This document shows positions 1 to 32,000 of a stretch of DNA of 32,000 bases, piece by piece. A program made the translations under genes and the position numbers. This DNA is from Pseudodesulfovibrio piezophilus C1TLV30. Lineage in GTDB: Bacteria; Desulfobacterota; Desulfovibrionia; Desulfovibrionales; Desulfovibrionaceae. The number at the start of each line of letters is the position of its first letter. Within the stretch, counting starts at the first letter, position 1. Where the stretch lies: the NCBI RefSeq assembly GCF_000341895.1, contig NC_020409.1:1170001-1202000 (forward strand), in the 5' to 3' direction. The notes below the pieces were generated by a model. It had not been told where the DNA came from. It saw only the letters and a list, made by a program, of their open reading frames with translations, and did not search any database.

Positions 1-461
1 AAGCTAAAATCCGCCGTAAGCTTCTAAATGATGGCAATATCGACACAGTGATCGGTCTGCCCGCCAATCTGTTTTATTCCACGGGCATTCCCGTGTGTAT
101 CCTGGTGCTGAAGAAGTGCAAGAAGCCTGATGACGTATTGTTCATCAACGCTGCCGAGCACTTTGAAAAAGGTAAAAAGATGAATTACTTGTCTCAGGAG
201 CATATCGACAAGATAATTTCCACGTATCAAAATCGCACAGAAGAAAAGCGCTTTGCTAAAAGAGTTTCCCACGAGGATATCAAGAAAAAGCATGACTACA
301 ATTTAAATATCACCCGATATGTCAGCCTCGCTGTACCGGAAAAAGAGGTTGACCTTAGCGCAGTACACAACGAACTGACAACGCTTGAAAAAAGTATCGG
401 AAAGGCCAAAAAGAAGCACAATAAGTATCTCAAGGAACTTGGCCTGCCGCTTTTGCCTTAG
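1..461 (+). CDS. hsdM: Type I restriction-modification DNA methyltransferase subunit M, C-terminal ~153 aa (5' part lies upstream of the window)
   Basis: Frame 3 is open from base 3 (AKIRRKLLNDGNIDTVIGLPANLFYSTGIPVCILVLKK...). The LPxNLFYxTGIPxxILVL block and the YNLNITRYV tail match the conserved C-terminal signature of HsdM proteins. Stop TAG at 459-461. Confidence 0.85.
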   Translation, partial: AKIRRKLLNDGNIDTVIGLPANLFYSTGIPVCILVLKKCKKPDDVLFINAAEHFEKGKKMNYLSQEHIDKIISTYQNRTEEKRFAKRVSHEDIKKKHDYNLNITRYVSLAVPEKEVDLSAVHNELTTLEKSIGKAKKKHNKYLKELGLPLLP

Positions 462-479
462 CCTTGATCGGAGGAATGA

Positions 480-1334
480 ATGTCGACTCCCTATTCTATA
501 CGCATGTTTCTCCCTGATGGCGACCCAGATGGGCTGCGTTTGATTGAAAAGTCAAATTGGACGGGTCTGGGTGTGGTCTTTTCACGCTCTGGCTACAAGG
601 ATGCTCTCAAACGTGAAGAGTTTCAGCGCACCGGCGTATATGTTCTTGTCGGAACCTCCGAAGAAAGCAGTCTGCCGACGGTCTACATTGGCGAAGGTGA
701 TCCTGTACGTCCACGTCTGGACAGCCATTATGCCAAGAAGGACTTTTGGAACTGGGGAGTCTTTTTCGTTACCAGCAATCAAAGCCTTAACAAGGCGCAT
801 GTGAAGTATTTGGAGAGTCGCCTGATCCAGCAGGCAAAGGATGCCAAGCAGTGCAATCTAGACAACTTCAATGATTCAGCCAAGCCGACCCTCTCCGAAG
901 CAGACATAGCTGACATGGAGAGCTTCATACAGGACATGCTCAAGGTCTTTCCTCTGGTCGGGCTCTCTGTCTTTGAGAAGCCGAATCAGGCCAGAGGAGA
1001 AAGAAATCTGCTCTATATCAAGGCTAAAGGGATTAAGGCTAAAGGATACGAAACAAGCAGAGGCTTCGTGGTCCTTGAAGGCTCAGAGGGGGTGACGAAA
1101 GAGGTGCCATCTATCCACCAATATCTCACCAATCTTCGGAATGATCTTGTCAAGAAAGGCGTACTTCAAGGGAAAAATGGACACTACGTATTCACCGAAG
1201 ATTATATTTTTTCATCACCAAGCACTGCTGCTGGGGTTGTCCTAGGAAGGAGTTCGAATGGTAGGACGTGCTGGAGGAATGGCAACGGGAAGACTTTAAA
1301 GGCGATCCAAGCGGAAAATACGATAGATGGATAA
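480..1334 (+). CDS. GIY-YIG nuclease-like protein with C-terminal DUF4357-type domain
   Basis: ATG is 18 nt after the hsdM stop, preceded by GGAGGA. The N-terminal half has GIY-YIG-like elements (GVYVLVG, VYIGEG, RLDSH, YLESRL). The C-terminal block GFVVLEGSEG...FSSPSTAAGVVLGRSSNGRTCWRN..GKTL matches my memory of DUF4357. Confidence 0.8.
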   Translation: MSTPYSIRMFLPDGDPDGLRLIEKSNWTGLGVVFSRSGYKDALKREEFQRTGVYVLVGTSEESSLPTVYIGEGDPVRPRLDSHYAKKDFWNWGVFFVTSNQSLNKAHVKYLESRLIQQAKDAKQCNLDNFNDSAKPTLSEADIADMESFIQDMLKVFPLVGLSVFEKPNQARGERNLLYIKAKGIKAKGYETSRGFVVLEGSEGVTKEVPSIHQYLTNLRNDLVKKGVLQGKNGHYVFTEDYIFSSPSTAAGVVLGRSSNGRTCWRNGNGKTLKAIQAENTIDG

Positions 1335-1360
1335 CATGTTGTTCGCAAGCTACTGCCGGG

Positions 1361-2023
1361 CTACTCAAACCGCCCGTACATGGCTTCGTGACACTCTCGC
1401 AGGAACGTCATCATCTCGGCGTAGTCGCCTGACTCGTAGAAACGGATCATCCCCGCGTTGTACTCGGTAAGCCGTTTGGCTGGCACCGACAACGGCGCGT
1501 AACCGTTGCTCATCAGGTGACCGTTGAGCATGAGCAGACCGGTGCGCTTGTTAGCGTCCCAGAAGAACTGGTTGCGTGCAAAGTCTAGGTGCAAGCGGTA
1601 AGCCTGCTCGCGCACATCATCGAGTTTCAGGATGTCTTCGACCACGCCAGCGAAAAGAGAATCCAGCTCGCCAGCTTTGGGCGGCTTGTACTCGGTGCCA
1701 GCTATGCCGACCTGGCCTGAGCGGAATTGCCCCGGGTCCAACGCCTCGCCAAGCCCCAAGACGCCTTGTATCGCACAGGCAGTCTCCTTGGTCAGACTGA
1801 ACGTATCCTGCTTTACCATGTCGATAAGCAGCTCCCAGCCAAGCTGTTGCTGCTTGAGCTTCTCTACGTCTGCCACCTTGTGTCCACCTACCGTCACACC
1901 CTGGAGGTAGGTCTGAACCTCAGGCATGGTGAAAGGCATCCCCTCCAAGCTCTGCACGTCGAACACGAGCTCAGCGAAGACTTTCCTTGCTATGAATAGT
2001 GCTTTTTCTTTGTCCTGTTTCAT
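1361..2023 (-). CDS. Fic/Doc family protein with a Doc-type, degenerate active-site motif
   Basis: ATG at 2023 has GGGAGGA 6-7 nt upstream; the ORF track starts earlier at a TTG. The core motif reads QFFWDANKRTG, against the Fic consensus HxFx(D/E)(A/G)N(G/K)R. The protein looks all-helical. Confidence 0.75.
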   Translation of the reverse strand: MKQDKEKALFIARKVFAELVFDVQSLEGMPFTMPEVQTYLQGVTVGGHKVADVEKLKQQQLGWELLIDMVKQDTFSLTKETACAIQGVLGLGEALDPGQFRSGQVGIAGTEYKPPKAGELDSLFAGVVEDILKLDDVREQAYRLHLDFARNQFFWDANKRTGLLMLNGHLMSNGYAPLSVPAKRLTEYNAGMIRFYESGDYAEMMTFLRECHEAMYGRFE

Positions 2024-2133
2024 GGCTTTTCCTCCCGCGAAACGCAATTGACGATCACGGGTGTAGTCAATAAATGTCTCGAATCATGGACGGAGTCAAC
2101 TCCGATCGTCGCATCTACAGCCCCTGTAGCCCA

Positions 2134-2880
2134 CTAACTTTCAATATCGCAACCGTCCTTATCTTTAATGTCAGTCTTAGACTTTGCTGCTTCATTGAGC
2201 CATTCTGAGGTTAGGCGCTGTGCTTCTTCAACTTCGTTCGTATCCATATATTTCTCTAGGCGATCTCTTGCGCTAGCCGATCCATCAACGTCCTTGTAAG
2301 CTCCCAAGTTGTACCACATGTATGCTTGGACATTATCAGCTTCTGTCCCTCTACCATTTTCAAACGCTTTGCCTAACTCGAAATAAGCGACTGATCTTTT
2401 TTGATTTGCAGCACGCTGATACCAATTGAAAGCCATTGCATAATTTTTCGGAGTGCCATCACCTCTAGCAAACATCATTGCAACCCAAAATTGAGCCTTG
2501 CTATCCCCCATCTCAGCAGCACTAAGAAAACATTCGTAAGCCTTTTTAAAATCTCGATCGACGCCCCTCCCATCATAATAAAGGCCTCCCAGCTCACATA
2601 TCGCTCGCATTTCGCCATTTGCGGCTGAGATGGAATAATACTCGAATGCCCGCTTAGCATCTTTCTTTGTCCCCCTCCCATGAGCATGCAATCGTCCCAG
2701 GCAGTAGGCCGCGTTAGTATCACCAAGTTCGTATGCAGCGGTCAGTGATGAAACAGCTCTTTCATAGTCACCCTGATTATACGCGGTGTACCCTTCATAC
2801 ATGTAGTCCTTTAACCGAACGGCATCCTCCAAAACTTCTTTCTGCTTTTGACCAAATTGACGAAATATCTTTTTCAACAT
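2134..2880 (-). CDS. Sel1-like (SLR) repeat protein
   Basis: About 5 tandem ~36-aa repeats of the Sel1 pattern (A.Y.LG.LY..G.GV.KD...A..W...AA..G). ATG at 2880 has GGGAG upstream. Low GC compared with neighbours. Confidence 0.85.
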   Translation of the reverse strand: MLKKIFRQFGQKQKEVLEDAVRLKDYMYEGYTAYNQGDYERAVSSLTAAYELGDTNAAYCLGRLHAHGRGTKKDAKRAFEYYSISAANGEMRAICELGGLYYDGRGVDRDFKKAYECFLSAAEMGDSKAQFWVAMMFARGDGTPKNYAMAFNWYQRAANQKRSVAYFELGKAFENGRGTEADNVQAYMWYNLGAYKDVDGSASARDRLEKYMDTNEVEEAQRLTSEWLNEAAKSKTDIKDKDGCDIES

Positions 2881-3023
2881 GCTAACTCCCATGATCAGTC
2901 CAAATTCAAACTTCACAAGACGTTACCGGAGCCTGTCCAACACGACAACACACAATTCTGAAGAATACTATATTATCCTCGTCGTGCTTATCGTCGGTAA
3001 AAATATAATAACATATCGGATAG

Positions 3024-3341
3024 TTACAAAGTTAAACTATCCCTCACCTCCGCGAAAACGTCCTCGAACCGCTTCACCGCCTTTCGGCACAGAACCATCA
3101 GCCCTGGAGCTATACCCATCTCGGCAATGGTGAAGTATCCCCACTCGGAGTTCTCAAAGTCGCCGCCCAGAACGACGCAGCCGGAGTACAGGCCCCTGCC
3201 ATTGGACTCTGCCGCCATCCAGTGAGAGTCAGATTCGAGACGGAAGAAGTGCAGCCATATCTCCTTGTCCTTGAGGGGGACGCCATCCGTCTCGCCTAGC
3301 CTGGGTATCTTTGCTTCGTGCTTCCTCCATCCCTCAGCCAT
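3024..3341 (-). CDS. DUF2958 domain protein (copy 2)
   Basis: Contains EIWLHFF..SDSHWMAAE..G..YSGCVVLGGDFENSEWGYFTIAEM, the conserved DUF2958 core as I remember it. Its ATG overlaps the stop of the upstream paralogue (ATGGCTGA). Confidence 0.8.
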   Translation of the reverse strand: MAEGWRKHEAKIPRLGETDGVPLKDKEIWLHFFRLESDSHWMAAESNGRGLYSGCVVLGGDFENSEWGYFTIAEMGIAPGLMVLCRKAVKRFEDVFAEVRDSLTL

Positions 3342-3660
3342 TCCATCCCCCTCCGTGCCGTTCCGACATGACCTCCTTGAACTCCCGCACCCTCCAGCCG
3401 TCCTCGACGCAGACCACGAACGGGCCTACCTTCAATTCGGTCAGCTCGGCCAGCGAGAAGTATCCCCACTCCGAGTTCATCATGTCGCCGTTCAGGACCG
3501 CGTAGCCGAAGAACGTGTCCTTGCCGTCGAACTCGGCGGCGTACCAGTGGGAGTCGCCGAAAAAAAAGTGCGCCCAGATCAGCTTCTCGTCGGCTGGCGT
3601 GTCCTCGGTCTCGTACAGCCTGGGCATCCTTGGCACCAAGCCTTTGCTCTTAGTCGTCAT
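3334..3660 (-). CDS. DUF2958 domain protein (copy 1)
   Basis: Contains KLIWAHFFFGDSHWYAAEFDGKDTFFGYAVLNGDMMNSEWGYFSLAEL. ATG at 3660 has AGGAG 7 nt upstream; the ORF track offers a longer N-terminus to 3702. Confidence 0.8.
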   Translation of the reverse strand: MTTKSKGLVPRMPRLYETEDTPADEKLIWAHFFFGDSHWYAAEFDGKDTFFGYAVLNGDMMNSEWGYFSLAELTELKVGPFVVCVEDGWRVREFKEVMSERHGGGWNG

Positions 3661-3760
3661 GCAGTGCTCCTGCCGCGCCGCCAGGGCGCGGCTGCTTCGC
3701 AAGTTGTTGGATCATGTCGAGCGAGGAGCGTCCGCGTCCCTGCCCGGCCCTTAGGAAACG

Positions 3761-3790
3761 AAAAGGCCCGGCGCGATCGCGCCGGGCCTT
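3761..3790 (-). terminator. Rho-independent terminator downstream of the MucR-family gene
   Basis: Perfect stem GGCCCGGCGC / GCGCCGGGCC (3765-3774 / 3779-3788) with a GATC loop. On the minus strand it is followed by TTTTCGTTT. Confidence 0.7.
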
Positions 3791-3795
3791 CCTGC

Positions 3796-4239
3796 TTAGG
3801 CATCTTTGGGAGCATCCTTGGCTTTCCCCTTGGCTGGCTTCTCCTTGTCGTCGGGCTTCTTTCCCGTCCGCGTCCAGAGCTTCATCTCCTTCATGCGCTC
3901 GGACCGTGCCTTGGCCGTCTCCCGACAGGAAAGCGGAGCCCGTTTCTTGTAGCCCCACTTCTCCCGGTACTGGTCAGCTGTCAGCCCGTGCGACTCCAGG
4001 TGCTTCTTCGAAAGGGTCTTGAAGGTCCGTCCGCACTCCAGGCAGACGATGGACTTGTTCCTGATCGCCCGTTTTGGATCGCAAGGCGGTTCCTGCCTGG
4101 GCGGCTCAGCATCGCCATCAGCGATCCTTTTCAGCCTTTCCGCCAGCCTCTCGATGGTCTCGCACAGCTCGTCGACGGTCATCGGCCTGACCCCAGCCTG
4201 CGCCTCCACGATCCTGAGGGCATTCTCCATGTGACTCAT
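3796..4239 (-). CDS. MucR/Ros family zinc-finger transcriptional regulator
   Basis: Contains IVCLECGRTFKTLSKKHLESHGLTADQYREKWGY, the characteristic MucR/Ros C2H2-like block. AAGGAG lies 6 nt upstream of the ATG at 4239; an alternative ATG at 4245 abuts the SD. Confidence 0.85.
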   Translation of the reverse strand: MSHMENALRIVEAQAGVRPMTVDELCETIERLAERLKRIADGDAEPPRQEPPCDPKRAIRNKSIVCLECGRTFKTLSKKHLESHGLTADQYREKWGYKKRAPLSCRETAKARSERMKEMKLWTRTGKKPDDKEKPAKGKAKDAPKDA

Positions 4240-4451
4240 GCTCATCTCCTTGTTTTAGCTTGATATCAAAGGAGACGTCATTATATCGCTCTATGGGTTT
4301 CGTACACCCCGAAACAAATCACTTTGTGACCGCAAAACTCTCATTTCGAGCAAAGATCAATTGATTTAAACAACAAAGGCTTATTGCGAAATGACAACGG
4401 ATGATGATACCAACATCTTGAAATAGAATGCATTAGCCTTTAGAAGACACC

Positions 4452-5239
4452 ATGCCAAGAATCCCCAGAATCACCCTCGCCGAATGGAATTGCGTCTATG
4501 AGGGAAGAAAAGACAAACTATTTGACGACAAGACTCGTCCCAAAATCGCGACTCGACGTGCCCTCATCGCAAAATCTGGTGCTGAGCGACACCGCCAACA
4601 AGGCGAAATCGCCCTCAGGCAGGCATGGGAAAAAGGAAGCTCTGTCTCATTAGCTGCAACCCTTGCTCCCTTCAACAAACGTATCAAAAGGTGCGCTGTC
4701 ACAAGCATCGTCGAAACCATTGAGCTATGCACCTTTGTGATCAATCAAGCCGTATCCAAGCAACTCATTGATTTAATGGACAATCAACAAATAGAAATTG
4801 TAAGGAGTTTTGAGCAAAGAGCAAAAAAAAACTTGTTAACGACATATACTCCCACAACGCAAAGTTGGCGGCCGCTCAGATGGCTAAAACGCGAACTTTC
4901 GATCAAGCTAGGCAGGCCTTTATTGACAAGGTTTCTAAGCTCAGGACCGACATCAGTCCTCACTACCCTAGTTTTGTCCTCAAGCAAATCCTTGAGATAT
5001 TACGCTCGACACACCGTCCTTTTTCAGAGCAAAAGATTGTGGAGATCTATAAGACCTACGATCTCGGCATAAAGAACTTTCATTGCCTCACTCCGACAGA
5101 AAGAGCAAACACCCGGAGAAGGATTGCCAGGTGGATCGACCTGGTTCCACCCGGTGACCTAGCATGTGAAATAGCTCTCTCAATTTCACTCCTGTGCGAA
5201 AGACGCATGCTTCGAAAAATTCGATCCGACAAGAAGTAA
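4452..5239 (+). CDS. Hypothetical protein (family member P1) split into two frames at an A9 run
   Basis: Frame 3 (4452 onward) reads protein-like up to ~4830 and then degenerates. Frame 2 is open from 4814 and reads protein-like to the TAA at 5237-5239. The switch point is the A9 run at 4823-4831. A fused product would be about 262 aa. Confidence 0.55.
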
Positions 5240-5783
5240 GCACGCGGCCTACAAGCCTATCACAAGCAGTCCCACCTCAACTCCTTGGCGATAGCCCCTT
5301 GCGATCTGTCAACTCATCGCCAGGTACTACCCCCCATCTGACATAGCTATCTGCCACAGCGGGCACAAGCGTCTTCGAGCCACCAGTCGGCACCACATCT
5401 ACACAGCTTGAATTACTGATAAAACAGATCAGACAGCTAAGATGACAGAGCCTTTCCTCTAGCTGAAGCCTACTTTATTCTCGTCCAAGACACCTCACTT
5501 CGACATCTGATATAGAAAAACAAATGGCAGATTCGGTACATTGCGACCTCGCCAACCATTCTTGCCCCTTCCTTATACATGAACCGTCAACACTTACTAC
5601 AGCAGTTCAACCTGCTGTTATTAATCCTTTTTTCTGAATTCCACACACAAAAACTCATTTTTTATCTCAAGTGCAGATCAGAGCAGGAGCGTAATTGATA
5701 CAATTTAGGGGCGTCTCTCACCGGGAAAGACGATTTCTTTTAAACAGCGCGAAAGCGCAAACGAGTTCCAAGGAGGAACCGAC

Positions 5784-6680
5784 ATGTACGAATTTGGAAA
5801 CGAGATGCTGTGGACGATTGAAATGTTGACTTCTGACAACGAATCTTACGAATTCGCCTCCAGAGACATCAACAGGAAGTTGGACATCCCCAGCCCTGTG
5901 ATGGACCTCATGTTCTTTGGCCGCAAAGCAGGAGGTGCCGTTGACGCCATCTCTGAAGATGGGCTTGAATCCACTGAGGGAACATGTCCGACACTCTCTC
6001 GGTTTACAGCCGTCCTGACCCTCCGCAAGAAGTTCCACGACAAAGTTTACGCTCTGATGCGCGAAATCACTGCTCGGACCATCAGCGCACTCGACACGGA
6101 GGAGTTAGCTGAACTCTGGGAGGGCGAGGTCTCTTACCGGGAGATCATAGAGACGATTGCCTTTGTTCCGGGACTGAGCTTTTGCACACCGCTTTTCATT
6201 GAAGCAGCCCTTAGCTCCATGGTCAACACCCTTGAGAACTTCGAGGAGACTTCGCCGGAGGCTGTCAAATTCGCCTTGAAGCACATGGATGAAGTGGCAT
6301 GCTCCAAATTCGACAATAACTACTTCGTGAACATGATCGTAATGAGGAGAGAGGCCATCAACATCATTGAAGCTGGTGAGACGTTTGCCGATGGGTGGAA
6401 GGAAAAAGCGATTGAAGCCCTCTTCAGCATCGACTTCGAGTCCGAGATTCACCTGACGGATGAAAACGAACTGATGACTGAAGAGCTGGTGGCGGGCATA
6501 TTGGATGATGCTGCCCCGCACAACATCGCCATCACCGTTGCCTGGCTGTCGGCCATCTACCTCTACACCGAGTATGGCGATCGAATCGTTGATTTCTTCG
6601 ATATCGACATCAAAGACATCGAAGCAGAAGACCACCAGGAGAACGCTTATGACGAAACCCCTGACGGCCTGGCTGCGTAA
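5784..6680 (+). CDS. Hypothetical, strongly acidic protein (298 aa)
   Basis: AGGAGG at 5771-5776 lies 7 nt before the ATG. The composition is coding-like and very rich in D/E (for example DFFDIDIKDIEAEDHQENAYDE). I recognise no family. Confidence 0.8.
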   Translation: MYEFGNEMLWTIEMLTSDNESYEFASRDINRKLDIPSPVMDLMFFGRKAGGAVDAISEDGLESTEGTCPTLSRFTAVLTLRKKFHDKVYALMREITARTISALDTEELAELWEGEVSYREIIETIAFVPGLSFCTPLFIEAALSSMVNTLENFEETSPEAVKFALKHMDEVACSKFDNNYFVNMIVMRREAINIIEAGETFADGWKEKAIEALFSIDFESEIHLTDENELMTEELVAGILDDAAPHNIAITVAWLSAIYLYTEYGDRIVDFFDIDIKDIEAEDHQENAYDETPDGLAA

Positions 6681-6857
6681 ACGCTAACACGGAGGGATCA
6701 TAACGAAGCCAGGGGGACAGCTGGTACCTGCCCCCTGGCAAATGAAACTCCAACATGTTGTACGCAGAGGACTCTATACAGCAGAAACAAGTGATTGTGA
6801 ATGCAAGTCCCCCCTAACAGAATTAAGCCGCGAACACAGCGGAGTAAGGAATACACA

Positions 6858-7814
6858 ATGCCCAAGAAATCCAAGAAAAACACCAAGCGCTTGAAAGCCA
6901 ACGCAAAACGAACCGCAGCCAAGAATCTGGCCCGTAACAAGAAACGTGACGCCCAGAGGAAAAGCGACATTGAGCAGGCATTGCACCGACAGCAGCAGTC
7001 CACAGCACTTTTGACTGACATTGAACGAGAGCTGAACGACTCTGGTCGGTTCTACGTAGAACTTGACAGGATCAGCAGAGAGGGATTCGCGCAGACGCCG
7101 TTCGCTCTGGCTGCAGCAGAGGCAACCGATCTCATCCCCCATGACGAGTTGAGGGCGTATCGGAAAGCATGGGAAAAGGGAGACGTCATTGCACTGGCTG
7201 CCACCGTTGCCGCCAATAGCCCCGACTTGCTCACATACACACATGAAGCTATTCGATATGTAACCGAGCCGATTGCGCACCTGATTGGGCTTACAGCCAC
7301 AGACACTAACTGGAAAGGTTCTGAAGAGGATCTCTATGCATTTATCGCCGAGATGCTCAAGCCCACCGCAGACCAGATCGTGAGTGACATTTTGATCAGG
7401 GGTGCCAGAGCCGCCATGCAGGCTTGGATCGGCACAGGTGAAGATTCTTTTAATGGAATTCTTGGCATCACCAACCAGTACATACTCGACAGGGTGCAAA
7501 CTCAGGCTGCCCGTAACAGAGGCTACTACGAACAGCTCGCTTTGGATAATGCTCTCACCGTTCTTAAAAACGCAGATCACATCTCCACAAAGTGGAGAGC
7601 CGGAGCGAAAATCCTCCTGTCTTTCTTCGATGAGACATACTTTGAAAGCAGCGTCGTTCGGGCCGATTTCGTATCTGGCATAGTTGCCATGGTCCAGGAA
7701 AAGGCACTCTTCTTCCCTGCGCGAGAGTTCTCGGCTTTCATTGCCTGGGATGGAGCTATCGACACCTTTGAGCGTATGGACTCTGAAGGCAAACTGTTCG
7801 GCAGGGCCGCATAA
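6858..7814 (+). CDS. Hypothetical protein (family member P2) with a basic Lys/Arg-rich N-terminus
   Basis: ATG at 6858 follows GGAGTAAGGA. The N-terminus is MPKKSKKNTKRLKANAKR. It shares the RxAWExG..I....AT.A block and an 83-aa collinear region with 14689..15897. Confidence 0.75.
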   Translation: MPKKSKKNTKRLKANAKRTAAKNLARNKKRDAQRKSDIEQALHRQQQSTALLTDIERELNDSGRFYVELDRISREGFAQTPFALAAAEATDLIPHDELRAYRKAWEKGDVIALAATVAANSPDLLTYTHEAIRYVTEPIAHLIGLTATDTNWKGSEEDLYAFIAEMLKPTADQIVSDILIRGARAAMQAWIGTGEDSFNGILGITNQYILDRVQTQAARNRGYYEQLALDNALTVLKNADHISTKWRAGAKILLSFFDETYFESSVVRADFVSGIVAMVQEKALFFPAREFSAFIAWDGAIDTFERMDSEGKLFGRAA

Positions 7815-7913
7815 TCAACGAGCGCCAGGAGAGGCTTTCCAAGCTTCTCCTGGTACTCCGCAGGACAAGGAAAACCTACCTCAATTCACTCGAACAGAAT
7901 TGGAGACAAGAAA

Positions 7914-9638
7914 ATGAAGAATAATTATAAAGATATATCCAACGAAAGCCAACCCCACCCAACCCAATACGCGGCAAACGACAAACCGCTTTTACCAACT
8001 TTACCAACTTCCAAAATCGCTACGAAAAAAGCTTCTCTTGAAGCGGCCCCGACCTCGTCCGACTCTGGTAATCCGGCTAAGACCAATGCTGACGCAGATA
8101 AATTCGTACAGACCATCTTTGACGACGGCCTTACGCACCCCAAGGACATCGTGAGGCTTGAAGAAATGAACCACGAGTTTTTTGTTGCCCGGCACAATGG
8201 TAAAGTGGGAGTCATACAGGAAACCACCAACGAGAACAGCCAGACCGAAATCGTCCCGCTGACCGACCGCGAGCTGATGCTGCTCAAATCTCATGAGACT
8301 GTCAGACAGGTGAAGGGCTACGACAAAAACCACATGCCTAAGTATAAAAATGTACGGATTGCGGAAGCATGGCTCAACTGGAAATACCGACGCACATATG
8401 ACTCTACGGTTTTCCGTCCCGGTGGCTTGAACGAGGAGGAAGCCAAGCGGTTCTACAACCTGTTTCGCGGCTTTGAGGTGACGCCTGTTAAAGGTAAGTT
8501 CCCGAAGATCGAACACCACCTCAAGGAAGTATGGTGCAAGGGAAACTGGCGGCACTACAGGTACCTCACCAACTGGTTCGCCCACCTGCTCCAGTTCCCC
8601 ATGGACAAGGCCAAAGTCGCACTCGTGATCAAGGGCGGCAAGGGCTCGGGTAAATCCACCATCTTTGAAGGTATCTTCGAGCGAATCCTGGGAGCCGCAT
8701 ACTGCAAGGTAGACAGGCCCGAACAGGTCACGGGAAAGTTTAACGCCCACCAGCGCGGCAAGCTCCTGCTGGTCCTTGAAGAGGCTGTCTGGGCCGGAGA
8801 CAAGGCAGCAGAAGGCGCACTCAAGAGCATGATCACCGATAGAAAGACCATGATCGAACCCAAGGGCGTTGACGCCTACCAGGAGGACTCCTACTTCCGT
8901 CTGGCTTTCGTCTCCAACGAGCGTCGAGCCGTCCCCGCTACTGCTGACGAGCGGCGATACTTCGCCCTGTCCGTATCCGGCGACAAGGCCATGAACATCG
9001 ACTACTTCCGTGACCTGTGGGAGGAAATCGAAAACGGCGGCGTGGAAGCCTTCATGTACCACCTGCTGAACTGGAACGTGGATAAAGTGGAACTGTTGAA
9101 CCCGCCTCTGACCGAAGCCCTGTTCGAGGATATCTACGAGTCTTTCAGCGCATTCGAAAAATGGGTGTACGAGTTGCTCCACGACGAAGATGCCATTGAC
9201 TGGGGAAAACCCGTTCGAACCAAGGACCTCTACGACAACTACAAAGGATGGTACGAGGAAGCTTGTGGGCTTGGCAGCTTCCTCAAGGGAGGACAGATCT
9301 CCGGCCAGGGTAAGATGCGGTCGGTGGCCGAAGCGTTCTTCTCCGCCTCTCACAGAAAAATCGGCGGGCAGTCTCACCTGGAGATGCCGACCATGAAGAA
9401 TGCTCGCAAGATTTTCGAATCCAAGGTCAAGGCCGTGGTCATGTGGCGTGACGAAATGGGCAATGAACGCATCCCCGGCAACCGTTTGGCTCCTTCTGCC
9501 AGTCAGGTCCACGACAAGGACGCAGTTGATTGGTTTTATGAAGAAGAAATGAAGCCTGCTCCTAGCCAGCACTTCAACATCAGCAGCAACGACTGGTTCT
9601 TCCAGAACGAGATTGCCTCCGTGCATACAGACGACTAG
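7914..9638 (+). CDS. Superfamily-3 (D5/P4-type) NTPase, DUF5906-like primase-helicase family protein
   Basis: Walker A is VIKGGKGSGKST and Walker B is LLLVLEEA, followed by the FVSNE / RRYF blocks typical of phage/plasmid P4-type helicase C-terminal domains. GGAGA lies 7 nt before the ATG. Confidence 0.85.
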   Translation: MKNNYKDISNESQPHPTQYAANDKPLLPTLPTSKIATKKASLEAAPTSSDSGNPAKTNADADKFVQTIFDDGLTHPKDIVRLEEMNHEFFVARHNGKVGVIQETTNENSQTEIVPLTDRELMLLKSHETVRQVKGYDKNHMPKYKNVRIAEAWLNWKYRRTYDSTVFRPGGLNEEEAKRFYNLFRGFEVTPVKGKFPKIEHHLKEVWCKGNWRHYRYLTNWFAHLLQFPMDKAKVALVIKGGKGSGKSTIFEGIFERILGAAYCKVDRPEQVTGKFNAHQRGKLLLVLEEAVWAGDKAAEGALKSMITDRKTMIEPKGVDAYQEDSYFRLAFVSNERRAVPATADERRYFALSVSGDKAMNIDYFRDLWEEIENGGVEAFMYHLLNWNVDKVELLNPPLTEALFEDIYESFSAFEKWVYELLHDEDAIDWGKPVRTKDLYDNYKGWYEEACGLGSFLKGGQISGQGKMRSVAEAFFSASHRKIGGQSHLEMPTMKNARKIFESKVKAVVMWRDEMGNERIPGNRLAPSASQVHDKDAVDWFYEEEMKPAPSQHFNISSNDWFFQNEIASVHTDD

Positions 9639-9647
9639 CAACAAAAA

Positions 9648-9675
9648 GGGCGTCCAGGTCTTCACCTGGACGCCC
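9648..9675. terminator. Bidirectional hairpin terminator between convergent genes
   Basis: 12-bp perfect stem GGGCGTCCAGGT / ACCTGGACGCCC with a CTTC loop. It is flanked by an A-run on the left. Confidence 0.7.
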
Positions 9676-9699
9676 TATCCACCTTCAAATACTAGCTAA

Positions 9700-10509
9700 T
9701 CAACCTTCCTGCACGTATCCATTCTTAATAATGGCCTTCATGATGACGAGCCAGTCAGCGGGCGTCACCATGCGCCAATCCTCCTGGGAGTATCGGTCGG
9801 TCTGGTACGTCTCGTTCATGTAGACGAACGACTTGGAGCCGTTGTCGCCGTTCTGCTTCGCCATGGCGGCGTGGAGCGGAGGGCAGTTGTAGAGGACGAG
9901 CAACGGCATCTGGATCGCCATGTCCTCGCTAGCGTTCACCGCCGTCACGATGACCTTGTAGTAGCCCTCAGTGCTGCCTTTTGGTTGCTCAAACTTCACG
10001 AACTTGAGGTCTACGTCCACGGAAAAGCCTCTGTCGTGATAGTAACGACAAGCATCAGCGAAGGTGCGCATTGGAACTTGGTAAACGGGGTCCCAGAAGA
10101 CGCTCGTGAGGGTTGTCTCTACGACTTCCGTCTCATCGGGCGTCAGCCCGTCCGGCAGCTTGATCCAATCGTACTCGGCCAGTTTAGAGGCTGCCGGAGG
10201 CTGCGCAGCCTCCGGCTCGACATCAGCCAGGGCAGCATTGTCGATGCAAAGTCCCCAATGGGGATCGTCCACAGCGTCGCCCTTGACGCTACCCGTCTTG
10301 TCCCAGTGGTCGTCGAGGTACGCCCTGAGCTCGTCGCTCAAGCCTGAGTCCGGGCCGCAGCCTACGATGTGCCACTTCCCGTCGATCTCGATCTGCTGAA
10401 AGTTGTCGCCGCCCTTGAACTCCGAAGTGATCGGGCCTGTGAACGTCTCCGCAGCAGCCACTCCGCTTATCATCAGCACCAAAGCCAACGCCATCACGAA
10501 TTTCCGCAT
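9700..10509 (-). CDS. Hypothetical exported protein (269 aa)
   Basis: AGGAGA lies 9 nt upstream of the ATG at 10509. The N-terminus MRKFVMALALVLMISGVAAA/ETF looks like a Sec signal peptide. I recognise no family. Confidence 0.75.
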   Translation of the reverse strand: MRKFVMALALVLMISGVAAAETFTGPITSEFKGGDNFQQIEIDGKWHIVGCGPDSGLSDELRAYLDDHWDKTGSVKGDAVDDPHWGLCIDNAALADVEPEAAQPPAASKLAEYDWIKLPDGLTPDETEVVETTLTSVFWDPVYQVPMRTFADACRYYHDRGFSVDVDLKFVKFEQPKGSTEGYYKVIVTAVNASEDMAIQMPLLVLYNCPPLHAAMAKQNGDNGSKSFVYMNETYQTDRYSQEDWRMVTPADWLVIMKAIIKNGYVQEG

Positions 10510-10563
10510 ATAAATCTGTCTCCTATGATACAGGCAGGCTCAATGCTCCCGCCTTCGTCGCAC

Positions 10564-10592
10564 GAAAAAGGCCGAGGGCGACGCCCTCGGCC
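10564..10592 (-). terminator. Rho-independent terminator after the TM2 gene
   Basis: Stem GGCCGAGGG / CCCTCGGCC (10570-10578 / 10584-10592). On the minus strand it is followed by TTTTTCGTG. Confidence 0.75.
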
Positions 10593-10619
10593 CATCGTCT
10601 TTAGCCAGCACATCGAGAG

Positions 10620-10925
10620 CTACCACTCACGGAGCGGTGCCCCCGCGTTGTCCTTGAAGCTTCCCGTCCATATCTTGATGGAGTCCAGGAACCAGCCGAT
10701 GCCGAACAGGCCGCACGTCAGCGCGTAGGTGATGCCCATGCCGATCCTGCCGACGTAGAACTGGTGAACGCCGAACATGCCGCCGACGGCGCACAGGATG
10801 AGAGCCGTCTTTCGGCTCTTGTCCGACGACATCGTCGTGTATCGGCTGCCGCCGCCTGCGTTCACGTTGACGTTGATGTTCTGCTGCCCCTGGCCTGCTG
10901 CCTGCTCCGTGGTGTCTTGCGTCAT
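10620..10925 (-). CDS. TM2 domain-containing membrane protein
   Basis: Contains [46 protein letters not shown], the TM2 signature (G.HxFY.G...G......G.GI.W..D). AAGGAG lies 8 nt before the ATG at 10925. Confidence 0.85.
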
Positions 10926-10977
10926 GTCGAGTTCTCCTTGTCTTCTGTTCGAAAGTTGCAACTATCAAGACCAAACA

Positions 10978-11048
10978 CCGATATATCCACCCTATTTAGA
11001 AAAGTAAATATATATCAGGTCCACATTCGAGTAAGCCGGATATATCCA
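10978..11048. promoter_or_regulatory. Operator-like boxes in the divergent TM2 / XRE promoter region
   Basis: CCGATATATCCA at 10978-10989 and CCGGATATATCCA at 11036-11048; the core GATATATC is a perfect palindrome. A partial third copy AATATATATCAGG lies at 11007-11019. Confidence 0.5.
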
Positions 11049-11065
11049 TAGTTTGGAGGAAGATT

Positions 11066-11392
11066 ATGGACGATATCCTGCTCAAGCTCGGAAAACGCAT
11101 TCGGGAGTTTCGAAAAGAAAACGGCCTGTCACAGAGCCAGCTCGCGGAAAAGGCTGGCCTTAACGACAAGTACCTCGGCGAGGTCGAGAGGGGATCGAAC
11201 AACATCTCGATCAAGAACCTCGGCCAGATCGCGGCAGCCCTGGAGGTCGAGACCTTCGAGCTGCTCGACGGCTCCCACGAATATGAAGTCGACCGCAAGG
11301 AACTCGTCCAGAAGCTCCACAAAATCATCGAATCAGCGTCTGATGAGGAGCTCTGCGCCATCTATGGCTTCGCTTCTGACATCGTGAACTGA
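11066..11392 (+). CDS. XRE-family helix-turn-helix transcriptional regulator
   Basis: Contains LGKRIREFRKENGLSQSQLAEKAGLNDKYLGEVERGSNNISIKNLGQIAAAL, a canonical Cro/CI-type HTH. GGAGGA lies upstream of the ATG. Confidence 0.9.
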   Translation: MDDILLKLGKRIREFRKENGLSQSQLAEKAGLNDKYLGEVERGSNNISIKNLGQIAAALEVETFELLDGSHEYEVDRKELVQKLHKIIESASDEELCAIYGFASDIVN

Positions 11393-11490
11393 ACATCCTG
11401 TCTGTCTACATAAATAGAACTAGAGAGGTTTGCGGACCGCCCGCGAGCCCAGCTCTGGCTCTATAACTATATGTAATAAGGGAGGATGCA

Positions 11491-12075
11491 ATGTTAGAAA
11501 GCATCGACTTCAAGGCACTCTTCGCCGACCTCGGCCTCGACTCGACCACCAAGGGCGGCAACCTCGTCTGCCCGTTCTGCGGCAAGCACGCGTTCAGGGA
11601 GTACCGCGACAACGGCGTCGCTCGGTGCCACGCCTGCAATTGGGCTGGCAACGCCATCAACCTCGTCGACCAAGTGGAAGGCGTAGACGAGATCAAGATT
11701 CTCGCAACGCGCATGCACCTCTGCGACATCGAACACAGCAAGCAACGCTCCTGGAACGAGGCGTTCCGCAAGCTCGCCGACGACCTCGACTTCCTTGCCC
11801 AGGTCCGCGCCTACTTTGCCTTCTACAAGTCAGATCGAATGGGCGCGCCATACTACCAGCAGCAGTCGGGATACAGCCGATCCTACTTCGCGAAGGTCCT
11901 CAACGGGAACCTCGACAAGGTCTCGGCGAAGTCGTGGAAAGAGATCGTGGCGTTCTTGAGGAAGGCGATCAACGTCGGCCAGCTCAGGAAAGACATGATG
12001 ATGGGCTCGAAATATTGGAAGGAGACCATCAAGGACAAGGCTCTGCTGAGGGAGAGCGTGGACAAATTCAGGTAG
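11491..12075 (+). CDS. Zinc-finger protein resembling the primase CHC2-type Zn-binding domain; no catalytic domain seen
   Basis: Contains CPFCGK..(17 aa)..CHACNWAGNAINLV, which resembles the Zn-ribbon of DnaG/P4-type primases. GGGAGGA lies 4 nt before the ATG. The overlapping Arg-rich frame 11430..12092 is rejected. Confidence 0.7.
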   Translation: MLESIDFKALFADLGLDSTTKGGNLVCPFCGKHAFREYRDNGVARCHACNWAGNAINLVDQVEGVDEIKILATRMHLCDIEHSKQRSWNEAFRKLADDLDFLAQVRAYFAFYKSDRMGAPYYQQQSGYSRSYFAKVLNGNLDKVSAKSWKEIVAFLRKAINVGQLRKDMMMGSKYWKETIKDKALLRESVDKFR

Positions 12076-12440
12076 CCAGCTTTTTAGACTAAAAATCGAG
12101 AACGGGCGTTTGTGGGCATGACCTGCGAACGCCCTTCTTGCGTTATGGACGGCAAAGCCCATGAGTGGAGCACAGCTTGGGTCACACGTGATGAGCATGG
12201 GCTTGCTTGTTCGAACTCTCGTTCAGCAAAATTCCCAAATTGCAAATCAGAATTCATTAGACGACGCATTGTGCGCTTCGCGCATGACCACGCTCACCGG
12301 AAGAGGTGGGCAACGCCCACCCAACCGATGAGCGATGCTCATTGCTGCATTTCTTGGAAGAAATCCACCAGGCTGAATCGCTCCCGCCGCTTCACCTTCT
12401 GCTTGCTACTATTTATCGGAACACTGTGTCCGCAGGGGTG

Positions 12441-12490
12441 CTTTTCCGCACTTTTCCCGAAAAAAATTCATTTTTCCGATTTTTTTCTTC
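12441..12490. repeat. Five helically phased T/A tracts (10-bp period)
   Basis: The sequence reads CTTTTCCGCA CTTTTCCCGA AAAAAATTCA TTTTTCCGAT TTTTTTCTTC. The tracts recur every 10 bp, a pattern associated with intrinsic DNA curvature. Confidence 0.6.
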
Positions 12491-12519
12491 ATGAGCCACG
12501 TTCACGATAACACGCCGAC

Positions 12520-12651
12520 AATGTTAAGTTTTTGCCAAAAGTTAACATTCTCCAAAAAGCTACTGTGATTTTGAAGACTTATCGACCTCTCGAAATCGCC
12601 CGTCCTGAGAATGTTAAAAAAGCACGCAAAACCAAGCAGATACTTAACATT
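12520..12651. repeat. Four copies of AATGTTAA in alternating orientation forming nested inverted repeats
   Basis: Outer pair: AATGTTAAG 12520-12528 / CTTAACATT 12643-12651 (9 bp, perfect). Inner pair: TTAACATTCTC 12542-12552 / GAGAATGTTAA 12607-12617 (11 bp, perfect). Sites 1 and 2 also form a 28-bp palindrome at 12521-12548 (11/12 arm matches). Confidence 0.7.
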
Positions 12652-12656
12652 CAAAA

Positions 12657-13256
12657 ATGAGCCCTAGAAACGACAATCATCCACCCAAGGGAAGTTCCAT
12701 CACAGTGGAGCCCATCCGCTCCCTGAAAGCGATCTCGGCCATCAAAGCGATGCTCCACGACAAGCCGCGTGACCTTTTGCTCTTCGTCATGGCGACCAAC
12801 AACGGCATCCGATGCGGAGACCTCCTGCGGCTCAAGGTCGGCGACCTGCGCGGCAAGAGCGTCGACGACACCATCGCCGTGAAGGAGTCCAAGACGGGCA
12901 AGGCCAACGTCCTTGCGGTCAACGATTCAGTCCACTCAGCACTGACGCGGTTCCTCGCGTCAGGCTCGTTCTGCGACGACGCATACTTGTTCCGATCCCA
13001 GAAAGGAGACAACAAGCCGCTCACGATCCAGTCCGTCAACCGCATGGTGAAGGCGTGGTGCCGCGAGGCTGGCCTCGACGGCAACTACGGAGCCCACAGC
13101 CTGCGAAAGACGTTCGGCTACGTGCAGCGCGTTCACTTCGGCGTCGGCTTCGAGGTGCTGTGCAAGAGGTTCAACCACGCCTCGCCAGCCGTCACCATGC
13201 GCTACCTCGGCATCAGCGACACGGAAGTGGTCAGCATCCTGAAAAATTCGATCTAA
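12657..13256 (+). CDS. Short (199 aa) tyrosine recombinase consisting essentially of the catalytic domain
   Basis: The full catalytic set is visible: R (NNGIRCGDL), K (ESKTGK), HxxR (AHSLRKT), H (FNHAS), Y (TMRYLG). There is no N-terminal SAM-like DNA-binding domain and no obvious SD before the ATG. Confidence 0.85.
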   Translation: MSPRNDNHPPKGSSITVEPIRSLKAISAIKAMLHDKPRDLLLFVMATNNGIRCGDLLRLKVGDLRGKSVDDTIAVKESKTGKANVLAVNDSVHSALTRFLASGSFCDDAYLFRSQKGDNKPLTIQSVNRMVKAWCREAGLDGNYGAHSLRKTFGYVQRVHFGVGFEVLCKRFNHASPAVTMRYLGISDTEVVSILKNSI

Positions 13257-13361
13257 TTTCAGGAGGCGCGTTTACTTTTGGGGTCTCGATCTAGAGTTTA
13301 GATAATGGAGAGAGCGACTCTCCCCGTTTTTCATCAACCATTAAACCGGAGGTTATCAGCA

Positions 13362-13598
13362 ATGAGCAGACCGCTCCGTGTCGAAAGGCACTTCTTCAAC
13401 CAGCGCGAGGCAGCCGAGTACTGCGGCTACAGCACCGCGAAATTCAGGCAGTTTGCCAAGGAGTACGACATCCCCAAGTGCGGCCCGAACAGGGACAGGT
13501 ACCGCAAGGTGGACCTCGACAGCTTCATGGCCTGCCCCGGCGACTTCTTCAATCCCCTGCGCGTGCGCAAGGCCGGGTTCGTCCCGGTGGAGGTGTAG
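13362..13598 (+). CDS. Excisionase/AlpA-like helix-turn-helix DNA-binding protein
   Basis: Contains FFNQREAAEYCGYSTAKFRQFAKEYDIPKCGPNRDRYRKVDLDSFM, which fits the MerR-type excisionase-family HTH pattern. GGAGG lies 9 nt upstream of the ATG. The stop is 1 nt before the integrase ATG. Confidence 0.7.
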   Translation: MSRPLRVERHFFNQREAAEYCGYSTAKFRQFAKEYDIPKCGPNRDRYRKVDLDSFMACPGDFFNPLRVRKAGFVPVEV

Positions 13599-13599
13599 C

Positions 13600-14622
13600 A
13601 TGTCAGTCGGAGTCACCAAGGACGGACGCTGGTACGCCCAGTACCGCGTCGCCCACCGCAAGAGCCCGAAGAAGGAATACTTCGGCAAAGGGACCGAGGC
13701 CAAGAAGGCGGCCCACGAGCGTAACGCAGAGATCAACCTGATGAAGAAACGCGGCGAGGAGATCAGGGCGGGACACATCTACCTCGACGAGCTCGGCCAA
13801 ATATATCTCGACCACGAGAAGGCCCGTGGCCGCGAACGGAAGTTCCTCAAGGAGATGGCGAACAGGCTGAACAAGTCCTACCTGCCAGCCCTCAACCACG
13901 CGCCGATCCACAAGCTCAAGGCCGAGGACTTCAACGTGCTGGCACTTGAGTACGCCGACCTGTCGCCCAGTTCGTTTAACCGCTACATCACGTACCTCAA
14001 CATCATGTTCAACTTCGGCGTGGAGTTCGAGTACATCGAAAAGAACCCGATGGCGGCTTGGCGAAAGCGCGTGATGAAGCGAGAGAAGCCCCGTGACCTG
14101 AACATCGACGCGGAAGACATCAAAGCCATCCAGGATCACTCGCCGCTCCACGTTTACAAAGCGATCAAGCTGATCCTGAACACAGGCTGCCGCCCCGGCA
14201 AGAGTGAGCTGCTCAAGATCAAGTACAGCGACGTGGACTTCCACAACAAGCGCGTAAGGATTCGCGGCTCCAAGACGGCCAGGAGCGACCATTACGTCCC
14301 CCTGCGCGACGAGTTCCTTGAGGAAATCAAGGGCTGGCAGGCCACGGCGGAGTGCGACCACATCGTCGAGTACAGAGGCAAGCCCGTGAAGAGCTACACC
14401 AAGGCGTTCAGGACCGCCGTGAAGAAGTCCGACATCGGCAAGGAGGTGACCCCCTACAAGCTCCGTCACTTCTTCGCCTCCAGCCTGATCGCCAACAAGG
14501 CCGACATCAAGGCTGTCGCCTCCCTCATGGGCCACTCCGGCCCGGCGATGCTGTTCAAGGTGTACTACCACCTGATCGGCGACGGCGAGAAAGAAGCAAT
14601 CGAAAAGCTGTCTGACGTCTAA
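13600..14622 (+). CDS. Tyrosine-type site-specific integrase (phage integrase family, full length)
   Basis: ATG at 13600 follows GGTGGAGG. The N-terminus has an arm/SAM-like region (GRWYAQYRV..., FNRYITYLNIMFNFGVEFEYIEKNP). The catalytic R is in LNTGCRPGK, followed by YKLRH, GHS and YYH. The ORF-track N-terminal extension from 13378 is Ser/Thr/Ala junk that overlaps the xis-like gene. Confidence 0.9.
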   Translation: MSVGVTKDGRWYAQYRVAHRKSPKKEYFGKGTEAKKAAHERNAEINLMKKRGEEIRAGHIYLDELGQIYLDHEKARGRERKFLKEMANRLNKSYLPALNHAPIHKLKAEDFNVLALEYADLSPSSFNRYITYLNIMFNFGVEFEYIEKNPMAAWRKRVMKREKPRDLNIDAEDIKAIQDHSPLHVYKAIKLILNTGCRPGKSELLKIKYSDVDFHNKRVRIRGSKTARSDHYVPLRDEFLEEIKGWQATAECDHIVEYRGKPVKSYTKAFRTAVKKSDIGKEVTPYKLRHFFASSLIANKADIKAVASLMGHSGPAMLFKVYYHLIGDGEKEAIEKLSDV

Positions 14623-14688
14623 GCCCACCAACAGCTTGGGTGCTGTTTTGTTGCCCCGAGCTCCATCCTTCCAATCCAGGACACGACC

Positions 14689-15897
14689 ATGAAAAAATTT
14701 CTTTCCATCGCGGAAGGCAAGCTCGTCAACGACGGGATGCAGCCGACCGCCAAGGCCAAGCTCGAGCTTCTGACGGACTCCGAGGACGCCCAGCCCACGT
14801 TCCCGTTCATACTCGAAAGCCTCGGCCTTCACGCCTGCCTGGATGCCATGGACGCCGTGCCTTACCAGCACGAAGATTTCGTAGAGACTACGCTCAGGCT
14901 GCTCGCCATCGACGCCGCATACCGCGTCATGCCCCTCTGGGAGAACACAGAAGTCAGCCAGGACGGCCTCAAGGACCTCCTGCAACTGGCACACCTTTAC
15001 GCACACGGCGAGGTTGAGCACGAGGAGTACCAGGAACGCATGTGGGAGGTCGCCCAGCCGATCATGCGCGAGGACAAGTCTCACTCCAGCATCACCGCTG
15101 CTCAGACGGCAAGGGACTGCGCCCTGCTCTCCGCGTCACACAGCCTCATCCCGGCCCTGAACAGAGCCATAGAGGCCGTGCAGAGCCACCACGGAGGCAT
15201 CGCGAGGGGCTGCGCGTACAGCTACAAGGCCGACCAGGAACACGCCCTGCGCTCCGCCTGGGAGCACGGAGGCCCGATCTCGTTCGGCGCAACGTTCGCC
15301 GTCACGTCAAAGCACGTCCTGGCCGCTGTCGAGGCAGAGATATGGCACGTCGCCTACACCATCGCCGACGAGCTGCTCGGATTCGTCGGCTACGAGAACG
15401 TTGGTATCACCCAAAAGGAGATGAGGAGCTTCCTCATGGAGGCCCTGGCATCAGCGGGCGAGGACATCGCACACGAAGTATTGCACAAGGGAGCAAGGCT
15501 CGTGATCGACACGGCAATGGCTGCCGGATCGTTTGATGAAGCGAGGGATTTAGCGCGAGACGCCGCTCAGGGAGTGTTCAGAGACGCCTGCTCCGATCCC
15601 GACATGTACGAGCAGCTAGCTATCGGCAGGACGGCAATCGCGACAGCCTGCCACGACTTCGAGGACCACGAGGCGTTCGCCATCTGCCACGCCCTGCACG
15701 ACCTCCACGAGGGGAGCTTTTACAAGATTCACCCGATCAACGCCAAAGCGAATGAGATAGCCAAGATCGTCGCCCTAGCTGCCAGGAAGAAGCTTAGCTT
15801 GGAGCAAATGGCGTATGCTGCCGCAAGTGGCTACGCTGGCAATGTAGAGATGGGTATCCAGACAGATGTTCTGTCTCATTTTTTGTCAGACGCATAG
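14689..15897 (+). CDS. Hypothetical helical protein (family member P3, 402 aa)
   Basis: The composition is coding-like (Ala/Glu/His-rich, helical). It shares LRSAWEHGGPISFGATFA and an 83-aa collinear block with 6858..7814. The long opposite-strand ORF 13603..15084 is a GC shadow. Confidence 0.75.
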   Translation: MKKFLSIAEGKLVNDGMQPTAKAKLELLTDSEDAQPTFPFILESLGLHACLDAMDAVPYQHEDFVETTLRLLAIDAAYRVMPLWENTEVSQDGLKDLLQLAHLYAHGEVEHEEYQERMWEVAQPIMREDKSHSSITAAQTARDCALLSASHSLIPALNRAIEAVQSHHGGIARGCAYSYKADQEHALRSAWEHGGPISFGATFAVTSKHVLAAVEAEIWHVAYTIADELLGFVGYENVGITQKEMRSFLMEALASAGEDIAHEVLHKGARLVIDTAMAAGSFDEARDLARDAAQGVFRDACSDPDMYEQLAIGRTAIATACHDFEDHEAFAICHALHDLHEGSFYKIHPINAKANEIAKIVALAARKKLSLEQMAYAAASGYAGNVEMGIQTDVLSHFLSDA

Positions 15898-15898
15898 C

Positions 15899-15935
15899 AA
15901 CTTCGCTCAGTGGTCCAACAAAGCGGCCCACTTCT
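15899..15935 (+). mobile_element. Orphan right-end terminal repeat of an IS related to the IS3-family element at 27366-28659
   Basis: GCTCAGTGGTCCAACAAAGCGGCCCACTTCTGG (15904-15937) matches GCTCAGTGGTCCGATAAAGTGAACCCACTTCTGG (28628-28661) at about 29/34 positions. It ends with the same CCCACTTCT terminus. No transposase gene is attached. Confidence 0.6.
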
Positions 15936-16043
15936 GGGGCTTGATTTGTCGTTTTAAACAAAAGAGCTTCGAGATACGGGCACAACACAAATTCCGACTA
16001 TGATTCATTCCCCAGACTTAAGCCTTAATCGGCGGGCCTCGGC

Positions 16044-16253
16044 TTAAGAGTTATTAGGGTCGTCCTTGCGGGAAGGCCTGTGCCCCCTCAGTTCGTACGG
16101 GGCTACCAGCCAAACTGCTCCAAGCAATATAATGGTGAGGAGCGCCATATTGACGGTCGCAGAACAGATCAGCCCTGCCGAAAAGCCGTTGCTGATGGCT
16201 GATGTAGTCTGGCTGAACTCGTTAGGTAGCTGGAATATATTGATGAAGTTCAT
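16044..16253 (-). CDS. Small hypothetical membrane protein (69 aa)
   Basis: AAGGAG lies 7 nt upstream of the ATG at 16253. There is one clear hydrophobic span (VNMALLTIILLGAVWLVAPY). It sits in an AT-rich junction region. Confidence 0.5.
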   Translation of the reverse strand: MNFINIFQLPNEFSQTTSAISNGFSAGLICSATVNMALLTIILLGAVWLVAPYELRGHRPSRKDDPNNS

Positions 16254-16483
16254 TGTCTTTCTCCTTGTCTTGCTCGCTAAGGCACATTCTTTGTCCTGAA
16301 TCTACAACCACACTGTATGAAATTGTTGCTGAGGCAAGTAGATGATTCCTTCTAAATTCTTGTCTGATTCTCCGAAAGAATGTGGGAATAGGCGGCAATA
16401 AAAGAATAACCCTGCCTTATTCTCCGGGAGACACAGATTTGTGCTCCCATCAAGGCAGGGCTTCATGTCGGGGGGAGGCGTGG

Positions 16484-17116
16484 TTAACGGATGAAGTCGG
16501 TTAGGGACCGTGCTTCTTCTTCAGGTAAGGCGATGCCCGCTTTCAGACCCGCTTCCTTGCATTTGAGCACCCAGGCCATGTTCTTGCCGAGCACACGCAT
16601 GATTTGCACGCCTTCCTCGTCCTTCATAACGTCCTCCGGCGTGCGACCATGAACCATGTTCCAGTATTGGGACGAGACCACGGGCATTTCACCCCAAGTC
16701 ATGTATTTATTCAGCTGATCAAGGGTCGCGGTGGTGCCTGCCCTTCTGGCAGAGGCGATGGCCGCGCCGGGCTTGAGCCGGAAAAGCCTTTGGCCGGAGA
16801 CATAGGTGGAATAGAACAGCCTGTCCATGAATGACGTCATCGAGCCGGAGGCGGCAGCGTAATGGACGGGCGAGCCGAAAACGAAACCGTCTGCGTCCTT
16901 GGCGAGCTCCGCGAACTCGTTGACCTTGTCCTTGAACACGCACTTGCCGTCCTCGGCGCATTTCATACACGCGATGCACCCGGTCATGGGCTTGATGCCA
17001 ACCTGAAAAATCTCGGTCTCGATGCCTTCATTGTTCAAGGCTTCCTCCACGATTTTCAGGGCGGTATAGGTGCAGCCCCTCGGGTGCGGGCTGCCGTTAA
17101 CCAATAGAACTTTCAT
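16484..17116 (-). CDS. FMN-dependent NAD(P)H oxidoreductase, iron-sulfur flavoprotein (Isf)-like
   Basis: The flavodoxin-like fold start is MKVLLVNGSPHPRGCT. A compact Cys cluster GCIACMKCAEDGKC (CxxCxxCx5C) is followed by GFVFGSPVHYAAASG. Confidence 0.85.
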   Translation of the reverse strand: MKVLLVNGSPHPRGCTYTALKIVEEALNNEGIETEIFQVGIKPMTGCIACMKCAEDGKCVFKDKVNEFAELAKDADGFVFGSPVHYAAASGSMTSFMDRLFYSTYVSGQRLFRLKPGAAIASARRAGTTATLDQLNKYMTWGEMPVVSSQYWNMVHGRTPEDVMKDEEGVQIMRVLGKNMAWVLKCKEAGLKAGIALPEEEARSLTDFIR

Positions 17117-17128
17117 TTCTCTACTCCG

Positions 17129-18127
17129 TTATGGCTGTGGCTTAATATGTTTTTCCCAGAATATGGTAGCGTCTCGGACCCACCCCTCAGCGTCGGTGCC
17201 GATGCCCAGGCCGAATCCGTGGCCCGCACCATGATACATGTGGTATTCCACGTCGATTCCCGCGTTCTGCATGGCCTGCACCCGGCGCTCCACCACGGAT
17301 ACGCTGACGATGGGATCATCGTCGCTGACCATGACGAAGGTGGGCGGGTCGGTCCTGGTGAGCTCGGAATGCCCGGTGTAGGCCATGATGATGGCTGCGG
17401 GCTGCGGTAGGTCGTCACCGCCGAAAGCGGCTGCGCCGTGCGATCCCATGTACGCGACCATTCTCGCTCCGGCCGAGCCGCCCCACAACGAATAGCTGTC
17501 GGTGCCGATCTCAAGGGTGGCTGCGTTCCTGAAGACGTATGACATGGCCGCCGCAAGGTCTTCGGTGGCACGCTGACCGCTGCCCACGCGGTACTGGATG
17601 ACGAAGGCGTTGTAGCCCCGTTTGCTCAGTTCTAGCGCGTGGGGGATTCCCTCATGGATGGAGCCCACATAGGAGAATCCGCCGCCAGGACAGACGATGG
17701 CAAAGGGCTCGCCGGGCTTTCCCTTGAAGAAGAACAGCCCGGTATTCGCCTTTGTAGGATCAGCCGCCTTCTGCGCATCCGTGTAGAAGGCGTGGAACAC
17801 GGGAACACCCGCCGCGACTTCGTCGATCAGATGATTCAGCACCGTCACCGTCGTCTCCACCCGGATATGACTGTGGTACGGCAGCAGGTAGTCGATATCG
17901 CCCAGCCCCATCCGGTTATCGATCCGGCGCATTTCGCCGGGCAGGAGAAATTGTGAGAATCCCTTGAACGCCGGATGGTTCAGGACGACGGCCACGGAAT
18001 CCCCGGCCTTGATGCGTTTGAATGTCGGCACGTAATTCTCCGATGCGGCGACGGAGGCCGCGAGGCAGCAGAAGAGAACCACCGCCAGTGAGACCACCCG
18101 TCTCAGCAACCGTTGCGCGGTGCGCAT
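17129..18127 (-). CDS. Exported alpha/beta hydrolase (esterase-type)
   Basis: Sec-like signal MRTAQRLLRRVVSLAVVLFCCLAASVAAS. The oxyanion region is VCPGGGF, the nucleophile elbow is GGSAGA, and the C-terminus carries HGFG. Confidence 0.85.
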   Translation of the reverse strand: MRTAQRLLRRVVSLAVVLFCCLAASVAASENYVPTFKRIKAGDSVAVVLNHPAFKGFSQFLLPGEMRRIDNRMGLGDIDYLLPYHSHIRVETTVTVLNHLIDEVAAGVPVFHAFYTDAQKAADPTKANTGLFFFKGKPGEPFAIVCPGGGFSYVGSIHEGIPHALELSKRGYNAFVIQYRVGSGQRATEDLAAAMSYVFRNAATLEIGTDSYSLWGGSAGARMVAYMGSHGAAAFGGDDLPQPAAIIMAYTGHSELTRTDPPTFVMVSDDDPIVSVSVVERRVQAMQNAGIDVEYHMYHGAGHGFGLGIGTDAEGWVRDATIFWEKHIKPQP

Positions 18128-18132
18128 TGCGC

Positions 18133-19134
<1,002 letters not shown>

Positions 19135-19169
19135 TTATGTTTGCGATGAACGTCACCGCTGATGCCGAT

Positions 19170-20252
19170 TTAATCCAGTCCCTTTTCGTGCAACCATGCG
19201 GACAGCAGATCGGCCACTTCCAGATTGTTTGTATCCGAGAACGGGAAGTGGGTGTTGCCGTACACGCCGACCTCGGGCAGGTGCACCACGGTCGCGTCGC
19301 CGCCGTGCCTGTTCACCGCCTCTGCCCACTTACGGGCCATGATGAGGCGTATACGCCACTGGTCCTTGCCCAAATCCTTGGACGGCTCATCCGGGATATT
19401 GTCGCCATAGTAGATAACGATGGGGATTCTTGTCAGTTTCATGAACTCTGACAGGGGAACGCTCGCGGGCTTGAGGTCGCCGAACTCGCTCTTGACGGGT
19501 TCAGGCACTTCGCCTTCCGGGAAGATGAAGTTACTGCCCGGCTCATAGGAAGCCACCGCACGAATCTTGGGGCTCTTGAGGACGGTTTCCCAGCCCATGC
19601 CGCCGCTGTGCGAATGGGTGATCAGGATGCCGTCGCCGATCTTATTGAACAGGGCGTCCACCGCATCCGAGTTGACGTTGATGTCGATGGGGCCGGTGTC
19701 GGGCGTCATCTGGCGGAAGTACTGGTCGATCGCCTCGGGCGTCTGCGCGAACTGCACGCCCGGGTAGAAGTCAGGCCACACACCTACGCGGAACATATTG
19801 AACCAGAACTGCTCGTTGGGAGCGGTCGAGATGGGCGCAGCTTCGATGGTGCGTCCGGAATTGCCGCGTCGCGGCTGATCCAACACGTACACGCCGAAAC
19901 CACGGCGCAGGAAGATGTTCTGATATCCCTCGCGACCATCCGGAGTGCTTTCCCAGGTCTTGGAGAACTGGCCAAAGCCGTGCCACATGACCATGGGGAG
20001 CTTCCGGGCGTTCTCCGGAATCTGATAGAAAACGTAGGCATGGTCGCCATGGTAGGTCTGCCCCTCAGGCGCGGTAGTGTACGGGGTATACGTGCCGGGA
20101 GCGGTGATAACCTCTCCGCCGACAGCGAAACTGCCCTGGTCCTTGAGGGTCAGGGCTCCACGACCGCCGTTGACGGCGGCCGTGGAACACGCGGTCATGA
20201 GGAACATTGCCGCGAAAAGCAGCAACAGCGGTAAACGAAATACTTTCTGCAT
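19170..20252 (-). CDS. Alpha/beta hydrolase, probable lipoprotein
   Basis: Signal with a Cys (LLLLFAAMFLMTAC/STA). HGFG lies after beta-3 and the nucleophile region is ILITHSHSGGMGW. Confidence 0.8.
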   Translation of the reverse strand: MQKVFRLPLLLLFAAMFLMTACSTAAVNGGRGALTLKDQGSFAVGGEVITAPGTYTPYTTAPEGQTYHGDHAYVFYQIPENARKLPMVMWHGFGQFSKTWESTPDGREGYQNIFLRRGFGVYVLDQPRRGNSGRTIEAAPISTAPNEQFWFNMFRVGVWPDFYPGVQFAQTPEAIDQYFRQMTPDTGPIDINVNSDAVDALFNKIGDGILITHSHSGGMGWETVLKSPKIRAVASYEPGSNFIFPEGEVPEPVKSEFGDLKPASVPLSEFMKLTRIPIVIYYGDNIPDEPSKDLGKDQWRIRLIMARKWAEAVNRHGGDATVVHLPEVGVYGNTHFPFSDTNNLEVADLLSAWLHEKGLD

Positions 20253-20290
20253 TGGTGTCTCCTTTCAGGCTTCCGCCTGAGTATCGTAAA

Positions 20291-21148
20291 TTAGAGTTCC
20301 AGCTTCCTTTTACCGAGCCACTTAACGATCGCCGGATCGCGGTGGTCGAAGAAGCTGCTCACGCCCATATCCAATTCAGCGATACGGGCCATGTCCGCGT
20401 CAGCAAGCTTGAACCCGAAAACATCGAAGTTCTCCTTCATCCTTTCCTGACGGACGGACTTGGGAATGACCACGACGCCGCACTGGATCAGCCAGCGAAG
20501 CACTACCTGGGCCACGCTCTTGCCGTACTTGTCGCCGATGGCTTGCAGGACCTCATTGGAAAAGAGGCCGTTTCTGCCTTCGGCGAACGGACCCCAGGAC
20601 TGAACCTGGACGTTATTCTCCTGAAGAAACTTCTGGGTCTCGATCTGCTGGCAGAATGGGTGGGTTTCGATCTGGTTGATGGCGGGAGCGATTTCATTGT
20701 GGATCATGAGGTCCATGAGTCGGTCAGGGTGGAAATTGCACACGCCGATGGCCTTGACCCGACCATCACGATACAGCTTTTCCATCGCCCGCCAAGCGCC
20801 ATACACATCGCCGTACGGCTGGTGGATCAGATACAGATCGAGATAGTCCGTTTGCAACTTGGCAAGCGACTTGTCGAACGCCTTCAGGGTCTTTTCATAC
20901 CCGGCATCCTCCAGCCACAGCTTAGTGGTAAGGAAGATGTCTTCCCGCGCCACTCCGCTCCCGATAATGCCCTTTCCCACGGCAGTTTCATTCAAATAGG
21001 AAGCGGCAGTATCGATCAGGCGGTAGCCCGTTTCCAGAGCCTGTGACACGGCCCGTTCGCATTCTTCGGGGTCGGTTATCTGAAACACGCCGAATCCCAA
21101 TATGGGCATCTCCAAGCCATTGTTCAAAGTGACTGTTTGCATATTCAT
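20291..21148 (-). CDS. Aldo/keto reductase (short, 2,5-diketo-D-gluconate reductase-like class)
   Basis: Contains [40 protein letters not shown] and VVIPKS, typical of ~280-aa AKRs. Confidence 0.9.
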
Positions 21149-21293
21149 ATCCTCACGTGGGCATCCCCACCGTTAAAGCTTTTCACTGCATTCTCCGAGA
21201 GTCAAACCGCTCGTCAAAGAACAGAGGCGATCTTGTCAGGATTTTCGCGCCGACCAACTCATGTTTTATTTCTACTGCCGCGAGTTGGAGACG

Positions 21294-21330
21294 AATAGAC
21301 TGATTCTATCAATTTTTTGCACAATTATCC
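21294..21330. promoter_or_regulatory. Conserved 37-bp box, copy 1 (between the AKR operon and the AraC gene)
   Basis: AATAGACTGATTCTATCAATTTTTTGCACAATTATCC aligns without gaps to the copies at 25391 and 26741. 20/37 columns are identical in all three. Confidence 0.55.
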
Positions 21331-21400
21331 GGGACGAGCTCCGGAGCTATTGCCCAAAAAGAATTGAAACTGTTATCTGTAAGTGGAAAGGAGGCTTTCA

Positions 21401-22339
21401 ATGAGCAAAAACTCAAGAAATGACATCAGTACCGCACGTTCGGCCTTGGCACAGCAAATTGTCCGCTTGACCGAAAAACAGAATCGGCTGGAATCAGATA
21501 TTCCGGGATTGCTGCTGTTCAGATACGAGGCACCCACTGAACCTATTAGCGCCATGTATGAACCCAGCATCTGCCTTGTCGTCCAGGGGGCGAAACGAGT
21601 CAGGCTCGGGGAGGAAGAATATGTCTATGACGCCAACCAATACTTGATAACCTCTGTGGGGTTGCCCGTTGTTGCGAGCATCATTATGGCCAGTGAGGAA
21701 GAGCCATTGCTCGGCTTGGTCTTTAAGCTCGACCTGAACGTGGTGTCGCAACTCATGGTGGACAGCAAACTCCCTGTCTCACGCTCTCCCAATACGGGAA
21801 CAGGCATGGCCGTCAGCGAAGTGTCCGCACAACTACTCAACAACTTCAGCCACTTGCTCGACCTGCTGGACTCCCCGGAAGACATACCGATTCTCGCGCC
21901 GCTGGTTCAGAAGGAAATCCTGTACCGCCTGCTCATGGAAGAACAAGGACAGCGCATCAGGCACATCGCCACCAAGGGAACCCAGGGACATCAAATCGCC
22001 AAAGCCATCGATTGGTTGCGAGTAAATTATGTCAAGCAACTCAAGGTCGATGGATTGGCAAAAGAAACTGGCATGAGCATATCCACCTTCCATCAACATT
22101 TCCGCGCGACGACGGCCATGAGTCCACTGCAATACCAGAAATGGCTCCGGCTTCACGAAGCCCGCCGCCTCATGTTGGTGGAACAACAGGACGCTACCAC
22201 AGCCGCATTGCAGGTCGGATATGACAGCCCATCCCAGTTCAGCCGTGAATACAAGCGCCAGTTTGGTGCTCCCCCTCTTCGGGACATCAAAGCCCTGCAC
22301 GAGATGGGGCAAACGGAAGTTTTGTCAGGATCGGCGTAG
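21401..22339 (+). CDS. AraC-family transcriptional regulator (AraC_N-type sensor domain plus C-terminal dual HTH)
   Basis: AGGAGG lies 7 nt before the ATG at 21401. The C-terminus reads FHQHFRATTAMSPLQYQKWLRLHEARRLM...VGYDSPSQFSREYKRQFGAPP. Confidence 0.9.
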   Translation: MSKNSRNDISTARSALAQQIVRLTEKQNRLESDIPGLLLFRYEAPTEPISAMYEPSICLVVQGAKRVRLGEEEYVYDANQYLITSVGLPVVASIIMASEEEPLLGLVFKLDLNVVSQLMVDSKLPVSRSPNTGTGMAVSEVSAQLLNNFSHLLDLLDSPEDIPILAPLVQKEILYRLLMEEQGQRIRHIATKGTQGHQIAKAIDWLRVNYVKQLKVDGLAKETGMSISTFHQHFRATTAMSPLQYQKWLRLHEARRLMLVEQQDATTAALQVGYDSPSQFSREYKRQFGAPPLRDIKALHEMGQTEVLSGSA

Positions 22340-22372
22340 GCCTCCCTCCGCCACTCCGATTGTCGATATAAG

Positions 22373-22402
22373 AAAGGGGCGTCAGATGTGACGCCCCTTT
22401 TT
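22373..22402. terminator. Bidirectional rho-independent terminator
   Basis: Stem GGGGCGTCA / TGACGCCCC (22376-22384 / 22389-22397), AAA on the left and TTTTT on the right. It lies between convergent genes. Confidence 0.75.
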
Positions 22403-22429
22403 GTGTTTGTTCCGATACTGGCTGTTCAC

Positions 22430-23122
22430 CTAGCTTTTGTAACCGATCTCAACCAGCCATTCCTCGACATCCGGTTCCGCCCGAGCCACGACGTTTCTGG
22501 AAACGGTGAAACCGTTTCTCTCGACTCGTGCATTGGGCTGTAATTCGGCGATCGTACTGATGGTGTTCGAAAAACCGCTCCCACCGTGCGTGTTGAATGG
22601 GATGACGGTTTTGCCGGAGAGATCATAGGTTTCAAGGAAGGTGTACAGAGCCATCGGCAAGTCGGCCCACCAATTGGGGTATCCGATGAATACCGTTTCA
22701 TACGCATCTATGTTCTCAATCTGACCGGCTAAAGCGGGCCTCTCCTTTCTTTTCTTCTCTTCTTTAGCCAGTTGTACCAATGTCCGGTGGTCGGTCGGGT
22801 ATGGCTTCAGCGGCTCAATGCGGAAGATGTCGGCCTCGGTCTTTTCCTGGATCAGCTGGGCGACGTATTGCGTGTTCCCCAGCACTTTCCCGTTGATGAC
22901 GACTGTACTGTTGTCTTCGTCACGGGTCATATTCTTGGGGTTGTCCGTTTCAGGCATGGAAAAATAGACAACAAGTATTCTTCCTCCTTGCGACGCAGCC
23001 GCACGCGATGGAGCAGCTAAGGCTATGGGGCCAAGAGCTCCCAGCATGGTGGCGGCACCAGCCAATTTCAGCATCTGCCTGCGGGAATATTTTGCAGGGA
23101 TCATATAATCTTTTCGATTCAT
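22430..23122 (-). CDS. Flavodoxin-family protein with twin-arginine (Tat) signal
   Basis: SRRQMLKLAGAATMLGALGPIALAAPSRAAA is followed by ILVVYFS, GNTQYVA, YPNWW and FNTHGGSG (flavodoxin-like fold). Confidence 0.85.
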   Translation of the reverse strand: MNRKDYMIPAKYSRRQMLKLAGAATMLGALGPIALAAPSRAAASQGGRILVVYFSMPETDNPKNMTRDEDNSTVVINGKVLGNTQYVAQLIQEKTEADIFRIEPLKPYPTDHRTLVQLAKEEKKRKERPALAGQIENIDAYETVFIGYPNWWADLPMALYTFLETYDLSGKTVIPFNTHGGSGFSNTISTIAELQPNARVERNGFTVSRNVVARAEPDVEEWLVEIGYKS

Positions 23123-23147
23123 TTGTGTTCCTATTCTTGTTCCGTGA

Positions 23148-24340
<1,193 letters not shown>

Positions 24341-24351
24341 ACTTTCAGCTC

Positions 24352-24843
24352 CTACTTTTCCGCCGGGGTATTACCCTGGCTGTATTGCTGGTCGCTCACC
24401 TTTTCCATCCATTCAACGGATTTCCCATCCAATAACTCCGTTATGGCGATATGCGTCATACCGAAGGTCGGACACGCCCCATGCCAATGTTTCACTCCCG
24501 GAGGAATGCGTACGATGTCACCGACACGGATTTCCTGAATAGAACCTCCCCAATGTTGCACCCAGCCAACGCCCTCGGTCACGAACAACGTCTGACCAAG
24601 CGGATGAGTATGCCAATTGGTGCGGGCTCCGGGCTCGAAGACAACTGTACCTCCCGCCATGCGGGCGGGAGCATCAGCTTTGAACCTGGAATCGACGTAT
24701 GCGGTGCCGGTGAAATAGTCATTGCTGGCTTTAACAGCTGGCGCGGAACCAAGCCTGGTAACCACGATCGCCTGATCAGATTGGGCCGACACACTGGTGG
24801 CGAACAGCATCAACACAAGGAAAACAAGTACGGACAATCTCAT
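24352..24843 (-). CDS. Exported cupin-domain protein
   Basis: Signal MRLSVLVFLVLMLFATSVSA/QSD. The cupin motifs are GARTNWHTHPLGQTL and GDIVRIPPGVKHWHGA. Confidence 0.85.
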   Translation of the reverse strand: MRLSVLVFLVLMLFATSVSAQSDQAIVVTRLGSAPAVKASNDYFTGTAYVDSRFKADAPARMAGGTVVFEPGARTNWHTHPLGQTLFVTEGVGWVQHWGGSIQEIRVGDIVRIPPGVKHWHGACPTFGMTHIAITELLDGKSVEWMEKVSDQQYSQGNTPAEK

Positions 24844-24863
24844 AAAAGCTCCTTTGCCGGGGC

Positions 24864-25268
24864 TTATTTTTCGTTGAAGACTTCTTTGGCGACCTTAATG
24901 GCGGTCACCGAATTGGGCCAACCGGCATAGAATGCCAAATGGATGATGGTCTCGACGATCTCCTCTTTGGTAACGCCGTTGCGCAAGGCGAGCCGGATAT
25001 GCGAACGAAGTTGGTCAGGCCGGTTCATGGCCACCAAGGCGCTGACGGTCACCAGACTCCGATCCCGCTTGGACAATTCAGGCCGCGCCCAGACATCGCC
25101 GTACAGCACATCATCAGTAAGCTGGGCCATTTTGGGAGCGATATCGCCGAACAGTTCCTGGGCGCGCGTCTGCTTCTTGGCAGGAGCTTCTTCCTGAGCC
25201 TGGGCAGCGGTTCCCATAAGACAGACGACTAACATGAAGACAACAGCAATCATTCCTTTCGCTTTCAT
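24864..25268 (-). CDS. Exported carboxymuconolactone decarboxylase (CMD/AhpD-like) family protein
   Basis: AGGAGA lies 6 nt before the ATG at 25268. The signal is MKAKGMIAVVFMLVVCLMGTAAQA. The body contains GDVWARPELSKRDRSLVTVSALVA...EIVETIIHLAFYAGWP. Confidence 0.85.
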   Translation of the reverse strand: MKAKGMIAVVFMLVVCLMGTAAQAQEEAPAKKQTRAQELFGDIAPKMAQLTDDVLYGDVWARPELSKRDRSLVTVSALVAMNRPDQLRSHIRLALRNGVTKEEIVETIIHLAFYAGWPNSVTAIKVAKEVFNEK

Positions 25269-25390
25269 TGTGTTCTCCTGAAATTTCTCGGTTGACGGCC
25301 CGATGAAAAGGGCCATTTCATTCATCGAATGTCCCGGCGAAAACCGCCGGTTATCCTTTTTATTATTCATATGAAGCGACGGAAGCCGTG

Positions 25391-25427
25391 AATAGATTGT
25401 TTCTACGGATTTCTTGCACGATCATAC
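25391..25427. promoter_or_regulatory. Conserved 37-bp box, copy 2 (upstream of the CMD-cupin-AKR-flavodoxin unit)
   Basis: AATAGATTGTTTCTACGGATTTCTTGCACGATCATAC lies 123 nt upstream of the ATG at 25268, in the same orientation as the other copies. Confidence 0.55.
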
Positions 25428-25481
25428 GAAAAGGGAAAATCTGAGGAGGATGGCGGATGAGACGGATTGACCGATGGAAAC

Positions 25482-25509
25482 AAAAAAAGGCGGCCGCAAT
25501 GGCCGCCTT
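25482..25509 (-). terminator. Rho-independent terminator after the 25535..26593 gene
   Basis: Stem AAGGCGGCC / GGCCGCCTT (25487-25495 / 25501-25509). On the minus strand it is followed by a T7 run (A-run 25482-25488 on the plus strand). Confidence 0.7.
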
Positions 25510-25534
25510 GAAGAGTCAGACGTAAGCCATCAGG

Positions 25535-26593
25535 CTACTTCAGATTATTTCCGAAGAACTGGACCAACTTGGTCATGGCCTGCTTGACGTATTCCGGCTT
25601 CCAATATGTCTGGATGTGGGTGGCTCCTTCGATCAGGAACAGCTCCTTGTCCTTCGCAGTAGTGGCTTCCTTGTAGGCCTCTTTCGTCATGTACAGGGTA
25701 TCTGCCTTGCTCCCGGCCATCATGAGCAGGGGCTGGTTGATCAAATCCATATTGGTTGCGGCATCGAAGTTCATGAGAGCCAGCAGACTGCTCATCGTGT
25801 ACCGGAAGGTGGAATTCGGATGGGCGTGAGTTCCGTAATAGTAGGCAAAACCTTCGCGGTAGAGCTCAAAAGGCAGCTTTGCGATTTGCTCCTCAGTTGG
25901 CCTTGCTTCAGCAGCATAGACGATCTTGCCGCCAGCCGCTTCCTGCGCGCGAGCATCGGATGCCTGCTGAAGCCGCTGCTGGATAGTGTCGAGCTGCGAA
26001 TCCATGAAGCCGTTACGACGAACCCGACCGGAGTTGAACATGCTCAGGGTCGCGACGGCAATGAAACGCTTGTCAGTCTGTGCCGCCTTCAGAGCATAGC
26101 CGCCGCCACCGCAAACACCGAGCAGACCGATGCGCTTGCCGTCGACACCGGGATACTGGCTTATAAAATCGGCCATGCCATGGATGTCTTCAATTCGATT
26201 AGCGGGCTTATCCACATTGCGCGGAGTGCCGCCGCTTGCGCCTTGATACGCCGCATCGGCTGCGATGGTGATGTAGCCCTGTTCAGCCAGGTGCTGTGCA
26301 TACAAACCGGCGACCTGTTCCTTCACACCACCGTTGGGATGGGCGACGACGATTGCCGGGTACTTCTTATTCGAGTCATAATTGGCCGGGGTGTAGACGT
26401 TCGCCGAGATGTCGATGCCGTTCAGCTTGTAAGTAACGGGGTGAATATTCACCTTGCCATTTACGTTCTCGGTAATCGCCCCTTCATAAACCAATGTGAA
26501 CGGATTGTTTCTGTAATCCGCGGCCATAGCTACCCCTGTTGTCAAAAAAACACTCACTGCGAAAAACAGTGACATAACTTTCACTCGATTCAT
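25535..26593 (-). CDS. Exported alpha/beta hydrolase, dienelactone-hydrolase-like with Cys at the nucleophile elbow
   Basis: AAGGAG lies 7 nt before the ATG at 26593. The signal is MNRVKVMSLFFAVSVFLTTGVAMA. The body contains YPAIVVAHPNGG and the elbow reads GLLGVCGGGGYA (G-x-C-x-G). Confidence 0.8.
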   Translation of the reverse strand: MNRVKVMSLFFAVSVFLTTGVAMAADYRNNPFTLVYEGAITENVNGKVNIHPVTYKLNGIDISANVYTPANYDSNKKYPAIVVAHPNGGVKEQVAGLYAQHLAEQGYITIAADAAYQGASGGTPRNVDKPANRIEDIHGMADFISQYPGVDGKRIGLLGVCGGGGYALKAAQTDKRFIAVATLSMFNSGRVRRNGFMDSQLDTIQQRLQQASDARAQEAAGGKIVYAAEARPTEEQIAKLPFELYREGFAYYYGTHAHPNSTFRYTMSSLLALMNFDAATNMDLINQPLLMMAGSKADTLYMTKEAYKEATTAKDKELFLIEGATHIQTYWKPEYVKQAMTKLVQFFGNNLK

Positions 26594-26740
26594 TGCCGAT
26601 CTCCTTATCCTACTATTTTCCCACTGTATCTGTTCATGTTTATAATGAACGCCAATGGTCACGACCTAATTACGCAAGAACACCCCCACGATTGGGACGT
26701 TGTCCTTCGAGAAATAAAAATAGCAGCAAAAGAAAATGGC

Positions 26741-26777
26741 GGTAGATTGATTCTATGAAATTTTTGCCTAATTCGAT
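26741..26777. promoter_or_regulatory. Conserved 37-bp box, copy 3 (upstream of the 25535..26593 gene)
   Basis: GGTAGATTGATTCTATGAAATTTTTGCCTAATTCGAT lies 148 nt upstream of the ATG at 26593. Confidence 0.55.
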
Positions 26778-26867
26778 GACAGGTTGCGACTTAACAGCTC
26801 AACGCTTCCAGAGACGGCCATAATCAAATAGACTGGATTCACCCAAAACTTGCACCAACTGATAAAC

Positions 26868-26897
26868 AATCAGTAAGTCGTCCTTCCAACCGCCTGG
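26868..26897 (+). repeat. Decayed direct repeat of the tRNA 3'-half (att-like scar)
   Basis: AATCAGTAAGTCGTCCTTCCAAC compared with AATCAGTAGGTCGTCGGTTCAAC at 27087-27109: 14/15 identical over the first 15 nt and 18/23 overall. Confidence 0.5.
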
Positions 26898-27081
26898 AAA
26901 CACACAAATTCTGGATAAACCTTCAAGTATAACAAATCAGAAAATCAAAAGTAAACGTCCAAAAATCATGTATTTTTCCTTGGTATACTGAGTGTATACC
27001 AGGATACGCCTTTCTACCCCGGTATACAAAAATTTGCAAAATAAGTTCAATTATTTCAACACTTATTTTCCAGACATTTTC

Positions 27082-27126
27082 TTCGTAATCAGTAGGTCGT
27101 CGGTTCAACTCCGATTTCTGGCTCCA
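27082..27126 (+). tRNA. 3' half only of a tRNA-Thr(CGU)-like gene (anticodon loop to CCA); not a functional tRNA
   Basis: Anticodon loop TTCGTAA, 3' anticodon stem TCAGT and variable loop AGGTC. T-arm GTCGG-TTCAACT-CCGAT, acceptor 3' strand TTCTGGC, discriminator T and CCA. The upstream sequence cannot supply the 5' anticodon stem (needs ACTGA, has TTTTC), the D-arm or the acceptor 5' strand GCCAGAA. Confidence 0.7.
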
Positions 27127-27135
27127 ACGAAATCA

Positions 27136-27167
27136 AGCACTTACGACATGTCGTAAGTGCTTTTTTT
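27136..27167 (+). terminator. Strong rho-independent terminator immediately after the tRNA fragment
   Basis: Stem AGCACTTACGAC / GTCGTAAGTGCT (12 bp, perfect) followed by a T7 run. Confidence 0.85.
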
Positions 27168-27320
27168 GTGCCTTGATATACACGCTGGTATACATTTGAG
27201 TGCAAGGGGATGCCCTGGGTGGCCGGGGTGTATATCCTTTTAAATCGATATCTTATATTCAATTGACTCATCACAAGAAACAGGTTTGCCGGGCGCTATA
27301 TTCCTGAATTTGATACAGAC

Positions 27321-27365
27321 TTACTCTTGCGCGCTCAAATACTTGATACGGCCAAATCTTTGGAG
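27321..27365 (-). pseudogene. C-terminal piece of the gene interrupted by the IS (…RFGRIKYLSAQE*)
   Basis: Removing the IS and one GGAG copy joins this piece in frame to ...KETVTEALQ at 28660 onward. The stop TAA complement is at 27321-27323. Confidence 0.6.
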
Positions 27366-27432
27366 AGAAGTGGGTCTAAGAAACTGGACCACAGTATAAG
27401 GTGGACATATGATAGCCGAAGGAGGCTTTTCG

Positions 27433-27720
27433 ATGTCCAAGAAGAGAAGAAGATTTACTGCTGAATTCAAAGCCCGTGTAGCCCTCGACGCTTTGTCTGG
27501 CGAGCACACACTTTCCGAGCTGGCCAGCAAGTATGGAGTTCACACCAACCAGATATCCACGTGGAAACGACAAGCCAAAGAAGGTATTGTCGCGTCATTT
27601 TCTGGCAAGGCAGAGAAGAGCCAGCAAATGGACGATGCACATATCAAGGATCTGCACGCTAAGATCGGCCAACTTCTGATCGAGAAGGATTTTTTGCAAC
27701 AAGCCTTCGCCAAAATCTGA
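27433..27720 (+). CDS. IS3-family transposase OrfA (HTH)
   Basis: Reads MSKKRRRFTAEFKARVALDALSGEHTLSELASKYGVHTNQISTWKRQ with a leucine-zipper-like tail. AGGAGG lies 8 nt before the ATG. Confidence 0.9.
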   Translation: MSKKRRRFTAEFKARVALDALSGEHTLSELASKYGVHTNQISTWKRQAKEGIVASFSGKAEKSQQMDDAHIKDLHAKIGQLLIEKDFLQQAFAKI

Positions 27721-28598
27721 GCTGCGAGCGAAGGCGTGAAGTCGTCGACAAAGAGCATCCACAACTCAGCGTCCGGCGACAATGCAGAATCCTCAAACTG
27801 CAACGCTCAACATACTATTATCAGCCGATTGGCGAATCATCGTATAACTTGGAGTTGATGAAACGCATCGACGAGTTGTTCATGGAGCTACCATTTTTCG
27901 GCTCACGCCAGATGCGCAACATTCTGCGGGATGAAGGGCATCTGGTTGGCCGTGGTCGTGTGAGACGACTTATGCGCAAGATGGGCTTGATGGCGATTTA
28001 CCAAAAACCGAGGACGAGTGATCCTCATCCACAGCACAAAATATATCCGTATTTGTTGCGGAACATGAAGATCACAAAGCCAAATCAAGTTTGGTGTACC
28101 GACATTACTTACATTCCGATGAAACGAGGCTTCTTGTATCTCGTGGCAATCATGGATTGGCATAGCCGGGCAGTATTGTCGTGGCGTTTGTCGAATACGA
28201 TGGAGGCCGACTTTTGTGTCGTAGCTTTGGAGGATGCGATCAACCGTTATGGAGAACCTGAGATATTCAACACAGACCAGGGGAGCCAGTTCACCAGCTA
28301 TGAATTCACAAAGACTCTGCGGGATGCTGGCATCCGCATTTCAATGGATGGCCGAGGACGCTGGATGGATAACGTCATGATCGAACGACTCTGGAAGTCT
28401 TTGAAATACGAATGTGTCTACTTGCGGGAACTGGAGACAGGAAGTGAGCTGCGGAGTGCCTTGGCCTGGTGGTTTAACTTCTACAATAATCGGCGTCCTC
28501 ATAAGACCTTTGACGGACGCAAGCCGATGGAGATATATCAAAGCGGTCCCATCCCAGAGGGGGTACCCCCTCTGGGATGGACCCACAAGGCGGCGTAA
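27663..28598 (+). CDS. IS3-family transposase OrfB (DDE integrase core), presumably made as an OrfAB fusion by -1 frameshift
   Basis: The -1 frame is open from 27663. In-frame slippery heptamer T TTT TTG at 27690-27696. N-terminus [27 protein letters not shown] triad in [16 protein letters not shown] and [13 protein letters not shown]. Confidence 0.9.
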
Positions 28599-28659
28599 CA
28601 CGTAAAACTGTCCACCTTAAATTCGCCGCTCAGTGGTCCGATAAAGTGAACCCACTTCT

Positions 28660-29216
28660 GGAGTGCTTCAGTCACAGTTTCTTTATTCATGGGCCATTTG
28701 TCAGTTTTCATGACTTCTTTTTTTGCCCCCCAAGCCATATAGACTTTGGCAAATGATTGCTCGACCTGGCTCATGTAGAGGAAACCGCTCTCTGTGTTGT
28801 AGCCATCCTTGACGAAAGGATCGACGAGATCTTTGCAAAAGTAAGTCATAATGATTTTGCACATTCTGTGCAGAGACAACTTTAGACTTTGTCTGCTCTT
28901 TGCAACCGAGTGCCAAAGCATTGAGTGATTCGTCGACGAATCGCTTCATGTCGTATTCTGGGAGATAAAAGCCATAGGCCCCGTAAAGTTGGGTCCAATT
29001 TTCGAATTCCTGCGCTTTGGGGATTTGCTCTAGGGTGAAGAGATTGCGCTGTTGGTCTCGAAAGAATTTTGAATTGCCAAGGTCCTTGACTCGGCTCATC
29101 CTCATGGGTGGAGGATAACTGAGGACGCCTTGGTAAAGTTTAATAGTCTGTGTAATGGTCTTGACTTCGGGTAGCTCGCTTGCAAGAGCATTGGCTCCAC
29201 TTATCCATGACACCAA
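28660..29216 (-). pseudogene. Main body of an exported hypothetical protein gene, frameshifted (near 28865) and cut by the IS
   Basis: Two overlapping minus-strand ORFs (28701..29216 and 28538..28921) each read protein-like only on one side of ~28865. A signal-like LVLTIFFLVSWISGANA lies at the 5' end without a clean ATG. The 3' end runs into the IS terminus. Confidence 0.6.
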
Positions 29217-30580
29217 AAAGAATATAGTAAGGACTAAGGATTGAAATCATTTCACTTGTTTCTCCTGAAAGACCTCGCGCTTGTTTACTTTAAAAGAATA
29301 GGAAGGAGGCGCTGTGTCTAAAACTGCAGGGCGTAAGTTTTCAGGAAGGAAATCAAAGGGCATACCGTGTCTTTCGAGAAAATCAATACACCGCCCAAAC
29401 CACATATTTTGGGCTATATCTTTCAGTCCGGATTCACCAGAGATCTTTATTCTCAGCCCAACACAATTCTCTAGATGCCAAAAGACGTCAGAACCCGGTC
29501 CTTTAAGAATTTTGATCCATGTTCCTCGTGCAAATCACCCCATTATTCTCTATCTTCTTTGCCTTCAGTATTCCGACGAAACGTCCATCCGCCCCGAAAC
29601 GTAGCCCTACCACCAGGAACAATCAAACCCACTCTTTCACCATAACGATTTGTCTGACTGTTTTTAACCATAGTATCAGGATTATTCATTATACTCTCAA
29701 CGAGCTGTTGCCCTACAGCGTTTTTCACTCGTGGACAACCAGTGGCAGCTGAATATGCACTTCCCGGACGCCATAAATGTTCATCTAACGCGCCATCGAC
29801 ATAGTATATACAATATTCATTCTGGTTTAAAACATTCTTAAACAGTTTTTTTATTTTAGCCTTTTCGGGTAATATTAACCACGGCTATGTCGTGAAGCCC
29901 AGCACGATTTGCACTCTCCGATCACTTCTAACCAAATTCGAAATGGGACTTAGCAATGAGACTGTTGTGGGTTATCTTATTCATTGGGAGTCCTCGGAAA
30001 AAAGTCTCAAGCAGTGAGCGGTGAAGAAAGCGACTCGCTGTAGAAGGCTCTTTAAAAACTTTTTTGCCTCTCAAATGAGGCAGAAGTTTCACGACAAATG
30101 CATGGTCACCAAGAAAGAATTGCCACGCAAGTTACTTCAAGGCGGCTCCGCCCCGATCCTAGCGTACGCAAAATTTCGGTATTCTCTTTGCGGTGTCTTT
30201 CGGGTTTCGCCAAACTAAGCCAATATCCAACCCGTATGAAGCCAGTCTGGTATTTGATTTGTCCCGAACAAGCCACCAGCTTAGGCGGTTACCGATCCAT
30301 CAGCTTTGATGACCGAGGCCACAATTGTCTAATTTTTCTACTCAATATTGTTTTATGGAATCAGCCTACTAGAATATCAACAAATCAAGCATGTTAAATA
30401 TTCTGAAATAGAAAAGCCCCCTCTCTTGATACCCACCTGAGCACACGTCCCATGACCGAAGCCATACTTTGAGCCAATTCATCAATGCTACAGATTCACA
30501 ACACACACCCTTTAAGTAGCATTTATTTGACTTTAGTAGCACACTATGAGAATCAATCGAAAAATAATACTCGGAGAAGC

Positions 30581-32000
30581 CATGCCAACTAAGAAAATGT
30601 ATTCATCCATTGTGTATTCGGCTATCATCGCTACATTGGTACTCGTGACAGGGGCTGTTCCTGCCTTTGCAGCAAAAGAGACGCTTGTACTCGCCGTGGG
30701 AGGCGAAAACGAAGAAGGCTACGACCCCTTGCTTGGCTGGGGAACATACGGCAACCCCTTGTTCCAGAGTACACTGCTGAAACGTGACGCAAATCTGAAC
30801 ATCATTCCAGACCTGGCCACAAACTGGACACTCTCCAAAGATCGTACCGTGTGGACTGTGACCATCAGAAGTGACGCTCTCTTTTCGGATGGCTCCTCCC
30901 TGACCGCTAAGGATGTGGCCTTTACTTTTAACAAGGGGCTGAAGGCCGGGGGAAAAATCGACCTGACTCCTCTTGAAAAAGCAGAAGCTCCAAACGCGAC
31001 CACAGTCAAGTTGACGCTCAAGAAACCGGATATCACATTTATCCAACACCTTATTACACAAGGTATTGTCCCAGAAAATCTCTATGGCCCGAATTACGGC
31101 CGGCATCCGATAGGTTCGGGGCCATACAAACTCATACGCTGGGATGAAGGCCAGCAAATGGTCGTGGAAGCCAATGAATTGTATTATGGCGCTCAACCTC
31201 AGATCAAAAGACTGGTCTTCCTTTTCTCAGATGAAGATGCCGCACTGGCCGCAGCCCGAGCTGGAGAGGTTGACGTACTCGGCGTTCCATCCAATCTCGC
31301 CAGGCAGGACATCCCAGGGATGAAATTGCATGTGGTTAAAAGCGTTGATAATCGAGGGCTCATGTTTCCAACCGTTCCGAGCGAAGGGAAGACAACACCT
31401 CATGGCGTGCCTATTGGCAACACCGTCACTGCGGATATCGCTCTCCGAAAGGCAATTAACTACGCCATCGATCGCAAGGCTCTTGTTGCCGGAGTACTTG
31501 ATGGGTATGGGCGCCCGGCTTTTGGCGTGGTGGACGATCTTCCCTGGGATAATCCGGCAATCCGATTCAAGGACAATGCCCTCCAGAAGGCCAAAACAAT
31601 CCTCAAGGAAGCAGGTTGGGTCGATACTGATGGAGACGGCGTACGCGAGAAGAACGGTTTAAAGGCCGAATTCTCCATTGTATACAATGCAAAAGACTCT
31701 CTAAGGCAGGGACTGGCTCTAGCAGTTTCCGACATGCTGAAACCTGTCGGCATCAACGCCATTCCACGTGGAGAAAACTGGGATCGCATCAAGACACAGC
31801 TTACACATACCAACGTCGTTGTATATGGTTTTGGAGACCACAGCCCCCTGGAAATGTATAAGCTCTACCACACCCCCGGTTCCGAGCCTCTGTACTGGAA
31901 TGCAGGCTTTTATTCCAACCCCGTTGTTGATGAATACCTTGACAAAGCCAAGGCTGCCAAATCCATTGAAGCCTCACTTCCCTTCTGGAAAAAAGCCCAG
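30581..32000 (+). CDS. ABC transporter substrate-binding protein, family 5 (nickel/peptide type), 3'-truncated by the window end
   Basis: Not in the ORF track because it has no stop inside the window. GGAGA lies 4 nt before the ATG at 30581. Signal MPTKKMYSSIVYSAIIATLVLVTGAVPAFA. The body contains PDLATNWTLSKDRTVWTVTIRSDALFSDGSSLTAKDVAFTF, GSGPYKLIRWDEGQ, VDNRGLMFP and AINYAIDR. Confidence 0.9.

Follow-up and report, generated by a model that had tools for sequence, protein, structure and literature searches.

The described systems closest to the locus analysed here are immunity proteins and small integrative elements. Imm5 is a mostly-alpha immunity domain that is found, fused to other immunity domains, in multi-domain 'polyimmunity' proteins (Zhang et al. 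2012, PMC3482391). P4-like/PICI-like satellites and small integrative mobilisable elements with accessory hotspots share with the present locus a tRNA-targeting tyrosine integrase, an AlpA/HTH_17-type Xis and a D5/DUF5906 primase-helicase. The window, which is the whole stretch of 32,000 nucleotides that was analysed, lies in the chromosome of Pseudodesulfovibrio piezophilus, a deep-sea sulfate reducer, inside an integrative element targeting tRNA-Thr(CGT). A sequence-only reading of this DNA had described three divergent copies (P1, P2 and P3) of an unrecognised helical protein family scattered through a mobile block.

The element and its gene order

The assignment to a mobile element was borne out, and the three core neighbours named for the copies were correct. 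A ROS/MucR-type regulator (3796-4245, minus strand; Pfam PF05443, 4e-40) is conserved in related elements and is divergent from the gene string P1-P4-P2-helicase, in which P4 is a probable fourth copy introduced below. The DUF5906/D5-type SF3 helicase (7914-9638, plus strand, as are all features that follow; Pfam 9e-25, PHROG 'DNA primase' 7e-48) stands directly after P2. The recombination module (12657-14622) was delimited by Pfam and PHROG matches and by gene calls in the related loci L001, L002 and L004, and comprises a 199-aa integrase-like ORF (12657-13256), the Xis/HTH_17 gene (13362-13598) and a 340-aa tyrosine integrase (13600-14622). The attachment-site junction (26868-27130) consists of a conserved arm of ~210 bp with GGTATAC-type repeats, followed by the 3′-terminal 48 nt of tRNA-Thr(CGT) (27082-27130). 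This segment recurs in L001, twice in L002 and twice in L004, and aligns to the intact tRNA-Thr(CGT) genes of L009, L010 and L013. All family members of known context sit on one family of elements that targets this tRNA and carries the MucR-type regulator, the SF3 helicase, two integrases and Xis.

The copies had been described as lying beside different core genes; the neighbours stand, but the status of the copies differs. P1, P4 and P2 occupy a variable early region, bounded by the MucR-type regulator on one side and the replicative helicase on the other. Elements differ in how many copies this region carries (0 to 4), and the total per element ranges from 1 to 5, with five in L013 and two adjacent copies in L011. 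The L004 element has P3 and lacks P1, P2 and P4, and these three are thus dispensable. P3 (14689-15897; 402 aa, net charge -27) closes the conserved core, beginning 66 bp past the integrase. In all contexts seen, the gene directly downstream of the integrase is of the P3 type, even at ~30% identity, and in L012 it begins 2 nt past the int stop codon. P3 also adjoins a variable cargo slot, which in relatives holds defence-type genes (dCTP deaminases, a DUF4011 helicase). The P3 protein matches a hypothetical protein of P. piezophilus at 100% identity and has 22 orthologues at 61-89% identity. Its dN/dS of ~0.2, like that of the integrase, indicates purifying selection and thus a functional gene; no gene-wide signature of positive selection, as would be expected in an arms race, was found.

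Kinship of the copies

The motif strings reported for P1, P2 and P3 were all present in the sequence. The ungapped P2-P3 block of 83 residues, counted by hand in the earlier reading, was reproduced exactly, with 24 of 83 positions identical from the shared Arg onward (P2 7161-7409, P3 15250-15498). Smith-Waterman scores were compared with 500 composition-preserving shuffles, and no shuffle equalled the real score for any of the three pairs. P2-P3 scored 125 against 37±5.6 for the shuffled sequences (z=15.6), while z was 9.3 for P1-P3 and 6.1 for P1-P2. By compositionally adjusted BLASTP, P2 and P3 matched over 192 aa (E 2e-9, 24% identity). The family profiles of P2 and P3 matched at E 3e-7, and the C-terminal half of P3 alone at 2e-8 (hhalign 95%, E 2.3e-8); P1-P3 and P1-P2 profile comparisons gave E 1e-6 and 3.6e-6, respectively. 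The alignments are shallow, with 2-19 sequences per subfamily, and the profile statistics and AF2 models are therefore limited in depth.

The P1 comparisons are complicated by a frameshift. The ORF 4452-5072 is a frameshifted form of a gene that extends over 4452-5239, reading in frame 1 from 4452 to ~4829 and then in the frame of 4865-5239; the intact product would be 262 aa in length, with a pI of ~10 and a charge of +22. Direct reading of the sequence showed an A9 homopolymer at the frame break (4823-4831), a point across which P1 orthologues read ..FEQ(K/R)AKK(K/E)LVNDIYSH... Intact orthologues of 262 and 290 aa (P0028, P0029) cover both frames, and P0028 matches P1 at 79% identity and 100% coverage. 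The truncated 206-aa product is recorded from NCBI, JGI and Logan assemblies, and P1 is inactivated here by the frameshift. The motif RQAWEKGSSVSLAATLAP of P1 is encoded at 4617-4673. Once the frameshift is repaired, ~100-130 domain residues are held in common with the other copies: repaired P1 matched P3 over 131 aa (BLASTP 1.9e-7), and the hhalign alignment of P1 with the P2 family runs through the frameshift.

P2 (6858-7814; 318 aa, ending in ..GRAA) has 318-aa orthologues that start at MPKKSKK. Its first 60 residues form a basic, Lys/Arg-rich tail (net +12), after which comes the shared helical domain (residues ~60-318, net -12). An AF2 model of residues 55-318 (pLDDT 76, pTM 0.71) predicted eight helices for the domain, and their order matches that of the P3 model.

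P1, P2 and P3 thus have similarity above shuffled controls, a common domain and a matching predicted order of helices, and these data identify them as true, ancient and diverged paralogues of one family. The copies had been called old on account of low identity, and at ~24% between P2 and P3 identity is indeed low, yet the paralogy is significant. The difference in local GC noted earlier was likewise recovered (0.46 for P1, 0.52 for P4 and P2, 0.60 for P3). Chance resemblance of Ala-rich helical sequences, to which the ~24% identity, the Ala-rich composition (15-19% Ala) and the short P1 match within the deposited ORF could be ascribed, was rejected as next to impossible, since shuffles never reached the real scores (z 6-16), the BLASTP match of 2e-9 survived compositional adjustment, a HMMER search of the whole library returned P1-, P2- and P3-type proteins as nearly its sole matches, the P1 alignment carries on past the repaired frameshift, and the predicted helix order agrees.

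The count of three copies is probably to be revised to four. P4 (5784-6680; 298 aa, pI 4.2, net charge ~-39, ending in ..PDGLAA) is the most diverged, probable paralogue and has lost the AW..G motif. Direct comparison of P4 with the established members was non-significant (E 0.038, for P4-P2, and 0.4), and an HMM iterated over local ORFs did not recruit it. The link is an intermediate sequence, a 371-aa protein of L013, which matches the P4 family on one side (hhalign 92%, E 6.5e-7, 219 columns; BLASTP 4.6e-11) and the P2 family (E 3.7e-6) and the P1/P2/P3 HMM (E 2.6e-8) on the other. By this transitive link, significant on both sides, P4 is probably a paralogue of P1-P3.

The shared domain and the N-terminal module of P3

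The shared domain is ~220 aa in length and is predicted to be all-alpha, with eight long helices. Its hallmarks are (A/V)-W-x-x-G-x-x-(I/V)-(S/A)-x-x-A, followed by GAR and then by YEQLA(I/L). The P3 copy (15166-15894, residues ~160-402) aligns to the P2 family and carries AWEHGG at 190-195, GAR at 268-270 and YEQLAIGR at 307-314; pLDDT was ~86-97 along it. The AF2 models of P2 and P3 are helical throughout, in keeping with the earlier description. Each copy bears a different extension: a basic C-terminal one in P1, the Lys/Arg-rich tail in P2, a very acidic body in P4 and the Imm5-like module in P3.

The remark that the family was not recognisable also held. The domain was unmatched in Pfam, PHROG, NCBIfam, PADLOC, PDB and BFVD: P1-P4 had no match in PADLOC-DB at E <= 1, PHROGs gave no meaningful match for the paralogues, and the best PDB profile match had an E of 0.15. 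The profile and Foldseek searches yielded no confident match to a characterised domain or fold. Foldseek against PDB gave best E values of 0.16 (P3) and 0.51 (P2 domain), and the best BFVD match had an E of 0.24; TM was <= 0.23 save for one match of 168 columns (prob 0.80, E 1.7) to an 'Imm-5-like' protein of a phage. Among 1.84 billion (1.84e9) representatives, the domain profile matched only 12 proteins by HMMER, and no family members were found in phage and plasmid collections or in IMG/VR. The domain is thus found almost solely on one element family and, on profile and fold evidence, constitutes a previously undescribed, narrow family. Positions conserved across the family are mostly Ala, Trp, Gly or aliphatic, and no catalytic-type constellation was found among them; transmembrane segments were not found either.

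The N-terminus of P3 is a separate module (14761-15042, residues ~25-118; RLLAIDAAYRVMPLWE...AHLYAHGE). Positions 27-118 of the P3 family matched the protein P0038 (hhalign Prob 96%, E 3.3e-9), which itself passes the Pfam model PF21805 (Imm5_like) with 42.2 bits against a cut-off of 25. Compared with Pfam Imm5 directly, P3 fell below the cut-off of 25 (15.6 bits, E 0.018, residues 72-141 only), and weak, sub-threshold Imm5 matches were obtained in 14 of 19 P3 orthologues (best E 0.0045). No Pfam Imm5 match was found for P1, P2 or P4, and hhalign comparisons of the N-terminal part of P3 with its own C-terminal part, P2, P1 and P4 gave nothing significant. The module, and the module only, is therefore a homologue of a genuine Imm5_like protein.

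Candidate functions and comparison with known systems

The sequence-only reading had suggested immunity, anti-defence or decoy proteins as a speculation. We tentatively read the domain as a putative non-enzymatic protein-binding scaffold and the paralogues as stoichiometric binders or inhibitors of the immunity or anti-defence type, each neutralising a different partner, at somewhat below even chances. Candidate partners are toxins, defence effectors and proteins of a competitor element or phage. In the integrated state P3 would be co-expressed with the integrase, and the early-region copies would be expressed on derepression of the element. A binder rather than an enzyme is suggested by the loss of the AW..G motif in P4, the lack of a catalytic constellation and the lack of transmembrane segments. 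An immunity-type role is favoured by the homology of the P3 N-terminus to an Imm5_like protein, by the several diverged and often tandem copies per element, which resemble polyimmunity loci, and by the dispensability of P1, P4 and P2 together with the position of P3 next to the defence-gene cargo slot. Against it, the Imm5 link is confined to the P3 N-terminus, outside the shared domain, and P3 itself stays under the Pfam Imm5 cut-off. The lack of gene-wide positive selection also speaks against it. No cognate toxin gene adjoins any copy in the window and no toxin domain occurs among the window neighbours; among relatives, a nearby YD-shell fragment occurs in L004 alone, encoded on the opposite strand. 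Rather doubtful is a wider form of the proposal, in which the AW..G domain would define a new superfamily of modular inhibitors (immunity/anti-defence), tandem-diversified in undescribed satellite-like tRNA-Thr elements of sulfate-reducing bacteria. The effectors neutralised would then differ from paralogue to paralogue and belong to the host, a phage or a rival element, and the integrase-linked, Imm5-fused P3 would protect a lysogen-like state.

Element housekeeping would be just as compatible with the strict P3-integrase linkage and with the basic tails found in P1 and P2. P3 would then be an integrase-coupled accessory whose tasks might include controlling excision/integration, governing occupancy of the att site or keeping a second element out of tRNA-Thr. 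The early copies would bind DNA or RNA and serve, alongside the MucR-type regulator and the SF3 helicase, in regulation or loading. This is possible but somewhat unlikely. The constancy of P3-type genes behind the integrase, down to ~30% identity and a gap of 2 nt in L012, purifying selection equal to that on int, the charge of P1 (pI 10, +22) and of the P2 tail (+12), the position of P2 and of a 282-aa P. mercurii copy directly upstream of the helicase, and the site competition evident from tandem as well as decayed elements at one and the same tRNA all argue for it. It is opposed by the L004 element, which replicates and integrates without P1, P2 and P4, by the failure to detect an HTH or other DNA-binding domain, by the strongly acidic character of P3 and P4, and by the separate Xis (HTH_17) already on the element. 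Known directionality factors are small.

The minimal core of integrase, HTH_17/AlpA-like Xis and D5-type helicase without virion genes, and the long-helix, lineage-specific character of the proteins, would also fit helper manipulation by a phage satellite, with the paralogues as helical scaffold, capsid-size or packaging-redirection factors in a role analogous to that of phage P4 Sid/Psu or SaPI CpmB/Ppi. This is improbable given that the proteins showed no sequence or fold likeness to phage or satellite proteins (PHROG, BFVD, phage tblastn), are absent from IMG/VR and vary in number from 1 to 5 across elements; we know of no helper phage for the element. A helical-bundle effector or toxin in place of an inhibitor, such as a ClyA-type pore-former-like protein or an abortive-infection effector, is very improbable: the top-ranked PDB matches of the P3 model were alpha-pore-forming components (PaxB, HblL1, SmhA, ClyA), but these were non-significant (E >= 0.16, TM <= 0.16), as is usual for long-helix bundles, the P2 model matched unrelated helical proteins, and there is no signal peptide or hydrophobic head (19-residue Kyte-Doolittle maximum 1.1 in P2 and P3).

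Compared with known systems, the proteins resemble the ClyA family in being elongated long-helix bundles, but scores are at noise level and a hydrophobic membrane-insertion element is lacking here. The element is like P4-like/PICI-like satellites in lacking virion genes and in having a variable cargo slot by the integrase end, defence-type in relatives; it differs in its MucR-type regulator and extra 199-aa integrase-like gene and in having no recognisable sid/psu/delta, cpm/ppi or terS-like genes, and described satellites have no counterpart of the paralogue family. With Imm5 and Imm5_like (PF14423, PF21805), both mostly alpha, the P3 module shares the signature R..xD..xR.xPL(W/F)E and A(H/R)LYA.G, and its fusion to a second domain recalls the known fusions of Imm5. 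However, P3 lies below the Pfam threshold, the common domain of P1-P4 is distinct and unmatched, and the setting is an integrative element without a toxin cassette, no deaminase, CdiA-CT or other polymorphic toxin being adjacent. Finally, polyimmunity loci share with this element several diverged immunity-like helical copies, some in tandem, without linked toxins, and one two-domain fusion; here, unlike in those loci, the shared domain belongs to no named Imm family, its immunity role is putative, and the copies are interleaved with the element's own regulator, replication and recombination genes.

Divergent paralogues and the helical domain that they share

Translation of the three reading frames in which the sequence-only reading had seen one protein family, P1 (from 4452), P2 (6858-7814) and P3 (14689-15897), all on the plus strand, matched the protein sequences it quoted. 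As it had claimed, P2 (nt 7161-7409) and P3 (nt 15250-15498) aligned without a gap for 83 residues from the motif Arg, with exactly 24 identities. Smith-Waterman comparisons, each controlled by 500 composition-preserving shuffles, gave z values of 15.6 for P2-P3, 9.3 for P1-P3 and 6.1 for P1-P2, and the observed score was reached by 0 of 500 shuffles for any pair. BLASTP with compositional adjustment aligned P2 and P3 over 192 residues (E 2e-9, 24% identity) and matched P1 over the motif region (E 3e-5 and 2e-6). Alignment of family profiles by hhalign gave E 3e-7 for P2-P3 (132 columns), 2.3e-8 when the C-terminal half of P3 was used alone, 1e-6 for P1-P3 and 3.6e-6 for P1-P2. Judged by these sequence comparisons, the similarity of P1, P2 and P3 is genuine and far above chance, a chance resemblance being ruled out by the shuffle, BLASTP and hhalign scores alike. 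P3 matches a hypothetical protein from Pseudodesulfovibrio piezophilus at 100% identity, which places the window in the chromosome of that species.

P1 was upheld as a motif-bearing paralogue, but the reading frame proposed for it is frameshifted, its orthologues being intact across both frames. The latter half of ORF 4452-5072 appears non-coding, and the overlapping ORF 4865-5239 is protein-like; the two frames join at an A9 run (4823-4831). A query bridged over this run recovered intact orthologues of 262 aa and 290 aa, the former from P. profundus (79% identity, 100% coverage), and both read FEQ(K/R)AKK(K/E)LVNDIYSHNAKLAAAQMA across the junction. The repaired P1 aligned with P3 over 131 residues (E 1.9e-7), and the hhalign alignment with the P2 family spanned the frameshift, placing LVNDIYSHNAKLAAAQMA opposite IVSDILIRGARAAMQAW; the part of the domain present in P1 therefore extends well beyond the 19-residue motif. 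Since a truncated 206-aa P1 product is recorded from three assemblies, the frameshift is probably truly present in the strain. The A9 break may reflect a fixed pseudogene, phase variation of the tract or an error of base-calling in the homopolymer.

The count of three copies stood for P1, P2 and P3 but is probably one short, as a likely fourth, P4 (5784-6680, 298 aa), lies between P1 and P2 and is linked to them via a 371-aa protein of a related element (L013:10993-12108). Direct comparisons of P4 with P2 and P3 were non-significant (E 0.038 and 0.4-0.5), and P4 was not recruited by an iterated local HMM. The 371-aa protein bears the motif AIDEAWDRGMYIATAAA, matches the P1/P2/P3 HMM (2.6e-8) and the P2 family (3.7e-6), and aligns with the P4 family over 219 columns (hhalign 92%, E 6.5e-7) and with the D. 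caledoniensis P4 homologue by BLASTP (4.6e-11). P4 is thus a probable member of the family without the motif.

The expectation that these proteins would be all-helical was borne out by the predicted models. AlphaFold2, run on the joint alignment, placed eight long helices in P3 at about residues 160-402 (pLDDT about 86-97), with low confidence for the N-terminal 160 residues. A separate model of P2 (residues 55-318; pLDDT 76, pTM 0.71) showed these eight helices again and in unchanged order, preceded by two short ones. Positions conserved across the family (P3 numbering: A190, W191, G194, I197, A201, S207, L211, V221, I225, A226, F248, E251, L253, I260, R270, Y307, E308, L310, A311 and D323) are mainly small or aliphatic and include no catalytic-type constellation, and no paralogue has a convincing transmembrane segment. 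The appended parts differ: P1 (pI 10.1, net charge +22) has its own C-terminal region, P2 (domain net charge -12) a 60-residue Lys/Arg-rich N-terminal tail of +12, and P3 (-27) an Imm5-like module at its N-terminus, while no extension was found in P4 (-39). Three features, the pattern of conserved positions, the missing hallmark motif of P4 and the variety of appended modules, lead us to infer that the shared domain would serve as a binding scaffold and not as an enzyme.

The early-region paralogues carry ssrA-like Ala-Ala ends, conserved although the residues before them vary: PDGLAA in 3/3 of the P4 family (6663-6680 in the window), G(R/E)AA in 4/4 of the P2 family (7800-7814) and GQAA in a 282-aa copy of P. 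mercurii (L002 4594-4608). These C-terminal ends may serve as a signal for degradation or docking.

Distribution of the family and the Imm5-like module of P3

The family had been called unrecognised, and the shared domain indeed had no match in Pfam, PHROGs, NCBIfam or PADLOC; a profile search of all PDB sequences returned only noise (hydroxylamine reductase at E 0.15). Foldseek, run with both the P3 and the P2 model against PDB and with the P3 model against BFVD, gave a best E of 0.16 and TM-scores of at most 0.23, the top matches in all three being generic long-helix bundles. A cluster of Foldseek matches to ClyA-type toxins was rejected as kinship on noise-level scores and the absence of a hydrophobic segment. 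The shared domain is new by sequence and by fold search.

A joint HMMER profile searched against 1.84 billion cluster representatives found 12 proteins at E <= 1e-3, 11 of them P1-, P2- or P3-type or fragments thereof, and species genomes, 185,579 in all, yielded just four loci. Plasmid and phage collections contained no match to 4000-16500 by megablast or to P3 and P2 by tblastn, and the family was not found in an IMG/VR scan. The family is very small and lineage-restricted, ranging over Pseudodesulfovibrio and a few metagenome bins, with a dozen 50%-identity clusters world-wide. No paper on these elements or on Imm5_like was found; the genome paper describes seven genomic islands of unknown function in the strain (PMC3559428).

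The twelfth HMMER match, P0038, covers only the N-terminal region of P3. It is a true Imm5_like protein, scoring 42 bits with PF21805 where 25 is the cut-off, and it aligned with P3-family positions 27-118 (hhalign probability 96%, E 3e-9), with RLFAADCAERVLPLFE...ARLYAQG in P0038 corresponding to RLLAIDAAYRVMPLWE...AHLYAHGE in P3. Pfam Imm5 matches in P3 orthologues were sub-threshold yet consistent (14/19, best E 0.0045), and the BFVD match of best probability for P3 was a phage 'Imm-5-like domain' protein (probability 0.80, E 1.7). Comparative genomics led to the definition of Imm5 as an immunity domain, mostly alpha in structure, against DYW-type deaminase and CdiA-CT toxins; it is frequently fused to further immunity domains (PMC3482391). 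The possibility that the shared domain is a diverged repeat of the Imm5-like module gained no support from their comparison; the two showed no relationship there, so that the link to Imm5 is through fusion only.

Layout, attachment site and cargo of the element

Loci from D. caledoniensis, P. mercurii and P. thermohalotolerans were compared with others on several metagenome contigs; together they form one element family. Its common gene order runs from a minus-strand MucR-type regulator through a variable early region and a replication gene (DUF5906/SF3 helicase or another) to a zinc-ribbon protein of 194 aa, an integrase-like ORF of 199 aa, an HTH_17 Xis of 78 aa, an integrase of 340 aa and, last, P3. 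Nucleotide homology between elements ends at the end of P3, about 15873-15935. The 199-aa ORF (12657-13256), an integrase catalytic domain alone, is the best-conserved gene of the family (91-95% aa identity, dN/dS about 0.12), more so than the neighbouring full integrase. The helicase (7914-9638) is only 36-44% identical between elements, against 75-95% for flanking genes, ranges from 497 to 881 aa and is absent from L013; this divergence and absence point to replication-module swapping.

To the left, a 284-aa DUF4357 protein (480-1334) has a PADLOC match to PDC-S14, a candidate defence family, at 1e-106, and on the left side of the P. mercurii element (L002 1-2105) the same gene adjoins a type I methylase (HsdM). 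Left of the regulator lie two minus-strand genes (1361-2916) that are missing in the relatives examined, one with a Fic/DOC domain (1361-2047) and one with Sel1 repeats. Two adjacent small genes of 105 and 122 aa (3024-3702, minus strand) are mutual paralogues with a 114-nt direct repeat (3117-3230 and 3442-3555, 73% identity), and this pair is kept beside the MucR gene in all related elements. Two further minus-strand genes of the element lie at 9700-10509 and 10996-11361.

No att direct repeats flanking the block were found within the window; the left end, with the intact tRNA, lies outside it, and the right end was located by comparison with relatives. Scans of the window for tRNA and Rfam families were empty, and those for promoters and terminators uninformative. 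In the segment 26868-27130, which was found again in relatives, the 3' 48 nt of tRNA-Thr(CGT) come after an arm that bears GGTATAC-type repeats; intact tRNA-Thr(CGT) genes stand at the equivalent place in L009, L010 and L013. From these matches we infer that tRNA-Thr(CGT) is the integration site of the elements. The stretch 26868-27250 resembles a complete attP-type junction: a 210-bp arm with repeats TGGTATAC, GTATACCAGG and CCGGTATAC, the tRNA piece at 27082-27130, whose T-stem is element-specific and compensated, and, 3' of it, a hairpin terminator and more GGTATAC repeats that match sequence right after the intact tRNA-Thr in L013. This arrangement suggests two tandem elements, the right-hand one interrupted by an IS (transposase from about 27434). 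P3 3' fragments flank an att junction on both sides in L002 (12740-13575), and 5'-truncated P3 genes (residues 104-401) lie about 300 bp past a tRNA or tRNA fragment in L009 (10001-10891) and L010 (4448-5338); these remnants look like decayed elements at one integration hotspot.

Between P3 and the att arm lies a slot whose cargo differs from element to element. In the window (16484-26662) it holds a redox/detoxification-type cluster of an FMN reductase, three aldo-keto reductases and a TAT-signal flavodoxin, with a cupin, a CMD-family protein, alpha/beta hydrolases and an AraC regulator. Defence-type genes occupy the slot in relatives (two dCTP deaminases in P. mercurii, a DUF4011 helicase in D. 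caledoniensis), with Dnd genes nearby; that of P. thermohalotolerans has a YD-shell fragment.

Candidate roles of the paralogues

Wherever upstream sequence exists, a P3-type gene directly follows the integrase, even for members about 30-35% identical (L005, L012). Elements carry one to five family copies: P3 is the sole copy in L004, two members lie side by side in L011, and L013 has P1-type (282 aa), P4-type (324 aa) and P2-type (341 aa) copies, the 371-aa protein and P3. Pairwise dN/dS of P3 was about 0.2, equal to the integrase value and alike in both halves, and that of P2 was 0.13-0.30; no sign of gene-wide positive selection or an arms race was seen (about 0.13-0.30 throughout). Judged by these ratios, the genes assayed are functional and under purifying selection. 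P3 is a core integrase-linked gene with an Imm5-like fusion, and P1, P4 and P2 are dispensable early-region genes, P1 being broken.

Our preferred but tentative interpretation, held with less than even confidence, is that the paralogues act as inhibitor- or immunity-type accessory proteins. It draws on the fusion to an Imm5-like module, on a multiplicity and tandem order reminiscent of polyimmunity, on the dispensability of the copies, on their place in a putative early operon and on the neighbouring defence-rich cargo slot. The main rival, a housekeeping role for the element, would account for the strict coupling of P3 to the integrase, a selective regime like that of the integrase, the basic tails of P1 and P2 and the placing of P2 ahead of the helicase; we consider it somewhat unlikely. 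Satellite-type manipulation of a helper is improbable, and a toxin-like effector function more improbable still.

To our knowledge, mobile-element conflict systems of anaerobic sulfate reducers are almost unstudied. Were the inhibitor or immunity role true, it would add a structurally new domain of that type, a new small integrative-element family of these organisms and a case of polyimmunity-like diversification within an element's own early operon. As the family is tiny and taxonomically confined, general impact would be limited unless a mechanism emerges. For annotation, the domain and its hallmark AW..G motif, the four copies, the P1 frameshift and the element attachment site are now defined. 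On the sequence evidence, one integrative element holds four old paralogues, P4 being the probable one, of a new all-helical domain. The arrangement is familiar in kind: a diverged multi-copy accessory family on a mobile element, one member of which carries a known putative immunity module as a fusion.

Follow-up and report, generated by a model that had tools for sequence, protein, structure and literature searches.

The window analyzed here is the whole stretch of 32,000 nucleotides (32 kb), in which a gap between genes at 12076 to 12656 precedes the gene of a short tyrosine recombinase. The repeat array described below has as its neighbors in the element the genes of a primase-helicase, an XRE protein, a Zn-ribbon protein, an Xis-like protein and an Int protein, with no transposase, and the element was observed solely as chromosomally integrated. 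Searching both flanks for direct repeats of the att type gave nothing convincing by which to place the ends of the element; tRNA genes were also sought in the window, and none was found. The features of the gap and the adjacent gene are as follows, with the strand given where one applies.

12100..12139, + strand: hairpin plus TTCTT, probably the intrinsic terminator for the XRE / Zn-ribbon operon upstream
12262..12440: clade-specific, nearly invariant noncoding block with hairpins
12441..12490: five phased A/T tracts, predicted to bend the DNA intrinsically; ∼30 bp separate the last one from the core downstream
12517..12552: putative core recombination site (sites 1 and 2), a 30-bp palindrome plus flanks GAc / cTC
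12520-12532: core left arm, AATGTTAAGTTTT
12533-12536: core central region, TGCC
12537-12549: core right arm, AAAAGTTAACATT
12553..12606: core-to-accessory spacer of fixed length, including the conserved TGTGAT (12564-12569)
12607..12652: candidate accessory / operator pair (sites 3 and 4), inverted, ending 5 nt before the ATG
12657..13256, + strand: short tyrosine recombinase of 199 aa, which has a catalytic domain only and presumably binds all four sites

The recombinase matches the Phage_integrase catalytic domain (PF00589) with an E value of 3.3e-19 and 69.7 bits against a cut-off of 27.1, and its catalytic RKHRH-Y set is intact: R52, K79, R150, H174 and Y183 are invariant among 26 homologs, and H147 is conserved in at least 90% of them. 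In its AlphaFold model (pLDDT, 86), residues 1 to 22 are disordered and the catalytic domain begins at residue 23; the best folds in the PDB for this model were those of XerA, XerH, Brujita Int and Cre, and the lambda Int fold also matches. An N-terminal core-binding domain is a feature of “simple” tyrosine recombinases (PMC8138268). The protein encoded here has none and aligns solely to the C-terminal half of Xer proteins, without being a member of any Xer family: the best Xer model, XerA, gave 63.3 bits against a cut-off of 220, and XerC, XerD and XerS gave 26 to 36 bits against cut-offs of 267 to 335. Neither the window recombinase nor P0010 had an exact match in protein look-ups.

A preliminary description of this stretch had reported a gap without a credible open reading frame (ORF) that holds GC-rich hairpins, phased T/A tracts and four short repeats. 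Consistent with the first point, gene callers were run on seven related contigs and placed no gene in the gap. We do not regard the 132-aa ORF at 12112 to 12510 or the other ORFs of the gap as genes, since indels in close relatives break the frame of every long one of them (1, 2 and 4 nt in L001 and L002, and two more of 1 nt in L006). The hairpins were recovered as well, with GGTGGGC-AAC-GCCCACC at 12306 to 12322, ATGAGC-GAT-GCTCAT at 12328 to 12342 and, at 12100 to 12137, GGGCGTT...AACGCCC followed by TTCTT. This last hairpin lies 25 nt 3′ of the stop codon of the 194-aa gene, and its stem (GGGCGTT at 12104 to 12110, AACGCCC at 12128 to 12134) is lengthened by G-U pairs. In L002 to L004 the inner stem is swapped for a different but fully paired sequence (GGGCGTTAGCA...TGCTAACGCC), showing that the pairing is kept. 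From these features, 12100 to 12139 is the probable terminator of the XRE / Zn-ribbon operon, missed by our consensus scan owing to its weak T-run.

The block at 12262 to 12440 is ∼100% identical in the window, L001, L002 and L006, with 73 to 95% identity for the flanking proteins. It contains hairpins at 12271 to 12283 (TGCGC-TTC-GCGCA), 12328 to 12342 and 12350 to 12369, a longer hairpin at 12291 to 12334 whose apex is at 12306 to 12322, and an invariant box, CTTGCTaCTATTTATCrGAwCA, at 12402 to 12424. L087 has compensatory changes in the apex stem (GGAGAGGC-GA-GCCTCTCC), RNAalifold found two-sided changes in 12 of 31 pairs of the hairpin block, and the folding z-scores of the block were −2.0 on the + strand and −3.0 on the − strand. 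Rfam returned nothing for it at the gathering threshold or at E values up to 5, and BLASTN of 12140 to 12520 against phages and plasmids gave no match. Compared by eye, the invariant box fits neither the sigma-54 nor the IHF consensus, and a scan of viral contigs for it yielded one chance match, which lies in coding sequence on L129, an AT-rich contig that is unrelated. The hairpin block is missing upstream of distant recombinase homologs. The A/T tracts lie at 12442-45, 12452-55, 12460-66, 12471-75 and 12480-86, and none of 5,000 shuffles contained a phased chain of five. They are thus present and phased as described; the period, which had been called exact, is ∼10 bp and not precisely 10 when counted start to start, given that the steps between tract centers are 10, 9.5, 10 and 10 bp. 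Their conservation is partial, with two tracts degraded in L001 and L002, looser phasing in L086 and L088, and the segment missing in L087. Hairpins and T-tracts are other features, located outside the repeat array: a terminator, a conserved block and a variably conserved A/T stretch.

An exact search of the 32 kb confirmed the four copies of AATGTTAA in alternating orientation, at 12520(+), 12542(−), 12610(+) and 12644(−), and no others. These four compare with 0.6 expected in 32 kb; at least four copies were reached in 1 of 100 shuffles, where they were unclustered, while in the window 132 bp (12520 to 12651) hold every exact copy. The perfect inverted repeats also proved correct, both the outer one of 9 bp (12520-12528 / 12643-12651) and the inner one of 11 bp (12542-12552 / 12607-12617), as did the position of the last copy, which ends 5 nt 5′ of the recombinase ATG (12657). 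The nested pairing of outer and inner repeats, by contrast, was wrong, since the four half-sites resolve into two palindromes, a compact one of 30 bp formed by sites 1 and 2 and a wider one formed by sites 3 and 4.

Sites 1 and 2 had been taken for two 8-mers 14 bp apart, but their arms are actually 13 nt long (16 nt at 88% identity) and leave 4 nt between them (AATGTTAAGTTTT-TGCC-AAAAGTTAACATT), so that the pair is a compact 30-bp palindrome. For this pair, the objection that a classical core site would have shorter spacers accordingly fails, as its center is 4 bp, the same as in the IR1-IR2 core of Tn4430 (PMC2847244). Judged by its shape, this part of the sequence is a classical tyrosine-recombinase core site. 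The arms are AT-rich with an invariant inner AACTTT, and they are unchanged in six close relatives, while the center differs (TTGCCA / TTGGCA / TTAGCA), as expected for a crossover region. We found no second core within the 32-kb window or in up to 8 kb on each side at other loci, and a scan of viral contigs with the core-site pattern gave zero matches.

Site 3 (GAGAATGTTAA, 12607 to 12617) and site 4 (TTAACATTC, 12644 to 12652) are mutually inverted and lie 33 bp apart from start to start when counted as 9-nt half-sites, or 34 bp apart when the 8-mers (12610 and 12644) are taken. The TGTGAT of the spacer that separates them from the core is invariant in the alignment of relatives. Despite sequence change, the distance from core center to accessory center is 96 bp in the window, L001, L006, L087 and L088; elsewhere it is 97 bp or 112.5 to 114 bp, and 12 of 16 loci have a distance of 96 to 97 bp or 112.5 to 114 bp. 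In relatives, site 3 is directly adjoined by a −35-like TTGAYW, and site 4 is succeeded by a Shine-Dalgarno sequence. The window clade has no clear −35 or Shine-Dalgarno sequence near the accessory pair, and a sigma-70 consensus scan of 11000 to 13500 found no promoter; the promoter, and hence autorepression, is thus not located in this element.

Comparison with related elements had been proposed as a gauge of motif conservation, and it shows that the repeats are kept in close relatives and the layout in distant ones: relatives from several phyla, with 36 to 95% recombinase identity, share the arrangement of core plus accessory pair. Among 94 nonredundant upstream regions of recombinase homologs, a palindrome (12-nt arms, 4- to 10-nt spacer, score of at least 11/12) was present in 37%, versus 2.9% of 2,559 control windows, and 37% of the homolog upstream regions score below 10/12, i.e., have no recognizable core. 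The homologous palindrome sits at ∼−90 to −225 upstream of the recombinase homologs at other loci. In L090 to L093 the accessory pair is kept and one core arm is degenerate.

The family consensus of the half-site is gAATnTTAAcTTTT. At the uninformative position of this consensus, the two arms match in 87% of the sites versus 29% expected, and at the next four half-site positions they agree in 94 to 100%. In 57% of the loci, the half-site proper to the locus occurs again in the stretch from core to ATG, compared to 13% with foreign half-sites, and it does so as an inverted (+)...(−) pair in 23% of 53 loci, compared to 0.5% with half-sites of other loci. Wherever such an inverted accessory pair exists (12/12 loci), its spacing is 32 to 34 bp, and in L087 either AATGTCAA or AACGTCAA stands at all four sites. 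At the sequence level, the motif thus differs by locus, yet both arms and the accessory pair change together while the geometry is held.

The 9.5-kb RepB/ParA plasmid pDCAR5 has the same layout: CTCGTCATCTT-8-AAGATGACCAG is followed by TTGACA-17-TTTAAT, flanked by two more copies. In the entire plasmid, which is typed as nonmobilizable, exact copies are confined to this one site, and the module lies beside ParA. More generally, the layout follows the homologs of the short recombinase to loci and plasmids without detected relatives of the NTPase, XRE, Xis-like or integrase proteins. Outside the clade we found no relatives of the NTPase, XRE, Zn-ribbon or Xis proteins, bar weak Xis-like matches in L032 and L034, and a second recombinase lies downstream in only 9 of 72 loci. 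Given that most loci lack NTPase, XRE, Xis and Int, the recombinase itself is the likely binder of the sites. Its homologs occur on 1,380 plasmid records and 195 phage records, and many others are chromosomal; the chromosomal copies have an intact, symmetric core. Loci of this kind range over plasmids, phages and integrative elements and from Desulfobacterota to Bacillota and Cyanobacteria. An apparent variation of the cassette downstream of the homologs in L120 to L127 turned out to be a gene-calling difference only, as the DNA there is 99.6 to 100% identical.

The sites, their clustering, their conservation and covariation, the fixed geometry, the linkage to the recombinase gene alone and the intact catalytic hexad were all observed directly. 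On this basis, we consider it probable, with some reserve, that the 136 bp at 12517 to 12652 are the cognate site of the adjacent 199-aa recombinase, a site of the resolution type, similar to TnpI/IRS of Tn4430, with accessory sites and autorepression. The AATGTTAA repeats would most likely be both the DNA target of the recombinase and the site of its self-control, and the layout probably serves to separate joined copies of the element. We infer each part of this reading, i.e., binding of the sites by the recombinase, the crossover position, resolution as the reaction and autorepression, from sequence. In the mechanism that we propose, two recombinase protomers would bind the core arms (13+4+13) and exchange strands, with cleavages ∼6 bp apart by analogy with TnpI. 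Two further protomers would bind sites 3 and 4, whose center lies exactly 96 bp from that of the core and which reach up to the start codon, and would help to build a defined synapse, restricting recombination to pairs of complete sites in direct repeat. In this way the element, once excised and replicating, or a plasmid would be brought from multimers to monomers, and the accessory-bound protomers would repress the recombinase gene. The excised, replicating form is assumed from the primase-helicase genes of the element; if our reading is true, the element has such a stage and needs multimer resolution during it.

Among the roles suggested earlier, that of a recombination site for the adjacent recombinase gains support from the core and accessory layout, which appears to accompany the homologs of the short recombinase alone. 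The suggestion of an operator array seems right in part, on the strength of the same cotraveling layout. That the sites would serve as nothing but an operator, regulating the recombinase gene and possibly the downstream xis-int genes without strand exchange, is unlikely. This reading can draw on the 5 nt between the end of site 4 and the ATG, on the accessory pair that in relatives brackets a sigma-70-like promoter, and on the TTAACA in the right core arm (TTGACA in L087), which precedes the conserved TGTGAT by 16 nt. However, a repressor needs no 13+4+13 shape, no variable center between fixed arms and no conserved catalytic hexad, and a terminator-like hairpin at 13307 to 13323 parts the recombinase gene from xis-int. 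It is somewhat harder to believe that the recombinase is a simple integrase and the array an attP-like site that inserts the carrier replicon into matching chromosomal or plasmid sequence. A single site beside the recombinase gene is also seen in attP/int modules, the homologs carry integrase annotations and match PHROG 216 (“integrase”), many copies are chromosomal, and L090 to L093, with their accessory pair and one good core arm, could represent a recombined junction. Yet the chromosomal cores are intact and symmetric, no second core-like junction was found (within 8 kb on each side, or in the 32-kb window), the element in the window already has its own Xis-like / Int pair, and the same module lies beside ParA on a small autonomous plasmid. 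An origin of transfer would make the recombinase an atypical relaxase that nicks an oriT in the gap (the GC hairpins), with the AATGTTAA sites loading the relaxosome and the island being mobilizable. Relaxases with a tyrosine-recombinase fold have indeed been proposed, namely, MpsA of SGI1 and TcpM of pCW3; the oriT of SGI1 is GC-rich and 125 bp long, its key repeat being a perfect inverted one of 7 bp, and it precedes mpsA, a gene of the tyrosine-recombinase fold that is followed by one for a 98-aa partner, with an sRNA between oriT and mpsA (PMC6414798, PMC9299015). Similarly, the gap has a 7-bp perfect GC inverted repeat (12306 to 12322) upstream of the recombinase, a protein of 78 to 97 aa comes after it, and the window has no canonical relaxase. 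Against this, MpsA has ∼320 aa and models over 91 to 94% of XerH/Cre (PMC6414798), and so includes the core-binding region, while the recombinase here is a catalytic domain only. The small protein downstream has a weak match to HTH_17, of the excisionase type, and not the SAM-like core-binding fold of an integrase N-terminal domain; outside the clade the palindromic array accompanies the recombinase and the hairpin block does not; and the module is present on the nonmobilizable 9.5-kb plasmid. We therefore regard transfer as very unlikely.

Two further roles had been put forward in the preliminary description. In the first, a fim-type switch, the recombinase would invert 12553 to 12606 or 12529 to 12642 and thereby toggle a promoter, an idea that fits a recombinase of ∼200 aa, like FimB/FimE, and nested perfect inverted repeats. 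At least 12 assembled homologous sequences (70% to 95% recombinase identity) nevertheless show a single orientation and are collinear across the segment, the wide palindrome, with 24 to 26 bp between its half-sites, cannot be a crossover site (leaving no two inverted crossover sites), and a segment of 54 to 114 bp is very short to be inverted. The recombinase also scores far below the cut-offs of the tyrosine-type DNA invertase families NF007370 and NF007371 (21.7 and 18.4 bits versus 221 and 222) and is not a member of either, so that the invertible segment is not supported and is in our judgment highly improbable. The second, a replication origin with the repeats as iterons for the DUF5906/P4-type (SF3) NTPase and the A/T tracts as an unwinding or bent element, is the most improbable of all. 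The gap does follow a primase-type Zn-ribbon gene in an element with a P4-family primase-helicase, and origins often have hairpins and phased A/T tracts. The array, however, stands with the recombinase on a RepB plasmid and at loci where no DUF5906 gene was detected, elements with identical arrays carry exchanged NTPases of 40% identity, and the site sequence covaries with the recombinase, all of which speaks against iterons. P4-type iterons (SKTTCACS) were not enriched (8 found versus 8.7 expected), and DnaA boxes showed no clustering in the gap. An origin role would be conceivable only for the block at 12262 to 12490.

Beyond this locus, we tentatively suggest, and with more doubt than belief, that catalytic-domain-only recombinases of ∼175 to 200 aa and a bipartite site (a 13+4+13 core with a wide, recombinase-bound palindrome at a quantized distance of ∼96 or ∼113 bp) form a widespread self-contained cassette in which inverted accessory sites would bring about the synapse. 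To our knowledge, no such cassette has been characterized, and a literature search for a characterized catalytic-domain-only plasmid recombinase returned nothing relevant. This idea, if true, would amount to a new, recombinase-only route to topological selectivity that works without a core-binding domain. The resolution-site reading, if true, would provide a DNA target and a testable mechanism for a very common, unstudied class of “integrase” annotations, make these small recombinases enzymes of maintenance or resolution, each with a compact site of its own, and not integrases, and change the annotation of the mobile elements that bear them. With its short sites, locus-variable specificity positions and small proteins, the family could thus supply orthogonal recombinase/site pairs for genome engineering.

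Several known systems share part of this organization. The IRS of Tn4430 is 116 bp long and has four TnpI motifs, with a 14+4+14 core and two accessory motifs that form a topological filter (PMC2847244). Both there and here, four motifs with a common 8 to 9 bp lie within 116 to 136 bp beside the recombinase gene, two inverted motifs make up the core (14+4+14 versus 13+4+13), and two extra motifs are placed on the gene side of the core, which bind extra protomers in Tn4430 and are predicted to do so here (PMC2847244). The accessory motifs are in tandem direct orientation in Tn4430 but inverted at a fixed spacing of 32 to 34 bp here, the recombinase has 284 aa in TnpI but 199 aa and a catalytic domain only here, and the carrier is a Tn3-family transposon with TnpA for TnpI/IRS but an integrative element or plasmid here. 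TnpI is a two-domain enzyme. Resolution of the TnpI/IRS type is selective, with deletion confined to direct repeats and a two-noded catenane as its product. In Tn5401, described by Baum in 1995, the motifs reportedly overlap the promoter and give autoregulation. We know of no characterized system with an inverted accessory pair of this geometry.

SGI1 MpsA/MpsB-oriT and pCW3 TcpM-oriT resemble the locus in having a recombinase-fold gene after a GC-hairpin intergenic region, followed by a small protein, on an island without a canonical relaxase (PMC6414798, PMC9299015). MpsA, in contrast to the 199-aa, catalytic-domain-only recombinase here, has ∼320 aa and a separate core-binding-like partner, MpsB. 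TcpM is well over 250 aa. Unlike in the MpsA/TcpM type, the palindromic core with its short center speaks for recombination, as does the complete catalytic hexad. FimB and FimE, which are not known to have a separate core-binding domain, are likewise ∼200 aa long with short inverted repeats near their gene, but act on two crossover sites around a promoter segment of ∼300 bp, whereas here one core and one wide palindrome are found.

XerS/difSL, XerH/difH and XerA/dif also combine a single recombinase with an imperfect palindrome of ∼30 bp adjoining its gene, the best sequence and fold matches of the recombinase are Xer catalytic domains, and multimer resolution, the Xer role, is the one proposed here. 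Unlike Xer proteins, the recombinase lacks a core-binding domain and misses all Xer cut-offs widely (63 bits versus 220), and its module is carried by mobile elements together with an accessory pair presumed to be recombinase bound, whereas Xer activation depends on FtsK. In Cre/loxP, ResD/rfsF and Rsd/crs, finally, a recombinase gene lies near its own palindromic site of 30 to 34 bp on the replicon, as it does here. Cre has 343 aa and two domains and is not known to need accessory sites; the arms here are AT-rich with the invariant inner AACTTT. These systems keep plasmids monomeric, a role like the one that we propose for the array and its recombinase.

The non-coding gap at 12076-12656 lies between the gene of a 194-aa Zn-ribbon protein (11491-12075) and that of a 199-aa tyrosine recombinase (12657-13256), whose product shares 91-95% identity with counterparts in Pseudodesulfovibrio profundus, Desulfovibrio sp. 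Fe33, and D. caledoniensis. The window shares its gene order here with P. profundus (locus L001), TARA ocean contigs (L002-L005), D. caledoniensis (L006), and metagenomic contigs L086-L088, referred to here as the window's clade.

Gene order of the element, left to right
DUF5906 / P4-type primase-helicase
269-aa gene, opposite strand
small variable gene
XRE regulator
Zn-ribbon gene
gap of ~570 bp
short recombinase
HTH_17 Xis-like gene
340-aa integrase
402-aa protein

Given this shared order and the ordinary metabolic genes found rightward beyond ~16.4 kb, we conclude that this is an integrated element, ~10-12 kb long, that carries modules of its own for replication and integration. The DUF5906 / P4-type NTPase has 574 aa in the window (7914-9638) and in L003, and 880-898 aa in L001 (4342-6984) and L002 (4006-6702), whose proteins are ~40% identical to the window's; the L006 match is just as distant (~40%), while these elements are otherwise near-identical. 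The replication module appears to have been exchanged among sister elements. The 194-aa protein carries an N-terminal DnaG-type primase zinc ribbon (phrog_47 DNA primase, 2.5e-07; weak Pfam Zn_ribbon_DnaG match) and may work with the DUF5906 helicase at a nearby priming site. A terminator-like hairpin (13307-13323, GGAGAGAGCGACTCTCC followed by a T-run) separates the short recombinase gene from the Xis-like / Int genes, so that the two modules may be transcribed separately. In the GC-rich stretch left of the element, a 114-nt direct repeat of 73% identity (3117-3230 and 3442-3555, 325 bp apart) lies near genes for Fic/DOC, Sel1-repeat, and DUF4357 proteins.

The motif AATGTTAA occurs exactly 4 times in the 32 kb, against an expected count of 0.6, with all copies within 12520-12651 and in alternating orientation, as described before.

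Features of the gap (window coordinates)
12100-12139, hairpin followed by TTCTT, 25 nt past the stop codon, a probable terminator
12140-12260, stretch conserved among the closest relatives only and absent from L087
12262-12440, near-invariant non-coding block
12441-12490, five A/T tracts
12520 (+), site 1, core
12542 (-), site 2, core
12610 (+), site 3, accessory pair
12644 (-), site 4, accessory pair

The preliminary description had paired site 1 with 4 and site 2 with 3; both inverted repeats, of 9 bp (outer) and 11 bp (inner), are indeed perfect and this pairing is arithmetically true, but the natural grouping is 1 with 2 and 3 with 4. According to a repeat finder, sites 1 and 2 each make up the outer portion of a 16-nt arm, the two arms being only 4 nt apart (AATGTTAAGTTTT-TGCC-AAAAGTTAACATT), and sites 3 and 4 form a second, wider inverted pair (GAATGTTAA-N26-TTAACATTC). 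In size and form, the palindrome of sites 1 and 2 matches a tyrosine-recombinase core site; in the IR1-IR2 core of Tn4430, for comparison, a 4-bp spacer separates 14-bp arms and cleavage is staggered by 6 bp (PMC2847244). All four sites (12517-12652) are invariant in close relatives, where the core centre reads TTGCCA, TTGGCA, or TTAGCA between fixed arms, which would suit an overlap region that needs to match only itself.

To follow the array further, we used 130 loci with homologues of the recombinase (36-95% identity) from Desulfobacterota, Bacillota, Melainabacteria, Brocadiia, and other groups. Core palindromes (12-nt arms, 4-10 nt spacer, 50-280 bp upstream of the gene) were scored in 94 non-redundant upstream regions. 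At least 11 of 12 arm positions matched in 37% of these regions compared with 2.9% of control windows (n=2559), and at least 10 of 12 in 63% compared with 12.8%. The half-site consensus from 31 Desulfobacterota-type sites reads, outside in, gAAT-n-TTAA-c-TTTT, leaving ~4-6 central bases. At its near-zero-information position, 87% of these sites have the same base in both arms versus 29% expected, and at the four positions that follow 94-100% do versus 47-62%; both arms therefore change together between loci, as expected of a dimer-binding site. A concerted change is also seen in L087, where 4/4 sites read AACGTCAA or AATGTCAA.

Of 53 loci, 57% have a further copy of their own 9-mer in the stretch from core to start codon, versus 13% when the half-sites of other loci are used, and 23% have it as a (+)...(-) pair versus 0.5%. 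The start-to-start spacing of the accessory pair is 32-34 bp in 12/12 pairs (33 bp in the window). From core centre to pair centre, five diverged loci of the window's clade all measure exactly 96 bp, and seven others 97 bp or 112.5-114 bp (L009, L014, L019, L047, L097, L101, and L102), the two distance classes (96-97 and 112.5-114 bp) being ~1.5 helical turns apart. Such fixed geometry indicates a putative single nucleoprotein complex spanning both palindromes. Four loci (L090-L093) with 63% identical homologues and the same AATGTTAAG half-site retain the accessory pair but, ~150-125 bp upstream of the recombinase gene, only the right core arm AAACTTAACTTT, the left arm being degenerate; the site may have decayed there, or it may be a junction left by recombination.

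The recombinase is the likely binder of the sites, since it is the sole gene common to all loci with the array. Using tblastn, we found no DUF5906, XRE, or Zn-ribbon relatives beside the recombinase at loci outside the window's clade, and xis-like relatives only as weak matches in L032 and L034. A second tyrosine recombinase lies just downstream in only 9/72 loci. In L010, L032, L040, and L047 (41-60% identity) a larger integrase is next on the same strand, like in the window, with an Xis-like gene detectable in L032 only; these few loci hint that integrative elements have taken up the module more than once. The same layout accompanies a 41%-identical homologue on pDCAR5, a complete 9.5-kb plasmid of Solidesulfovibrio carbinolicus (RepB, ParA; typed non-mobilisable). 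Its core, CTCGTCATCTT-ctacacaa-AAGATGACCAG, is followed after ~78 bp by a TTGACA-17-TTTAAT promoter between one degenerate and one exact half-site copy, then by a Shine-Dalgarno sequence and the ATG; no exact half-site copies occur elsewhere on the plasmid.

The 199-aa protein is, on paper, a competent enzyme. It matches PF00589 clearly, and R52, K79, H147, R150, H174, and Y183 are conserved in 26 homologues. Its confident AlphaFold model (pLDDT 86) consists of a catalytic domain and a disordered 22-residue N terminus, and among solved structures the fold comes closest to XerA, XerH, Brujita Int, and Cre. It falls below every curated family cut-off, including the Xer, Fim, and integron families. 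In the published classification of tyrosine recombinases, "simple" enzymes have core-binding and catalytic domains and no catalytic-domain-only group is described (PMC8138268); our literature searches found no characterised member of such a group.

Which parts of the gap matter was judged from remoter clade members (70-86% recombinase identity); close relatives are 95% identical over the gap. As the preliminary description held, there is no credible ORF: gene callers gave none there on seven related contigs, and every long frame is broken by small indels of close relatives. The GC hairpins are also where it had placed them, and the pairing of the one at 12100-12139 is retained via a replaced stem in L002-L004. 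The block at 12262-12440 is nearly 100% identical among the window, L001, L002, and L006, compared with 73-95% for the flanking proteins. It contains the hairpin apex GGTGGGC-AAC-GCCCACC, for which L087 has the compensated replacement GGAGAGGC-GA-GCCTCTCC, and a 22-nt box, CTTGCTaCTATTTATCrGAwCA (12402-12424), that is invariant across all seven clade members. Rfam, phage, and plasmid searches gave no match to the block, and it was not found beside recombinase homologues outside the clade. It may be a place where the neighbouring primase-type proteins start or prime replication, or else an oriT or a cis-acting RNA, and is a curiosity separate from the site array. The five A/T tracts are present as reported, with centre spacings of 10, 9.5, 10, and 10 bp, a chain seen in 0/5000 shuffles; L001 and L002 retain them in partly degraded form, and L087 lacks them. 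The predicted bend is real in the window sequence, yet no conserved requirement.

We found no second core copy within the 32-kb window, in the sequence available around the other loci (up to 8 kb on each side), or anywhere in pDCAR5. With one core per locus, neither inversion nor excision would find a second site within a monomer; the partner would be the same site on a second replicon copy, and the reaction multimer resolution or intermolecular integration. We favour resolution as the probable reaction, because the module adjoins ParA on a small plasmid, homologues are abundant (1380 plasmid and 195 phage records), the window element has a separate Xis-like / Int pair, and the accessory sites flank the core on one side, an arrangement shared with Tn4430, whose accessory sites restrict the reaction to resolution as a topological filter (PMC2847244). 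The array as an integration site and the array as a pure operator are both possible but improbable, to a similar degree. The previously proposed fim-type switch fits poorly: homologous sequences are all collinear, the wide pair is unfit as a crossover site, the segment would span merely 54-114 bp, and the invertase family match is negligible. An iteron origin is likewise disfavoured, as elements with NTPases of only 40% identity have identical arrays, and the array is also present where no DUF5906 gene was detected; neither P4-type iterons nor DnaA boxes showed enrichment. It is possible but unlikely that the gap is an oriT served by an atypical relaxase, as in SGI1 MpsA/MpsB and pCW3 TcpM (PMC6414798, PMC9299015), where the general layout is alike, down to a perfect 7-bp GC-rich inverted repeat upstream. 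However, MpsA is a full-length protein and has a core-binding-like partner encoded separately, the recombinase is not accompanied by the hairpin block elsewhere, and the compact palindrome and full catalytic hexad point to recombination.

Besides resolution, the accessory pair may serve in control. Several relatives have a -35-like TTGAYW abutting site 3 and a Shine-Dalgarno sequence after site 4, so occupancy by the recombinase should repress its own gene. Upstream of the recombinase in the window's clade, no promoter was located and there is no Shine-Dalgarno sequence; 5 nt separate the end of site 4 from the ATG. The transcript may here be nearly leaderless, or it may start from a candidate TTAACA-16-TGTGAT promoter that overlaps the core's right arm.

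A recombinase site beside its own gene is no great surprise to the specialist, while a bipartite geometry kept across phyla for a very common, unstudied small recombinase is a useful, directly testable lead. By analogy, the array would work like a TnpI/IRS-type resolution site, yet it is no member of that family: its accessory motifs face each other as an inverted pair, always three helical turns apart, its enzyme is without a core-binding domain, and its carrier is not a Tn3-family transposon.
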